This document shows, one piece after another, positions 1-64,000 of a stretch of 64,000 bases of DNA. Both the position numbers and the translations under genes were made by a program. The stretch is taken from positions 1-64,000 of IMG/VR virus record IMGVR_UViG_3300005937_000003; one strand, 5' to 3'. The stretch's first letter is position 1. Each line of letters begins with the position of its first letter. The notes under the pieces are model-generated. The model ran no database searches and had not been told where the DNA came from. It saw only the letters and a program-made list of their open reading frames with translations. The DNA comes from a virus (taxonomy: Duplodnaviria; Caudoviricetes).

Positions 1-3000
1 GAGCCGTCCGCAGCGCACTCAAGGGTGAAGCCGCCGACATTCGAGGCGTCGCGGCGGTTCACCAGGCTGAAGCCATTCCCCCAGGCATCCGCCTTGACCC
101 AGGCCTCCACGGTGAAGCTGCCCGTGAGCACGAAGTCGGGCACCGTGATGTACTGGCCCGTGCCGCTGAAGTTGGGCGCCGTGTCGGTGTTGCCCGCGAT
201 GGCACCTGGCTGGTTCAGCAGTGGCGAGCCTACATACGTGGCGTGGTGGCCGCCCGACTTGCTGGAGTCGCGGGCGAAAGTGCCGCTCGTCTCGTTCAGC
301 CGCCAGTAGGCGATGTTGTACGGGTCGTTGTAGATCATCGAGCCGTACTCGTCGGACGGGGTGCCGAAGTTGGAGACGATGGTGGTTGTGCCTGCCGCCG
401 TCCCAGCCAGTCCACGCCAGACCTCGAACTGCTCGTTGACGGTCGAGGCACCCGCTGCCCCAGCGACGAGGCGCCGCAGCGCGGTCGTCGTACCTGCCAC
501 GGTCGATACGCCCGCCGCGAAGGCGGTGACTGGCCGCCGCCTGGAGATCGTGGCCGTGGTGACCGCAACGCCTGCAGGCTTGCCCGACAGGCCGAAGCTG
601 GCCTTGGCGACGGCGACGCCGTTGGCAGGCTGGACGTTGCGGACCAGGCGCCTGGCGGTGAACAGGCCGACCGTGCTGGCCGTGGCGCTGTTGGTCGTCG
701 CGGTGAGTGCACGGCGCCTGGTGGTGGCTGCGGTAGCCGTGGCCACAGCCGCCGCACTGGCGTTCAGGGACTTGCGGCCTGTGAGCGAGCCTGTGGCCGT
801 CGCCCTGCCTGCGGCCGCGACGTTCATGCCGCCCAGCAGGCCGTAGTGCTGCTGGATCTGCGCGGGCGTCAGCGCAACGTTGTAGGCCGCCCAGTGGCTG
901 AGCTTGCCCTTGTACCAGCCAGCGGCTGGCCTGAAGCCAATGTTGAAGGTGACGTTGAAGCGCAGCGCGTAGCCCGACAGGTCGATGGTGCCGACGAGGA
1001 TGTTGTCGAGGTAGACGGCGCCCGTGTTGACATCGCGCAGGATCACGAGGTGGTGCCAGGCGTTGCCTGCCACGGCGCCGTAGCCCGACTCCACGATGTG
1101 GTTGCTGCCCGTCGAGTCCACGAAGTTGGCGTAGATCTTGTCGGCCGTGTCGTACAGCCAGCAGTGCACGCCGCCCGTGGCACCGTCGTGATAATCGAAC
1201 AGTGGCATCGGCCCCGTGTCGGCCGCGTCGCGGTAGAACCAGCCCTCGATGGTGAAGGGCGCCGACGAGAAGTCCAGTTGCGGCATCGGGTAGGCGCCGT
1301 CGATGGTCGCGTTGCCCGTGCCGTCAAGCTGAATGGCCACGCTGGGCACATCCTTGGGATTGCCCGAGACGCCAGAGGTGCAGCCCGCTGGGTTGGTGCG
1401 CATGGTCAGGCCGTTGCCGCTCTCATCGAAGCAGTTGGCCGTGCCCACCTCGCGCATCGGCCAGTAGGCGACCAGGCCGCTGGTGGCCTCGATCAGCGCC
1501 GCGTAGGCGTCGCGGCCTTTCCTGCTCAAGCGGTAATGCGCCTGAGCGGTGGCCAGGCTCATGGCCGACTCGTAGAAGGCGATGTCGTCCAGGCGGCCGT
1601 CCCAGCGCAGCGCGGTGTTGACGTTGCTGCGGCCGATGTACGTCTCGACCGTGCCAGAGGCGGGGTTGTTCGCAACGGGCACGCCTGCAGTCGAGGCCTC
1701 GATGGCGCCGTTGACGATGATCGAGATCGTGCCCGCTGGGTCGTACCTGGCCACGACGTGGTGCCACTGGCCCAATGCCAGCGGCCGCCAGGTGGTCGCG
1801 CTGTACCAGGCGCCGCCCGCGTACACGTGCCAGTTCAGCGTGCCGTCCGTGCCCGCTAGCTCCAGCGAGTAGCCGCCGACGTTGGCCGCCGAACGGCGGT
1901 TCATGAGCGCGCAGCCCGACACCCACGTGTCGGCGTTGAACCAGCACTCGACGCTGAAGCCGCTGGTGATGACGGGCTGCCAGTCGCCCATGTTGAAGTA
2001 CGCGCTGGCCAAGTCCCAGCACCTGTCGATGCCGTCGCTGTGCGGGCCAGGCTGTTGCCTGGTGGACGAGCCTAGCACCGACCCGTCGCGCCACGGGGTA
2101 ACTCTGCTGGTGTCGTAGACGGCGATGGTGGGGTTCGCGTCGCCCAGGCGCCAGAGGGCAGCCGCGCCAGACGCGTTGAGCATCTGGCCGTACTCGTCGC
2201 GGTAGGCCTGGGTGCGCGACTTGCCGACGCTGTAGTTCTGCGTTGGCAGGTGCTTGTAGGCCACGACAGCCAGGCCTGTGGATTCCCAGTGGCAGGAACT
2301 ACCCGAGATGGCCTGGTAGCTGCCTGTGGCGATGATGACCCTGAGCGCGGTCGTGGCGAACGGGATGGCGACGTAGTGGCGCGCCACCCAGCCCGCCACG
2401 GGGTCTTTGGTAGCGAACCACAGCCTGCTCTGGGCGTTGTCGAAGACCAGCGCCAGGCCGCAGCCAGGTCGTTGGCCAAGCCCGCCGAAGATGGTGTTCC
2501 ACGACTCGGTGTCCACGGTCGCGTACGAGCCGCCGAGATGGGTCTGCATGAACAGGTTGCCCTGGTCGCCCCAGCCGATGATCACCCCGTTATTGACGTC
2601 TAGCTCGACGCGCAGGTAGGCCTGGCTGCCCACCGCGTAGGCGGGTGGCTGGTGGATCTGAGCGATGACGGCCTTGTTGGTCAGGTCGTACGTGGCCGCG
2701 CTGGACACGCCCACGTAGCCCGTGTTGGGCGATGACGCCTGGCTCTGCTGCAGCCAGTCGCCCGACTCGGACTGGCTGGTGCCCGTGCCGCTGGTCCACG
2801 TGGACCACAGGCCCGCGCCGATGGTCTTGTCATCGAACTTGTCTACTGGCCCGCCGATTATGCTCTCGGGATTAGGCATCGAGATCGGCGGCTCAGCAAT
2901 GGCGAACCACGGCCACACGTACTGCGTCGTGACGCCGTTGACGCCATAGCCCAGCGACAGACCCGTGCTGACCCAGTTGCTCGCAGACCCGCCTGACATC

Positions 3001-4151
3001 TGGACCTCGACATTGCCTGAAGCCGTCGTGGACACGGGCAGTGGGCGCTGGTAGATGATGCTGTCGTTGGTGCCAGGCGTGTAGTTGTCGGTGATGCGGC
3101 GACGGCACTGCGAAGGACTGACGCCGTTCTTGGCCTCGCAGTTCAACTGGCGTACGACGGGGTACTGGTCGCCACTGCTCGGACTAAACCCAGCCAGCCC
3201 CATCGTCAGGCGCCAGCCCGTGCTCTGCGCGGTGTTGTTCGTGGTGCCGTTGCCGAACATCAGCACGCCTTGCGGCTGGAAGCCCATGACGATGTCTTCG
3301 ACCGTGTCGGTCGTGTTGGCGGGCTTGGTGTCGTAGCCGATCTCCATCTGGGCCGTGCCGCCGAACGCCAGATAATTGATCGTGTAGGCCGTGGCGGTCG
3401 CCGTCGTCCAGTTGAGCGTGAATCCGTTGGCGTCCATCGACACCAGATCGGCCGCCGCCAACAGCGTCGTCGCGCCACCGTTGTTGAGCAGGCTGATGCA
3501 CTTGGTGGTGTCCTGTACGCGTGAGACGAGCGCGGCGCTCGACATCGACGGGGCGACAGCCTGCGACATGCTGCAGGCCCAGCGGTTGGTGCTCGACTCG
3601 GCCATGCCGAACCCAGCAGCGCCGCCCGTGGTCGCGTTGTTGCCGTAAAAGAACATGACGATCTTGGGTGCGAAGCCCAGGCCCGAGATGGCCTGCGTGC
3701 CCGTTGTCGAGCGCCCCGTGAAGTTCTGGCTGTAGACGTTGACGTCGGTGCCGCCGATGGCCAGGTAATGCAGCAGGCCGCCGCTGGTGACCGTGGACCA
3801 GTTCAGTACGAAGCCCGTGGCCGAGACACTCTGGACGGCGGCGGACATCATGATCCCAGCCGAGAGAGGGTTTACGACGCCCGTGGCGTACAGGCCGCTG
3901 GCCGCGCCGTTTCCCCCGTTCACGCTCGACCCAGAGGAGTTGTTGCCCTGTGACTGGTAGACCGTGATGTTGGGGTTCGGGCCACCAGTCGAGTGGTAGC
4001 CCAGGCTCCACCAGCCGCCCGCCTGGTCGGCGGCCGTCGCGGTGCCCGCCTGCATGAACAGGATGACCTTGGGCTGAAAGGGCAGCGTGACCGACTGGGT
4101 GCCAATCGCGGCGGGGCAGACGATGGTGCCCTCTTTACAGAAGAAGGTCAG
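1..4151 (-). CDS. Tail fibre / receptor-binding protein with repeated LamG (concanavalin A-like) domains; 3' end runs off the window
   Basis: Frame open from about 4270 to the window edge, so absent from the ORF track. Manual translation begins LTFFCKEGTIVCPAAIGTQSVTLPFQPKVILF and contains LamG-type motifs (FSVECW..WHHVVARYD..YIG..DGRLDDIAFY; FTIEGWF..WHHLV; YWRLNE..FTVEAWVK) plus an Ala/Thr-rich shaft segment. Confidence 0.85.
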   Translation of the reverse strand, partial: MTFFCKEGTIVCPAAIGTQSVTLPFQPKVILFMQAGTATAADQAGGWWSLGYHSTGGPNPNITVYQSQGNNSSGSSVNGGNGAASGLYATGVVNPLSAGIMMSAAVQSVSATGFVLNWSTVTSGGLLHYLAIGGTDVNVYSQNFTGRSTTGTQAISGLGFAPKIVMFFYGNNATTGGAAGFGMAESSTNRWACSMSQAVAPSMSSAALVSRVQDTTKCISLLNNGGATTLLAAADLVSMDANGFTLNWTTATATAYTINYLAFGGTAQMEIGYDTKPANTTDTVEDIVMGFQPQGVLMFGNGTTNNTAQSTGWRLTMGLAGFSPSSGDQYPVVRQLNCEAKNGVSPSQCRRRITDNYTPGTNDSIIYQRPLPVSTTASGNVEVQMSGGSASNWVSTGLSLGYGVNGVTTQYVWPWFAIAEPPISMPNPESIIGGPVDKFDDKTIGAGLWSTWTSGTGTSQSESGDWLQQSQASSPNTGYVGVSSAATYDLTNKAVIAQIHQPPAYAVGSQAYLRVELDVNNGVIIGWGDQGNLFMQTHLGGSYATVDTESWNTIFGGLGQRPGCGLALVFDNAQSRLWFATKDPVAGWVARHYVAIPFATTALRVIIATGSYQAISGSSCHWESTGLAVVAYKHLPTQNYSVGKSRTQAYRDEYGQMLNASGAAALWRLGDANPTIAVYDTSRVTPWRDGSVLGSSTRQQPGPHSDGIDRCWDLASAYFNMGDWQPVITSGFSVECWFNADTWVSGCALMNRRSAANVGGYSLELAGTDGTLNWHVYAGGAWYSATTWRPLALGQWHHVVARYDPAGTISIIVNGAIEASTAGVPVANNPASGTVETYIGRSNVNTALRWDGRLDDIAFYESAMSLATAQAHYRLSRKGRDAYAALIEATSGLVAYWPMREVGTANCFDESGNGLTMRTNPAGCTSGVSGNPKDVPSVAIQLDGTGNATIDGAYPMPQLDFSSAPFTIEGWFYRDAADTGPMPLFDYHDGATGGVHCWLYDTADKIYANFVDSTGSNHIVESGYGAVAGNAWHHLVILRDVNTGAVYLDNILVGTIDLSGYALRFNVTFNIGFRPAAGWYKGKLSHWAAYNVALTPAQIQQHYGLLGGMNVAAAGRATATGSLTGRKSLNASAAAVATATAATTRRRALTATTNSATASTVGLFTARRLVRNVQPANGVAVAKASFGLSGKPAGVAVTTATISRRRPVTAFAAGVSTVAGTTTALRRLVAGAAGASTVNEQFEVWRGLAGTAAGTTTIVSNFGTPSDEYGSMIYNDPYNIAYWRLNETSGTFARDSSKSGGHHATYVGSPLLNQPGAIAGNTDTAPNFSGTGQYITVPDFVLTGSFTVEAWVKADAWGNGFSLVNRRDASNVGGFTLECAADG

Positions 4152-4513
4152 GGTGCCGTCCTCACCGTCTGCGCCTCGGCCGCCAGATCCCAGAAGGCAG
4201 TGCCCGTCTCCTCGAACATCGTGCTGCCCGTCTTGAGCGCGCCCTCGGGCAAGCCCAGCGGCTGCACCTCACTGGCCCCGCCCGCGTGCGGACGGCCGTC
4301 AGCGTCGAGCCAGTAGTAGTCCTCGCTGTAGAACTGCTCGACGTAGTTCTCGGTGCGCCACTCGGTGTCAACGAAGATCTGGTAGGTGTCCGCCAGGTAG
4401 AACGTGACGAACTGGACGCCCTCGCTCGGCAGGTCGGCCCACGCGCCGTCCTGGCTGCTCTTGACGCTGCCGTCGCCGTACCAGATGCGGAACCCGACAT
4501 AGTCGGGGTGCAT
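4148..4513 (-). CDS. Hypothetical tail-region protein
   Basis: 121 aa ORF tightly packed between tail genes, phage-like codon usage. Confidence 0.7.
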   Translation of the reverse strand: MHPDYVGFRIWYGDGSVKSSQDGAWADLPSEGVQFVTFYLADTYQIFVDTEWRTENYVEQFYSEDYYWLDADGRPHAGGASEVQPLGLPEGALKTGSTMFEETGTAFWDLAAEAQTVRTAP

Positions 4514-4516
4514 CGG

Positions 4517-4918
4517 TCAGTCCTCGGTGACGGTGATGGCGTTGGCCGCGAAGCGCGGCACGTCGCCCACATTCATCGTGGTGCTCGTGGTGTCGCCCCA
4601 GTACAACTGGTTGCCCGCTGAGGCCGCGTCCATGATGGCCCAGCCGACCACCGTGTACGGTGTCGTGGTGACCGTCGGGAAGGCGATCTCGGCGTTGTTG
4701 GCGATGCTCGAACCCGTGCGCGTCCACACCGCCGACGCCGCCGCCTGGCGCGCATACGCCGAACCCGTCACCTCGGTGCCGCCTGCCGAGTCGGAGGGCA
4801 CCACCGTATACAGCGCGATGTACACGGTCGAGAGGGCGCCCAGCGCGGGCGTGGCGCCACCCTTGAACAGGTGGTCGAGGATGCGCTGTTCGAGTGCGTC
4901 GGTCTTGGAACCAGCCAT
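4517..4918 (-). CDS. Virion tail/fibre-associated structural protein
   Basis: 133 aa; LEQRILDHLF..VYIALYT..P.D..GGTEV.G..YARQ..N...I.FP..GN.LYWG pattern common upstream of phage fibre genes. Confidence 0.7.
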   Translation of the reverse strand: MAGSKTDALEQRILDHLFKGGATPALGALSTVYIALYTVVPSDSAGGTEVTGSAYARQAAASAVWTRTGSSIANNAEIAFPTVTTTPYTVVGWAIMDAASAGNQLYWGDTTSTTMNVGDVPRFAANAITVTED

Positions 4919-4940
4919 GTGCTGTAGCTCTCCCGTCTGC

Positions 4941-6182
4941 TTATGGTGGCGGCGCCCCGCCAGGGTCGATGACGGCCATCACGCGCTGGATGTACAGGCG
5001 AAGCTCGGAGTCGATGCCCGTGCCTGCCCCGCCAGCGCCACCTGTAGAGTAGGCGACCACCAGACGCTGTGACCCGTTGAAGGCCACCGAGAATGACAGC
5101 CGCTGGCCGCTCAGGCTGTAGTCGCCCGCCGTCTGAGCCAGGACCACGCCTGCTCGGGCGACCGTCAGCAGCACCGTGGGCGTGCCCGCCAGGTCCACGT
5201 AGGTGGTGCCGTTGGTCGGCAGGAACTCCTCGTGGCTGCCCGCACCGCCAGGCCCCTGCGCGCCCTGCGCCGCCATCAGCACCCACGGCCAGGCGGTGGG
5301 CAGCGTGCCCATGATCGGCTGCGCGCTGGCCAGGTAGGACGAGCCGTTGTAGCTGACGGCGTCCCAGGCCTGGTACTGGACGTTGTTCTGCCACGGCCCA
5401 CGCCACACCGTGGATGGCCCTGGCGTGCCCTGCGGGCCTGCTGGGCCAACGTCACCCTTGGGGCCTGTCGGACCAGGCACACCCTGCGGTCCCTGCCCTC
5501 CTGTGGCCCCTGGCGGCCCCTGCGGGCCTTGTGAGCCTGTGGGGCCTTGCGGACCTGCTGGCCCAGTCGCGCCAGGTGGACCCTGGACGCCCTCGGGGCC
5601 AGGAAAGCCGCGTGGGCCTGGTGGCCCAGCGGGACCAGTCGCGCCTGCTGAACCAGGCGGGCCAGTGGCGCCCGTGTCGCCCTTGGGACCAGTCGGCCCA
5701 GGCGCCCCGGGTGTGCCCGCTGGACCTGGCGGCCCTGCTGGACCTGGCGGACCAGGCGGACCAGGGATGCCGCCGTTGGGCATCTCGCCGTTGCGCGAGC
5801 CTGGCTCGCCGCTCAGGTTCTGGACCACGACGGGCTGCGCGGTAGGCGTGCCGTGGTTGAGCCAGATGAGCATCACGCGGTCGCCAGGCAGCAAGCCAGA
5901 GTGGTGATGCGCGTGCTCGACGCTGGTGCCGCTGATGACCACGTCCACCAGCGCCGTCTCGGTGTAACCGTCGCCCAGCGGCGTGCTGAGCAGGAACTCC
6001 AGCACCGCGCCGCCGCCCTCGCCAGGTGGCGCGAAGGGTGGCCCCGTCCACGAGTCGGGCTGCAGGCTGCCGTCGCTCTGGATGGTGCCGCGCTCGTAGC
6101 CTGGCACCTCGCCTGAGCGCGCCAGGACCATGAAGTCGCGCACCGCCGTGGCGACGCTGCTGGCGCCGTCGTAGCGCGTCAC
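4941..6182 (-). CDS. Baseplate spike-position protein (XkdR-like N-terminus) fused to a collagen-like Gly-X-Y region
   Basis: Directly follows the hub gene; long uninterrupted [12 protein letters not shown] triplet run followed by the WRGPW...Y...[10 protein letters not shown] module typical of phage fibre proteins. Confidence 0.7.
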
Positions 6183-7831
6183 GTGACCACCTTCTTCGAG
6201 CCAGCCACGGTGGTCGTGGCGTTGAGCGCCTGGTACACCTCGGGGTTGCGGCGGATCTCGTAGCGGCTGTAGCCCGAGAGCACGTGGCCGACGCCGATGC
6301 CGCTCGGCTTGACGCTGCCGCCCGACTCGATCACCTTGCCGTCACCCAGATACATGGCGACGTGCGGGTACATCATGCCCGCCTGCGTCGAGCCGCCGTC
6401 CCAGTACAGGATGTAGTCGCCAGGCGCGGCCTCGGCGGTCGAGTTGGTGGCGATCAGGTTGGGCGTGGCCGCCGCGATGGCGTCGGTGGTCGTGCCCGTC
6501 TTGCCGCCAAGCTGGTTGGTCATCCACGACACGAAGCCGCTGCAATCGGTGCCGACCTTGTGCATGTCCTTGCTGAAGTCAGAGCGGCCGCCCGCGCCAC
6601 CCCACACGTAGGCCAGGCCCATGACGGGCTTGGCGATCTGCTGCAGCTTGGCCGTGCCACTGGTGGCCGTCGCGCCGCCCTTGCTGGTCGTGCCCTTGAG
6701 GCCCTCCAGCGCGATCTGTAGCTCGGTCTGGCGCGTCAGGCGGGCGAGATCCTCGGTCGTGGTCAGCGACATCTGCATCGTGCGCCCGACCAGATCCATG
6801 CTCAGGCCCGTGACGATGAAGTGGTTGTCCACTATCCCATCGGTGATATGCACGCGCTCCCACTTGAAGACGCCTGGCACGGCGAAGCCCGTATGCGCGT
6901 AGGTCCAGACGGGAAAGCCCTTCTCGGCCAGGATGCTCTCGGCCTCCAGGCGCGTCGCCTCGTCGGAGTCGGCCTCGGCGGCGTAGACCATCTCCTGGGC
7001 GCCTGTGAAGCCCGCATCCGACGCCATCGTTTTGATCACGGGCAGCGCGTCCTCGTCGGCGCCGTGACCGACCACGATGACGCTGTTGATCATCTCGCTG
7101 ATGCTGCCCTTGATGGTGGTCTGGATGGCCACGCCGCCCGTGGTGAAGTGGTAGACGGTGGGGTTGCTGGCGGGCCGTACAAGCTCCAGCTTGTCCTGCA
7201 CGACGCGCAGCTTGAGCATGCCGCCGCCCTTGGCCGCCACCTGCTTGAGCACGTCGGTCAGGCCGTCGATCATCGACTTCTGGCGGATGACCTGGGCGGG
7301 CAGCTTGATGCCAGGCTCCTCGACGTAGCCCAGTTGGATCGAGGCGACGGCCGCGTAGCGCGCCACGATCTCGCTCACGGTGGTGTCGGCGCCGAAGACG
7401 AGGTCGTACTTGGATCTCAGCGCGTTGTGCAGCCCGTCGTAGGCCACGACGCCGAAGGCGCCGCCGTTGGTCGAGCGGTCGCCCACCTCCATGATCGTGC
7501 CGCGAAACATCTCGACCATCTGCGTCTGACCGCCCAGCAGCCACAGCGGCGTGCCCATGCGGCACAGTTCCCACAGCGGTCCCAGGTCGCTCTCGACGTC
7601 GGGGATCGAGGCGTTGACCCGCGTGGCCACCTCACCCTCGGCCTGCTCGAAGTTGAGCGACACGTACGGGATGTGGCGCAGCCTGGCGTCGGCGGGCGAG
7701 GACAGCGCCAGGCTGTAGCGCAGCGTGCTGAGGCCGTCCAGCACGTTCGGGCGGGCGACAGGGGTGATGGCCCCAGGCGGCTGGACGGCACGGTCCAGTA
7801 CGCGCAGCAGTTCCTCGGGGGCGACCGCCAT
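6179..7831 (-). CDS. Baseplate hub (XkdQ-like) with C-terminal NlpC/P60 peptidase
   Basis: Position after the LysM gene; C-terminal [24 protein letters not shown] NlpC/P60 motifs. Confidence 0.8.
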
Positions 7832-8562
7832 CAGCCTAGCTCGTCGGTGGTCGGCTCCACGTCAGACGTCGAGCCACCCGGGATGTCCAGTTCCATGCCA
7901 GGCTGGATCAGGTCGGGGTTCGAGCCGATCAGATCCTTGTTGGCGTCGTAGATCTCGCGCCAGCGCGACGAGTCGCCGTAGACCTGCTTGCTGATCTTGA
8001 TCAGGTAGTCGCCGCCCTGCACGATGTACTTCGACGGGGTGGGTGCGCTCTCGCCGCCGTCGTCGGGTGTTGGTCCCTGGCTCGACACCGCGCCGCTGGG
8101 CGTGCCCGCCGCGTCGCCGTCGATGCTCACGTTGATGCTCCTGGCCTCGACCAGTTCGAGCGTGTAGGCGATATCCCCGAAGCCGCCCGTGGGCTTGTAG
8201 CTCCAGTTCGAGATCCACACGTCCTTGTTGACGTTGCTGTCGCTGATGACCAGGCTGAGCGTGCGCTTCTGGCGCACCTGCAGGTCCACCCAGTTGTCGA
8301 TCTGGGCGACGATGTCGGTCGGCGCCCGCCAGTTGCTGACCAGCGGCGTGAGCACGGCGCGGGCGGCGCCGTAGAAGACCGCGTCCCACGAGTAGGTCGT
8401 GCTCGACCGCCCGTTCGGCAGGCGCACCTCGCCCAGGCCGTCGATGTTGACGGTGGTGAAGCTCGGCGCGCTGTTGACCGCGAACTCGGTCGGGTTGGAC
8501 GGCAGGACCAGCGCGTTCACACCGCCCGGGTCGTCTGGCCCGCGCAGCACGAACTGGATCAC
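7831..8562 (-). CDS. Tail tube initiator / XkdP-like LysM protein
   Basis: LPSNPTEF N-terminus; C-terminal LysM YIVQGGDYLIKISKQVYGDSSRWREIYDANKDLIGSNPDLIQPGMELDIP. Confidence 0.85.
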   Translation of the reverse strand: MIQFVLRGPDDPGGVNALVLPSNPTEFAVNSAPSFTTVNIDGLGEVRLPNGRSSTTYSWDAVFYGAARAVLTPLVSNWRAPTDIVAQIDNWVDLQVRQKRTLSLVISDSNVNKDVWISNWSYKPTGGFGDIAYTLELVEARSINVSIDGDAAGTPSGAVSSQGPTPDDGGESAPTPSKYIVQGGDYLIKISKQVYGDSSRWREIYDANKDLIGSNPDLIQPGMELDIPGGSTSDVEPTTDELG

Positions 8563-11330
8563 GTGGCCAGGCCCTCGGAAGCCATATTGCCGAAGGCCAC
8601 GCGTAGCTGGCTGCCCAACAGGCTAAACAGGCGGCTGGCCTGCTCCTCGACGGCTGCCGACACCTCGTCGCCCACGCCAGGCGCCGCGCCAGAGGCGTCG
8701 ATCTGGAAGACGGGCGCGAAGACCAGCCCGCCGCCGCCCATCGCCGCCATCTGGCCAGGCGTCAGCACGAACTCGTTGGCGCCCGTGGTGTTGGCGGCCA
8801 GCGTCATGCCAGGTGGCAAGACACCGCCTCGGTCGTACGGCTGGTAGGCGCCGCCCGCCGCCAGGCTGGACACGCCAGGCACGTTGGCGATGTCGCCGTA
8901 GCGGTCTTGGATGTAGCGGATACCCGCGATGATCTGGGCGATGGGGTCCATCGGGTCCATGCCAGCAGGCGTGTAGTGCGCTCGGTTGGTGCCCGTTAGC
9001 TGCATCAGGCCCACGCTGGCGTTGTTGTTCTGGGCGTTGATGTCGGTCGAGTTCATGGCCATCGGATTGCCGCCCGACTCGTGCTGGATGATCTGGCTGA
9101 GCGGCCCAGCCCACGAGGCGGGCACGCCCGTGGCCTGGATGGCCGCGTCGATCCAGCCGCCGACGTCGGTGCCGCCGAAGACGTTCGACAGGTTGGACAT
9201 GAAGGCCATGATGTCGGGCATGCGCGCCTGCAGGCCGTTGATCAGGCCCTGCATGATGTTGGTGCCGATACCCTCGAAGACCAGCGACGGGGAGTGGATG
9301 CCGAGTGCATCCTTGATGAACTGCGGGATCTTGTCGGTGATGTTGGTCCGAATCCAGCCCAGCAGGTCAGGCCCGCCCAGGCCCTTGATCAGCCCGTTGA
9401 CCATCTCGGCGCCGATCTCGACCAGGCGCAGCGGCAACGTCAGCAGCACCGTCAGGGTGTTGTTCTTGAGGTCTTCCCACAGCTTGACGATGGCGGGGAT
9501 GGCAGGCTCGATGACGTTGTGCCACAGCCAGTCGATCAGGCGGCCGAACTCGGTGATGATCGGCCCGACCACCTGCTTGATGGACTCCCAGGCGCCGTTG
9601 ACCATGTTCCTGAAGTCCTCGTTGGTGTTGTAGGCAAACACCAGGGCGGCCGCGAGGCCGATCAATAGGCCCGCGATGAGCACGAACGGGTTGAGCATCA
9701 TGACCGCGTTCAGCAGCGCCTGGGCGGCCGCAGCGGCGTACATCTGGGCCACCCACAGCGCCATCGGCGCGGCCTGCGCGAGCAGGATGGCGGTACGGAT
9801 GGCCAACACCGCGTTCTGGATGATGAACATGGCCGTCAGCGCCGAGATCACCCCGACCAGCGCGCTCTGCGCCCACTTGTTCTTCTCCAGCCACTCCCAC
9901 ATGGTGCGGAAGGTGTTGATGACGTCGGTGCCCGCCTTGATCAGCCCGGGGATGGCCACGGTGGCCGTGAAGATCATGGCGTCGCGCAGGGCGAAGAAGA
10001 AGAAAATGACGGGGCTATCCTCCTCCAGGCTGAAGATGCCCCCCTTGAAGTCGCCCGTGACCATCATCTGGATCAGGTTCCAGATGCTGCTGAGCGCGCT
10101 CACGACGTCGCTGGCGAACTGCTTGATCGACGGGATGGCGTCCATGAAGCTCTGCAGGAAGGGCTGGACCATGTCCGCCGTCTCCTGGCCGAAGGTGTCG
10201 CGGATCAGGTCGTAGATCACGCCGATGGCGCCCGAGTCGCTGGTGAAGGCGGTGAACAGCGCCTGGACGCCCGTGACCAGCGTGCCGAAGCCCTTGGCCA
10301 GGTTGGTGACGAAGGTCGCCATCGTGGCGCCCGCCGACTTGGCCCACGCCTCGAAGTCGGCCGATGACAGGAAGTCGAGCAAGCCCGCCACGGCGTCCTT
10401 GGCCGCCACGAACAGCGGCTGGAACATCTCGGCGGACGTGATGGCGATGGCGTCCGACAGCGAACTGGTCAGGCCCGACCACGTGCTGGCCTGCTTGGCC
10501 ATCGCGCCGCTGAAGCGGTTCAGGTCGCCGCTGAAGGCCTTCCAGATCTGGTCACCCTTGGCGCCCGCCTTCTCCAGTTGCTCGATCTTCTGGGCCGCCT
10601 GCGGGCTGAGCACGGCCAGTTCCTGCAGACGCATCCTGGCCTCACCGAACGGCTGGCCCGCCTGGATGGCCGCGTAGGCCCTGCCCATCCAGAAGCTGAT
10701 GTCCTTGATGTCGCCGCCCGTGGCCGCCGCCGCGTCACCGAACATGGTCAGGTACTGCTGGGTGTCCAGCGCGTCGCCGCCGAAGGTCCGCAGCAGGCGG
10801 CTGGCGTCGATGACGGGCTGCGTCTCGAAGGGCGTCTTCTTGGCGAACTCGAACAGGCTCTGGACGTGCGCCCGCGCCCTGTCGGCGTCGCCCATCAGCG
10901 TCTCGAACTGCAGCGTGGACGTCTCCAGCGTCGCGTTCATGCCGATGATGGCGCCCTTGACCATGCCGAAGCCCTGGCCCGCCACGTTGAGCAGTTGCTG
11001 GCCGATGCCCTGGCCGATGCCCATGACCATCTGCTCGCCCTGCATCTTGAGGCCGCTCATCATGTTGCGGAAGGGCGCCGAGAACTTGTCCGCCAGGGTG
11101 ACGGGCAGGCTGAGGGCCTTGTTGGCCAGCCCGCGAGCGGTGTTCATCAGCATCTGCAGCGGCCTGGTCAGCAGGTCGTTGAGCTTGAGCGTGACGCTGT
11201 ACGGGTTCTTGGAGACGCGGTTGAGGTCGGCCTCGGTCTTCTGGACGTTCTTCTGGACGGTGTTCAGCGCGGCCCGCGACTGGTCGCGCACCTCGACCTG
11301 AATGATCTCGTGGTAGAGGTTGGAGGCCAC
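8559..11330 (-). CDS. Tape measure protein with C-terminal lytic transglycosylase (SLT)
   Basis: 923 aa helical, Ala/Trp-periodic; FETLMG.A.RA..FAKKTPFE tape-measure motif; IIQHESGGNP..GLMQL..IIAGIRYIQDRYG SLT motifs. Confidence 0.92.
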   Translation of the reverse strand: MASNLYHEIIQVEVRDQSRAALNTVQKNVQKTEADLNRVSKNPYSVTLKLNDLLTRPLQMLMNTARGLANKALSLPVTLADKFSAPFRNMMSGLKMQGEQMVMGIGQGIGQQLLNVAGQGFGMVKGAIIGMNATLETSTLQFETLMGDADRARAHVQSLFEFAKKTPFETQPVIDASRLLRTFGGDALDTQQYLTMFGDAAAATGGDIKDISFWMGRAYAAIQAGQPFGEARMRLQELAVLSPQAAQKIEQLEKAGAKGDQIWKAFSGDLNRFSGAMAKQASTWSGLTSSLSDAIAITSAEMFQPLFVAAKDAVAGLLDFLSSADFEAWAKSAGATMATFVTNLAKGFGTLVTGVQALFTAFTSDSGAIGVIYDLIRDTFGQETADMVQPFLQSFMDAIPSIKQFASDVVSALSSIWNLIQMMVTGDFKGGIFSLEEDSPVIFFFFALRDAMIFTATVAIPGLIKAGTDVINTFRTMWEWLEKNKWAQSALVGVISALTAMFIIQNAVLAIRTAILLAQAAPMALWVAQMYAAAAAQALLNAVMMLNPFVLIAGLLIGLAAALVFAYNTNEDFRNMVNGAWESIKQVVGPIITEFGRLIDWLWHNVIEPAIPAIVKLWEDLKNNTLTVLLTLPLRLVEIGAEMVNGLIKGLGGPDLLGWIRTNITDKIPQFIKDALGIHSPSLVFEGIGTNIMQGLINGLQARMPDIMAFMSNLSNVFGGTDVGGWIDAAIQATGVPASWAGPLSQIIQHESGGNPMAMNSTDINAQNNNASVGLMQLTGTNRAHYTPAGMDPMDPIAQIIAGIRYIQDRYGDIANVPGVSSLAAGGAYQPYDRGGVLPPGMTLAANTTGANEFVLTPGQMAAMGGGGLVFAPVFQIDASGAAPGVGDEVSAAVEEQASRLFSLLGSQLRVAFGNMASEGLAT

Positions 11331-11575
11331 TTACCTGCGCCTGGACGGCCGTGACGGCGGGGCTGGCTGGTTCTGCTGCTTGCGCAGGTTCTCCAGTTGC
11401 TCGTTCTCAGCGCGGCCCATCTCCCACTCGCTGGCTGTGATGAACACTCGGCACCCCCGACAGATCGGCTCGGCGGCTGTAGCTCGGCCCTCGAACTGGC
11501 AGGGCGTCAGGTGGTGCTTCTGCCAGATGCGGTGGTAGAGCGTCAGTCGGCGCCCGCCGAACCTTATGGTTTTGC
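11331..11575 (-). CDS. Tail assembly chaperone -1 frameshift extension (gpGT-like)
   Basis: The -1 frame relative to the chaperone is open from GCAAAA (11570-11575) to TAA at 11331 and encodes ...TLYHRIWQKHHLTPCQF..EWEMGRAENEQLENLRKQQ; no good independent start. Confidence 0.6.
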
Positions 11576-12244
11576 GACCCGATCCACCTCGCTCTCGGCC
11601 TGGTTCATCAGCCCCGAGTGGCCGTAGATGGCGTTGACCGCCTGCAGCTTCTCGCCTGCGTCGAGCATCTTGTCAATGACCTCGACGCCGTTGCCCACGC
11701 GCAGCCGCTTGACGATCTCGGGGCGGTCCCAGTAGCTGGCCTTGTCCTCGGGCACGGTGGCGTTGTAGATCACCCACGAGCGCATCCTGGCCTGGTTGAC
11801 CTGCTCGACGCGTGGCCCGCCAGGGATATCGCGGTTGGCCACCCAGGCCGTGGCACGGCGTTGGGCGGCTTCGATGTCGGCGTCGCTCTGCTTGAGGAAG
11901 CGGATGCGCATCGCCTGCTTGACGGGCTTGCCCTCGTCGTCGGTCACCAGGCTGCCGTCCACGTGGTGTAGCTCGAACTGGAAGCGCGGGAAGGTGCACA
12001 CGACCACCGCCACCGCACCCTCGTCAATAGCCTCGAACAAGCCCGCCAGGATGTCTGGCTCGGCGGCGCCGTAGTAGGCGCGGTCCTGCTCGACGGTACG
12101 CGGCCGCTCGGCCTCGTCGGGGGCGTGCAGGTGCGCGGGTTTGACCTCACGCTCGTCGTCGTCGTAGCCAGGCACCTCGACGCTGCCGTTGGTGCCTGGC
12201 ATGTCCGATTCGGTGATGTGCACCAGGGGTTGCTGCTGTGACAC
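11564..12244 (-). CDS. Tail assembly chaperone (XkdN-like)
   Basis: Between tube and tape measure; VIYNATVPEDK..W..LDAGEK pattern. Confidence 0.8.
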   Translation of the reverse strand: MSQQQPLVHITESDMPGTNGSVEVPGYDDDEREVKPAHLHAPDEAERPRTVEQDRAYYGAAEPDILAGLFEAIDEGAVAVVVCTFPRFQFELHHVDGSLVTDDEGKPVKQAMRIRFLKQSDADIEAAQRRATAWVANRDIPGGPRVEQVNQARMRSWVIYNATVPEDKASYWDRPEIVKRLRVGNGVEVIDKMLDAGEKLQAVNAIYGHSGLMNQAESEVDRVAKP

Positions 12245-12263
12245 GGGTTACCTCGTTTGTGAC

Positions 12264-12713
12264 TTAACCGCCGAGTGCCGAGTCGATGTCGGGGATCTCC
12301 AGCACGCGATAGCTGTGGTCCCTGGTCATCGTGTCGCCAGGACTGGCGGCGGCCAGGCGGAAGGTGCCGTCAGGCACACACTTGTCGCAGATGTAGCGGC
12401 CCACGGCGCCGTCTGGGCGGAAGACCTCGCCCACGAAGCGGAAGTTGGGCTGGCTGACGCTCTTGAGTTGGCGCAGTCGCTCCAGGGGCAGGGCGTCGTC
12501 AATGGTGATCTCGGTGAAGGTCAGCGTGAAGGTCACCGACTGCAGCACGGGGATGGGCGCAATCACCCCGACGGGTTGGGTGTCGCTGTTGGAGTAGTTT
12601 TCCTGAATCTCCCACGTGCTGCAGGCGCCGAACGGCTGGCCGTCCCAGTAGAACGCGCCTCGGAAGCCCGCGATCAGTTGGGTCGGATCGACGGGCCTGG
12701 TGTTCATGGTCAT
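12264..12713 (-). CDS. Tail tube protein (XkdM-like)
   Basis: 149 aa downstream of sheath; LIAGFRGAFYWDG..F.F.G...PDG..GRYICDKCVPDG motif. Confidence 0.8.
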   Translation of the reverse strand: MTMNTRPVDPTQLIAGFRGAFYWDGQPFGACSTWEIQENYSNSDTQPVGVIAPIPVLQSVTFTLTFTEITIDDALPLERLRQLKSVSQPNFRFVGEVFRPDGAVGRYICDKCVPDGTFRLAAASPGDTMTRDHSYRVLEIPDIDSALGG

Positions 12714-12979
12714 GCTTTCGGCTGGGCCTCCTCGTCCTCCTCATCCTCCTCGCCCTCGGCGGGTTGCTGCTCGGGCGTGCCACCCTCGATGGGTGTCGGC
12801 TCGGGCGGCTGCGGCCCTGGCTGCTGGCCTGGCGGCTGCGGTCCTGGCAGCGGCTGCTCGGGATGCGGCTGGCCTGGCGGCCCGCCCTGCGGATGCTCGC
12901 CCGTCTGGCCAGGCGGCCCACCGTGGGGATGCTCGGGCGCGTCCTCTGGTTTGCCCTTGTCGTTGTCCTGCTGCGTCAT
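12710..12979 (-). CDS. Small Pro/Gln/Gly-rich, acidic-tailed disordered protein
   Basis: SD GGAG before ATG; repeats HP(H/Q)GGPPGQ and QPPG; stop overlaps the tube start (ATGA). Confidence 0.6.
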   Translation of the reverse strand: MTQQDNDKGKPEDAPEHPHGGPPGQTGEHPQGGPPGQPHPEQPLPGPQPPGQQPGPQPPEPTPIEGGTPEQQPAEGEEDEEDEEAQPKA

Positions 12980-12991
12980 GGCTGCTGCTCC

Positions 12992-14443
12992 TTACGGGAA
13001 CATCGCGTTGAGGATGAGGCGCTCGGCGCCGTCCGCGTCCACGAGGTTGTGGAAGACGAAGAAGGCCTCGTCGGCCTCCGCTGTGGGCTGGCGGGTCACG
13101 TCCACCGCGACCTCGCCCGAGATGAGTGCGCCGCTGGCGATCATGCCATTGACCACCGCCTGGGCGGCCGTCTTCAGCACACCGCGCCCCGTGTCGGTGT
13201 TGTTGACTGACCCGATCATGTCGTCCCACTGTGCCGTGATGTCGTCAATCAGGTAGAAGCGCGTCATCACGCGGCGCATCTTGCCCCACGCCTGGCTCAT
13301 CGACTCGGCCCAGATCGGCGGCGTGGCGGGGTTGGTCAGGGTGTTGACGCCCTCGGAGATCCACACGCGGCCTCGGAAGCTCAGACTGAAGGTTGATAGG
13401 CCCGCCAGCTTGGCCTCGGTCAACTGGTCGTCGGTGAGCGCGCCCGCGATGGCCGTGGCGTCGGGGATGACGCGGTGGGTGAGTTGCTGGTTGGGCTTGC
13501 TCGACGTGTAGGCGCCCGCCAGGCGGCCTGCGGCCAGGTAGCCGTCGCACACGATGGTGCTCAGGCCGTCCGCGCCGTGCCGCTCGAAGCCGTTGCCGAC
13601 GATGACCACCGCTGGGTTGTTGGCGGTGGTCGCCCGCGTCTTGCGGTTGGCCCACGTCTCGGTGATCGGGATGCCCAGGACGGCCACGCGACGTCGGCCG
13701 TGCATGTTCTGGTCATCCACCCAGGCGCGCACGATGGTGTGCGTCGCCTCATCCTCGGCGTCCACACACGCGACGAAGAAGTTCTCCTTGCCCAGTTCGG
13801 TCAGCGCGGTGCTGTACGCGCTCGAATCAATCGTCGGCGCGGTGCCAGGCGGGATGGCCTTCTGGGCCACATCCTTGACCGTGCCGTCGCCAGCGGCGGT
13901 CTTGGTGATGGTCACGTACAGGCTGTTGCCGTTGACCGCGCTGACCAGACTGTCGATCTCATTGACCGTGCCCGCCTTCTTGGGGAACTTCCACAGTTCG
14001 CGCTGGACGGTGCCCTCGTAAACCACCAGTTCGCGCACGTTCGGGTCGCTCAGGCTGGTGCGCACGCTGTAGCCGAACGCCCGCGTGCCTGGATACAGGA
14101 TCTTGATGTTGCCCACGGTCGCCGCCGCGCCGTCTTGCAGCGTGTCGGTGCCCTGTGTGCCGCCAGTGCCGACGCGCACGATGACGCCCGTGACGGCACC
14201 CCCGTTGAAGATCTCCTCGGCGCCGTCCATCGTGTTGCCCGCCTCGCCAGACTCGCCGTAGGTGTCGCGGATCTGGCTGCGGGACAGCATCTCGACGGCC
14301 TCGTTGGTCGGCCCCCAGTTGGCCCTGCCCACGTAGCCGAAGCGGCCTCGGATGAAGCTCGGCAGCGGCGTGCTGGTGGTGATGCGCAGCCCGACGCCAG
14401 CGCGGACCATCACCTCGTTGGCGCGTACGATCTGACCTGGCAT
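12992..14443 (-). CDS. Contractile tail sheath protein
   Basis: 483 aa; RAGV N-terminus, G.ANWGP.NE, EGVNTL, W.KMRRV..R motifs of XkdK-type sheaths. Confidence 0.9.
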   Translation of the reverse strand: MPGQIVRANEVMVRAGVGLRITTSTPLPSFIRGRFGYVGRANWGPTNEAVEMLSRSQIRDTYGESGEAGNTMDGAEEIFNGGAVTGVIVRVGTGGTQGTDTLQDGAAATVGNIKILYPGTRAFGYSVRTSLSDPNVRELVVYEGTVQRELWKFPKKAGTVNEIDSLVSAVNGNSLYVTITKTAAGDGTVKDVAQKAIPPGTAPTIDSSAYSTALTELGKENFFVACVDAEDEATHTIVRAWVDDQNMHGRRRVAVLGIPITETWANRKTRATTANNPAVVIVGNGFERHGADGLSTIVCDGYLAAGRLAGAYTSSKPNQQLTHRVIPDATAIAGALTDDQLTEAKLAGLSTFSLSFRGRVWISEGVNTLTNPATPPIWAESMSQAWGKMRRVMTRFYLIDDITAQWDDMIGSVNNTDTGRGVLKTAAQAVVNGMIASGALISGEVAVDVTRQPTAEADEAFFVFHNLVDADGAERLILNAMFP

Positions 14444-14826
14444 CAGGCAGCCCCTCCTTCAGGTGGCGCGGTCTGAAGCTCGCTCACGGGGGCGGGTGGC
14501 TGCTCACCCGCCGCGACGGCCGCGTTGGCCGTCTCGCGTGCCTCGATTGACTCGGCTGGCTCGCCCTCGGGCGGCGGGGCTTGCGGCGGCGACCACGGCT
14601 GGTTGTTCTGGATGGCGGTGATCATTTCGTCCGCCTGGGTCTTGGTCAGGCCCATCAGCGCCGTGTCGCGAGTGAACTGCGCGAAGTAGGCCGACGCCAG
14701 CGCCCGCTGGCCCGATTCGCTGAGCGCGGACTGCACGTCTTCAGACCCGTACAGCGGCTCGGTGGCCACCTGCTCGGCTGGCTCCTCGGTCGGCTGCGAC
14801 TCTGGCGGCGTCTGGGGTTCGGTCAT
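14443..14826 (-). CDS. Acidic Pro/Glu-rich hypothetical protein
   Basis: 127 aa with SD GGGAGG; coupled to sheath start. Confidence 0.65.
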   Translation of the reverse strand: MTEPQTPPESQPTEEPAEQVATEPLYGSEDVQSALSESGQRALASAYFAQFTRDTALMGLTKTQADEMITAIQNNQPWSPPQAPPPEGEPAESIEARETANAAVAAGEQPPAPVSELQTAPPEGGAA

Positions 14827-14839
14827 GGCAATCCTCCCG

Positions 14840-15751
14840 TCAGGGTTGTGGTTCGGGCGACTCGCCTACCAGCGTGCCGTCGCGGATCTCGGCGTGCTCG
14901 ACTTTGGCCTGATCTGGGTCGTCGTACGGAATCCACGGGTAGTGCACTGGATCGGTGCCCGCCCAGTAGTCGCCATTTCTGGCGCCATACGACACGTCCA
15001 CGCTGATCTGCCCATCGGTGTGCGGATCGGCCTCGGGTTCGGCACGCGTTGGCTCGATGGTGGCCAGGTAGGTGTTGGCGTAGCGGATCGAGGCCCTCGG
15101 CAGGATGGCCGCCAGGCGGTCGAGGTTGGTTACGACGATCTGCGGGTCGGTGGTCACGATGTGCCCGACCAGCGTCGAGCGCATCTTGTCCAGCCAGATG
15201 TTGTAGTGCTCGGCCTCGTCGCGGACTCGCGGGCTTTCGGTCACCTGCCACCAGATGTCGGTGCCCGGGAAGTGCACAGCCGACCACTCGTTGAACGCGA
15301 CGGCCAGCGGATGGGTGGCCCCTGGCGCGGTGCTGGTCGTCTTGACCGAATCGAAGCGGAGTGGGCGGGTGTAAGCGTCCCACTCGGCCACGGGGGTGTC
15401 CTGGGTGCTGACGCCACCGTAGTTGAGTTGGTAGCTCACCCCGTCCACATCAAGGATCTGCTTGTCCAGCCGCAGCAGCACCAGCCCGCACAGCAGGTCG
15501 AGATCCTGCCAGGTCTGGTTCTCGGCGTAGGGCCAGACGTCGATGGAGTCGCCCAGGTTGCCCCAGTATTGGCCGACCGTCTGCGGCCCCAGGCGGACGA
15601 TCACGAACGGCAGCCCGCTGGCCTGGCCCGTGGCGATGGGCGAAGGCAGGTCGGTGCTCGTCCTGGCGCCTTCAAGCTCCAGCACGTCCTGGCCCCACGG
15701 GTCGGTGCCGTCACCGATCAGCTTGAGGCGCACCTCCTCGCGGATGCTCAC
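14840..15751 (-). CDS. Tail completion / sheath terminator-like protein
   Basis: GTG start overlapping the upstream TGA (MSIREEVRLKL); position upstream of sheath. Confidence 0.65.
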   Translation of the reverse strand: MSIREEVRLKLIGDGTDPWGQDVLELEGARTSTDLPSPIATGQASGLPFVIVRLGPQTVGQYWGNLGDSIDVWPYAENQTWQDLDLLCGLVLLRLDKQILDVDGVSYQLNYGGVSTQDTPVAEWDAYTRPLRFDSVKTTSTAPGATHPLAVAFNEWSAVHFPGTDIWWQVTESPRVRDEAEHYNIWLDKMRSTLVGHIVTTDPQIVVTNLDRLAAILPRASIRYANTYLATIEPTRAEPEADPHTDGQISVDVSYGARNGDYWAGTDPVHYPWIPYDDPDQAKVEHAEIRDGTLVGESPEPQP

Positions 15752-16104
15752 CACTTGCTCCACACCCGCTTCCAGGCGCGGCGGACCTCCTGGCGGTACA
15801 GGACGGCGGTCGGGCGGACGATGGCGAACTTGCCCGCGTTCTTGAGTTCGAGCCAGATGCCGTAGTCCATGCCGTGGCTGAGCTTGAGCGAGATGCGCGT
15901 GCGCTGTGGCGCGTGAGCCACCGCGACCGTGCCCGAGAGGCTGTTGCGAGCATTGCGCGTGATGTTGTTCCACGGCGCGTTCTGCTTCATGTAGCCCTCG
16001 GCCTCGCCGCCCAGCGGCTGGATGGCCATAATCGTGGCGCCGATGTGACGCTGGACCTTCTGCGAGATGGCGCCGCTGACGTTGACGTGGTTGGTGTACG
16101 GCAC
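15748..16104 (-). CDS. HK97 gp10-like neck protein
   Basis: EAEGYMKQNAPWNNITRNARNSL..LSHGMDYGIWLEL..GKFAIVRPT motif. Confidence 0.8.
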   Translation of the reverse strand: MPYTNHVNVSGAISQKVQRHIGATIMAIQPLGGEAEGYMKQNAPWNNITRNARNSLSGTVAVAHAPQRTRISLKLSHGMDYGIWLELKNAGKFAIVRPTAVLYRQEVRRAWKRVWSKW

Positions 16105-16553
16105 TAGCTCACCCTGGTCAGCCCGAGTTGCCAGCCGACGTTGGCGCCCTGGATGCTCATCTGCTGGACGCGCTCGATGCGCATGCGGCCGTACACCGCG
16201 TGCAGAAGCTCGTAGTCGCTCATCGCGTCGGCCCCGCCGCTCGGCCAGATGGCATCGCCATCGACCAGCTTCAGGCTCGCGCCCCAGGTCACGTCGCGGT
16301 CCTGGCGCGTGTTCTCGTCGCCCTGGCGACCGCGCTCCTGATTCTGGCCACCGCCCGACCAGTACACGTAGCACTGGTACGGGCCGAAGGTCTGGCGCTC
16401 CTTGCGCTGGTAACCCTCGCCTGGCACACGCTCCTGGCGCACGGCGGCCTCGATGGTCACCTGGGTGCCCAGGAAGTCGATGGTCGCCTCGCGAGCCTCG
16501 CGCACCTTCTGGGCGTTGCCGCTGCTCCACGGGACGGTCCTGGCGCGGCTCAT
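16104..16553 (-). CDS. Head-tail joining (stopper) protein
   Basis: ATG overlapping the upstream TGA; beta-rich, neck-module position. Confidence 0.6.
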   Translation of the reverse strand: MSRARTVPWSSGNAQKVREAREATIDFLGTQVTIEAAVRQERVPGEGYQRKERQTFGPYQCYVYWSGGGQNQERGRQGDENTRQDRDVTWGASLKLVDGDAIWPSGGADAMSDYELLHAVYGRMRIERVQQMSIQGANVGWQLGLTRVS

Positions 16554-17101
16554 TGCTCGGGCACGGTCGCCACGACCGTCTCCGCGCTGGGCCAGCGCCA
16601 GCCCGCCTTGATGTAGTGCAGCAGGCGGCTCATGTCGCCTGGCCACCAGGGCACGCCCGTCCCAGGTGCACCCTGCCACGGGTCGTTGGGGTCGCTGGGC
16701 GTGTAGTACGGCACGTTGATGCCTGGCATGGGCACCGCCGCGATGCTCAGGATGCGCGCCCCGCCAGCCCCTGGCACAGCAGGCGCCATGCCTGCGGGGA
16801 TCTGGTTGTACCAATACTCGGCCATCTGCTTGCAGAAGTCGAGCAGGTCCGACGGGTCGGCCCACTTGAACTGCTCGCTGCCCATCTGCGCCGAGACGAG
16901 GCCGCCCGCCGTGGTCATCGACAGGCGGATGCCCTTGACCACCCAGCCGCGCCACGAGGCCTCCTCGATGGTCTGGCTCTGAATCAGCAGGTTGTCGATC
17001 TCGGCGTTGGTGAACATGGTGTCGGCGTCAGTGCCCCCTTCGGGGATGACCTCGTCCAAGTTCATGCGCAGCGTCAGGCGCAGGTCGTCGGTGGGCGTCA
17101 T
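16550..17101 (-). CDS. Head-tail adaptor protein
   Basis: LRLTLR..LDE.IPEGG.D.DT.FT..EIDNLL..W..K motif; follows capsid cluster. Confidence 0.7.
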   Translation of the reverse strand: MTPTDDLRLTLRMNLDEVIPEGGTDADTMFTNAEIDNLLIQSQTIEEASWRGWVVKGIRLSMTTAGGLVSAQMGSEQFKWADPSDLLDFCKQMAEYWYNQIPAGMAPAVPGAGGARILSIAAVPMPGINVPYYTPSDPNDPWQGAPGTGVPWWPGDMSRLLHYIKAGWRWPSAETVVATVPEQ

Positions 17102-17104
17102 GGC

Positions 17105-17683
17105 TCAGGCCTGGGCGGCTTGCTGCTCCTCGGCGGCCGCCTGCAGGCGCTCCTGCTGGGCCTTCTGGCGCTCAGCGATGGACTCGGCCGACTCCATACG
17201 TGCCTGCTGCTCGGCCTCGACCGCGTCGCGCTCGACCTGGGCGGCCTCGGGCGAGTTGGGGTCCATCGGCATCTCGGGCGCGACGCCCGTAAGCTCCTCC
17301 TGCTGGATGGCGCCCTCGGCGGTGCCGCGAATGAGTTGCTCGTCGCCAGGTCGCGGTAACGGGGCGGGCGCGGCGATCTCCAGCCTGGGTGCCGCGAGCG
17401 ACTCCCACGGCGGTGCCGCAGGCTCGGCCTGCGCGACAGTCGGATCGGCCGCCAGCCGCAGCGCTGCCCCGATGGGCGTGTTGTTGGCGCCCTCAGCGTA
17501 GTTGCTCAGGCTGCCCTGCGGCAGGGTCGGGGTGTGCGGAAGCTCGGCGGGCGCAAGCTGCGGCTGCTCGGCCGCCTGCTGGCCACTGCTGGCGGGCCTG
17601 GCCGCGACGCTGGTGCGACGCGATACCTGGCCGCTGGTGGTCGCGGTGCTACCGCCCTCGGGCGGGGAGGTGGTGTCGCTCAT
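17105..17683 (-). CDS. Acidic Ala/Pro/Glu-rich hypothetical protein
   Basis: SD AAGGAGG before MSDTTSPPEGG; low-complexity with C-terminal helix. Confidence 0.65.
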   Translation of the reverse strand: MSDTTSPPEGGSTATTSGQVSRRTSVAARPASSGQQAAEQPQLAPAELPHTPTLPQGSLSNYAEGANNTPIGAALRLAADPTVAQAEPAAPPWESLAAPRLEIAAPAPLPRPGDEQLIRGTAEGAIQQEELTGVAPEMPMDPNSPEAAQVERDAVEAEQQARMESAESIAERQKAQQERLQAAAEEQQAAQA

Positions 17684-17693
17684 GTGTGCCTCC

Positions 17694-18785
17694 TTACGGC
17701 AGCGTGACTTCTTCGACGCAGTTGGGCGGCGAGATGAAGACGCCGCGCCTGGCACGGGCCACGATCTGCTGCTGGATCAGGCGGCTCAGGTCGCCCACGC
17801 CCGCGTCGGTGCGCAGGTCGTGCTTGACCAGTTCGATCAGGTACGTGCTCGTGTCCACGAGGTAGGCCTTGTTGGTGGCCACGCCCGGGTAGGTGTACTT
17901 GCGCGCCCCGACGGTGATCGAATAGCCGTCGTAGAAGACCAGCGTGTCGATGCCCGCCAGCGCGGGGTACTCGGTGCCGCTGACCACGAAGCGCTGCAGC
18001 GCCTCCTCGATGTCCCAGCGCCTGGACGAGTGTGCCAGCAGGACGTTCGGGGAGCGACCCAGGCCCGTGTCGGTGGCGGTGTCAGACCCCGCGTGGATGA
18101 GCGCCGCCTTGAGCGTGTTGCGCATCTTCTCGCGGAAGGTGGCGCCAGTCGTGTCGGCGGGCGTCTGGTTCTTGGCCGCGTACGCGTAGCTGATGATCGG
18201 GTACAGGTGGATGTGGTTCAGCAGCGCGTTGTAGGCGCGCCCGATGGCCTCGTTGAGTTGCGAGATCTCCCACGTCTTGTCGTACTCGACAACGTCCTCG
18301 GTGTACTCGAAGCCAGCCGCGTAGGTGAGCAGCGGGACGGTCTGGCGCGGCGTGAGGGTGCGCGTGCCGAAGCGGACCTCGCCGCCCTCCATATGCTGCA
18401 GGAAGACCACGCTGGCGCGGGCCATGATGGCGCCCACATCGACGTTCTCGGTCAGGTTGGCGTCGGTGATGGTGCGCGTGTAGACCGCTGGGTACAGCAG
18501 GGGCACCTGCTCGCGTCCCAGGTTGAGATCGACCACGGTCTTGGTGATGAACTGCGCCAGGTTGGCGGGCGTGGCGATGATCTCACCAGCGGCGGGGCGC
18601 GCCTGAAGCATGTTCAGGTAGTCGCGCATCGGGCGATTGAGTTCGTAGGTGTCCATCTCGCCCGCCGCCACGCGGATCGGCACGTTGAACGGCTGATCCC
18701 AGATGGTGGCCTGGGCGGTGTACTCGTGGGTGCCCTGGCGCCGCTCGGCGCGCAGGCTGGCGGTGTCAACGATACGGACTGGCAT
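17694..18785 (-). CDS. Major capsid protein
   Basis: 363 aa after the decoration gene; GGEVRFG, YAAGFEYT.D..EYD, YLIELVKHDL patterns of HK97-fold capsids. Confidence 0.85.
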   Translation of the reverse strand: MPVRIVDTASLRAERRQGTHEYTAQATIWDQPFNVPIRVAAGEMDTYELNRPMRDYLNMLQARPAAGEIIATPANLAQFITKTVVDLNLGREQVPLLYPAVYTRTITDANLTENVDVGAIMARASVVFLQHMEGGEVRFGTRTLTPRQTVPLLTYAAGFEYTEDVVEYDKTWEISQLNEAIGRAYNALLNHIHLYPIISYAYAAKNQTPADTTGATFREKMRNTLKAALIHAGSDTATDTGLGRSPNVLLAHSSRRWDIEEALQRFVVSGTEYPALAGIDTLVFYDGYSITVGARKYTYPGVATNKAYLVDTSTYLIELVKHDLRTDAGVGDLSRLIQQQIVARARRGVFISPPNCVEEVTLP

Positions 18786-18798
18786 CTGCTAACTCCTC

Positions 18799-19173
18799 TC
18801 AGGCCCGCTGGTCGAGCAAGAAGATGCCAATCACGTTGTCGGCGTTCTTGGCGATGTTGCACTTGGCGACGGGGCCGATCACGGCGCCCGCCACGGCCGC
18901 CACCGTGAACAGCTTGGTCGTGGTGTTGAAGTTCACGAGATCCCCGACGTTGAACGCCTCGGCCACCGTGATCTGGTCGGTGTCGTAAAAGGCGCGCTCG
19001 ATGTTGATGGCGATGACGGCTGCACCTGTCGCGACGGGCTTGTCATCGAACTCAGCCAGGCCGAAGAACTTGTCGAGGTAGACGAACTCGCCCTGCGCGA
19101 CCACGGTGCCGCCAGGCACGGTGACGTCAACGCTGTTGCCATCGGCCATCTTGTGGCCATTGGTGTTTGCCAT
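18799..19173 (-). CDS. DUF2190-like capsid decoration/cement protein
   Basis: DGNSVDVTVP...GEFV..FFGLA...GD.V.FN motif; between protease and capsid. Confidence 0.75.
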   Translation of the reverse strand: MANTNGHKMADGNSVDVTVPGGTVVAQGEFVYLDKFFGLAEFDDKPVATGAAVIAINIERAFYDTDQITVAEAFNVGDLVNFNTTTKLFTVAAVAGAVIGPVAKCNIAKNADNVIGIFLLDQRA

Positions 19174-19191
19174 GCGTTCCTCCTTCCCTGG

Positions 19192-20532
19192 CTAGATGCT
19201 CTTGCGGCGAACGGGCAAGCCCACAGGCTCGCTGCTCGCGCCGTTCATCTCGCCCGCTGACCCGTTGGACGTCGAGCGGATGACCACTGTGCTGAGGCCC
19301 GCGTCGAGGATCGGCTTGATCTCGGGCGCGCCCTTGACCTTGGTGATGGCAGCCTTGATGGCGGCCTCGTCGGCGCCGACCTGCAGTTCGCCCAGCGCGG
19401 CGCTGGTGACCAGCGGCCTGGCCACGGCGGGCACGGCCATCTCGCCTCGGGCGACGATGTTCTCGACCTGGGCGCGCAGCGCCTGGACGGCGGTCGTCTG
19501 GACGGTCGTCTGAAGCTCGGCCACACGCGCCTGGACGGCGGCACCGTTGGCGTCGGCTGGCAGGCCCAGGCTGGCACGCATCTCGCCAATAGCCTTCTCG
19601 GAGGCCTGGAGGCGCTGCCACTGAGTGTCGTCCACCAACGGCGCCAGGGCAGCCAGGTTGAGGCCCATGCCGCCCAGGAGGTCTTGTGGGCGATGGGCCT
19701 TGGCCATCTCACCTGCGGCCACGTGGGCCAACGTCGCCTGGTCGAGTGCCTCGGCCACCCCGCGACGGTCGCTGGCGATCAGGCCAGGCAGCACGTCGCT
19801 GGCGCGCCAGTTCATACCCTGGATGACCTGGCTGGCCGTCGCGCCCTGCTCGCGCAGGTTGTCAATGGACTCTCGTACTGTCGGCATACCTGATGCCCTC
19901 CCGTCGGGGTGAATGTCGTCGTGGTCTGGCGTCTCGGATGGCTCGAAGGGTGCGCCGCCGATGGCATCCATCTCGCCCCAGGCGACCACGCGGGCCGAGT
20001 TCATGCCCGCTCGGTCGAGCGGCGCCCAGTCGATGCCCAGCGGTTCGAGATCGACCACGTGCGTCTCGCCGTTGACCCGTGACAGGACGGGCCTGGAGAA
20101 GATCGACGGCTGGGTGATGCGCCTGGCCCGAATCCAGCGCTTCAGGTCGGGCGCGGTCTTGTCGATCAGGCCCCTGAAATAGGCCTTGTCGTCCTTCCAC
20201 ATGGCGCCGATCCAGTGCGTCGCGGGGTCCACGAACTGGTTGCCCAGATCCTCGTCGCGCTGGTGGCCCTTGACGCCCGCCAACGTCTTGGTCTGGACGC
20301 GCTCGACCATCTTCTGGAGCGCCTGCGGGGTGTAGTGCCAGCCACGCGTGCTCTTGCCTGGCGCGACCTCGATGGCCACCTCCATCGGGTCGTCGTCGCC
20401 CTTGAGCAGGTGCTGGCGGTCGTCCTCACTGAAGCTCGCGCTGAGCGGGATGTCGCTGGCTGCCATCTCGCCCAGGACGCCACCCAGGACGTGGATCGGC
20501 CCGGGGCGTGCCTGGAACTCGGCGGTGCCCAC
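19192..20532 (-). CDS. Prohead protease / scaffold
   Basis: GKSTRGWHY..GHQ..HWIGA..SIF..IDWAPLDRAGM N-domain plus Ala-rich helical C-terminal scaffold. Confidence 0.8.
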   Translation of the reverse strand: MGTAEFQARPGPIHVLGGVLGEMAASDIPLSASFSEDDRQHLLKGDDDPMEVAIEVAPGKSTRGWHYTPQALQKMVERVQTKTLAGVKGHQRDEDLGNQFVDPATHWIGAMWKDDKAYFRGLIDKTAPDLKRWIRARRITQPSIFSRPVLSRVNGETHVVDLEPLGIDWAPLDRAGMNSARVVAWGEMDAIGGAPFEPSETPDHDDIHPDGRASGMPTVRESIDNLREQGATASQVIQGMNWRASDVLPGLIASDRRGVAEALDQATLAHVAAGEMAKAHRPQDLLGGMGLNLAALAPLVDDTQWQRLQASEKAIGEMRASLGLPADANGAAVQARVAELQTTVQTTAVQALRAQVENIVARGEMAVPAVARPLVTSAALGELQVGADEAAIKAAITKVKGAPEIKPILDAGLSTVVIRSTSNGSAGEMNGASSEPVGLPVRRKSI

Positions 20533-20534
20533 GA

Positions 20535-20723
20535 CTAGCGGGCAGGCTTGACGATGTCGCCCACGATGTTGGTCTTCTTGGGCTGGCTGTAGTCGAGGCT
20601 GGGCGAACTGTACTTGGGGATCTGAGTGTTCAGGTCGCCCTTGGGCGCGGCCTCGGAGAAGCCGCTGTTGACCTTGACCCAGTTGCCCTTGGACCCCGTC
20701 TTGACGATGTAGCCACTGGCCAT
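20535..20723 (-). CDS. Small basic hypothetical protein
   Basis: 62 aa, SD AAGGAGG. Confidence 0.6.
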   Translation of the reverse strand: MASGYIVKTGSKGNWVKVNSGFSEAAPKGDLNTQIPKYSSPSLDYSQPKKTNIVGDIVKPAR

Positions 20724-20732
20724 ACGTCCTCC

Positions 20733-20978
20733 TTACTTCACGACGCGGTAGCTGGCGCTCGGCGGCGTGGGGGCTGGCCGCACGATGCCCGGGCCGTTGC
20801 TGCGCTCGGGCGTCTCGTTGGGCACCACGCTGTTTGGCCCGATCTGGCGCCTGGTGGAGCGCGGCCCGATGGTCGAGGCCACGGCAGGCGGGACGATCTT
20901 GGGCGCGAATCGACCATTGGCCGACCTCATCTGGACACCCCGACGGTTGACAATCACGGTATTCCCTGACACAGGCAT
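20733..20978 (-). CDS. Small basic Pro/Arg-rich hypothetical protein
   Basis: ORF ending immediately before the SD of the next gene; start uncertain (20978, 20957 or 20930). Confidence 0.45.
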   Translation of the reverse strand: MPVSGNTVIVNRRGVQMRSANGRFAPKIVPPAVASTIGPRSTRRQIGPNSVVPNETPERSNGPGIVRPAPTPPSASYRVVK

Positions 20979-21048
20979 CGGCCTCCCAGTCACGGGGCTG
21001 TAGCGTAGCACGGCGGCCTGGCCCCGCAAGTCACACGGCGGGGTAGGG

Positions 21049-21384
21049 CTACGGCTCCTTGCGCAAGGCCATCGCCCGCCACTCGGCCTCGGTCGTCTGC
21101 AGGCGTGCCACCTCGCCCTGCAAGCGTTCGGTGGCCAACGTGTGGCGGTCCTCGGCGCGGTCCATCTCCTGGCGGTGCCGCTCCTCGATGCGCGCAAGCT
21201 CCAGCGTGTGCTGGTGCTCGACCTGCTCGGCGGTGTGGCGTAGCTCGGCCACGTGCTCGTCGTAGGTCCGCGCCAGGCGCCTGATCAGGTAGCCGATCAC
21301 CCCGACCAGCGCGCTCAGGAGTGTGCCGATGCCGATCAGGGTGCTGCCTCCCAGCACGAAGATCGGTTCGCTGCCCTCGGGCAT
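21049..21384 (-). CDS. Single-TM plus coiled-coil protein (holin/spanin-like topology)
   Basis: N-terminal hydrophobic helix LIGIGTLLSALVGVIGYLI then a charged heptad region. Confidence 0.6.
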   Translation of the reverse strand: MPEGSEPIFVLGGSTLIGIGTLLSALVGVIGYLIRRLARTYDEHVAELRHTAEQVEHQHTLELARIEERHRQEMDRAEDRHTLATERLQGEVARLQTTEAEWRAMALRKEP

Positions 21385-22409
21385 CAGCGTTTCGGGGTAA
21401 CGGTCTTCTTCACCTGGCCAGGTGGCTCGTGGTCCTTGGGCGGCTTGTCGTCTTTGGGCGGCTTCTTCTCGGGCGTGGGCGGATGCGGTGGGTGGGTCGG
21501 CACCACGGTCGGTCGCTGCGTCGGCGGCACGGGCGTCGCGGTCGGTGGACGCGGGGTCGCGGTGACCGTGGGCGGCACGGGGGTACTCGTTGGAGTGACA
21601 GGCGTGCTCGTCGGCGTGGCCGTCTCGGTCGGCGGCGGGGCAGGCGGCGAGGTGGGCTGTGACAGGCTAGCTGTCGCGGTCGGCGCGGCCGTCTCGGTGG
21701 CAGGCGGTGCACTCGGGGCGCTGACGTCTCCACCTGCTGACGGTTGCGTCGCCGTGGCTACAGCGGTTGGCTCGACGGTGGCGATCTGCTGCTCGGCGGT
21801 CGGCGTCGGCAGGACGCTCTGGGAGGCCGCTGGCGTGGGCGTCGCGCTCGCAGGACGCATCGGTGCCGCGAGCGGGGCGGACGTGGCTGGCGGGGCTGCC
21901 AGCGTGCCCGCAGGCGCCGCTGGCGATTCTTGCGGAAGCTGGGTCGGGGCGGACACGTCTGGCAGTGTCGCAGGTGGCGTGGGGGTCGGTGTGTCAATGG
22001 CTGGTGCGGCACGGGGTGGCGGTGCCAGGGTCGGCGGGACGGCCGTGCTGCGCGGTGGCGGCGAGGTGTAGTTGAGCGGTTCGGCGGTCGGCGTCGGCTC
22101 ACGCGGCGCAGGCGTCGGCCCCAGCACGAACTGCTCGACTGCTTGGACGGCCTGCTCGACCAGTTCGGGCACGCCCGGGCCGTCGTGCATGGTGACGATC
22201 ACGTCGTTGGTCGGCGCGGGCGTCGGCGTCGGCAGCGGCGTGGGCGTCGGCACCTCCTCGGCCTGCGCGACGGGCACAGCCAGCGGTGCCAGGGTTTGCA
22301 GCGGCGTGGCGGTGAGTGCCAGCAGCAGCGCCGTCAGCAGTGCGCCGACCAGGCCGCCGCCGCCCGCCCAGGCGCATAGCTCGCCGTAGTCGTTCAGCCA
22401 GGCGCGCAC
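21384..22409 (-). CDS. Membrane-anchored/secreted Pro-Thr-Ala-rich low-complexity protein
   Basis: Hydrophobic N-terminal segment, (PT)n repeats, C-terminal KKPPKDDKPPKDHEPPGQVKK. Confidence 0.7.
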   Translation of the reverse strand: MRAWLNDYGELCAWAGGGGLVGALLTALLLALTATPLQTLAPLAVPVAQAEEVPTPTPLPTPTPAPTNDVIVTMHDGPGVPELVEQAVQAVEQFVLGPTPAPREPTPTAEPLNYTSPPPRSTAVPPTLAPPPRAAPAIDTPTPTPPATLPDVSAPTQLPQESPAAPAGTLAAPPATSAPLAAPMRPASATPTPAASQSVLPTPTAEQQIATVEPTAVATATQPSAGGDVSAPSAPPATETAAPTATASLSQPTSPPAPPPTETATPTSTPVTPTSTPVPPTVTATPRPPTATPVPPTQRPTVVPTHPPHPPTPEKKPPKDDKPPKDHEPPGQVKKTVTPKR

Positions 22410-22425
22410 GGCGCCAGCATGGCAC

Positions 22426-22455
22426 AAAAAGGCCACCTCTGGGCGGGGAGGTGGC
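22426..22455 (-). terminator. Intrinsic terminator
   Basis: GCCACCTC-loop-GAGGTGGC stem followed on the minus strand by TTTTT. Confidence 0.7.
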
Positions 22456-22459
22456 AGAC

Positions 22460-22775
22460 CCGATGATGTTCAGTTGTCCATACGCGGCCAGGCGCGGCTC
22501 GGCAGGTTTCCCCGCGCCTGGTCTACTTGACCCTCACCCCGAGACTCGAAGTCTCGAATTGCCGACTCAGATGTGGCTGATCAGCGCCGCCACGAGCTTG
22601 CATGTCCGCACTCTAGCGCCGCCTGCCAGACGGCTCGGCGCGTAAATTGCTTTACGTTTTCTCAGGGAGCGCTGGCGGTGTCGTAGGGCCTGCCAGGTGA
22701 AGGCGAGATCTCCGACTCGACCTCCACCGTGTGCCTCGGAGTCGGCCTGGCCAGGACACGCCCGCCACCCCTCCC
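22460..22775 (-). ncRNA. Candidate structured non-coding RNA (family unassigned)
   Basis: About 310 nt without a credible gene; multiple hairpins with GNRA/UUCG-type loops when read on the minus strand; ends in a terminator. Confidence 0.4.
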
Positions 22776-22777
22776 CG

Positions 22778-22870
22778 TTAGCCCTTCCAGCGTGCCCAGA
22801 TCTGCCAGGCGACGAACGCGACGGCCAGCACGCCGAAGACGATCCAGCCGATGGTGTCGGCGGTGCTCAT
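22778..22870 (-). CDS. 30-aa single-TM peptide
   Basis: MSTADTIGWIVFGVLAVAFVAWQIWARWKG; ATGA overlap with upstream gene. Confidence 0.5.
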   Translation of the reverse strand: MSTADTIGWIVFGVLAVAFVAWQIWARWKG

Positions 22871-23034
22871 CGCAGGCGGTAGCGGCGCCTGTGGCGGGCG
22901 CACTCCTCGCACGGCTGCACCTGATAGCCGCCGAAGTCGCTGACCACGAGCCACTCGCCGCACATCTGGCAGTGCTTCCTGGCGCGCAGCCCGCACTGGA
23001 TCTCGTACACGCGCTCCTGCTCGCAGAAGGTCAA
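22867..23034 (-). CDS. Small CxxC-CxxC zinc-finger protein
   Basis: CQMC..CEEC; TTG start overlaps the upstream TGA. Confidence 0.5.
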   Translation of the reverse strand: MTFCEQERVYEIQCGLRARKHCQMCGEWLVVSDFGGYQVQPCEECARHRRRYRLR

Positions 23035-23222
23035 TGCAGCCCGAGTCCCAGATCCAGTTCGAGATCGGCATCTAGCCGCACGAACGTGATCTCGACCTGC
23101 GGGTTGCGGCCCGATTCCAGCGTCCACACCAGGCGGCGTACGTGGCTGGTCAGATCCTCGCCCGCCTCGTTCTCGATGCGCGTGCCCGCCGACGTACCGT
23201 CAGAGATTATCTTCAGTCGCAC
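23031..23222 (-). CDS. Hypothetical protein
   Basis: 63 aa; KIISDGTSAGTRI..G pattern seen in phage small beta proteins. Confidence 0.6.
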   Translation of the reverse strand: MRLKIISDGTSAGTRIENEAGEDLTSHVRRLVWTLESGRNPQVEITFVRLDADLELDLGLGLH

Positions 23223-23249
23223 CCGTTGTCACCTTAGCAGGTGACAGGC

Positions 23250-23423
23250 TCAGATGCGGATGGCGCCGACGAGCACGAGCACGAGCAGGATCACGACGAG
23301 CAGCCCGACCAGGCCGAAGCCAGGCCCGTAGTAGGCACTGCTGCCGTAGCTGCCCCGACCACCGAAGTAGCCGAAGACCAGCAGGATCAGCAGCACGATC
23401 AGGATGATGCCCAGCAGGCTCAC
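23250..23423 (-). CDS. DUF3309-like two-TM small membrane protein
   Basis: Manual translation MSLLGIILIVLLILLVFGYFGGRGSYGSSAYYGPGFGLVGLLVVILLVLVLVGAIRI (below the ORF-track cutoff). Confidence 0.7.
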   Translation of the reverse strand: MSLLGIILIVLLILLVFGYFGGRGSYGSSAYYGPGFGLVGLLVVILLVLVLVGAIRI

Positions 23424-23512
23424 GTCTTGATCTTACCCGTCGCAGTGGTGCGGCATGCCCTCGACGTACTGCTCGCCGCACTTGCGGCACTTCAGGATGC
23501 GTGGCATTCCCT

Positions 23513-24130
23513 TCACCATAACCCAAGGATGCGGCGGCAGGTTGGCCACGCGCCCCACCCCTGGACGGCCTGGCCGCGTATGGCGACCTGTATCTGGGCC
23601 TCACGGGACGCCAGGTGCGGCGCGGGCGCGTGAGCGAGGCCGCCGTAGCGCGCCCAGAAGGTGGCGTCCATCTGCAGCCCGCCCTTGTACTTGGGGTTCC
23701 TGGCGTTGGCCCAGTTGCCGCCCGCCTCGCAGACGGCCAGGCGGTCCCACACGCCGTATGGCACGCCAGGTGCGGAGGTACTGGCGGCCCGCTGCTCGGC
23801 AGGCGGTTCCACGGCCCACGTTCGCCACCCATCGGTGAACGTGGGTGCCTTGCCTGGCTTCCACACGGCCAGGCCTGTGGATGTGCGCTGTACGACGTCC
23901 TCATCGTCGCCTGCGCGTTCGGGTTCGACGGCGTGGCCCATGATCGAGCCGATCTGGCCGTGCAGCTTGGCGAAGCCGTTGTCGAACCAGAACTCCTCGC
24001 GTGGCTCTGCTGTGTCTGGGGCGGGTGCGACGCCGCTGATGCCATCCCCGGGCACCAGTTCCTGGGCGTCGGCTGCTGTAGCGAACGAAGCGGCCAGCAG
24101 AGCAGCAGCCGCCGTGATTCTTACGAGCAT
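23513..24130 (-). CDS. Secreted resuscitation-promoting-factor (Rpf) family lytic transglycosylase
   Basis: Signal peptide MLVRITAAAALLAASFATAADA; C-terminal VWDRLAVCEAGGNW..YKGGLQM..W..GG..SREAQI..QGWGAWPTC Rpf signature. Confidence 0.88.
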   Translation of the reverse strand: MLVRITAAAALLAASFATAADAQELVPGDGISGVAPAPDTAEPREEFWFDNGFAKLHGQIGSIMGHAVEPERAGDDEDVVQRTSTGLAVWKPGKAPTFTDGWRTWAVEPPAEQRAASTSAPGVPYGVWDRLAVCEAGGNWANARNPKYKGGLQMDATFWARYGGLAHAPAPHLASREAQIQVAIRGQAVQGWGAWPTCRRILGLW

Positions 24131-24335
24131 CCAGCGCTTGTACCCGACCTGGCCTGGACGCCGCGACGGCCCGTGCAAGTTACGTGAACTTGTCGGGCCG
24201 TCGCATTGCTGTCACAAAAGCACGATCCTGCGCGCACAACACCTTGGCCCCTGGCTCGCCCTCAAAGGTGCGCGCAACCTCAGACGAGCGGTGGCCAGGC
24301 GGGGCGCTGGCGTGCTCAGTGATAGCGCTCGGAGT

Positions 24336-24650
24336 CTAGCGCGCCGTCTGCAGGCTGGCCAGCGCGGCGTCGAGCGCGGCCTTGACGGTCGGCGCGATCA
24401 GCATCTCGGGCGTGCTGCGCTGGGACATCTGATGCTGGCCGCCCTGCTCGGCCCAGTAGGTCCACATATCGTCGGCGTGGAAGCCGTTACGCGCCGCGTT
24501 GTCGAGTTGCGCCTGCAATGCGTCCTGCTCGGCCTTGAACGCGGGCAGGCTGGCCAGGTAGATGAAGCGCCCGTCGTAGACCCACACGACGCCTGGCAGG
24601 TAGCCCTGCTCGCTGGCGAAGCTCTCGCGCATGACCTTGTAAACGGGCAC
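24336..24650 (-). CDS. Hypothetical protein (candidate immunity/partner of the MuF effector)
   Basis: 104 aa, second small gene after the MuF gene; operator overlaps its start. Confidence 0.65.
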   Translation of the reverse strand: MPVYKVMRESFASEQGYLPGVVWVYDGRFIYLASLPAFKAEQDALQAQLDNAARNGFHADDMWTYWAEQGGQHQMSQRSTPEMLIAPTVKAALDAALASLQTAR

Positions 24651-24660
24651 GGTGACGGGA

Positions 24661-25059
24661 TTATGCCATGTCCTCAGTTCGACGGATGTACTGGACCAGT
24701 GGCCCGTAGACCACCCAGCCAGGCCCCTCGTAGAGCGGTCCGACGCCGCCTGCGCGGATGATCCCGACGTACTCGGCCATCTGGTCGATGTCGCGCTGGT
24801 CGTACAGGCCGAAGATCTCGACCACGCGGTCGTCGGGGTCGCGCACCAGCACCTCGCCGTCGTCGCCGTAGGCGATGTGGGCGATCTCGATGCCGTTGCC
24901 GCGCTCCTCGTTGCCCACGCTGTACCAGCCCATGACGTTGTCCACGAAGCGCACGCCCAGGATCGGCTGCGGGTCGGTGTCCAGCCCGTCTGGGAAGTGC
25001 ACCTGGGCGGTCGCCCCGCCGCGCACCAGTTCCTCGATCCGCTCGCGCTCGCCCGCCAT
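24661..25059 (-). CDS. Hypothetical acidic protein (candidate immunity protein)
   Basis: ATG overlaps the MuF-gene TGA; MAGERERIEELVRGG..., 132 aa. Confidence 0.7.
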   Translation of the reverse strand: MAGERERIEELVRGGATAQVHFPDGLDTDPQPILGVRFVDNVMGWYSVGNEERGNGIEIAHIAYGDDGEVLVRDPDDRVVEIFGLYDQRDIDQMAEYVGIIRAGGVGPLYEGPGWVVYGPLVQYIRRTEDMA

Positions 25060-28000
25060 CAGTGCATGATCACCACGATGTCCTCGACGCTCTTGCCTCG
25101 GATCTGCGAGATGCCGCGATCCTTCAGCTTCTTGATGATGCGCGTGCGCTCGGCGGCCGACCCCGCGTTGATCTGCTTGACGTATTCGAGCATCGGGAAG
25201 CCGTTCTTGACCACCAGTTCGTTCAGGTAGTTCGTCTCGGCCTGCTTCCACTGCTGGACGGTGGACAGGCGGTCGCGCTTGTTCGACGGGTCGGAGCGGC
25301 CGAAGTTGTCCGACTTGTACTGGATGTTGTCGGTGCGCAGCATCAGGTCGGTGTCGAAGATGAAGTGCGGCTTGCCCGCGTAGTCGGCGCGGAAGAAGTG
25401 GCTGGGGTTCTGGATGCGCAGGAACAGGTAGCTCGCGCCGCCCGTGCCCATGTCGGTCGCGGACGAGTCGCCATCGGCCTTGCGATACACCCCGTTGCGC
25501 ACGCGCTCCTCGGTGTTCATGAGTTGCCCGTTGGTGCCCAGGATGATGTCGAGGAAGCCCTCGGCGCCGTGCTTGCTGCGGTGACTCAGGCCCCAGCCTG
25601 GCATGGCCTTGTCGATGTCGGCCTTGGTCACGTCGAAGCGCGTGAAGAAGCCGTGGCCGCCCGCCTCGCTGGCGTGCAGGGCGCCCTCGGGGCGGTACAT
25701 CGGGTCAAACTGCGGCTCAGGCTTGTAGCTCGGCAGCTTGGTCACGTCGCTGATGTTCAGCTTGGTGTTCCAGTAGGCGTGGTGGACGGCGATCTGGTCG
25801 CGTACGGGCATGCCTGGCGCGATCTTGTTGGTGACCTGGCTGCGGTAGGTCGGGTCGTCCTCCAGCTTGCTCGCGTGCGCCTGGTGGTGCAGGTACAGCA
25901 GTTCGATGTCGTCCCGCGTGGCCACGCCATCGTCCAGGCCCAGTGCCTCGATCTTGTCGATGGCGGACTGCAGCATGGCGGGTGAGCCGTCGAAGTTCTC
26001 CACGAGGAACTCCAGGCGGCCCTGCTTCGAGTAGCGGTTGCCGCCCATGTTGTGGGGGATGTACTTGGCGGTGATGCCTGGCGCGATCTGGATGGTGTGC
26101 TCGCCCGCGCCCTCGTGGCCGTAGGTCGAGCCACGCGCCATCGTGCCGTCCCACACCAGGCGGTGCCCGACGGGCTTGACGTTCAGGCCGTACGGCTGCT
26201 CGGTCTTGGCCTGGAACTTGTTGGGCGGCGGCGGGGCGGGCGCGGCCGTCGCGCTCGGCGGCGGTGGCGGGATGTACTCCCCGAAGGTGGCCTGGTGGAC
26301 GGCGGTCGAGGTGGTCCAGTAGTGGGTGATCTGGGCGTTGATCTTGTCCAGCGGCTGGGTGGCAAGCTCGTGCACGCTCCAGCCCGAGATCGTTTCGAGG
26401 ATGGCCGTGTAGTGCGCGGCCTTGCCCGCGTCGAGGTTGCCCGCCTCGATCTGCTTGGCCAGGTTGACAATCGGCATCATCTTGGGTGTCTCGATGATCT
26501 GGTTGTAATACTGGGTGCCTGGCTTCATGTGCGCCGCGACGTGCTTGATGCCCGGGATGAGGGCGTTCCAGAGCGGGTCGGCGGGCGCGTAGCTGGCGGC
26601 GGTGGACGAGGCGGCGTAGTTGCTGATGCCCTCCAGCTTGGCCAGTAGCTTGGGTTCGGCGTGCGCTCGCACCTTGCCGCGCAGCAGCAGCGCCTGGCCG
26701 TCGCCCGTCTTGTCCACCGTGTAGGCCAGCATCGAGCCGTCCTCGATGTCGGTGCCCGCCACGCGGACGCTATGGCCAGCCCAGCCTGTACGGGCGACAG
26801 TGTCCACCAACGGCTGGGCGATGGGCGTGAACTGGTTGGCGGTGACGGTCGCCGCAGGCGGCGCGGGTGGCGGCTTGAGCGCCTGCGTCGCGCTCGGCAG
26901 GGGCTTGCCCGCCTTGGTGTCGGCGTCGTCGTACAGCTTCTTGACGTCGGCGCGGATGTTGTGTTTGCGCTCGATAAGCTGGTCGTAGATAACCTCGGGC
27001 GTGGCCACGAAGCCCACGCGGGCGGCGTGCTCGGCGTACGGCCTGACGGCCTCCTTGAAGACGGCGTCGTCCAACGCCTCGATCTTGTCCACCAGGGCGT
27101 CCACGGCCTTGCGGTCGAGGTCGAATCTGCCCTGGATGTAGCCCTCGAACAGCGGCCTGTAGACCACCCCGTCGGGATTCGGCTCGTATGTCCAGTGCAG
27201 CTTGTCCTTGCCCAGGAACTTGAACGCCTGGCCCTTGTCGATGGCCAGCACGTTGCCCTGCGGGTCGAGCAGCAGCGCGCCGTTGTTGGAGTCGTGCTGG
27301 CTGATCAGCCAGTCGATGATCATGTGCTCCTGAATCTGGGCACGCTGCTGGGGCGTCAGGCTCGCCAGGGTGTTCATCTTGACCGTGCCCGAGATCTGGT
27401 GGAACTGCTGCAGCGAGCCGTCCTGGCCGCCGACGCGGGTCACGTGCATCTCGGGCGTGGCGTAGCCGAGTAGCTCCATGACGTTGTAGCCCGCCTTCTC
27501 GGCATTGGCCGCGTTGGGGTCGGGCTTGAACATCCACGTGCTGCCGTCGGGCGCCTCGTAGATGGTCTTGGCGTGGCCGCCGCCCACGTTCTGCGGCTTG
27601 ACCTTGAACTGGCCGACGTTCGGCACGGGCGGCGGTGGCTTGAGGCCAGTCGGCATCTGCGGCTGCTGCTGCGTCGGGGCTGGCTGAGTGGTGACCACGG
27701 GCACGCTCGGCGCCGCTGCGGGTGTGACGCCTGGCGGCGTGACCAGGGTGACCTTGCCTGGCGACTTGGTGAACTTGTTGGGCACGCCTGGGATGGGGCT
27801 GACGGGCTTCAGCGCGACCACGTTCTTGCCCGCGTTGTAGGAGGTGACGGTGGCCGTCACGAGCGTGCCCTGGTAGTCGGTGGTGACCACCGCGCCCTTG
27901 TCGGTGACCTTCAGCGTAGGGGCCGTGGGCGGTGGTGGCGGCTGCGCGGCGGGCGGCGCCACAGGTGGTGGTGGGGTGTAGGGCGTGGGCGCCTTGAAGT

Positions 28001-31000
28001 CGCTGAGCACGTGCAGCGGCACGCTGAATTGCGCCCCGTCGGGTAGCTCGATCTTCCAGCTTGTGGCGCTCGTCGGCTCGATCAGCTTGATCGTTTCGAT
28101 GCCACTGTAGAGCGCCGTCCCGCCTGGCTCGGGACCAGCGCTGGGGGTCAGTGTGGCGTGGGCGGGCGGCGTCACGGCCATCGGCGCGCCAGGCGGCAGC
28201 AGTTCGCTCTTGTAGAAGTACAACTGGTTGCCCGCGTGCGACCCCGTCTTCATCTCGACGGTCATCTCGTCTTGCGCGCTCTTGCCGACAGGGTCGGTCA
28301 GCAGGACGGCCTCGTGGCCGTGCCACGACTTGCCTGGCATGTTGACCACCACCGTGTCGCCCACCTTGAGGTGGCTGATGCTGCCTGGCCGTGGCGCGGT
28401 TGGCCCTGGCACGTTGGTCTGCACGGGCGGGGTGGTGACGGTCGGCGCGGGCGCAGCACCTGGCGGCTGGATGGCGTCCACGTACTTGGGGTTCTTGGTG
28501 AAGGTGGCCTTCTTGGCGCCCGTGATCGGCACGTCGGGCTTGATGGTCACCACCTGCTTGCCCGGGTTCCACGAGGTGACGGTGCCCGTGACCAGATTGC
28601 CCTGGTACATCGTGCTGACCTTGGTGCCCTTCTGGGTGACGTCGATGACCGTCCCAGGCGGCGGTTGCAGCGGTACGGGCGGTGGCGTGGGCGCATGGAC
28701 CACGCTCGCGCCTGGTGCCTTGAGCGTGCTCAGCGGCCAGAAGTCGGTCGTGCCTGCGGCAGGCCCCGTCTGGTAGACCACCGTGAGCGGCGTGGTCGGT
28801 GAGGCGCCAGGCTTGGACTCTTTGATAATGACCGTCTGGCCGTGCATCGGGTCGCCAGGCACGTCGAGCACGGCCGTCGTGCCTTGAATCGGCGTCACCT
28901 GCTGCGGCGCGGGGCCTGGGGCGGTCGTCAACGCTAGCTCGGACAGCTTGAAGAAGCCCTCGTAGCCTGCCTCGGCGCCCGTCTTGAACATGACCTTGAC
29001 GGTGGTGTCAGGTCCAGCACCTGGCTTGTCCTGCTCGATGGTGACCGTCTCGCCATCGAGCGGGTGGCCTGGCTTGGCGATCTGCGCGACGGTGCCCTTG
29101 ACCGCTTGCGGCTGGCCTGGCGGCGCGGGCGCGGCCTTGGGCGGCGGCATGTAGCCCGCGTGCGTCGCGCCTGGCAGGCCGATCTCGTCCAGATAGGCGT
29201 GCACCTTGCTGCCATCGGCCAGCAGGATGTCCACGTAGGCGCTGCCCGTCTTGCCCAGGACGTCGGCCTGGAGCACGCCTGTAGCGCCCGCATCAGGCCC
29301 CTTGAGGATGACCACCTCCTCGCCTGCGGTGAGTTGGTGCAGCGGCGTCTGGGTGTGCTGCACGGTGCCTGGCGGCACGTCGAGATACTTCTTGGCGACG
29401 AAGTAGGCGTCGTTATCGTTCTGGGCGTCGGCCAGCGTCTTGTAGACGGGGATCTGGCTGTCGGGGTCGAGCGTCCAGGCGGGCGTCTCGCCCAGGTACA
29501 CATCCTGGCCGTACAGCGGGAAGCTCGTGTCGGTGATCTGCACCTTGTCGCCAGGCGCCAGGTCGTCCAGCTTGGCGAGGCCACGTGTGCCTGCGCTGGC
29601 GGCGACCTGGGCGTTGGGGTCGATGAACAGGTTCTTGGCCAGCGCGTCATGCCCGCCGCTCGGCAACAGGATCGGCACAGGCTCATTCGGCCCGTAGTTG
29701 TTCGGGTCGTCGGCCAGGACGTACTTCTCGCCGTGCAGGATGCTGCCTGGCTTGTAGACCTGCACCTCGTCGCCAAACTTCAGGTGGTCGATGCCGCCCG
29801 GGGTGGGCACAGGTGGCCCGACGGGCTGCGGCGCGGCAGCCAGCGGCTTGATCTGGCCGACGTTGACCTCGGCCGTCGAGTAGTAGTGCAGGCTGCCGTC
29901 CGCGAGTTGGATCTGGTAGATGCCCATTGCCGAGATCTGGACCACCTTGCCCTGCTGGCCGTGCACGCTCGGGTACAGCGGCGTGTCGATCTGGACGTTG
30001 TCACCGATCTTGATCGGGGTGGTCGCGGGCGGCGGCACGTAGCTCGGCGTGGGCGGTGGTGCGGGCGGCGCAAGCGTGGGATTGGTGGCCGAGACGTCCC
30101 ACTTCTGGTAGCTCGGCGCGAACGCGTGCGAGCCGTCCATCAACTGCACCGTCCAGTCGTCAATGATCTTGGCGACGGGCGCCCCGTGGTGCGGGTTGCC
30201 TGGCTTGTCGATGAACCCGATTGGCTGCGGCGTGGTCGGCGCAGGCGCAGGCGCGACCTGAGCGGGCGCCTTGAAGTTGGTCAGTTCGCTGGGTGGGAAG
30301 TCGAGCGTCATGCCGCTCGGGAACTTGACCTCGATCAGGCCGTTGGGCTTGACGGCCACGATCTCCAGGGTGTCGATGCCTGGCGTCTTGAGCACCAGTT
30401 CGGCCGTGCCACCGACCTGCGGCCCGACCACGGGCACGCTCGTGGCGGTGGGCGTGATCACCTCCAGCTTGAACTGGCTGGTGGCGGGCAGGTCGAGCGC
30501 CAGCGCCTGGCCCTGAATGTTGACGCCGATGGTGGCCGTGCCGTCGGGCGCGATCTTGGTGATGGTGCCCACCTGGCCATCGAGCACGGGCTGCTCGGGC
30601 GTGTGGAACTTGACGTTGATGCCCGCCACGAGCGTCCCGGGCGGGTGCGACGGCGGCGTGGCTTCGAGGTTCTGGGGCACGACGTTGTTCTCGCTGCCGT
30701 CTTCCCACTTGACGTGCACCGTGCTCGCGGTGGCGATGCCCATGACCGTGCCGACCTTGCCCTTGTGCTGGCCGACCTTGGCCCAGATGACCTGCCCGAC
30801 GCCGATGCCGCCCAGGCTGGGCAGGGGCGCCGACTGTAGCTGGACGGCCTCGATGAACTCCTTCCACTGGCTGCCATCGGGGAACAGCACCTCGACGGCC
30901 AGGGCGCCCTGCATGGTGGTGTGCCCCGTCACGGTGCCTTCCAGGCCCTTCTCGGGGCCATCGGTGACGGTGACCTTGTCGCCCACCTTGTAGACGGGCG

Positions 31001-32924
31001 GCGCCACAGCGTTGGCGCTCAGGTGCTCCATCGCGATCAGCAGGTCGTCGGCCATGTTGCGCAGGTGCAGGCCCTTGGCGTGCTTCCAGGCGCCTGGCTT
31101 CATGATCTGCACGACCGACTCGGCCAGCATCTCGTGCCAGTCGTCGGCGGCGTAGACGCTCGGCAGGCCCAGCCCGATGCCGTCGTTCAGGTCGTTGAAG
31201 ACCTGCTCCCACTGGTTGGCCTGGCCGTGCGTCATCAGCCGCTCCAGGGTGTGCGCAAGCTCGTGCACGATCAGCCACTTCTCGGTGACCGTGCCCGTCT
31301 GGGGATCGGCGGCCACGTACATCGGCTGCCCGCCCGCGCCCGTCTGGCTGGCGTTCTGCTCGATGAACTTGAGCACCTGGGCGCGCTCGGCCAGGTTGAT
31401 GCGGAAGTAGCTGCCGATGGCCTGGGCGTACACCTGCTGGTTGGTCGAGAGGCCTGGCGCGAACTCCAGGCGGACCTCCTGGCCGAACTTGTAGTGGTGC
31501 CCCGTCTTGGGGTCCACGAAGGGCGTGCCGATGGCGATGCCGACCTGCTCGTAGGCGTCGAGCGCCTCGCTCACGGCCTGCAGCGCGTCGGCGGTGCCCT
31601 GGTCGTGCGGCACCTGGGGATCGACGTCCACGTTCACGCCGCGCTGCGCCAGGGCGTGCAGGTGCAGGTCGATCTGCTCCTGGGGCGTCGGGCCGATCTG
31701 GGTCAGCGGCGCCGCCACGGTGGGCGCGCCCGTGTAGGGCTGGATCTTGGACGGCGCCCGCCAGACCTTGATCGAAGCCATGCCCTGGCCAGGGTCGATG
31801 ATCAGCGTCAGGACACCCTTGCTGGCGTGCTCGCCGTTGACGGTGGCGATGACCTGCTGACCCTTGACGTCGATCAGCACCTTCTGGCCCTTGGCGTAGC
31901 CGCCCATCAGCGGGCCTGTGCCGAAGGCCTGGATGGCGCCCTCGACGCTGGAGATCTCGATGTCGAGCAGCGGCTTCAGGTCGTTCTGGTAGTAGGCCTC
32001 CAGATGCGGCTGCGAGTGCGGGTCGGCCAGCCAGCTATCAAGCTCGGCCAGCACGTCGTCCAGCTTCTTGTGGACGGGGATGGCCGTGCAGAAGCAGTGC
32101 GGGTGCGGCTTGAGCGGTTCGGTGCCCTTGGGGAAGAAGCCGATGGCGGCGTAGTCGTCGCAGATGTCCTTCTCGTGGCCCAGGCCCTCCGCGATGTGCC
32201 AGCGGATGCCCAGGTAGCTCGGCGTGGCCGCGTGCGACGAGATGGTGCCCTCGTGGAAGGCGTTCTGCATCTCGGTCCTGGCCACGCGCATGGCGGGCAT
32301 GCTGGTGTCCTTGGGCACGCGCAGGCGCTTGGCCGTGGCCTCCTTGTAGGGCACGTTGGTGCCTGGCTGCAGGTACTGCTCGATCTGGCGAGCGACCTGC
32401 ACGGGCGGCTGGCCCGCGATGATGGCCGTCTGGACCACGCTCTGGGTCGCCTGGCGCCACTGCTGGTTGGACTTCCAGATGCGGTCGCTGAGCTTGATGC
32501 CGTCCTTGCCCGTGCGCGTGATGAAGGCGCCCGCCGCACGCTGGTTGATGCCCCTGACGTGGGCGTCGATGGCCTCGGGGCCGAAGACCGACCCGTAGGC
32601 GTCGGACACCTTGGCCTTGAGCACGCTGTCGGCCGAGTCATGGAAGCTGGCGTAGATGCCCGCGTGCATCGCGTCGATCACGCGCTGGTCGAGCGTGGTC
32701 GCGTAGTCACCGATGATGGTCTGCAGGTTGGACAGGTTCCAGGCGGTGCTGGGCGCCGTGGGCGGCGCGGCCGCGACCCGCGACCCCACGCTCGTGGCGG
32801 CCTGCTGGTAGGCGTTCTTGACCTGCGCCTGGGTCAGCCCCGACTTCTGCGCCCACGCCTCGCGGGCGTCCACCAGCGACTGGCGGTAGATCTGACTGTT
32901 ACTCGGCTGGGGGTTGCTCGGCAT
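25059..32924 (-). CDS. MuF (SPP1 gp7-like) minor head protein fused to zincin, KOW/SH3-like array, PI3K/HipA-like kinase and ART-like domains
   Basis: N-terminal LSDRIW, RVARTE, ICDD, HPHCFC MuF motifs; VHELAH..HEMLAES zincin; WMFKP..AEK..DWLISQHD..AIDKGQAF kinase-like; HRS..EER.RNG..S..DM.TGGASYLFLR..NELVV ART-like tip. Confidence 0.88.
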   Translation of the reverse strand: MPSNPQPSNSQIYRQSLVDAREAWAQKSGLTQAQVKNAYQQAATSVGSRVAAAPPTAPSTAWNLSNLQTIIGDYATTLDQRVIDAMHAGIYASFHDSADSVLKAKVSDAYGSVFGPEAIDAHVRGINQRAAGAFITRTGKDGIKLSDRIWKSNQQWRQATQSVVQTAIIAGQPPVQVARQIEQYLQPGTNVPYKEATAKRLRVPKDTSMPAMRVARTEMQNAFHEGTISSHAATPSYLGIRWHIAEGLGHEKDICDDYAAIGFFPKGTEPLKPHPHCFCTAIPVHKKLDDVLAELDSWLADPHSQPHLEAYYQNDLKPLLDIEISSVEGAIQAFGTGPLMGGYAKGQKVLIDVKGQQVIATVNGEHASKGVLTLIIDPGQGMASIKVWRAPSKIQPYTGAPTVAAPLTQIGPTPQEQIDLHLHALAQRGVNVDVDPQVPHDQGTADALQAVSEALDAYEQVGIAIGTPFVDPKTGHHYKFGQEVRLEFAPGLSTNQQVYAQAIGSYFRINLAERAQVLKFIEQNASQTGAGGQPMYVAADPQTGTVTEKWLIVHELAHTLERLMTHGQANQWEQVFNDLNDGIGLGLPSVYAADDWHEMLAESVVQIMKPGAWKHAKGLHLRNMADDLLIAMEHLSANAVAPPVYKVGDKVTVTDGPEKGLEGTVTGHTTMQGALAVEVLFPDGSQWKEFIEAVQLQSAPLPSLGGIGVGQVIWAKVGQHKGKVGTVMGIATASTVHVKWEDGSENNVVPQNLEATPPSHPPGTLVAGINVKFHTPEQPVLDGQVGTITKIAPDGTATIGVNIQGQALALDLPATSQFKLEVITPTATSVPVVGPQVGGTAELVLKTPGIDTLEIVAVKPNGLIEVKFPSGMTLDFPPSELTNFKAPAQVAPAPAPTTPQPIGFIDKPGNPHHGAPVAKIIDDWTVQLMDGSHAFAPSYQKWDVSATNPTLAPPAPPPTPSYVPPPATTPIKIGDNVQIDTPLYPSVHGQQGKVVQISAMGIYQIQLADGSLHYYSTAEVNVGQIKPLAAAPQPVGPPVPTPGGIDHLKFGDEVQVYKPGSILHGEKYVLADDPNNYGPNEPVPILLPSGGHDALAKNLFIDPNAQVAASAGTRGLAKLDDLAPGDKVQITDTSFPLYGQDVYLGETPAWTLDPDSQIPVYKTLADAQNDNDAYFVAKKYLDVPPGTVQHTQTPLHQLTAGEEVVILKGPDAGATGVLQADVLGKTGSAYVDILLADGSKVHAYLDEIGLPGATHAGYMPPPKAAPAPPGQPQAVKGTVAQIAKPGHPLDGETVTIEQDKPGAGPDTTVKVMFKTGAEAGYEGFFKLSELALTTAPGPAPQQVTPIQGTTAVLDVPGDPMHGQTVIIKESKPGASPTTPLTVVYQTGPAAGTTDFWPLSTLKAPGASVVHAPTPPPVPLQPPPGTVIDVTQKGTKVSTMYQGNLVTGTVTSWNPGKQVVTIKPDVPITGAKKATFTKNPKYVDAIQPPGAAPAPTVTTPPVQTNVPGPTAPRPGSISHLKVGDTVVVNMPGKSWHGHEAVLLTDPVGKSAQDEMTVEMKTGSHAGNQLYFYKSELLPPGAPMAVTPPAHATLTPSAGPEPGGTALYSGIETIKLIEPTSATSWKIELPDGAQFSVPLHVLSDFKAPTPYTPPPPVAPPAAQPPPPPTAPTLKVTDKGAVVTTDYQGTLVTATVTSYNAGKNVVALKPVSPIPGVPNKFTKSPGKVTLVTPPGVTPAAAPSVPVVTTQPAPTQQQPQMPTGLKPPPPVPNVGQFKVKPQNVGGGHAKTIYEAPDGSTWMFKPDPNAANAEKAGYNVMELLGYATPEMHVTRVGGQDGSLQQFHQISGTVKMNTLASLTPQQRAQIQEHMIIDWLISQHDSNNGALLLDPQGNVLAIDKGQAFKFLGKDKLHWTYEPNPDGVVYRPLFEGYIQGRFDLDRKAVDALVDKIEALDDAVFKEAVRPYAEHAARVGFVATPEVIYDQLIERKHNIRADVKKLYDDADTKAGKPLPSATQALKPPPAPPAATVTANQFTPIAQPLVDTVARTGWAGHSVRVAGTDIEDGSMLAYTVDKTGDGQALLLRGKVRAHAEPKLLAKLEGISNYAASSTAASYAPADPLWNALIPGIKHVAAHMKPGTQYYNQIIETPKMMPIVNLAKQIEAGNLDAGKAAHYTAILETISGWSVHELATQPLDKINAQITHYWTTSTAVHQATFGEYIPPPPPSATAAPAPPPPNKFQAKTEQPYGLNVKPVGHRLVWDGTMARGSTYGHEGAGEHTIQIAPGITAKYIPHNMGGNRYSKQGRLEFLVENFDGSPAMLQSAIDKIEALGLDDGVATRDDIELLYLHHQAHASKLEDDPTYRSQVTNKIAPGMPVRDQIAVHHAYWNTKLNISDVTKLPSYKPEPQFDPMYRPEGALHASEAGGHGFFTRFDVTKADIDKAMPGWGLSHRSKHGAEGFLDIILGTNGQLMNTEERVRNGVYRKADGDSSATDMGTGGASYLFLRIQNPSHFFRADYAGKPHFIFDTDLMLRTDNIQYKSDNFGRSDPSNKRDRLSTVQQWKQAETNYLNELVVKNGFPMLEYVKQINAGSAAERTRIIKKLKDRGISQIRGKSVEDIVVIMH

Positions 32925-33621
32925 CGGGTGGATGCGTGCCCGACGTGAAGGTCTGGCTGTTGGGCAAGCCCGTCCAGTGCGCCACGGCGGTGCCTGCGGC
33001 CGTCGCGGGCACCAGCGCCTGGCGCTCGCGCTCGGCCTGAGCGCGCTGCTCGGCCTCGAACTGCTGACGCTCCTGGGCGGTCAGGTTGCTCTTGGCCGTG
33101 CGCACGTCGGCGGGCGCGCTGGTCCACGGCGGCATCGGTAGCTGGCTGGCGATGACGTTGGCCAGGTGGTCGGCGGTGATCTCGATCTGGCGCCTGAAGG
33201 CGCGGATGAACAGCGTGTGCGCCTGGTCGGCCAGGGCGCCCTTCAGGTCGTGCTCGACCATCTGCAGGTTGGCATCCAGCAGCACGTGCGATAGCTCGTG
33301 CGCCATGTGCAGGCGGGCGTCCTGGGGATCGGAGTCGAAGATCTCGTTGTCGAAGCGGAAGCTGGCGAAGACCCGCCCGTCGATGATGTTGACCTGGGCG
33401 TGGGCGTCCGTGTCTGGCCCTTCGTGCCACAGCCGCAGCGTCCAATGCTGCAACAGCATCTGGTCGGCGCACGTGCGCAGCCAGGCGCCCAGCCACTCGC
33501 GCTGCTGGCCCGTGTAGTAGCTCTCGGCATCGTTCAGCGGCCCCGTCGTGGCGCGGTTGTCGAGGTACTCGGTGGGCTTGGCCTGGCCAGGCCGCATCTC
33601 GTCGTAACACGTGATCGGCAC
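32899..33621 (-). CDS. HExxH zincin-like metalloprotein
   Basis: LHMAHELSHVLL with downstream E (QIEITADHLA); -10-like TACACT 6 nt upstream of GTG. Confidence 0.65.
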   Translation of the reverse strand: MPITCYDEMRPGQAKPTEYLDNRATTGPLNDAESYYTGQQREWLGAWLRTCADQMLLQHWTLRLWHEGPDTDAHAQVNIIDGRVFASFRFDNEIFDSDPQDARLHMAHELSHVLLDANLQMVEHDLKGALADQAHTLFIRAFRRQIEITADHLANVIASQLPMPPWTSAPADVRTAKSNLTAQERQQFEAEQRAQAERERQALVPATAAGTAVAHWTGLPNSQTFTSGTHPPDAEQPPAE

Positions 33622-33821
33622 GCGTGCAGTGTATGCTCACCAGTGACGCCGCGCTGCCACCCACGGGGGACTCTGCTGCTGGACCACGTGGTGTGCTGAC
33701 ACCCACACGCTCGGTGGTCGGTGCGTCGCTTGCCCCGCATGGGGCGTCAGGACACGCGACCTGGCGCCCCGGGGCGTCAATCTCAGCGTAAGTTGATGAT
33801 GACCCGTTATAGTCGGCGGCC

Positions 33822-33968
33822 ATGCCCCGCCAGGCCCAGGCGGTGGTCGAATACGGGTTGCTGATTGCGACCATCGCGTTGCTGGTGTTGTTGGGGGCCA
33901 ACGCATTCGGCACTGCTCTTTCCGCGTGGTTCGATGCGCTACTGCTGCGCATCCTCGCGACGGTTTAG
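33822..33968 (+). CDS. Flp/Tad (type IVc) pilin-like protein
   Basis: Manual translation MPRQA|QAVVEYGLLIATIALLVLLGANAFGTALSAWFDALLLRILATV: short basic leader, Glu+5/Tyr+6, hydrophobic helix, amphipathic tail; TATAGT 8 nt upstream of ATG. Confidence 0.75.
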   Translation: MPRQAQAVVEYGLLIATIALLVLLGANAFGTALSAWFDALLLRILATV

Positions 33969-33977
33969 CCGACATGC

Positions 33978-34004
33978 AAAAGCCTCACCCTTTTGGGGTG
34001 AGGC
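33978..34004 (-). terminator. Intrinsic terminator after tRNA operon
   Basis: GCCTCACCC-loop-GGGTGAGGC hairpin followed on the minus strand by TTTT. Confidence 0.75.
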
Positions 34005-34009
34005 CGAGA

Positions 34010-34083
34010 TGGACGGCGCGACGGGAGTCGAACCCGTTTAGTCAGTTTTGCAGACTGATCCCTGGCCGTTCGGGCACGCGCTG
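34010..34083 (-). tRNA. tRNA-Cys (GCA) with encoded CCA
   Basis: CAGCGCG TG CCC GAACGGCCA GGG A TCAGT CTGCAAA ACTGA CTAA ACGGG TTCGACT CCCGT CGCGCCG T CCA; 74 nt cloverleaf, U73. Confidence 0.85.
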
Positions 34084-34088
34084 AGGGT

Positions 34089-34283
34089 CTACTTCTTGGG
34101 CTTGTGGCAGGCGCACTGGCAGCGGAAGTTGCGCCCCACGCGGCGGTCCTCCCAGCCTGTGCATTCGGCGTGTAGGTCGCGCAGACGGCGGTGGCGGGCC
34201 ACGCCAGGCTCGGAGTCAACGATCTCGACCACCTGGCCACGCTCGCACAGAATGCTGATGCGCAGCTTGCTGTAGCGGGCCAT
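34089..34283 (-). CDS. Small Cys/His-rich hypothetical protein
   Basis: MARYSKLRISILC..HAEC..CQCACH; ATG overlaps the NUDIX stop. Confidence 0.55.
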   Translation of the reverse strand: MARYSKLRISILCERGQVVEIVDSEPGVARHRRLRDLHAECTGWEDRRVGRNFRCQCACHKPKK

Positions 34284-34816
34284 CAGTAGCTCTGCGCCTT
34301 GATCCAGCGGTTGACGCGGTTGGCCACCGCGTGGGTGACGGCGTTGCAACCGTGCGGCAGGCGGTCGGCGTCCCACCAGGCCAGTGGGTACTTCTCGTCG
34401 CCGTTGGTCACGGGGATCTCGCCCGCCCAGTCGGTGATCAGGAAGGGGTGGAAGGTGCGCCCGTTGGCGTCTTGGAAGCTGCCCAGGTCGTGCACCTCGG
34501 CCGCGAACAGCCCCAGTTCCTCGTACAGTTCGCGCAGCGCGGCGTGCTTGCCGTCCTCGCCCTTGTCCACGCGGCCTGAGCCGAAGCACCACTGGTTGAT
34601 GGGCGGCCACGGTGGCAGGCGGAACTCCATCAGCACGCGGCCCGTCTCGGGATCGAGCAACACGTAGATGGCGACCTCGGTCTTATTCTCGTAGTGGTCG
34701 GCGGCCGCCGACATGCCCTTGTACTTCAGGACACCGTCGTCGGGCTTGCTCGCGCCGTTGGCGATCTCGGACAGGCCAGGCAGACTGGCGAAGTCGGAGG
34801 CGGTTGGCTGGGTCAT
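34283..34816 (-). CDS. NUDIX hydrolase
   Basis: Nudix box GRVDKGEDGKHAALRELYEELGL. Confidence 0.9.
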   Translation of the reverse strand: MTQPTASDFASLPGLSEIANGASKPDDGVLKYKGMSAAADHYENKTEVAIYVLLDPETGRVLMEFRLPPWPPINQWCFGSGRVDKGEDGKHAALRELYEELGLFAAEVHDLGSFQDANGRTFHPFLITDWAGEIPVTNGDEKYPLAWWDADRLPHGCNAVTHAVANRVNRWIKAQSY

Positions 34817-34983
34817 GACTGGACATCCTTGATGGCGAAGCCCTCGGGCCAGCGCTGGTGGCCAGGGCAGTTGGTGGCGGTGCAATTCCAGGCGGCGCAC
34901 TTGATGCACACGGTGCTGGCAGTCGAGGCCTGCTCGCGAAGCGGCAGGTGGCCGCACAGGTGGCGGACCTCGGTGGTGTTCAT
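34813..34983 (-). CDS. Small Cys-rich protein
   Basis: CGH..CIKC..C..C; first gene after the promoter at 34992-35020. Confidence 0.55.
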   Translation of the reverse strand: MNTTEVRHLCGHLPLREQASTASTVCIKCAAWNCTATNCPGHQRWPEGFAIKDVQS

Positions 34984-34991
34984 GCTCCGCA

Positions 34992-35068
34992 TTATCGCCC
35001 CGTCGCGCCTATCCGTCAACCGATTCGGTGACAGATTGTGTTAGATGTTTGTAAACGTTGTGGGTGAC
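34992..35068 (-). promoter_or_regulatory. Sigma70-type promoter with two 18-bp operator-like boxes
   Basis: Minus strand TTGACG-17-GATAAT, ATG 7 nt later; boxes GTCAACCGATTCGGTGAC (35015-35032) and GTAAACGTTGTGGGTGAC (35051-35068). Confidence 0.7.
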
Positions 35069-35072
35069 AGAC

Positions 35073-35447
35073 TCAATTGCTGCGCTCGGCTAGCCGCTCT
35101 AGCTCGGCCTTGAAGTGCGCCAGTTCCTCGTCGGAGGCGTTTTCAAGGTGGTGCAGGACCAGTTCGGTCCTAGCCTCGGGCAGCGCTCGCAGGATCTCGT
35201 CCAGCTTGAGGTGGACGGCCGCGTTATCCCTGAGTTGCGTGTTCTGGATGATGAACACCAGCAGGAAGGTCAGCACGGTCGTGCCCGTGTTGATCACCAG
35301 TTGCCAGGTGTCCGAGAAGCCGAACAGCGGCCCGCTGACGGCCCACACCAGGCACGCCAAGACGCTCAGGATGAAGGCGAGCGGATGGCCCGTCCAGACG
35401 CCGATCAGCGTCGCGAAGCGGGCGAAGCGCTCGCCCCAGGCGCTCAC
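35073..35447 (-). CDS. Low-affinity iron permease family (Fet4-like, PF04120-type) membrane protein
   Basis: FSDTWQLVINTGTTVLTFLLVFIIQNTQ.RD..A.HLKLDEILRA signature. Confidence 0.85.
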   Translation of the reverse strand: MSAWGERFARFATLIGVWTGHPLAFILSVLACLVWAVSGPLFGFSDTWQLVINTGTTVLTFLLVFIIQNTQLRDNAAVHLKLDEILRALPEARTELVLHHLENASDEELAHFKAELERLAERSN

Positions 35448-35448
35448 C

Positions 35449-35616
35449 TCACAGCAGGCGTGCTAGGGCAAGCCCGCCGAACATGGCGCACAGCTTGGGG
35501 TCCATCTGGTTGGTCAGCCACAGCACCACCGCCGCGATCAGCACGACGATGGCGATCAGGGTGCCGATGGCGCCGCCATATGGCGCGGTCCACAGCACAC
35601 GTCGTTCTACAGCCAC
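35449..35616 (-). CDS. Small two-TM membrane protein
   Basis: SD GGAGGT before GTG; GAIGTLIAIVVLIAAVVLWL. Confidence 0.55.
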   Translation of the reverse strand: MAVERRVLWTAPYGGAIGTLIAIVVLIAAVVLWLTNQMDPKLCAMFGGLALARLL

Positions 35617-35632
35617 GTACTCCCACCTCCCT

Positions 35633-37183
35633 TCACGCCGCGAACGGCGGGACACCCGATTGTTCCTCCTCGCCCTCCTCGGTCGTCACGTCCTGGCCGC
35701 CCAGCGGTAGCCCGCCGCCCTGCACGCGCTCCAGCCAGGCCAGGCTACTCAGCACGCGACGGCGCTCGTCCTCGGTGCCCTCGCTGAGCCAGGGCAGGAT
35801 GGTCGGCACGAAGTCGCGCAGGAACTCGTTGGCGCCGTCCAGGCTCACCAGGCCCGCCTGGGTGCCCACCTGAAACGCCTGGAACAGCGTCAGGATGGTC
35901 TGCGCCACCGCCTGCTCGTCCTTGGCCGCGATCTCGGGCCACGACGGCTCGACCTCGTAGGTCAGCAGCGCGGGCATGTCGAAGCCAGGCGCCTTGGCAG
36001 CCATCGCCAGGAACATCTCGTGCGTCTCGACGTACGGGTCGGTGGTCATCAGCCGCTTACGCTCGATGGTCTTGACGAACGGTCCCATCTGGCTGTCCAC
36101 GCTCGCCTTGCTGGAGGCGACGGCCGTGCCCAGCACGAACTCGGGGATCTGCGCGCTCTGGACGATGCAGTAGAACAGGTACTCCAGCAGGATGCCCACG
36201 CCCGCCGTGCCAGGCTCGGCGGTGATGTAGTTGGCGTCCTCACCCTCGGTCAGCAGGAAGATCTCGTGCCCCTGGAAGTTGACGGGCTGACCTGGCTTCC
36301 AGCCCGCGAAGTTGTCGGCCAGGAAGCGGTTGACGTCCTTGAGGGTGAACTTCACTTTCGGCTTGGCGAACAGGCGGATGCCCTGATTGCCGACCATCAT
36401 GGTGTCGTGGTACGCCCGCAGCAGCGGCTCCAGCGGTTCGAGGTCGCTCACACCGAATAGCTGGTTCTCCTCGGGTTCGTTCTTGAAGTGCACGACGGGG
36501 ATGAAGCCCCAAGGGTTCGGCACCTCGTCGCCTGGATAGCGCTGGCGGATGTCGGCGGGGGCGCGCTCGTCGGCCTTGAGTTGGTACGTCGCGTCGGTCA
36601 GCGTCTCGGTGATCACGTAGCTCGGCTGGGTGTTCGAGTCGGGCCTGTTGGTCGGGTACACGGGGTGGGTGATGATGAGCGCGTCCCACTCGCCCGTGAT
36701 GGGGTCGAGGACGGGCGTGCACCACTCGGGATGCTCCAGGCGGATGTCGAAGCGCTTCTGCTTGCTGAAGCGGTCGTCCACGTAGTCCAGGCGCAGGAAG
36801 ACGTCGCCGTCGCGCAGCGTATTGCGGTTGACGGTCAGGAAGGTCGAGACGAACTTCTGGTCGAACTCGTTCAGCGCCTCGTCGGCCTCGGGCACCTCGG
36901 CCTTGCTCTTGAAGTGCGGCACGCCCACGTAGCCCGCCGTGAAGTTGATGATCGGCCTGGCGAAGTGCGCGCCCAGCTTGTACTGCGGGATCTGGTTGCG
37001 GTACAGCTTGCGCGCCCGCCCGTAGTCCACCCGTGAGGTGTCGAAGTTGGACTCGCGGTTGGGCCACCAGCCCGTGCCCGTGATCGAGGCGCCGTCCTGG
37101 CGCAGCGGGGCGTACGGATCGGTTTCCCCGTAGGCGATGCGATTCATCGCTCTGGCCAGCGCTCGTGTCAACGGGTTGGGCAT
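35633..37183 (-). CDS. Portal protein
   Basis: 516 aa after TerL; WGFIPVVHF.N...G.SDLE, IVQSAQIPEFVLG portal motifs. Confidence 0.9.
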   Translation of the reverse strand: MPNPLTRALARAMNRIAYGETDPYAPLRQDGASITGTGWWPNRESNFDTSRVDYGRARKLYRNQIPQYKLGAHFARPIINFTAGYVGVPHFKSKAEVPEADEALNEFDQKFVSTFLTVNRNTLRDGDVFLRLDYVDDRFSKQKRFDIRLEHPEWCTPVLDPITGEWDALIITHPVYPTNRPDSNTQPSYVITETLTDATYQLKADERAPADIRQRYPGDEVPNPWGFIPVVHFKNEPEENQLFGVSDLEPLEPLLRAYHDTMMVGNQGIRLFAKPKVKFTLKDVNRFLADNFAGWKPGQPVNFQGHEIFLLTEGEDANYITAEPGTAGVGILLEYLFYCIVQSAQIPEFVLGTAVASSKASVDSQMGPFVKTIERKRLMTTDPYVETHEMFLAMAAKAPGFDMPALLTYEVEPSWPEIAAKDEQAVAQTILTLFQAFQVGTQAGLVSLDGANEFLRDFVPTILPWLSEGTEDERRRVLSSLAWLERVQGGGLPLGGQDVTTEEGEEEQSGVPPFAA

Positions 37184-37204
37184 GGGCGGCTCCTCGGCGC
37201 CAGT

Positions 37205-38608
37205 CTACGCGAAGCTGCCCGATACGACCGCCTCGATGGCCTCACGGCTGCCTGGCGATACCATTGCCCGCAGCGGCCACGATGCCAGCGCGAGTGCAGT
37301 CACGGTGTCGTCGTGTCCGCCATCTGGGTGGTCCACGCGGCTCGACTGGCCATGCTTGACGCGGCGCAGGGCGCGCAATTCGTCGCGCAGCCTGGTGAAG
37401 CCCGCAGGTAGCTCGAACTTGCGGTTCTGCAGCAGCACCTGCAGGTTGGAGAGCAGCGCGTTGCGCGACGTCTGCGAGAAGACGTACGGCTCGGCGCCGA
37501 CGATCTGCTCGGCCACGCCCTTCTCGGTCGTCGCGTCGATCAACACGCGGGCGTTGTTGAACTCGGCGCGCAGGGTGTTGACGTCGTCCACCACGCTGCC
37601 CTCGCCCGTGTAGGGCTTGCCCCTGTAGTACAGCCAGCGGGCGATGCGCACGGGCCAGTAGGTGACGTTGAGCACGACGATGGCGGTGTAGTCCTGCACC
37701 TGAGCCAGGTCCACGCCGATGACGTAACGGTGGCCGTTGCCCGCCTCTAGCTCGGGCGGGTAGTCCTCATCGAACAGGTCGGCCAGCAGCGACCAGGCGA
37801 AGACCTGCTCGTCGTCGTCCACGAACTGGGCCAGGTATTCCACCAGCCAGACGTACTCGGGCACCTCCAGCTTGATGCGCTCGATCTCCTCACGCGGCAC
37901 GGCCAGGTTGTCGAAGACCGTCGCGTGGATCGTGCGGTAGTAGCCCGACGGCTCGCTGTAGATGCGCCCGCTGCCGTCCACCAGCACGCGGTTGTCGCCG
38001 TTGGCCAGGTTGTGCAGCGTCTGGAAGTAGTTCTGGCCGTTGGGTGTCGATTCGAGCTTGATGGCCCCGCCTCGGTCCAGCACCATCGCTCGGATGACCT
38101 CGTTGTAGACCTTGTCCTTGATGAAGGCGGCCTCGGTGACGCACACGCCGTTGGCGCCCTTGCCGCGCAGGTACACCCCGTCGCGAGCCGTTGACCTGGC
38201 GTGTAGCTCAGAACCCGTCACCAGCTTCACGCTCGGGAAGGGGCTGCGCTTGATCGGCCCGTCGAGCAGCGCCTCCATCATGCCGTTAGGGTGCTGGGCG
38301 GCCTGCTCGATCTCGTTGAAGTACAGGCTCGCCTGGTCGAGGCTCGGGCCTGTGACGTACCACGTGTGGTTGGCGTGGGTGGCCAGCGAGTGGACGGCGT
38401 CCACCGTCGTCGTCAGGGTCTTGCCCGACCGCCGTCCCGCCACCTTGGTCGAGATGGTGCCGCCGATGTTGACCGCGTCCACCTGCCACGGCGACGTCCG
38501 CAGATCCTTGCCGAAGAAGACCTTGGCGAACTCGCACTTGTCGTGGCGGCAGCGCTGGACCACCTGGGCCAGGCGGGCCATCTGCTCGTGGCGCAGCAGC
38601 ACGGCCAT
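37205..38608 (-). CDS. terL: Terminase large subunit
   Basis: Walker A GRRSGKT, LRG, Walker B VTEAAF, STPNG, nuclease IGVDLAQVQDYT and HDDTVTALALA. Confidence 0.95.
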   Translation of the reverse strand: MAVLLRHEQMARLAQVVQRCRHDKCEFAKVFFGKDLRTSPWQVDAVNIGGTISTKVAGRRSGKTLTTTVDAVHSLATHANHTWYVTGPSLDQASLYFNEIEQAAQHPNGMMEALLDGPIKRSPFPSVKLVTGSELHARSTARDGVYLRGKGANGVCVTEAAFIKDKVYNEVIRAMVLDRGGAIKLESTPNGQNYFQTLHNLANGDNRVLVDGSGRIYSEPSGYYRTIHATVFDNLAVPREEIERIKLEVPEYVWLVEYLAQFVDDDEQVFAWSLLADLFDEDYPPELEAGNGHRYVIGVDLAQVQDYTAIVVLNVTYWPVRIARWLYYRGKPYTGEGSVVDDVNTLRAEFNNARVLIDATTEKGVAEQIVGAEPYVFSQTSRNALLSNLQVLLQNRKFELPAGFTRLRDELRALRRVKHGQSSRVDHPDGGHDDTVTALALASWPLRAMVSPGSREAIEAVVSGSFA

Positions 38609-40002
38609 CAGTGGCGCGTCAGGATGAACAGGACCGTGCCCAGCATCATGCCGAAGACGAACAACGCCAGGACGGCGTTGATGGCGCGGTCACGGCTCAC
38701 CTGCCCAGCAGGCGGCGGATGGCGTAGATCAGGCCCGCCCAGAAGCCGACGCCGATGAGGACGGCGGACGTCATGCCGCGCATACGCAGCACGAAGTCGG
38801 GCGAGGATCGGTCGAGGAAGTCGGGGTCGTCAGGGTACTCGGGATAGTCAGGCGGCGCGGACACCTGGCCGTCGAGATCTATGGGCACGGTTGGACCTCA
38901 CTGGACGAGGCTGCCCCAGGACGGCGCAGGACACGTCTACGGGGGCGCTGAGACGATTGTGGGCGCGTGGCCGACGCGATGGCCAGCCTGACGCTGGCGA
39001 TGTCTCTGGGGTCTGCGGCGTGGCCAAACGGCGCATCGTTGGTGTTGTGGGGCGCCGCCACCAGCGGCTCGGCCAGCAGGCGCCAGGCGGTAGACGGCTC
39101 GACGCCCGTCTGGGTGAAGTCGATACCGCACGAGTCGCACACCATCGGTTCGCCACCCTTGAGCGGGCTGCCGTCGAGATGCTCGCAGCGGGCGGCCATG
39201 ACCACCTCGTTGACACCAGGCAGGTCGCCCACGACCACGAAGGCGGTGCCGTGACACTGCTTGCAGATCACGGCCCAGCGCTGCATGGCTCACTCGTCAG
39301 GCAGCACAGGGACGAGCGGGTTCCACTGCTCGGTGACCACCAGGGTGTTGCCCACGGCGGCCTTCTCGATCTTGAGTAGCTTGCCGCAGTCGCACAGCAC
39401 CGTCGTCGTCTCGCCAGGCATCAGCGCGGCGCTGTGGTGACGATGGCACGTCGGGCACTGGGCGGACGGGTAAGGCGGTGCCTCCTCGGTCATGGCGCCC
39501 TACGATAGCAGCATGTTGGCCCAGGTTGTCGGCGCGATTTACCCCGCCACGATGCTGCTGCTGTTTATCGGGTTCGCGCTGTATTGCCTCTGGATGTCCT
39601 GGCGGGGCAACTAGCTGGGCAGTTCGGGCTGGATCTCGGCGGGATGTAGCTCGGCGTCCTGCTTGACCAGCGCGACCAGTTCGACGCGGCACCGCTCCAG
39701 CAGGTCGTAGTCGTCGTCGTCCTCGTCCACGATGTCGGCCAGGTACTCCAGCCAGGCCAGCAGCGCCTGGACCTGCGCGGCGTCGAGTTGCCAGTTGATC
39801 ATGCCCGTGCTCGCGGATGCCACGCGACTGGCCACCACCAGTCGGTGTAGCCGCGCCACGGCAGCCACACCTGGCTCCAGGCGTCGGCATCGAGTGCCAC
39901 CAGCAGGCTGCCCAGCGGCGTGTGCACGTACAGGCGATTGGGCGGGCTTGGGTCGATGCTGCGGCACTCGGCGTCGCGGGCGCAGTTGTGCACGCGAATC
40001 AC
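38608..40002 (-). other. Cluster of six small ORFs between TerS and TerL (38608-38700 TM, 38697-38888 TM, 38879-39286 Zn-finger, 39290-39493 Zn-finger, 39611-39802, 39799-40002)
   Basis: Start/stop overlaps, CxxC pairs and TM segments. Confidence 0.5.
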
Positions 40003-40808
40003 AGCGCGTCCAGCGCCTCGGCGGCGGCGGGCAAGGCCATCGGCTCGGGCAGATCCTCGCCCAGCAGCAGCGTCCGCAGCGCGCTCGGCAGGTCGCGCCC
40101 CTCGGCGTCGGTGAGCGCCTTCTTTTCGACCACCAGGCCCTGCAGCCGCGCCTGGTTCATGATGGCCGTGTTGACCGCCTGCAGCACCTGACCCGCCACG
40201 CGACGGTACTGCGCGGCGCCCTTGTCGTCGTGGTGCACACGTTTGAAGGTCGGGTGCGGTTCGATGCACGAGAAGACTTCCCCGTAGGTCACCCCGGGCT
40301 GCCCCAGCGGATCGTTCAGCGACATCTCGGCGGGCCGATGCTCCTGGCGCCCCGTGCACATCACCCGAACGGGCATGTTGAACAACACCGCCTGGGTGTA
40401 GGCCTCGTCCTGGCGCAGTAGCTCCAGGCCGTTGCGGATGACGCCGTCGAGCTTGCGGATGGCCTCGGCGCGCAGTTGGTCCTGAGTGCGGGCGACGCGC
40501 AGCAGCCACAGTTCGTTCAGGCGTGCCCAGTCCTCGATGACCGTCACGTGGTCCCAGCCCAGCGCCCTGGCCGTCTCATAGGCGCTCATGCCCGCCAGGC
40601 GATGCTGCTCGACCACCTCCAGGCGACGCATCACCCGAACGTCCTGAGTCCAGTGATTGTTCGCGGGACGATAGTCACGGGGTGGCGTATGGCCGTTGAC
40701 AATCGCTTCGACGTACGGATCGGGCGTGCCCCTGCGCCGCTTGGCGTTGCGCCTGGCATCGGCGGGCCAGCGCTTGGGCGTGCCGTCGGGATTCTTACCG
40801 CGAACCAA
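39999..40808 (-). CDS. Terminase small subunit-like HTH protein
   Basis: HTH RLAGMSAYETARALGWDHVTV, helical middle, NQARLQGL.VEK C-terminal motif; upstream of TerL. Confidence 0.65.
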   Translation of the reverse strand: MVRGKNPDGTPKRWPADARRNAKRRRGTPDPYVEAIVNGHTPPRDYRPANNHWTQDVRVMRRLEVVEQHRLAGMSAYETARALGWDHVTVIEDWARLNELWLLRVARTQDQLRAEAIRKLDGVIRNGLELLRQDEAYTQAVLFNMPVRVMCTGRQEHRPAEMSLNDPLGQPGVTYGEVFSCIEPHPTFKRVHHDDKGAAQYRRVAGQVLQAVNTAIMNQARLQGLVVEKKALTDAEGRDLPSALRTLLLGEDLPEPMALPAAAEALDAL

Positions 40809-41745
40809 TTTCGGCCAGCCCCGGGACGATCAGGTGCATCTCCAGCAGCGACACCACGAGGATCACCAGCACGACGGCCAGCGTCCACGGCGGGTCATAG
40901 CTCACGATTCGCCATACAGTTCGTGCAAGGCCTGGGCGTTGGCGCTCTCCAGGGTATGCCCTTTGAGCGCGGCGTCCGCGATAGACCACGCCGTGAAGCT
41001 CGCCTGACACGCGTTGTGCTCGCACGTCTCGAACTCCGCGCACACCTTGCCACTGTGGTCCTTGATGCGCTGCAGCGCGGCCGTCAAGCGAGCGATCTCG
41101 GCGCGCTGGTCGGCGTACTTCACCCACGGTAGTCTGGCACAGGTGACGGGTCGGTGCGACGGCGGCCCCTCTGCCACTCGCGGCCCTGCGGGCAGGTGGC
41201 GTGGTGCGGCATCTCGGTCGGGACGCGCTTCTGCACGTCGAAGTCAAACGGCTGGCGGGCGCCCGATGGGTTGACCTTCCACCACACGGCGGCGCCGCAG
41301 CTTCTGCAGTAGTTCAGGTTGCCCAGTGGACGGTCGTCGGTCATCGTCATCTGGTTCAGCCTCCAGTTCGTGGTACGGCCCGTTGCAGTGCACCAGGCAT
41401 AGCTCGATCAGCGGGGTGCCTTCAGGCGTCCTGCCCGAAGATGCGCGTGTACTCGGCCGCCCACTCCTCGGTAGTGCGGTGGCGCGTCGGCTGGGGCGTC
41501 CCACCCCGCCAGTTGAGCGGGGCTTGCCCGGGGTTGTCCAGGGCCAGCTTCAGGTCGTCGGTGCGCTGGTGCAGCGCGTGCAGCCGTCGCACGGCCTCGA
41601 CCAGCGCTGCGTGCAGGCCCATGCAGTCGCGCTCGGTGGCCGCCATGTTCGTGTGCAGCCTGGAGATCAGCACCTCCAAGTTCTCGGCCCGCCGCTTGAA
41701 GACGTTGCGCTCGTGGGCCATCTGCTGGAAGGTCGGCTCGGGCAT
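40795..41745 (-). other. Small ORF cluster (40795-40905 TM, 40902-41123, 41120-41350 CxxC, 41422-41745 coiled coil)
   Basis: Coupled small ORFs with phage-like codon usage. Confidence 0.5.
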
Positions 41746-42086
41746 CAGAAGTCGTCGGCGTCGATGGCCACGATCCAGGCGCACGCCATCGCCGCGACCT
41801 GCACCAGTTCCTTGCGTAGCTCGTCCTGGCGCGTGAAGGCGCCCTTCTCCTGCTCGTAGCGCGCATCGTAAGTCAGCAGATGCGCCACCTCACCCAGTTC
41901 CTCCATCAGGATTGGCAGCCACTCGTCGTTGGTCCAGTGCGCGTCCTCGCGGCTGTTGCCCACGGCGCCGTGCTTCAGGTGGGCGCGAATGCGCTCCTTG
42001 TGGACGTCCACGTAGGGCTGCCAGGCCGTCGCGGGGATCTCGGCCTCACTGGGCACCGTGCGGCCCTTGGCATGCGTTCTCGGCAT
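41745..42086 (-). CDS. MazG-like nucleotide pyrophosphohydrolase
   Basis: WLPILMEELGEVA..LRKELVQVAAMACAW motif. Confidence 0.85.
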   Translation of the reverse strand: MPRTHAKGRTVPSEAEIPATAWQPYVDVHKERIRAHLKHGAVGNSREDAHWTNDEWLPILMEELGEVAHLLTYDARYEQEKGAFTRQDELRKELVQVAAMACAWIVAIDADDF

Positions 42087-42092
42087 GCCCCC

Positions 42093-42121
42093 ATTGTCAC
42101 CGATCTGGGTTACGCTGGCAA
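42093..42121 (-). promoter_or_regulatory. Promoter with operator in spacer
   Basis: TTGCCA-17-GACAAT, ATG 6 nt later; box GTCACCGATCTGGGTTAC at 42096-42113. Confidence 0.6.
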
Positions 42122-42123
42122 GG

Positions 42124-43545
42124 TCACCTCAGCGGTGGTGGCGGGCCACCCAGTTCCACGAAGAATTGCAGCGTCCTGATGCACTCCAGGCACAGCGTGA
42201 TCAGGCGGCCGTCCTCCCCGTAGCCATGCCCGACGCTGGGTTCCCACCAGGCGCGGATGTCGTGCTCCAGGGGCGACCCGTTGCGCAGGTTGCAGCAGAA
42301 ACACACGTCGGTGTCGATGACAGGCCGATCCTCGGCCTTGAGTCTGAGCATGTGCACCTCCCTGAGTGCGGTCAGTTCGGGGCCTCTTAGCGTCGGTGGT
42401 TACGGATGAATCTCGCCGCGCACACCCAGCCCAGGATCAGCGGCCCGACGCTCAACATCACCAGCCAGTCCGCAGGCTGTGGGTCTTCCCGCCCGTCCTC
42501 GGCGTACTGCGCCCCCAGCAGGCCGAAGCTCATGCCCCAGTAGGCGGCCAGCGCGATTGGCCACCAGGGGTCCACGCCCGCGCATGGTAGCTCAGCGCTT
42601 CTTGCGGCCGCCGCTCCTGTGACGCTTGCCGTGGGCCATCGAGTTCGAGATCTTGGCCGCCCGCGTCTTGGACATGCCCTTCTTGCGCAGCCCCTCGTAG
42701 ACCTTGGGCCACAGGATCGAGTCGTACTTCTTGCCTGGCATCGGTCCTCCTCACGCTGGCGCCTGGCTGGCCTGGAAGATGGCCTGGTTGGCGTTGCTCA
42801 GCGCGGGGATGAAGCATGCCGCGCACATCACCTCTGGCACCAGGCCGTAGGCGTGCTCCAGCCACGTGCGACCCACCAGCGGCAGGCTCTTGAGGCCGCT
42901 AGAGGCCACCAGCGCGGCCCTGGAGACGTCTGGCGTCCCGCACGACTGACAGGTCGGCTTCGATGGTTCAGTGGCCTCCTGGGCCGCCTGTGAGGCCTCC
43001 TGGGGCACGGTTGCGTCCTCAGCCATCAGGCATCTCCACGTGGATGCGGTGGCCACACACCAGGCAGTCGAAGATCTCGCACGTGCCGAAGTCGTGGTCC
43101 TCGTCCTTGACGTACTCGACGTCGCCGCCGCAGCGCGGGCAGTCCACCTCGGCGCCCGACCAGCACTTGGTCACCTGCGACGGCCGCGCAGGCGCATGAT
43201 GCGCGAGTCGAAGCCCGCCTCCTCCAACGCCCGCGTCCTGGCCTCGACACGACTGCGGATGGCGCGGCCATCCTCGCACCAGCGGCCGCGTGGGCACAGC
43301 CTGCACTCCTGGCAGTGCGCCTGCCACCACTGCATCGCCGTCTGCAGGCGGACCATCAGGCGGGCGCGCAGCCTGGCGCACTCGACGCATTGCCTGGTGC
43401 CCGTAACGGGATGGCGGCGCACGTTGGGGTTCGGCTCGCCGTCGATGTCGGTGCGCAGGTCGTGGCCGCGTACACACCGCTCCTTGTCGCTCTGCCAGTG
43501 GCTGCCGTCCAGGCGTTTGCCCGACGGGTTGGTGGCGACCGTCAC
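42124..43545 (-). other. Small ORF cluster (42124-42357 Zn, 42387-42575 TM, 42592-42741 basic, 42751-43026 Zn, 43019-43174 Zn, 43171-43545 HNH-associated C-x2-GH..C-x2-C type)
   Basis: Coupled ORFs; CxxC motifs; MPGKKYDSILWPKVYEGLRKKGMSKTRAAKISN basic peptide. Confidence 0.55.
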
Positions 43546-44333
43546 ACCTGCACCTCCTCGTGCAGCGCGCCGTTGGCGGCCTGGTCCCACGCCAGCGCCT
43601 GCTGCGACAACTTGAAGTTGTACGTGCCGTCCACGACCACCTCGGGCAGCGGCAAGACCTCCTGCTGCAGGCGCTCGATGCTCAGGTCGAGGTAGCTCGG
43701 GTTGATGTCGGCGCCGACGAACGGGATGCCCAGCCGCTTGCACGCCAGGGCGGTGGTGCCGCTGCCCAGGAACGGGTCGTAAACCGTCCAGCCAGGCTTC
43801 CACACGTTGCCGATCAGCTTCAGCCAGAAGGGCAGGTATTTCGGGCAGGGATGGCGGTTGACCATCTGCCCCGTCGCGGTGCGCTGGCGCACGTCGGCGG
43901 CCTGACCGATGGGCGTCAGGATGACGTCCTGCTTGGGGTTGTTGGGCGGCTTGCCGTACAGCAGCACTGGCTCCCACACGTTGAACCACTGCCAGGCGGC
44001 GAACGGCTTCTTGGACTGGTTGGGCTTGATCCACGGCACGATGCCCGTTGGCCACTCGATCCACGCCACCCACATCTCGAAGTTGACGAAGCCAGGCGTC
44101 AGCACCAGCGGCTGCGGCAGCACCTGAAACCAGTCGTTGCACCAGTTCATGTACGCGTCGGTGGTGCGCTTGTCGTCCACCAGCGGGCCGTAGTCCATGC
44201 CCACGTTGTAGGGCGGATCGGTGACCGTGATCACCTGGGCGGGCAGGTCTTCAGTGAGCGCCCGCGTGACGTCGAAGACGTCGCCGCAGTACAGCGTGAT
44301 CTGGCTAGCCGTGTCGGTGTAATAGGGCTGCAA
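43542..44333 (-). CDS. DNA N4-cytosine/N6-adenine methyltransferase (beta class)
   Basis: TDPPYNVG (motif IV) before HPCPK and YDPFLGSGTT (motif I). Confidence 0.9.
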   Translation of the reverse strand: MQPYYTDTASQITLYCGDVFDVTRALTEDLPAQVITVTDPPYNVGMDYGPLVDDKRTTDAYMNWCNDWFQVLPQPLVLTPGFVNFEMWVAWIEWPTGIVPWIKPNQSKKPFAAWQWFNVWEPVLLYGKPPNNPKQDVILTPIGQAADVRQRTATGQMVNRHPCPKYLPFWLKLIGNVWKPGWTVYDPFLGSGTTALACKRLGIPFVGADINPSYLDLSIERLQQEVLPLPEVVVDGTYNFKLSQQALAWDQAANGALHEEVQV

Positions 44334-44856
44334 GCGTCATTCCTCCCTGGCTCAGGCGCGCCCGCGTGGCTTGCCGCCCGCATTCCGCATCGCACCATAC
44401 CTGCTGGTCGCTGACAGGCTGCCCGCTGGCCGTGAAGCCGCGCTTCAGGTCGGCCGCCGTCGGGTGCCCCTTCACGTGTCGAAAGTCGATCTCGCCCAGG
44501 CGCAGCAGCGACGTCACCATGCGCCGATACCACTGCCAGGGCAGGTTCTTGGGCACCACCACCTGGCTGTCGGGCAAGCCCAAGTGGGCGCGCAGGTAGG
44601 CGAGACGGTCGAGCACGTTGCGCGAGTCAGTCAGCAGCGCCCCGCTCCAGCCGTTGGGCATCGCCTCCAGGGCCAGCATCGCCGCGCACCACTCCATCTG
44701 GTTGTTCGAGATCTGGCCGTCCGTTGCCAGGATGAAGCCGCCGTCCTCGATCACCCTCCAGCCCGTCTGGTCCGCCGCGCACCACGCCCACACGCCCGCC
44801 ACTGGCGAGGGGTTGCGCTCCACCACGCCGCCGTCGCTGTACAGCGTCGTCACCAC
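44305..44856 (-). CDS. Ribonuclease H (RNase HI-like)
   Basis: LYSDGG..NP..G.W, SNNQME..A, TDS, HVKGH, CD catalytic motifs. Confidence 0.85.
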   Translation of the reverse strand: MVTTLYSDGGVVERNPSPVAGVWAWCAADQTGWRVIEDGGFILATDGQISNNQMEWCAAMLALEAMPNGWSGALLTDSRNVLDRLAYLRAHLGLPDSQVVVPKNLPWQWYRRMVTSLLRLGEIDFRHVKGHPTAADLKRGFTASGQPVSDQQVWCDAECGRQATRARLSQGGMTLAALLHRHG

Positions 44857-45088
44857 CCTCGTACCAGCGCCCAAAAGCCCAGAAGAAGACGATGTGCTTA
44901 CAGACATCGGTGCCCTGGCAACGATAGGCGTAGTTGGGGCAACTGCACCACGGCGGGTTCAGGTGCAGGTCCACCTGCCAGATGTTCTCGCCATCGGCCG
45001 CCGCGATGGCGAAGCGCTGCCCACCTAGCACCCAGGTTCGTCGTGTCCCGAACATTTCGGTCGCTCGGGTGACCAGTGTCTGATCCAT
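44627..45088 (-). CDS. SWIM-type zinc-finger protein
   Basis: WCSCP..Y.C..CKHI motif; 3' end overlaps RNase H. Confidence 0.6.
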   Translation of the reverse strand: MDQTLVTRATEMFGTRRTWVLGGQRFAIAAADGENIWQVDLHLNPPWCSCPNYAYRCQGTDVCKHIVFFWAFGRWYEGGDDAVQRRRRGGAQPLASGGRVGVVRGGPDGLEGDRGRRLHPGNGRPDLEQPDGVVRGDAGPGGDAQRLERGAAD

Positions 45089-45097
45089 GCCTGTGCT

Positions 45098-46964
45098 TCA
45101 CAGCCGCCGCCCGTCCCAGCGCCGCATCGCCTCCATCACGCTGAGTTGATCGGGTACGCTGCCGCTCCACTCCCCCGTCGTGCCGTGTGCGGCGATCCGC
45201 ACGAAGCACCAGTAGGCGAGCCAGCGCGGCATGCGCCATGCCAGCCACATCGCGGCTCGCTCGCGGGCACGCCCCACGCGCTCCGTTTGAGCGTAGATCA
45301 CGCGGCTGGCAAGCATCGGCGTCATGCGGCGCCATCATGGAGCTTGGCGGGCATGCGCGTCAAGCGGGCGAGTCGTAGCAGTTGCAGGGATGCGTCTGAC
45401 CGCCCTGGCAGTGGCACTTGTGCGGCTCGCCCTCGGCGGTGCAGATCTGACCGTGGCCGACGCGCAGCTTGGGTGAGTCGTCGTAGCGCTCGCGGTGGGT
45501 GTTGCTGGCGACGTCCACGCTGCCGCACAGGACGCATGGCTCGCCCCAGCGGCCAGGTGCGCCGCACTTGCCGCAGCGCGTCCGCCAGGTGGCACGCGGG
45601 TAGGTCGGCTGGGTCTTGGTCATGACGCCACCGCCCTCTTGGCGTTCAGGCGGGCGACGCCAGCGGCGACCAGGCGCTCCAGTTGCTGGTCGCTCAGGTA
45701 CACCTCGACGCGGTGGCCGTCGCCTTCAACGATGAGCATGTTGCCGCGCTGGCCGAAGCGGTGCGGGGCGAGGCGCACGCTGCGCTCGCGGTTCATGGGG
45801 ATGCTGACGAGCATTGGTTCTCTCCTTGCTGCGTAGATGTGTCAGGGACGGTCGGGTGTAAACGGGATGAATTGCGGGTCGTGGATGCAGCACGGCTGCG
45901 GCGGCATCTGGGGTGTGATCGGGCGGATCTCGCGTAGCTGGCTCCTGTACAGCGGCAGGAAGCGGTGGTAATCGCACATCGCCAGGGTCTGGGTCTGCAT
46001 CTCGTCGCGCTCGTGGACGGGCAGGCCTGGCGCGAGCACGATGCACGTCCAGTCGGCCCACACGAACAGGTAGCCAGAGGCGTGCGCCTGGCCAGCGGCC
46101 CCACCGCTCAGGGTCGGGTGGACTACCTCGATCACGGCGCGGGCAATCGTCCAGCCCTGGCTCAGGCCGTGCAGGCCCAGGTGCACCCAGGCGTCGGCGG
46201 TGGCCACGCCCACCGCGACGCCATACAGCAGGCCAGGCGCGGGCGGCTTGGCGCGCTGCTCGGGGAAGATCGGCAGGCCCGTCTCGGAATCGACGCGAAT
46301 CATCGGCCCAGACCCTTGGCCCAGGTCATCATCGTGGCGCCCTCCAGGCAGCGCAGGTGCAGCCGCGTGAAGGTCGCCTGGCGCGGCTTGCCCTTGCTAT
46401 CGGGCGCGGTCACGATGCGCACGGTGATCGAGCACGCGGGGCAGCGCTCGCGCTCCACGATACGCAGGACCACGCCGTCGTGGGCGCGGTAGTCGAGCGC
46501 CTCCTCAAGCTCGGGCGCGCTGCTGGTGAAGCTGGCGGTCATCGCCTGGCCACGTCGGTCAGCGGGTTGGCCAGCGGCGTGGGCGCCGTGTAGCGCGGCC
46601 CGTACGGCCCGTCGCCCAGCAGCACGGTGTGTCCCTCCTCGACGCCCGTGAGCGCGATTCTGATCGAGGCGACTTCCATCTCGTGCGCGGCCAGTTGCTC
46701 GCGCAGTTGCTCGGGTGACACGTACTGCCATCTCATTCGGCACCCTCCAGGCGGCGCGTCGAGCGCTGGGCGCCAGGCTCGTTCCAGCCCAGCTTGCCCG
46801 TCCATGACGGCGCCTCGGCCGTCTCCTCGTTGGTCAGCTTGCGGTGGCCACGCTCGTGGCACATGCAGCCGATCATGCGCCCGCCTCGCGCAATCATCGG
46901 CTCACACTGGGCGTGCTCGTCGTGCCAGCACGCGGTGCAGTGGCGCAGGTACTTCTCGACGGTC
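45098..46964 (-). other. Cluster of small hypothetical ORFs (45098-45325, 45360-45623, 45620-45814, 45842-46303, 46300-46542, 46539-46736, 46733-46964)
   Basis: ATGA/GTGA-coupled ORFs, several Cys/His-rich. Confidence 0.5.
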
Positions 46965-47961
46965 ATCGGTCCACGACTCCCACGGTCTTCTTGGGCGGCA
47001 GGATCGGCAGGTCGGTGCGGTCGGCCAATTTCATGTACGGCAGGATCAGGCGGCGGATGGTGCCCGTGCGGCCCACGCCCGTGTGATAGCGCTGCCAGTA
47101 GCCGCCCGTGGCCAGGCCGACCATCCAGCGGTGACGATACTCGCGGTCGCTGGGCGCCTCGTCTGGCTCGTCCACGCTCAGGTACTCCTTGCGGCGTAGC
47201 TCGATGACGGTGATCTCGGGCGGTGGCTTGCGGCCCTCGCGCTGCGCCCTGCGGCGGACGGCACGGTCGGCTTGCTGCTTGCGGCGCACGGTCAGCAGTG
47301 GCTGGTTGACGAAGTCGAGCGCGGCCGCGATGTAGCGCACCTGTAGCTCGGCGCGCTGGTCCATCAGCAGATCGTGGTCGTCGGCGCCGTAGCCCTCGCT
47401 GGGTGAGTTGCGGTTGACGCGCCGCAGGCGCTCGATGATGCCGCTCAGGCTCATGCCCTCCTGGGTGATGTGCAGCAGCCCTGGCTCGCCCGACGGGCGG
47501 TGCGACGTCGCCAGGAAGTTGCAGATGAACACCTCGCCGTCGTCCATCACCTGCCAGCCGAAGGCGACCACGTCCAGGCGGAAGTCGAGCGGCACGTCGG
47601 CGCGGCGGCGGCCGTTGTCGATGGCCTGCTGGATGGTCGTCTCGGGCGGCATGGGCAGCTTGAGCGGATGGGCGAAGTGCACGAAGCCGCACGTGGCGGG
47701 CAGGTCGGGGATCTTCAGTTCCCAGTCGGGCATGGTCGGCGCGCAGGCTTCGAGCACGCTGCACAGGTCCGAATCCCAGTAGAACGGCATCGCCGCTTCG
47801 AGGGCGATCTGCACGCGTCTGAGCGCGGGCTGGTACTCGGACACCGTGCCCTTGTACAGGCTGCTGGCCTGGCGCTGGTCGGTCGTGAAGCCCAACCGTC
47901 GCACGTGCTGCAGCATGCCCGCCTGGGCCTCGATGGCGAGGCTGTAGGTCGCTTGTTGCAT
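46963..47961 (-). CDS. Conserved phage hypothetical protein
   Basis: C-terminal YRHRWMVG..YWQRY..G..I.PYMK resembles the HRW.VRGHWR..PY.KG motif of a widespread phage family; own promoter. Confidence 0.7.
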   Translation of the reverse strand: MQQATYSLAIEAQAGMLQHVRRLGFTTDQRQASSLYKGTVSEYQPALRRVQIALEAAMPFYWDSDLCSVLEACAPTMPDWELKIPDLPATCGFVHFAHPLKLPMPPETTIQQAIDNGRRRADVPLDFRLDVVAFGWQVMDDGEVFICNFLATSHRPSGEPGLLHITQEGMSLSGIIERLRRVNRNSPSEGYGADDHDLLMDQRAELQVRYIAAALDFVNQPLLTVRRKQQADRAVRRRAQREGRKPPPEITVIELRRKEYLSVDEPDEAPSDREYRHRWMVGLATGGYWQRYHTGVGRTGTIRRLILPYMKLADRTDLPILPPKKTVGVVDR

Positions 47962-47971
47962 GGTGCGACCA

Positions 47972-48012
47972 ATATAAGCGCCAAGCTCAGGTCTGTCAAC
48001 CATTTCGGTGTC
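47972..48012 (-). promoter_or_regulatory. Sigma70-type promoter with operator
   Basis: TTGACA-17-TATATT; box GTCAACCATTTCGGTGTC at 47995-48012. Confidence 0.75.
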
Positions 48013-48535
48013 AGAGCCTGAGCACCTCCTCGATGGACCAGTCGGGCTGGACGAGCACGTCAGGCCAGGCGCCCGACTTGTCGTAGTGGACCAGCCGCTG
48101 GAGCACCAGATCGGGCCTGCCGAAGAAGTGGCGCGGCCGCAGCACGGCCACCTCCTGGCCCGCCTGAGCCAGCCACAGCGCGTGCTGCGCCTGGTCGGTG
48201 GTCAGCTTGCCCTTCTCGCTCTTGAGTTCGATCCACAGCACGCCGCCATCGGCCTGCAGCGACGTCGGGATGCACACCCAGTCGAGCACGCCCCACGCGG
48301 CGCGGGCGGGCACCGCCTCGATGATGCCCTCGTGCTCGCGGCCCCAGGCCTCGCGGTGGCCCTGCTTGCGCACGTGCCAGGCGACCCAGCTTCCCAGCCG
48401 CAGGCGCTCCTTCAGGCGCTCCTGGGCGTCCGACTCGTGCCACGTCTTGGGGTTGGTTGGATCGAGCGGGACTTTCCTGTGCGCACGCTGACGGGGCGAC
48501 TCCTCGATGGGGATGCCCGCCAGGTTGTACCTCAC
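48011..48535 (-). CDS. VRR-NUC / PD-(D/E)XK nuclease
   Basis: G.LD..C..LWIELKSEKGKLTTDQ..W..AGQEVAVLRP motif. Confidence 0.85.
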   Translation of the reverse strand: MRYNLAGIPIEESPRQRAHRKVPLDPTNPKTWHESDAQERLKERLRLGSWVAWHVRKQGHREAWGREHEGIIEAVPARAAWGVLDWVCIPTSLQADGGVLWIELKSEKGKLTTDQAQHALWLAQAGQEVAVLRPRHFFGRPDLVLQRLVHYDKSGAWPDVLVQPDWSIEEVLRL

Positions 48536-49116
48536 GACAGACCCGCCTTCTTGCGCAGCCAGTTGTCGCGGGCAATGCTGCGCCAGGTGAAGGGCGCCTC
48601 CTTGGCGTCGATGTCGTGCCACTCGCCCGTGAACGGGTCGCACACCGCCAGGCGGCCCTTCTCGCCGCCGTAGCGCACGTCGAAGGCGAACTTCTGGCGC
48701 GGCGGCTCGTCGGTGCTGCACTGGACGGCCATCATGTACGGCCTGCCCTTGACGCTCACGCCCTGGCCCTGCAGCTTGTTGGCCACCTCGTCCCAGACGG
48801 CCTTGCGCCTGGCGAAGCGGTCGGCGTCCCACTCGGCGCGCTCGTCGGCGGGCCAGCGCGTGCGGGCATGCTCGATCAGGTCGAACAGCATCCACCACGA
48901 GACGCCCACGGCGCTGTTGGTCTGGCGGTCCTCATCCACGCCCAGCACGCCCAGGATGATGCTGGCGCCCCACAGGCAGCGCTCCCCGAAGGCGACGCGC
49001 TCGCGCTGCTCGGCCAGTGTCGGATTGTCGTCCGCGATGGCCAGAATCTTCTCCATCGGGCGGTCGAGTTGCTTCATGCACGCCTCGCGCATCTGGTCCT
49101 CGGTCAGCGTGGTCAT
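48532..49116 (-). CDS. Hypothetical protein
   Basis: 194 aa coupled to DnaB and VRR-NUC. Confidence 0.65.
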   Translation of the reverse strand: MTTLTEDQMREACMKQLDRPMEKILAIADDNPTLAEQRERVAFGERCLWGASIILGVLGVDEDRQTNSAVGVSWWMLFDLIEHARTRWPADERAEWDADRFARRKAVWDEVANKLQGQGVSVKGRPYMMAVQCSTDEPPRQKFAFDVRYGGEKGRLAVCDPFTGEWHDIDAKEAPFTWRSIARDNWLRKKAGLS

Positions 49117-50633
49117 CAGAACGGCAGATCCTCAGTCTCGGGCGCGTGGGTGACGTGGCCATTGGTGGACGGCTTCTCGTCATCGGGCAGGATCGTGTGA
49201 CGGCGGAAGGGCACCACGTTGCCCTGCGCGAGATCGGCGTAGCGCTCGCAATCGGGGCGCCAGGCGAGCGGGATGACCGACCCGCGACCACGCCCCGCCG
49301 CAAGGTCGCGGGCCTTCAGCACGGCCAGCGACGCCGTTAGATCCTCGCTGTTAGGGTCGTGGTAATTGGCGCGGTCCAGCCCCAGCGCGATGTCGCAGTC
49401 CTGCTCAAGGTCACCCGACTCGCGCAAGTCACTCAGGTCGGGCATCTTGTTCGAGCGGTTCATCACGCCGCGTGTAACCTGGGCGGGCGCCAGCACGGTG
49501 CATTCCAGCGACTCGGCCATGTCTTTGAGCGCGTGGCTCGCGACGCTCACGTTCTCGTAACGGTTGGCCCTCGGCCCCGCCTGGTCGCGCAGTAGCTGCA
49601 CGTAGTCCACTACGATCAGCGCCAGCGGCTTGCCGATCTCGTCACTCCAGCGCTGCGCCTTGCGGCGGATCTGCTCGGTCGTCCGCGCCTTGGAGTCCCA
49701 GGCCAGCGGCATCTCCTGCATGCGCTCGACGGCCTCCTTGACCCTGGCCTTCTCGGAGTCGCTGACGTTGCCTCGGGCAAGCTCGTGGCGCAGGACGCCC
49801 GTCATCATCGTGATCGAACGCTGGACGAGCTTGGGCACGCTCATCTCCAGGCTGGCGAAGAAGACGGCACCCTGCTGGTTGGCCACGTTCATCGCGATCT
49901 GTTGCGCCAAGATGCTCTTGCCGACGCTGGTGCGCGCCGCCAGGTAGATCAGGTCGCCTGGCTTGAGGCCCAGCAGCACGCGGTCCAGATCGGCCAGGCC
50001 CGTCCGCCAGCCCGCCATGTACTCGCCGCGTGTGGTGTCCCAGTTCTTGAGCCGCTCCTGCTCAGCCTCCAGTGCCTGCCAGGCGGCCGTCGCGGCGGCG
50101 GCGTTGCTGACGGGTTGATCCTCCGCGACGCGGGCGGCGAGCACGGCCATGCGCCGCATCATCTCGTCTATCAGGTCGTCAGGGTCTTTGTCGTCGCGCC
50201 AGGCAGCCTCGGCCAGTTTCTGGGTCAGCGAGATCAGCCCACGCTGCAGCGACTTGCGCAGCACGATCCTGGCGTAGTGCCCGATGAAGGCCGACGTCGG
50301 CGTGGCCAGGCTCAGTTCGCTCAGGTACAGCAGCCCTCCGCTCAGGTTGTAGGCGCCCTGGCGTTCGAGCATGTCGGCCAGCAGGTGGTAGTCGATAGGC
50401 GTGCCCTCGGCCTCCAGCGTCAGCGCGGCCTTCCAGATGGACTGGTGGCGCATCGAGTAGAAGTGTTTCGGTTCGAGCACGCCCGCCACCAGGCGGATGG
50501 CGTTCGGGTTCTTCAGCAGCGCACCCAGGACGGCCTCCTCGGCCTGCTGGCTGTGTGGTGGCAAGGTCGAGTCGCGGTCCTCATCGAACGGCCCTCGATC
50601 ATGGCCGTTGGTGCTGAAGTCGATGACTGTCAC
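49116..50633 (-). CDS. dnaB: DnaB-like replicative helicase
   Basis: PPHSQQAEEAVLG, AARTSVGKS, SLEMS, VVDYVQL, DLRESGDLEQDCD. Confidence 0.95.
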   Translation of the reverse strand: MTVIDFSTNGHDRGPFDEDRDSTLPPHSQQAEEAVLGALLKNPNAIRLVAGVLEPKHFYSMRHQSIWKAALTLEAEGTPIDYHLLADMLERQGAYNLSGGLLYLSELSLATPTSAFIGHYARIVLRKSLQRGLISLTQKLAEAAWRDDKDPDDLIDEMMRRMAVLAARVAEDQPVSNAAAATAAWQALEAEQERLKNWDTTRGEYMAGWRTGLADLDRVLLGLKPGDLIYLAARTSVGKSILAQQIAMNVANQQGAVFFASLEMSVPKLVQRSITMMTGVLRHELARGNVSDSEKARVKEAVERMQEMPLAWDSKARTTEQIRRKAQRWSDEIGKPLALIVVDYVQLLRDQAGPRANRYENVSVASHALKDMAESLECTVLAPAQVTRGVMNRSNKMPDLSDLRESGDLEQDCDIALGLDRANYHDPNSEDLTASLAVLKARDLAAGRGRGSVIPLAWRPDCERYADLAQGNVVPFRRHTILPDDEKPSTNGHVTHAPETEDLPF

Positions 50634-51538
50634 AGCTTGGTCCTGTCAACGAAGGGTTCGATGTCGCGAGCGTCCCGGGTGAACCACGGGGAGGGTTCGC
50701 TGACCAGCGGGTTGTGCGTCGGCTCGCCCTTGGCTTTGGCCAGGCGCGCCTCGGCGGCCTTGAGGTTGGTGTTGAAGATCTTGCGATCCTTGATGTCGCG
50801 CTGGACCCAGCCCATCGCGTAGCGGTACTCGGTCTTCCACTTGCGGGCGTTCTCGTGCTCCAGCGCCGAGTCGATCACGTCGTCTAGTGCCTGACGTGAC
50901 GGGTAAAAGCTCTCGTACTTCTGGTGCAGGGTGGCGCGCTGCTCGTCGGTCAGCGGCTCAGTCTTTGGCTTGCGCGCCTTCCCGTCTTTAACTTCAACAA
51001 CAACGTTGTCTTTAAGTACGGGACTTAACGCGTGCGCGTGCGCGTGCGGCGCGTCAGGTAGAGCCTGACTGTCAGGTAGAGCCTGACGTTGGGCGTCAGG
51101 TACAGCCTGACGTTTGAGGCGGCGCGGCGGGACAAGCCAGCGCATGCGCCAGTGAACCTCGCCGTCGATCACCTGGCGCTGCAACAAGCCCGCCTGGACG
51201 GCTTTAGCGAAGTGCTCCGACAGCGTCTGGCGCGTGATGCCCAGGCGCTTTGCCAGCGTGTACTGCGAGATCGACAGCGACTCGCCGTCGTCGTCCACGA
51301 AGTGGGTCATCGCCAGCAGCGTCAGCCTGAGCGCTGGGCTGAGATCGGTGTCGAACGTCAGGTCGCGGTGCAGGTGACCATAAACCGCCCCCGCCTGGCC
51401 TGCTCGAAGCGCCACCTCGCGCTCGTAGGCCTCTGGCCACACACTATCGGTTGTGGTGGCCTCATCTGTGACACCCAGATGTTGTGTCGTTACACCATTG
51501 GCGCTTGCAACGTGTTCGTCGCCGTGTAAACTTGACAC
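50630..51538 (-). CDS. Replication initiator (winged HTH, lambda O-like)
   Basis: SD AAAGGA; HTH SQYTLAKRLGITRQTLSEH; directly upstream of DnaB; internal iterons. Confidence 0.75.
   Translation of the reverse strand: MSSLHGDEHVASANGVTTQHLGVTDEATTTDSVWPEAYEREVALRAGQAGAVYGHLHRDLTFDTDLSPALRLTLLAMTHFVDDDGESLSISQYTLAKRLGITRQTLSEHFAKAVQAGLLQRQVIDGEVHWRMRWLVPPRRLKRQAVPDAQRQALPDSQALPDAPHAHAHALSPVLKDNVVVEVKDGKARKPKTEPLTDEQRATLHQKYESFYPSRQALDDVIDSALEHENARKWKTEYRYAMGWVQRDIKDRKIFNTNLKAAEARLAKAKGEPTHNPLVSEPSPWFTRDARDIEPFVDRTKL
50985..51111. repeat. Putative replication origin: three palindromic iterons plus AT-rich tract
   Basis: GTCAGG-TA(G/C)AG-CCTGAC at 51053, 51071 and 51095, adjacent to an AT-rich stretch at about 50985-51030. 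Confidence 0.65.
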
Positions 51539-51771
51539 GGTTCTTTCCTTTCAGAAGCCGTCACCCGACACTCTGGCTTGCAAGCGGAGGGGTGACGGTT
51601 TCTTGTTGTGTTGGGGATTCTCTCCTTGTGGGTGCGCTTACCCCTCCTTCCGTCGAGGCGCCCCGTCAGTAGCCTCCGACGCTGGCTGCGGGGGCCTCGG
51701 CGCCGACATCGGGAAGGGTGAAAGCACTCAGCCTACACCCCGCTGCCTGGCCTCAGTCCAGGCACTTGGCG

Positions 51772-52353
51772 TCACGATTCGGCCCCAGCGAAGAAGCGCA
51801 CCCAATCCTCGTCGCCACGCCCAGCTTCCATGTCCGCGTGCAGGTCGAGCGGCACCCCGTCGGGCGTCAGTGCGCGCAGCGGCACCTGGCTGCCCTTGAT
51901 CGGCTCGACCTCGCCCAGGCGCTCCCACTTGAGGTGCTCCAGCAGCGTGCCCAGGCGGTTGCGGCCGCCGTGGCAGGCGGGACGGCCGCAGATGCACACG
52001 CCCCACCAGTTGTCGTGCCAGGACGTCCACTCGATCAGCGCCGAGTCCCAGGACACCAGCTTCTCCTCCAGCAGCCTGTCGCGGAACTTCTCGCGCAGGA
52101 TGTCGAGCATGACGTCATCCTTGACCTGCTCCCAGTCGGGCCTGAGCGTGAGCGCCCGCCCCATCGCCTTGGCCTTGCCCGGGCCTGGCGGATGCGGGAA
52201 GGCGAACGCCTGGCGGGCCTTGCGGTCGAGCGTCTTGGCGGATTGAAAGGCCGACTCGACGTCGGCGTACTTGAGGTTGTCCCACAGCAGCGGGGAGTGG
52301 GCGAAGTTGCTCGCCCACGAGGGAAACTCGGGACGGCGCACGGCGGTGGTCAT
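51772..52353 (-). CDS. NADAR (YbiA / T4 gp30.3-like) family protein
   Basis: SNF..VE.AFQSAK..PG.AK..GR..LRPDWEQVKDDVM..KF..L..D.WWG..G.N.LG.LL motif. Confidence 0.9.
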   Translation of the reverse strand: MTTAVRRPEFPSWASNFAHSPLLWDNLKYADVESAFQSAKTLDRKARQAFAFPHPPGPGKAKAMGRALTLRPDWEQVKDDVMLDILREKFRDRLLEEKLVSWDSALIEWTSWHDNWWGVCICGRPACHGGRNRLGTLLEHLKWERLGEVEPIKGSQVPLRALTPDGVPLDLHADMEAGRGDEDWVRFFAGAES

Positions 52354-52394
52354 GGCCGACCAGTGTAACCCAGTCGGGTGTCATGACGCACACC

Positions 52395-52973
52395 TTACTG
52401 GGTGTAGTTGAACCAGCCTGTGATGATCAGCTTCTGCTGGCTGGGTGAGACGATGCCCTGGTGCACGTGGGTGAAGTCGCTCGGCCAGATCAGCGTCCGC
52501 CCGCGCCTGGCCTGGACCAGCAGATCCTGATGCACGAAGTAGGTGCCGCCGCCGTCCGTGACGTCGTTGAGATAGGTCATCCACACCAGCATGCGCGTGG
52601 TCACGCTGTACGTGTTGCGCTCGCAGTGCGGCTTCTTGAAGCCCCCGCCAGGCGCGTAGAACTGCAGGCGCGGTGACTCGGCCAGGCCGAACGGCCCGTG
52701 CTGCACCCCGTAGCGGTTCACGTAGTCGGCGGTGTGCCCGATGAGCAGGTCTAGGTAGCGATTGACGGCGTACTCCTCCCACATCGCACGCGGGATCTCG
52801 CTCAGCTTCAGGTCGTAGCTGTCCTTGACCTCGGTGTCCACGACGGGTTTGCCCAAGGCGCCGCCCACCTGGCCGCGTCGCACCAGCCCGCGCTGGTTGC
52901 AGGTAGCGAACAGGTCCACCAGGCGGTCACACGTCGCCAGTTCCGTCTCGTACTCGCGGATGAAGTCAGTCAC
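52395..52973 (-). CDS. 2OG-Fe(II) oxygenase (prolyl-4-hydroxylase-like)
   Basis: LQFYAPGGGF..HCE..R.LVWMTYLNDV.DGGGT.F..IWPSDFTHVHQG..K.IITGW. Confidence 0.9.
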   Translation of the reverse strand: MTDFIREYETELATCDRLVDLFATCNQRGLVRRGQVGGALGKPVVDTEVKDSYDLKLSEIPRAMWEEYAVNRYLDLLIGHTADYVNRYGVQHGPFGLAESPRLQFYAPGGGFKKPHCERNTYSVTTRMLVWMTYLNDVTDGGGTYFVHQDLLVQARRGRTLIWPSDFTHVHQGIVSPSQQKLIITGWFNYTQ

Positions 52974-54144
52974 GCCGCGCCGCGTCGAGCAGTTGTGTCA
53001 GCACCTCGTACAGGGCGCGGAACTCACGCTTGATCTCGGCCTGGCGGCGCGTCGTCGTCGCGGGGTCAGCTAGCTCGGCGTCGCGCTGCTCGACCCAGGC
53101 CCGCGTGGCCCAGATGGTCGCCTCCAGCAGCGTCGGCATCAGCCGAACTCGACCAGCGTCTCGTGCAGGCGAATCAGATGGCTCACCAGCGTCGCGTAGC
53201 CCTGGTCCTTGTGCTCGTCCAGGGCGCGGGCGGCGTCGCGGATCTTGCGCAGACGCTCGATCTCGGGCCAGGCGTCCTCGGTCAGCTTCTTCTGCCACTG
53301 GTCGCACTCGGCCTGCAGGTCCGCGATCTGGATGTCGCGACGGTCGATGGCGTCCGCCCGCCCGTCGGCCAGTTCGCGCAGCTTGTCGCGCTCGCCCTCG
53401 GTGTGCCGCAGCAGGCCTTCGAGTTCGTACTTGGTCAGCTTGCTCAGCACGGGCCTCACCGCCGCGTCTCCTCCAGCACCGTGATGGCCTCGCGCCGCAG
53501 GTCGGACAGCGGGCCGTCGCGCAGGCCGCCGACGTCGCGGTCTAGCTGGTCCAGCAGTCGCAGCAGGACGCTGCGCACGCGCTCGTGGTCGGCCTGGCGC
53601 GGGTCGCCCATGCCCGCTGCGTCGATCTGGGCCTGCAGGTGCGCGGCGGCGCCTGCCACACGCTGCGCCCAGCCCGCGAACGTGTCGTCGCCGCTCATCC
53701 CACCCTGGCGTGGCCGTACACGAGCGAGCGGTAGACGGGCACGCGCCTGGCGTGGGCGTTCGGCCTGGTCGAGGCGATGGTGCGCTCGGTGCGCTTGATG
53801 ATCTTGCGGCGCACGCCCTCCATCCACAGCCCGCCGATGACGTTCGGGTGCGCCTCGGCAGGCAGCGGCGGCAGCACCTCCCACAGGTCGTCGGTGGTGA
53901 TCTCCTCGTGCTCGCGGGCAAGCTGGTACAGCAGCGTGAAGGCGACCGTGCGCCAGTTCTCGGGCGTGTTGTCCCAGGCCTGCTGGATGCCCTCGTCGCG
54001 GCGCTCGTGGCCATTCTTGGCGGGCAGCTTGACGTGTGGCGGCGGCTTGGTCACCTCGACCACCTGGCGGTCTTCTGGCCACAGGTCGGGGAACAGCGGC
54101 TCGGCCATCCAGCGCGCCGTCGTGCCAAGGGGTTGGTCGGCCAT
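52966..54144 (-). other. Four hypothetical ORFs (52966-53139, 53139-53459, 53456-53698, 53695-54144)
   Basis: Coupled ORFs; the last has the phage-conserved ..G..I..T..SRP..H.R.V.VYRS motif. Confidence 0.55.
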
Positions 54145-54154
54145 CAGATCCTCC

Positions 54155-54904
54155 TCACCCCGCGACTCCCTGGCTGCGCTCATACTCGACGCCCTTGCGG
54201 AAGCAGTCTATGCACAGGACGCTGCTGAAGCGACGGGTGGAGATCGTGCGCAACTTGGCGATGGTCCACGTCTGGCCAGGCTTGCCGTCTTTCGGGGGGA
54301 AGCTGACGGCTGCCAGGGGCTGGCCGCACTCCATACACTTGGGAGGTCTGGCGGTCGGTTGGTCTGGCGCCTGTGCGGGAGGCGTCTGCGGGGCCGCTGT
54401 GCCGCCAGGCAGCGCGGCTGGCCTGGGAGCCGTCCCGTTGGCCTTGGACGCGCCTGCGCGCCCTGTGCGGCCGTTCTGGGTGGCCTGTGGCGGCACGCCC
54501 TCGTGCCAGGTGGCGTGGCTGACCATCAGGTACAGGCCGACGCCCAGCAGCGAGGCGCACTTCTTCATCGCGTCGGTGGCCGCACCCTTGTGGTCGTCGG
54601 CCAGGTTGGTCGGCGGCCCGCCGTTCTTGGGGCGCTTGATCTTCTGGCCGCCGAACTGTTGACGGGTGATCCACTGGCCGCCGACCCAGGCGCGAAGCTC
54701 GCCCAGCGCGACCACCTCGTCCGCCTCGGCGTCCACGTGGAACTGGACCACGCTGTACATCCACTGCCCGACGCCCAGCACGTGGTTCAGGCGCTTGGCG
54801 ACCTGCTCGCCCGAGAGGAACGGGCCGAACACCCCGTCAGCGGTGTAGTAGCCCTCGAATGGGGCGGCCAGGTCGTCGTACAGCGCCTTCTCATCCGCGT
54901 CCAC
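54155..54904 (-). CDS. Rad52/Rad22-family single-strand annealing protein (Sak-like)
   Basis: V.KRLN.VLG..W..KGAATDAMKKCASLLGVGLYL. Confidence 0.9.
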   Translation of the reverse strand: MDADEKALYDDLAAPFEGYYTADGVFGPFLSGEQVAKRLNHVLGVGQWMYSVVQFHVDAEADEVVALGELRAWVGGQWITRQQFGGQKIKRPKNGGPPTNLADDHKGAATDAMKKCASLLGVGLYLMVSHATWHEGVPPQATQNGRTGRAGASKANGTAPRPAALPGGTAAPQTPPAQAPDQPTARPPKCMECGQPLAAVSFPPKDGKPGQTWTIAKLRTISTRRFSSVLCIDCFRKGVEYERSQGVAG

Positions 54905-55136
54905 GCGCCACCTCCTGCTCGCTGGCGACGGTGGCCAGCATCTCGGCCACGACCTTCTGCACGATCAGGCTGTCCAGCGCCTGGTCCTGCGGGTCCAAGA
55001 TGGCCCACTTCGAGCGGTGGCGGTCCACGTCGCGGTGCTGCTCCTGCATCGCGGTGAACCAGGCGTGCCACAGCGCCCGCGCCGCATCCTCGGTGCGCGA
55101 CCAGGCAATCAGCGCGTCCATCTCAAGCGTCGGCAT
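54891..55136 (-). CDS. Hypothetical protein
   Basis: 81 aa coupled ORF. Confidence 0.5.
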   Translation of the reverse strand: MPTLEMDALIAWSRTEDAARALWHAWFTAMQEQHRDVDRHRSKWAILDPQDQALDSLIVQKVVAEMLATVASEQEVARGRG

Positions 55137-55695
55137 CGCTGACCTCCACGCCCTCGACGCCGCTGTCGGCCACCTGGCGCAGCTTCTCGATCATGACGTC
55201 CATCTCGTCGGCGGTCGGCTTCTCACCGTTGCCGCCCGTGGCGGGCACGCTCTTGCGACGGCGGCCTGGCCCCGCCTGGATGTCCCTGTACTCGGGCGTG
55301 GGCTGCTCGTCCCAGCCAGGGTGCTTGGCGTCCATCTCGTTCAGGTCGCCCAGGTCCATCGGCTCAGGCCCAGGCTCGGTGGGCACCTCCTCGCGGGCGA
55401 CGATGCCACGGTCCAGTGCCACCTGGCCGATGCTGGCCAGCCACTTCAGGCGCTCGTACTCGGCCTCGGGCACGCCCACCAGGCCCGTCTGCCGCTCGAA
55501 CTCAGCGCGTGCGCGCTCGCCCGCGACGCTCAGGTCGTCGTCGTACGCGTGCACCTCGACCTGACGCACCCCGCTCGCCAGGTTGGTGATCTTGACGCCA
55601 GGCTGCTCGCGGCGCGCACGAGCGGCCAGCGTCCTCTCGACCGTGCGCATCAGGCGCTCGGCCTTCCCCGTCAGGGGCTGCTTCTCGTCAGTCAT
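55123..55695 (-). CDS. Hypothetical protein
   Basis: 190 aa, SD AGGAG. Confidence 0.6.
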   Translation of the reverse strand: MTDEKQPLTGKAERLMRTVERTLAARARREQPGVKITNLASGVRQVEVHAYDDDLSVAGERARAEFERQTGLVGVPEAEYERLKWLASIGQVALDRGIVAREEVPTEPGPEPMDLGDLNEMDAKHPGWDEQPTPEYRDIQAGPGRRRKSVPATGGNGEKPTADEMDVMIEKLRQVADSGVEGVEVSDADA

Positions 55696-55774
55696 CTCGC
55701 TGTTATGCTCCTACGGCTGCACTGGGTGGGAACGTGCCGCGCTTGGTGCCCCCGCCCAGTGTGGTCTTGCCACT

Positions 55775-56101
55775 TCAGGCCGTGGCGGCCGCCAGTTCGC
55801 GATGGCGCAGGCGCTCCTCCGCAAGCGTGCGGTCGCGGCTGCCGACGCTCTTGTGGCGTGGTTCGATGGTGCCCGCAGGCACCCCCAATAGCCGCTCGCA
55901 CCTGGCCCACAGGCCAGGCTGGGGCGGACGGTACAGCGGATTGGTCGGGTTCAGCCGCATGCGGTACAGGTAGTTGCGACTGATGCCCAGTTGCTCGGGC
56001 AGCCACTCGGTCTGCCTGCCCTGCTGCATCAAAATCTCCTCCAGTCGGCGCCCTTGAGGCGACCAATCGGCTGGCGGCGGGGAAACTCGTGATCGTGGCA
56101 T
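55775..56101 (-). CDS. Cro/XRE-family HTH regulator
   Basis: LEEILMQQGRQTEWLPEQLGISRNYLYRM..ERLLGVP; operator box directly upstream. Confidence 0.75.
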   Translation of the reverse strand: MPRSRVSPPPADWSPQGRRLEEILMQQGRQTEWLPEQLGISRNYLYRMRLNPTNPLYRPPQPGLWARCERLLGVPAGTIEPRHKSVGSRDRTLAEERLRHRELAAATA

Positions 56102-56150
56102 ACGCCGAATAGTAACCGATCAGGGTGACAATTCCTACTTTTGTACACGA

Positions 56151-56186
56151 AAAAGCCCCGACCCGTAGGGATCGGGGCGCGCTTTT
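56151..56186. terminator. Intrinsic (possibly bidirectional) terminator
   Basis: AAAAG-CCCCGACCC-gta-GGGATCGGGG-CGCGCTTTT. Confidence 0.65.
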
Positions 56187-56203
56187 CGTTAGTTTTCTGC
56201 GGG

Positions 56204-56449
56204 TTACGGCTGCATGAGCGCCTTGCGCAGCGCCTTGCGGATGGCCTGGCTCGCGCCCGCCATGTCGTCCAGCGCCTGCAGGTAGCCGTCCTCGTAGCCC
56301 GCCGCGTAGTCCAGGCGCGACGTCTTGTTGTCGCCGCGCTTGGTGTTGGAGGCGACGTAGGCAGCCTCGATCTTGGCGGGCAGATGCGCTGCCCTGCGCG
56401 TGCGGACCTGGCCGTTACTCGTCGGCGTCGGTGCCGTTGCCGTTGTCAT
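56204..56449 (-). CDS. Hypothetical protein
   Basis: SD GAGGGA; DYAAGYEDGY motif. Confidence 0.55.
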   Translation of the reverse strand: MTTATAPTPTSNGQVRTRRAAHLPAKIEAAYVASNTKRGDNKTSRLDYAAGYEDGYLQALDDMAGASQAIRKALRKALMQP

Positions 56450-57389
56450 TGGTTCCCTCCTCATCGAGCCAGCCTGTGACGTCGGTCCAGCGGTTGGCCA
56501 CCTCGGCCAGGCGGCGCCTGTGCTCCTTCTCCTCCTCGGTCGCCTCGTTCCACACAGCGTCGTCGCGCAGCGCCTCGACCTCGCCCGTGATCAGCGTGAC
56601 GAGCACGGTCGGGTCGAGCGCGTCCAGTTCCCACGAGTCGGTCTGCCCCGTCGCCGCGACGTACTCCCCGTAGCGCGAGTCGGTCTGCTTGGCGGGGTTG
56701 GGCGGCGGCGCGTACTGGGCGATCTGCGGCGGGTTGAGCGCGATGCGCTTGAAGTGCAGCTTCGAGTAGTCCTTGCCCACGTGGCGGCGTACGTACTGCT
56801 GCAGGCGGCCGCCGTTGTCGTCGGTCATGTTCAGGCCCGACGGGTCGTGGTCGCCCAGGTGCAGGACGGTCACCTCCTTGCCGTCCTTGATGTAGCGCAC
56901 CAGGCGCTGGCTGGCCTGCCAGATCTCGCTGCTGGAGACGTAGCCGCGACATGCGAAGTGCGGGATATCCACCGCGTCGGCGGCCTGCTGGACGATGCCC
57001 GACAGGGCCTCCTTCTCGACCCACACCTCGACCACGTGGTCGGCCTCGGCCCACTTGTCCAGGCGGAACTGCTTGGCCACGGCGTCGAGGATCTCCTCGG
57101 GATCGGCCCAGTGCGGCAGCGCCTGCAGGTTGCGCGTGCGGTCCACGAGGTAGTCCCAGTCCATGTAGCCGTTCTCGCGGGCCTTGACGCACACGCGGCC
57201 CAGCAGGTCGTAGTTCTCCTGCTTGTTGGCCAGCAGGCCGCGAGCGACGAACTGGTAGTACAACTGGCGCAGCGTCAGGTCGTAGCCCTGCGCCAGGTAC
57301 TGGGCGCAGATGGCGTTGGCCTCGTTGATGATGGCCTCGTACTTGGCGTTGGGCACCCAGCCCGACTGCTCGTAGTCGATCAGCGGCAT
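56415..57389 (-). CDS. Topoisomerase VI-A / JetD-like HTH + TOPRIM protein
   Basis: TLRQLYY, EVWVEKEAL, CRGY.S, LHLGDHDPSG, WELDAL motifs. Confidence 0.85.
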   Translation of the reverse strand: MPLIDYEQSGWVPNAKYEAIINEANAICAQYLAQGYDLTLRQLYYQFVARGLLANKQENYDLLGRVCVKARENGYMDWDYLVDRTRNLQALPHWADPEEILDAVAKQFRLDKWAEADHVVEVWVEKEALSGIVQQAADAVDIPHFACRGYVSSSEIWQASQRLVRYIKDGKEVTVLHLGDHDPSGLNMTDDNGGRLQQYVRRHVGKDYSKLHFKRIALNPPQIAQYAPPPNPAKQTDSRYGEYVAATGQTDSWELDALDPTVLVTLITGEVEALRDDAVWNEATEEEKEHRRRLAEVANRWTDVTGWLDEEGTNDNGNGTDADE

Positions 57390-57712
57390 CAGCGCTCTCC
57401 CCGCAGCCAGGCCTCGGCCTCGTCGGCCACGACCGTCTTGGTGTTGATGGCGGCGCGTAGTTCGACGTACTTGGCGGCCCGCTCGGCCTCGTCGGGGATG
57501 CTCGCGATGCCCTGCAGCACCCTGGCGGGCGCGCTGGTGATGCCCAGTTCCCAGGCCACCTGGCTGCGCTTGTAGCCGTCGATCAGGTTGCCTTCCTCGT
57601 CCACGAGGATGGCGCCGAGACTGTCGTCCCAGCCGTTGGTGCGCATGTGGCGCGTCAGGTCGTCGTGCTGCTCACGCGACATAGTCGGATACGGTTCGGG
57701 TGACCACTTCAC
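57389..57712 (-). CDS. ParB/Srx-like N-terminal domain protein
   Basis: SD AAGGAGG; L...MR.NG...AILVDEEGNLIDGYKR..A.ELG motif. Confidence 0.7.
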   Translation of the reverse strand: MKWSPEPYPTMSREQHDDLTRHMRTNGWDDSLGAILVDEEGNLIDGYKRSQVAWELGITSAPARVLQGIASIPDEAERAAKYVELRAAINTKTVVADEAEAWLRGER

Positions 57713-57838
57713 GCGGTTCTTCCCCTCCTTTTGGGCTTGCCCAACGCATCTCGGTGGGCATGCCCCAGATAGTACACGATCTGGGTGACATTGCAACACC
57801 CAATTCGGGCAGGCCCGCGTCGCGGTCCGCAGCCGCAG

Positions 57839-58768
57839 CTACTTGAGCTTGGGGAAGGCCTCCTCGCGGCCGTCGCGCCACCTGATGGTCTTGACGCGCT
57901 CGCCCGCCCGCCAGAAGTTCCAGGCCTTGATGATCCAGGCCGCCACGCGCTCCTGCTGGGCGACGGTCATGCTGCGCGAGGCAAGCAGCAGCAGTTGGTT
58001 GCGCAAGATCAGCAGCGGGCTGTCGGCGGGCAGGTTCGAGCCACGCGACACACCACGCTGGAACTCCTCGGCACTGTCGTAGCTCAGGCGCGACATGCGC
58101 AGCAGGATGGCCGCCCACAGGGCGCCCCCGCCCGCCACGCTCTGGCGACTCATGTAGGTGGCCCACTCCAGCGGCGCACTCAGATCGGTGTACGTCGTGC
58201 GCATGGCGTGCTCGATCTCCAGCGGGCCGTACTGGCGCTTCCTGATGGGCATCGACCAGGGGTCATCGGACTGCTCCCAGTTCAGCAGCAGGCGCATCGC
58301 GTGCGGCCGCAGCTTGGGATAGTCCCAGCCCTTGATGGCCATCACGTCGGAGCGCGAGCGGCTGCGGCCCGTGTCGATAGCGCCCACGGCCTCGTTGGGC
58401 AGGCCAAAGGCGAAGTACAGGTCGGTCGCCTTGTCGCGAATGACCACGCCCGTCAGGCGGTGCTGGCCATTCAGCAGCCAGCCCTCCTCCGAGAATTGGA
58501 GCGGGTCACGCGTGTCCCACCATTGCCCCAGGTCCATGCGCCTGGCGAGTTCCTGCGCCCAGGTCTTACTCAGCGGACGGTTCTCACGCGTCCGCGTGAG
58601 CCAGGCGGCGGCCATCTCGGGCGTGACCGTGATACGCACGACTCCCTCGGTCGGGTAGCCGTCGATGGGGAACTGGCCCCACGTGTCCTCAGCGGGCACA
58701 CTGGCGCGAATGCGCCCAGCGGCCGATGGTTGCACCTGGCCCTGGCCAGGCATAGGTTGGGATTGCAT
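57839..58768 (-). CDS. ParB-like (DGQHR-type) domain protein
   Basis: VTPEMAAAWL..NRPL..W..LLNGQHRL..DTGRSRS..D; start uncertain. Confidence 0.7.
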   Translation of the reverse strand: MQSQPMPGQGQVQPSAAGRIRASVPAEDTWGQFPIDGYPTEGVVRITVTPEMAAAWLTRTRENRPLSKTWAQELARRMDLGQWWDTRDPLQFSEEGWLLNGQHRLTGVVIRDKATDLYFAFGLPNEAVGAIDTGRSRSRSDVMAIKGWDYPKLRPHAMRLLLNWEQSDDPWSMPIRKRQYGPLEIEHAMRTTYTDLSAPLEWATYMSRQSVAGGGALWAAILLRMSRLSYDSAEEFQRGVSRGSNLPADSPLLILRNQLLLLASRSMTVAQQERVAAWIIKAWNFWRAGERVKTIRWRDGREEAFPKLK

Positions 58769-58872
58769 CAGAGGAAAAAGCCTCCTCGATGGCGGGATGT
58801 GGCCGCCTGGTACGCGGCCTGCCCGCAAGCGTACACCCCGGTCGCCCCGGGGTGTAGCTTCCCACCCAACGA

Positions 58873-60006
58873 TTAGTTGCGTTGCTCGGTCAGCAGTGCG
58901 GTGATGTCGTGCTTAGGCATGGCCAGCAGGTTGCCGCCGATCTGCTGCATCTCGACGCTGCGGTCGTAGCTCTCGACGTCCTGCGCGGCCCGTGTGATCG
59001 AGTTGACCAGGCCCCACAGGTTCAGTTCGGCGCTCTCGATGAAGTGGCCCTGCGCCGCCTTGCCCTCCTCGTTGGTCAGGCGGAAGCGCTCGGTCACGTT
59101 CTTGATGACGTTCTCGACCTGGGTGCCCTTGATCGGCACCTCGGCCGCGTCTTGCGCCCGCTGGGCGATCTTGTCGAGGAACTCGTCGGACATGGCGTGC
59201 ACCATCAGGTCGCGCATCTCCATGATGGTCAGTTCGTTGCGCGCCTTCTGGGTGTCGGTCTGCCACACGATGCCCGCGTCGCCGTTGTTGCGCCCGCCCA
59301 CGTGAAACCGTCGCTGGGCGTACTCGGTGATGACCAGGCCGTTCGAGCACACCTGGCGGAAGACCAGCGGCTGGACGCTGAAGCTGCCCAGGCCGACCTC
59401 GCTGTTGGTGATGACCACACCGCGCTGGAGGATGTCGTCCACCTTGGCGTGGGTGCCCGCCTTGATGACCTTGGGCTTCGAGGTGTCCACCAGTTGCAAG
59501 TACATGCGCTGGTCGGTCACCTGCAGGCTCGACTGGTCCCAGTTGACGGCGGGCAGCTTCTGGATGACGGGCAGCAAGCGCACGAGGATCTCAAGGTTAT
59601 CCATCTGGCGGTAGCGGTCGCTCAGGAAGCCCCGCGTCTCACCGAACAGCGTGCGCACCAGGCGCGTGTCGTCGGCGCACGAGCGCAGCAGGCCGTTGAC
59701 CAGCGTGTCGTACAGCGCCAGGCTGGGGTCGTTGGGGTCGCGGATGGTGTCGGTGTTGCGCAGCACGTGGTCGTAGAAGGCCTTGGGGATGCCCAGGTAG
59801 CTGGCGATCTGGCCGTGCGCGATGGGGTTGATGGGCAGCGGCTGAAGCTCGTCGCCTCGGCTGTCCTCCACCTCGCGCAGCACCAGGCTGGTGTGCCCGT
59901 TGGTCTGCACGTCAAGCAACTTGACAGGCGCCAGGTAGTCGGCCTTGGCGTTGTCACGCTTCTGGACTTCGGTCGCGAAGTCGGTCAATGTGAGTCCCTG
60001 TTTCAC
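58873..60006 (-). CDS. DUF932-family protein
   Basis: LSDRYR.MDN, GVVITNSEVGLGSFSV.P..FRQVCSNGL. Confidence 0.8.
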   Translation of the reverse strand: MKQGLTLTDFATEVQKRDNAKADYLAPVKLLDVQTNGHTSLVLREVEDSRGDELQPLPINPIAHGQIASYLGIPKAFYDHVLRNTDTIRDPNDPSLALYDTLVNGLLRSCADDTRLVRTLFGETRGFLSDRYRQMDNLEILVRLLPVIQKLPAVNWDQSSLQVTDQRMYLQLVDTSKPKVIKAGTHAKVDDILQRGVVITNSEVGLGSFSVQPLVFRQVCSNGLVITEYAQRRFHVGGRNNGDAGIVWQTDTQKARNELTIMEMRDLMVHAMSDEFLDKIAQRAQDAAEVPIKGTQVENVIKNVTERFRLTNEEGKAAQGHFIESAELNLWGLVNSITRAAQDVESYDRSVEMQQIGGNLLAMPKHDITALLTEQRN

Positions 60007-60031
60007 AGGTGGTTCCTTCCTGTGCGGCCCC

Positions 60032-60784
60032 TTAGCCGCAGACTAGCGCCCCGTCGGGGGCGACGCGATGAGTATAGCTTGGCGCACGTCCTGACGTCAA
60101 CCGATTCGGAGACACGTCTTCCAGCAGCGCGACGGGGCGAGGGACCAAGATGGCCCTCGCTCGCTCTGCATCAGCCTCGGTCAGGCCCGCCGTCGCATCG
60201 GTCTGCACCAGATACGGCAGCAGGCTGCCCATGCGGTCGTGGTCATCGAGGATGACGAACGTCTCGACGCGCTCGCCCAGGTAGTCGAGCACCGCCTGGA
60301 TCTCGATGCCGCGCTCGCGGGCGTCCCATTCGGGCGTCTCGCCCAGCCACGGCGTGCGGCCGATCAGGCGGCCGTGGAAGCCCGCGCTGGCCAGGTCGGA
60401 TCTCAGCGCCTCGACGCCGATCCAGCGCCACCAGCTTGACACCACGAGCACGGCGCCCGTGTCGCGGGCAAGCCTGTCCAGGCGCTCGACCAGCGGTCGC
60501 AGCAGGTTGTAGGCGCCAGCGCGGTGCTGGTTGAGCACGCCGTCGAAGTCGCAGAAGATGACGCGCAGGCCGTGGCCCTCGGCGCCGTCCAGGCGCACCT
60601 GGCGGTCGCACGTGCGGGTCGGGATGGTGCGCACGAAGGCCTGCTGCTGGGCCTGCTTGCGGGCGCGCTTCGCGGTCTTCTTGAGACGGCGGCGCTCCTT
60701 CTTGCTGAGTGCCTGCGGCGCCACGTCGGCCCAGTCGCTGAAGCTCGGCTGCCAGGTGACACCCAGGTCGTGGTCGTACTTCAC
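60032..60784 (-). CDS. HAD-superfamily phosphatase (Swiss Army Knife RNA repair-like)
   Basis: IFCDFDGVLN, VVSSWWR, TP..RG.EI, FVILDD, GLT motifs. Confidence 0.85.
   Translation of the reverse strand: MKYDHDLGVTWQPSFSDWADVAPQALSKKERRRLKKTAKRARKQAQQQAFVRTIPTRTCDRQVRLDGAEGHGLRVIFCDFDGVLNQHRAGAYNLLRPLVERLDRLARDTGAVLVVSSWWRWIGVEALRSDLASAGFHGRLIGRTPWLGETPEWDARERGIEIQAVLDYLGERVETFVILDDHDRMGSLLPYLVQTDATAGLTEADAERARAILVPRPVALLEDVSPNRLTSGRAPSYTHRVAPDGALVCG
60071..60113 (-). promoter_or_regulatory. Promoter with operator upstream of DUF932
   Basis: TTGACG-18-TATACT; box GTCAACCGATTCGGAGAC. Confidence 0.65.
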
Positions 60785-61017
60785 ACCTGGCCTCGCAGCG
60801 CGATCTGGCGGTCGGCGTTGAGCTTGGCGTTGGCAAGCGTGCTGGCGCCGACGCCCGTGTTGATGCCGTCGGGTGTGTAGAGCACCCAGGCGTCGTAAGC
60901 CTTGACGCTCACGTGTCGGAAGGGCTTGCTCTGGCCGCTGCCTTTCGAGTGTTGGCGGCGGATGGTCCAGCCATCGCGGACGTAGGTGCCGCTGGCGGTT
61001 CGGGTCCACAGATTCAT
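60781..61017 (-). CDS. Hypothetical protein
   Basis: 78 aa directly after a consensus promoter. Confidence 0.65.
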   Translation of the reverse strand: MNLWTRTASGTYVRDGWTIRRQHSKGSGQSKPFRHVSVKAYDAWVLYTPDGINTGVGASTLANAKLNADRQIALRGQV

Positions 61018-61026
61018 GGTGCGTTG

Positions 61027-61068
61027 AATATACGCGCCAAGCTCAGCGGTGTCAACAATTTCGGTGAC
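61027..61068 (-). promoter_or_regulatory. Sigma70-type promoter with operator
   Basis: TTGACA-17-TATATT; box GTCAACAATTTCGGTGAC. Confidence 0.75.
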
Positions 61069-61191
61069 ACGACGGGGCGACTGTCACGAGATTGTTATGG
61101 GCAAAGAGAAACGCCTGGCTGAGGCCCCTGATGAACCTCTGGCAGCCAGGCGCTCTCGTGCCTTATGGAGGGCACGCCCACAATACGCGGG

Positions 61192-62121
61192 CTAGCCGAT
61201 CTCCGCAAGCATCGCGGGCAGCGTGTCGGTGTAGTGCTTGGCGCCCTTGGCGTCCTGATGCGCGAACACCGCGTCGCCCTTGTGGATGCGGCACTCAATC
61301 AGCCGCCCGTCGGCCAGGCGCACCGCGTAGTGGTACTCGGCCAGCCAGTCGATCACGCCGCCTGCGGGCGTCTGCTTGCTGAGCTTGTCGGACCACTCGT
61401 TCCACACGGCCTCCTCCTCGTCGCTGCCCTCCAGCGAGGTGGTGACCTGGGCGGGCGTGATCGTGCCCGGGATGCCCGCCGCCTTGAGATCCTCGGTCGT
61501 CTCGAAGCGCTCGTCGGCCACCACCTCCACCTTGGGCGCCTTGGGCGCCTTGGGCGTGCTGGGCGCGACGGCCACGGTCTTGAGCTTCTTGCCCTTCTTG
61601 AGCGCCTGCTTGCGTAGGGCGTTCTTGCCGTAGCGCTGCTCGAAGATGGTCCTGCAGTTGTCGCAGAACGTCCACGGGCGGTTACGCGCTCGCCAGGCGG
61701 GGGCGAAGGTCTTCGAGTACAGGTCGGCCTCGTGCGTCTCGCACCTGGCCAGCCAGGCCACGTCGCTTACCTCGGGCGGCGCCTGGATGGTGTTGTCGGG
61801 ATGGTCAAGGTTGTAGATGCTGGTCAGCGAATGGACCTTGCGGTTCACGCTGCGCATCGGGCAGGCCACACCAGGCGTCCACGTGTGTGTCGTCAGGCTC
61901 GCCTCGTGGGCCTCGGCCAGCGCACCGATGGGCACGCCAGCGCTCACGGCCTTGGCCAGGCTGACCACGTCACTCGGGTCGATGACCATGCCTGCCGCTT
62001 CGGGATGCTGCTCGTTGATGTCGAAGTCGTCTTCGGGGCTGATCTGCTGGGCGTCGATATCGCCAGCCAGCGTCGGCTCGTCGTCGTTGGTGATCGTCAT
62101 GAGAGTGTCCAGGCCCTCCAT
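61192..62121 (-). CDS. Hypothetical protein with C-x2-H / C-x2-C motif
   Basis: WLARCETH..WTFCDNC; acidic N-terminus. Confidence 0.7.
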   Translation of the reverse strand: MEGLDTLMTITNDDEPTLAGDIDAQQISPEDDFDINEQHPEAAGMVIDPSDVVSLAKAVSAGVPIGALAEAHEASLTTHTWTPGVACPMRSVNRKVHSLTSIYNLDHPDNTIQAPPEVSDVAWLARCETHEADLYSKTFAPAWRARNRPWTFCDNCRTIFEQRYGKNALRKQALKKGKKLKTVAVAPSTPKAPKAPKVEVVADERFETTEDLKAAGIPGTITPAQVTTSLEGSDEEEAVWNEWSDKLSKQTPAGGVIDWLAEYHYAVRLADGRLIECRIHKGDAVFAHQDAKGAKHYTDTLPAMLAEIG

Positions 62122-62136
62122 CGGCCAGTCACGAGA

Positions 62137-62178
62137 AGATACACCCCGTCATCTGCGCTTGTCAACCAATTCGGTGTC
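62137..62178 (-). promoter_or_regulatory. Sigma70-type promoter with operator
   Basis: TTGACA-18-TATCTT; box GTCAACCAATTCGGTGTC. Confidence 0.7.
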
Positions 62179-62207
62179 ACAAGCGTGTAACGGGGCGACC
62201 TCGGTTG

Positions 62208-64000: not shown

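Follow-up and report, generated by a model that had tools for sequence, protein, structure and literature searches.

A MuF-anchored phage protein combines predicted zincin, kinase and DarT-like ADP-ribosyltransferase domains with a coupled candidate partner gene

MuF polymorphic toxins are encoded with their MuF domain beside the portal gene, a toxin at the C-terminus and a small immunity ORF downstream (PMC5576092). Each carries a single toxin domain of known Pfam type, almost only in temperate phages, and the listed toxin types include ADP-ribosyltransferases (ARTs) and metallopeptidases, as in the Enterococcus EFV toxin, a fusion of MuF and ART (PMC5576092). Polyvalent proteins are very long virion-associated polypeptides with several effector domains, predicted to be co-injected with DNA (PMC5512222), and packaged ARTs that target proteins are an established precedent (PMC5512222, PMC9503650). 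Few MuF toxins or polyvalent proteins have been tested, and the catalogue of their domains comes mostly from cultured phages. Here we describe P0001, a protein that extends this concept; what is new is its kinase-middle-ART tail, as yet unnamed, and the partner gene that accompanies it. P0001 shares with MuF polymorphic toxins an N-terminal MuF domain near the portal gene and a C-terminal toxin-like enzyme with a small ORF directly downstream, but it differs from them in having three enzyme-like domains and a 15-module KOW array, in an ART and partner that lie outside Pfam and PHROG, and in coming from a record with no detectable integrase. With polyvalent proteins it shares an ART, a peptidase and a kinase on one long polypeptide, its predicted zincin, kinase and ART folds being encoded by a single ORF among virion genes. 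The kinase of polyvalent proteins, however, is of a truncated Ser/Thr/Tyr-kinase type without a C-lobe, found in Verrucomicrobia and Bacteroidetes phages, whereas that of P0001 is predicted to be HipA/PI3K-like with a C-lobe. The text describing polyvalent proteins contains none of the terms KOW, SH3 and ATLF (PMC5512222).

The window analysed, a 64,000-nt stretch, belongs to an 81-kb uncultured phage record that is complete according to CheckV. The P0001 gene (25059..32924, minus strand) is an ATG-started ORF of 2621 aa by ORF list and translation, with codon-position GC of 0.65/0.45/0.93 (the last value being GC3) matching that of adjacent genes and a start backed by its relatives, whose alignments begin at residue 1–5. 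The ORF proposed by an earlier, sequence-only reading is thus sound, and that reading's five domain calls (MuF, zincin, KOW/SH3 repeats, kinase and ART) are supported, whereas its T4 Alt analogy lacks specific support and the domain string is not unique. Upstream on the same strand (35633..38608) lie genes for the large terminase (37205–38608; phrog_2, E 1.8e-29) and the portal (35633–37183; phrog_64, E 3e-31), giving the order TerL, portal, Nudix gene, 240-aa ORF, P0001, so that P0001 follows terminase and portal within the head module, as MuF-family proteins do. At its N-terminus, aa 14–314 (31983..32885, minus strand) match phrog_1657 at E 1.3e-52 along with 10 more head-morphogenesis or minor-head PHROGs, and tblastn with P0001 recovers phage MuF and head morphogenesis genes, in agreement with the N-terminal MuF call. 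Pfam Phage_Mu_F (PF04233) matches 14 of 42 homologues and gives no match on the P0001 sequence itself. Packaging in the head fits the terminase-portal-MuF context, and the protein is probably packaged there and ejected with the DNA. Elsewhere, sequence comparison returned little: the gene matched none of 50,697 phage records by megablast; PDB sequences, searched by phmmer and by profile with the whole protein, the cassette parts and the zincin, yielded nothing meaningful; the isolated domains drew only noise from Pfam and NCBIfam at E<=10; and PADLOC and PHROGs did not match the kinase, ART, zincin or partner ORF.

The MuF domain is followed by an ATLF-like (M34-like) zincin domain at aa 415–645 (30990..31682, minus strand). 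The HELAH motif noticed near 31250 lies at aa 554–558 (nt 31251–31265), with an EMLAE Glu helix about 40 residues downstream, and the predicted fold matches the catalytic domains of lethal factor and PPEP. Homologue searches at similar and greater lengths returned none; the sole homologues, in the relatives P0005 and P0012, lie in proteins above the lengths covered, and the zincin model consequently rests on three sequences, in all three of which HExxH and the downstream Glu (HELAH, then E-M-x-A-E about 40 residues later) are invariant. Pfam PF07737 does not match the zincin at E<=10 and is carried only by its atlas feature neighbours. Beyond the zincin, aa 643–1730 (27735..30998, minus strand) form an array of about 15 small KOW/SH3/Tudor-like beta modules of 50–75 aa each, joined by Pro-rich linkers, that makes up 40% of P0001 and is clade-specific. 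The modules fall into at least 4–5 sequence subfamilies, with pair scores of 50–144, whereas shuffled controls average 24 and reach at most 44, and their predicted fold is a five-stranded small barrel. Such fold evidence bears out the long KOW/SH3 repeat region read from the sequence, with Pfam scores on P0001 below cut-off (KOW, PF00467, 18.7 bits against 22.3; SH3_15, 20.3 against 24).

For the kinase, fold comparison and homologue profiles agree with the PI3K/HipA-like call, placing a candidate PI3K/PI4K/HipA-like domain with its motifs at aa 1770–2010 (26895..27617, minus strand). HipA_C (PF07804) matches 16 of 42 homologues (best E 1.6e-7) and PI3_PI4_kinase (PF00454) one of 42, and P0001's own kinase scores 15.7 bits against a Pfam cut-off of 30.5. 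No other part of the protein is as well conserved (79% identity with the closest relative), and K1800, D1878 and D1896 are invariant across sequences of 30–50% identity. The domain has in common with HipA and PI3K/PI4K kinases the predicted C-lobe fold, the Lys, the catalytic Asp and a DFG-like Asp; unlike HipA, it sits inside a virion protein and has no HipB-like partner. The catalytic loop of the P0001 clade reads D-S-N-N-G-A, in contrast to the D-x-H-x-x-N/Q of most relatives, so P0001 lacks the DxHxxN loop of the kinase family. Because the loop departs from DxHxx(N/Q), kinase activity is predicted with less certainty than the sequence-only reading assumed.

Kinase and ART are separated by about 400 conserved residues, the middle and pre-ART region (aa 2032–2429; 25638..26831, minus strand), which was absent from the earlier domain list. 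The C-terminal tip, already suspected to be ART-like, is aa 2430–2621 (25062..25637, minus strand), and its predicted fold is closest to that of DarT, with an H-Y-E centre present; its catalytic residues H2448, R2476, Y2499 and E2569 are invariant across sequences of 30–50% identity. There is no Pfam match of any kind at E<=10 and therefore none to the DarT family, which we take to be PF14487 (DUF4433); the ART likewise has no PADLOC or PDB-sequence match, also when searched with profiles of its family. Compared with DarT1 and DarT2 of DarTG (PDB 8baq, 7omv, 7yk3; PMC11543638), the P0001 ART shows no sequence-level kinship, is joined to a virion protein of 2400 aa, behind the conserved 400-aa region, and has a partner that is neither a macrodomain nor a NADAR. 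The phage genome does carry a NADAR gene (51772–52353), and published work shows that orphan NADARs of phages counteract the host's DarTG1 (PMC11825919); a role for NADAR as dedicated eraser of the ART was rejected as a general feature, with NADAR in 0 of 10 related virus records. Both cassette enzymes, kinase and ART, resemble toxins of toxin-antitoxin systems.

The sequence-only reading had compared the ART to T4 Alt, a view on which it would modify RNA polymerase or other host proteins and its likeness to DarT would extend only to the ART core. Packaged ARTs acting on proteins have precedent (PMC5512222, PMC9503650), atlas features set the domain close to OspC-family ARTs, and SopF, CteC, OspC3 and CopC are also among the fold matches. 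On the other side, the Alt/VIP2-type profile PF03496 does not match P0001, whose centre is H-Y-E instead of R-S-E, and the analogy to RNA polymerase is without specific support because the likeness is to DarT, an ART of DNA bases with an H-Y-E centre. We regard a protein-modifying ART as possible, if somewhat unlikely; judged by fold, nucleic acid is somewhat more likely to be the target than protein.

Directly downstream of the ART, an ORF of 132 aa and pI 4.3 (24661..25059, minus strand) begins with an ATG that shares one base with the P0001 stop codon (TGATG). The position is conserved: in the closest relatives, too, the ORF comes immediately behind the ART. In two independent data sets a partner-family ORF follows the ART, at 55 of 60 loci in viruses and, among bacterial genome contigs (where loci were located with a degenerate DNA pattern), at 60 of 66, as against none of five kinase-MuF loci without an ART. 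The 132-aa protein matches nothing in Pfam or PHROG. We consider it a candidate immunity-like partner of the ART, with a putative inhibitory role. In three runs of complex prediction, the ART module and this partner scored 0.00, 0.72 and 0.00, values that carry no weight for or against their binding. Remote homology between the two families of partner ORFs was considered and rejected (hhalign probability 2%), layout and position being all that they share. The sequence-only reading had missed the coupled ORF. A second small ORF of 104 aa (24336..24650, minus strand), with no family match, has counterparts of 37–67% identity (tblastn) in the closest relatives L003, L005 and L006, again at that position.

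The domain string, which the sequence-only reading did not recognise, is not unique to this phage. P0001 has 11 near-full-length relatives of 1878–2603 aa, one of which, P0005, has the same full architecture, and in P0012 PF03496 replaces the ART module at the C-terminus. The kinase-middle-ART tail is found far more widely, in 1497 protein clusters when the threshold is E<=1e-3 and in 163 when it is E<=1e-30 (the first cassette query and model began at aa 1860, inside the kinase, with the N-lobe outside). It is kept as a unit, nearly always as the C-terminal end of a long MuF protein, in phages and prophages of many phyla and on over 200 IMG/VR contigs; the relatives are proviruses or lie within bacterial chromosomes of many phyla. 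The tail has neither a Pfam nor a PHROG model and almost no relatives in cultured phages: tblastn of the ART module against 50,697 phage records gave a single weak match, in Pseudanabaena phage Pan1. The locus thereby reveals a large family, of about 1500 protein clusters, that Pfam, PHROGs and PADLOC do not detect. Comparable proteins are the 'minor capsid and ADP-ribosyltransferase fusion proteins' of mycobacteriophages (McProf gp54, Onyinye gp16), in which MuF, a kinase-like domain and an ART are encoded after terminase and portal. Their kinase-like domain is homologous to that of P0001 (27–31% identity, E 1e-19 to 1e-24) and goes unnamed in the records, which are annotated as ART fusions only; their C-terminal part does not match the P0001 ART module.

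On balance, we infer that P0001 is probably a MuF-anchored polyvalent effector, packaged and then injected with the DNA, whose enzymes would be active on host targets and whose ART would be held silent by inhibition from its partner. The MuF domain would hold the protein inside the capsid, next to the portal, and the remaining modules (the ATLF-like zinc protease, the roughly 15 KOW-like barrels in their flexible array and the C-terminal kinase-middle-ART cassette) would leave the head along with the DNA. After injection, kinase and ART would modify host macromolecules, leading to arrest or reprogramming of the cell. In the producer cell, whose replicating phage DNA the ART could otherwise reach, the small acidic partner made from the overlapping ORF would silence the ART.

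P0001 might instead be a classical MuF polymorphic toxin, carried by virions released from lysogens to intoxicate non-immune neighbours, with the downstream ORF giving lysogens immunity. Its architecture of MuF, C-terminal toxin and small downstream ORF matches that of MuF toxins (PMC5576092), its relatives in proviruses and bacterial chromosomes span many phyla, and the swap of the C-terminus for PF03496 in P0012 also fits. We nevertheless think this unlikely: no tyrosine or serine recombinase, integrase or resolvase was found in the complete 81-kb record, the partner's translation is coupled to that of a late structural gene, which does not point to expression in lysogens, and the cassette, instead of being highly polymorphic, is strongly kept as one unit. 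That P0001 is mainly structural, an internal head or ejection-channel protein with the KOW array as spacer or ruler and with enzyme-like domains that are inactive relics, would suit the off-consensus kinase loop of its clade and an array that is clade-specific and fills 40% of the protein, but is highly improbable given intact and invariant ART catalytic residues, kinase Lys and Asp and zincin HExxH...E, and a kinase that is the best-conserved part, sharing 79% identity with the closest relative.

For the injected effector with a silenced ART, a broader proposal, speculative and rather unlikely, is that uncultured phages and prophages of at least 10 bacterial phyla package a fixed pair of HipA-like kinase and DarT-like ART that would mark host nucleic acid at injection, with a co-translated antitoxin-like restraint in the producer. 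If true, phages would have repurposed enzymes of bacterial toxin-antitoxin defence as an injected weapon. As a smaller addition to this proposal, the few members with a PPEP/lethal-factor-like zincin may use it to cleave their own proline-rich linkers and so free the enzymes. An ART acting like DarT would amount to a DNA ADP-ribosyltransferase delivered by phage, mirroring the DarTG anti-phage defence, and such action would explain the need for an inhibitor gene joined to the late operon. Because the module is carried by cultured strains, among them Desulfosarcina alkanivorans PL12, Geminisphaera colitermitum TAV2 and Ectothiorhodospira shaposhnikovii DSM 243, DarT-like action is directly testable.

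The giant gene (25059–32924, minus strand) is a single open frame of 2621 codons with an ATG start. Its GC content by codon position (0.65/0.45/0.93, in a sequence of 68% GC overall) is the signature of real genes in the window and is missing from overlapping frames, and the start is right, since close relatives of its product, P0001, align from residues 1–5. The minus strand holds nearly all credible genes of the window, whose source IMG/VR record is 81,130 bp long and 100% complete by CheckV. Upstream on this strand lie genes for the large terminase (37205–38608) and portal (35633–37183), a Nudix hydrolase gene inside the head module between portal and giant gene (34283–34957), and a 240-aa ORF (32899–33621) that overlaps the giant gene start by 26 nt; downstream are capsid-region genes and the tape measure (8559–11330). 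This order places the giant gene at the position of a MuF/gp7-type head protein. The 240-aa ORF matched no PHROG and gave a weak Peptidase_M78/IrrE-like hit (E 0.004, under cut-off). Nudix genes that are head-fused or lie in late clusters have been described as possibly packaged (PMC9503650).

The sequence-only reading had placed a MuF domain, a HELAH zincin and a long KOW/SH3 repeat region in P0001, and all three were borne out. Residues 14–314 match phrog_1657 (head morphogenesis, E 1.3e-52) and ten other MuF or minor-head PHROGs; Pfam Phage_Mu_F is silent on P0001 itself, yet matches 14 of 42 homologues. We accept residues ~415–645 as an ATLF-like zincin at the level of fold: HELAH (554–558) and an E-M-x-A-E helix ~40 residues further on are invariant in P0005 and P0012, the sole zincin homologues found, and language-model neighbours independently carry the ATLF, M90 and Mx1 peptidase families. 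The Pfam search gave this segment no family membership, and the model of residues 400–830 reaches a pLDDT of only 62 because its alignment had three rows. The zincin is an insertion, missing from 9 of the 11 close relatives. Residues 643–1730 form ~15 KOW-like modules of 50–75 residues divided by Pro-rich linkers; several subfamilies can be told apart among them, pair scores reaching 144 where shuffled sequences peak at 44, and in tandem the modules align to Spt5 by Foldseek (E 1.5e-7). All Pfam KOW and SH3 matches stayed below cut-offs.

The PI3K/HipA-like kinase that had also been proposed is supported as a domain assignment, with activity less sure than the fold. The domain (residues 1770–2010), flanked by two Pro-rich linkers, carries a Gly-rich stretch, FKP (K1800), HD (D1878) and IDKGQ (D1896); the first structure model began at residue 1860 and covers the C-lobe only. 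Sixteen of 42 homologues are hit by Pfam HipA_C (best E 1.6e-7) and one by PI3_PI4_kinase; P0001 itself scores 15.7 bits, below cut-off. Most relatives, with at least 70 other family members among them, have an HD-x-H-x-x-N/Q loop, which we take to be the DxHxxN loop of the kinase superfamily. P0001 and its closest kin instead follow HD-S/T-N-x-G-A, reading HD-S-N-N-G-A (residues 1877–1884; 27296–27313) in P0001 and its four closest IMG/VR relatives. This deviant loop makes kinase activity less certain than the kinase fold, and is a clade-specific rewiring or loss of metal-binding residues.

The C-terminal tip had been called ART-like, and the model supports that call with a DarT-like fold. 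Only DarT chains exceeded a Foldseek probability of 0.9, with weak E-values for the 762-residue query; SopF was the next ART family in fold comparison (5.3–5.5), and OspC3 and CopC scored 3.7–3.8. The model puts H2448 at the end of strand beta1, with Y2499 and E2569 at the starts of beta3 and beta5. These three residues, with R2476, S2487 and D2491, are invariant across 62 distinct sequences of ~30–50% identity, a set whose selecting search pattern included Y2499 and left the other five outside. The centre is H-Y-E, of the DarT/PARP type. The parallel drawn with T4 Alt has no specific support, as Alt has an R-S-E centre and PF03496 had no match on this domain. No sequence method used tied the domain to DarT, and its atlas features lean to OspC-type ARTs, so we claim a predicted DarT-like fold and not DarT membership.

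How widely is this arrangement found? A word-index search returned eleven relatives (1878–2603 aa), all metagenomic and without names. One, P0005, has the full architecture of P0001, so the domain string, flagged as unfamiliar, is not unique. P0012 keeps MuF, zincin, KOW array and kinase and has its middle-ART tail swapped for a PF03496 (VIP2/Alt-type) ART; P0013 and P0014 each have the kinase-like domain twice in tandem. These three proteins show domain shuffling within the family. An exhaustive HMMER search with residues 1860–2621 gave 1497 cluster representatives at E<=1e-3 (163 at E<=1e-30), nearly all matched C-terminally in proteins of 1000–3200 aa. Of 164 collected proteins, at least 131 run kinase, middle, pre-ART, ART in that order, and the KOW array is limited to the twelve closest. 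The ART module occurs on 210 IMG/VR contigs and the kinase on 289. When one genome from each prokaryotic species was scanned for the motif, 94 stretches came up, 81 of them true ART modules, in Desulfobacterota, Acidobacteriota, Verrucomicrobiota, Nitrospirota, Hydrogenedentota, Pseudomonadota, Chloroflexota, Planctomycetota and others; cultured strains are among the carriers, and several cassette relatives are proviruses or lie within bacterial chromosomes. Cultured phages are the exception: a search of 50,697 phage records gave one weak match for the ART module (Pseudanabaena phage Pan1) and twelve for the kinase-like domain, all in mycobacteriophage proteins annotated as MuF-ART fusion or ART, or without a name. 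Five loci (L104, L106, L114, L118 and L151) encode MuF proteins with the kinase-like domain and different C-terminal regions of 355–995 aa; in L118 and L151, very long ORFs (789–902 aa) follow the MuF-kinase gene.

Directly after the ART lies a 132-aa acidic ORF (24661–25059, minus strand; pI 4.3) whose ATG shares a base with the giant gene stop codon, followed by a 104-aa ORF. In 73 of 79 ART-bearing IMG/VR loci, the start of an ORF lies no more than a few bases from the ART-gene stop, usually with a 4-base overlap; the ORF encodes 119–198 aa (281 aa in two loci). These ORFs form a large family (65) and a small one (5) that includes the 132-aa partner, with no homology detectable between them (hhalign probability 2%) and no Pfam or PHROG match for any member. 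In a second locus set, chosen by kinase, a partner of either family sits just after the ART in 55 of 60 ART-bearing loci; bacterial genomes show a partner there in 60 of 66. No member occurred anywhere in five kinase-MuF loci lacking the ART. The ART-partner linkage is clear.

NADARs reverse guanine ADP-ribosylation, and the phage has a NADAR-domain gene (51772–52353, minus strand; Pfam E 9e-14, above cut-off). None of ten related virus records with the same ART module has a NADAR, which makes an independent counter to host DarTG1, as described for phage NADAR (PMC11825919), probably a better explanation than a role in the MuF-ART system.

A MuF-anchored payload is the best-supported picture. 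MuF would fix P0001 at the portal, the KOW array, strung like beads with its proline linkers, could pass the tail channel as a thin, flexible chain, and the C-terminal cassette would do its work once inside a new host cell. Each of the two cassette enzymes has toxin-antitoxin toxins as its look-alikes. In the HipA type, the kinase phosphorylates aminoacyl-tRNA synthetases. For DarT enzymes, the substrates are bases in single-stranded DNA, which they ADP-ribosylate (PMC11543638). The ART target could be DNA, RNA or protein; we give nucleic acid a slight edge over protein, with neither reaching even odds. A DarT-like activity would give even a phage with no detectable integrase a reason to keep a putative co-translated inhibitor, because replicating phage DNA in the producer is just what DarT-type enzymes attack; a search of the complete 81-kb record turned up neither a tyrosine nor a serine recombinase.

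P0001 belongs to a known kind, the MuF polymorphic toxins (PMC5576092) and polyvalent virion proteins (PMC5512222), and reviews of viral NAD+ systems describe MuF proteins fused to ARTs of the Alt/VIP2 and N4 types (PMC9503650). No DarT-MuF link was found in the literature searched; the sole relevant source naming both (PMC9503650) leaves them unlinked in the parts covered. What is new is the specific, widely conserved kinase-unknown-ART cassette, the predicted DarT-like fold of its ART, the unnamed partner family to which it is tightly linked, and the clade-specific KOW array with the ATLF-like insert. Elsewhere on the minus strand, a 262-aa ORF (62208–62996) had no match in Pfam or PADLOC, and the early region carries genes for a 2OG-Fe(II) oxygenase (52395–52973; Pfam E 1.2e-8) and a Rad52/22-type recombinase (54155–54904; E 6e-5).
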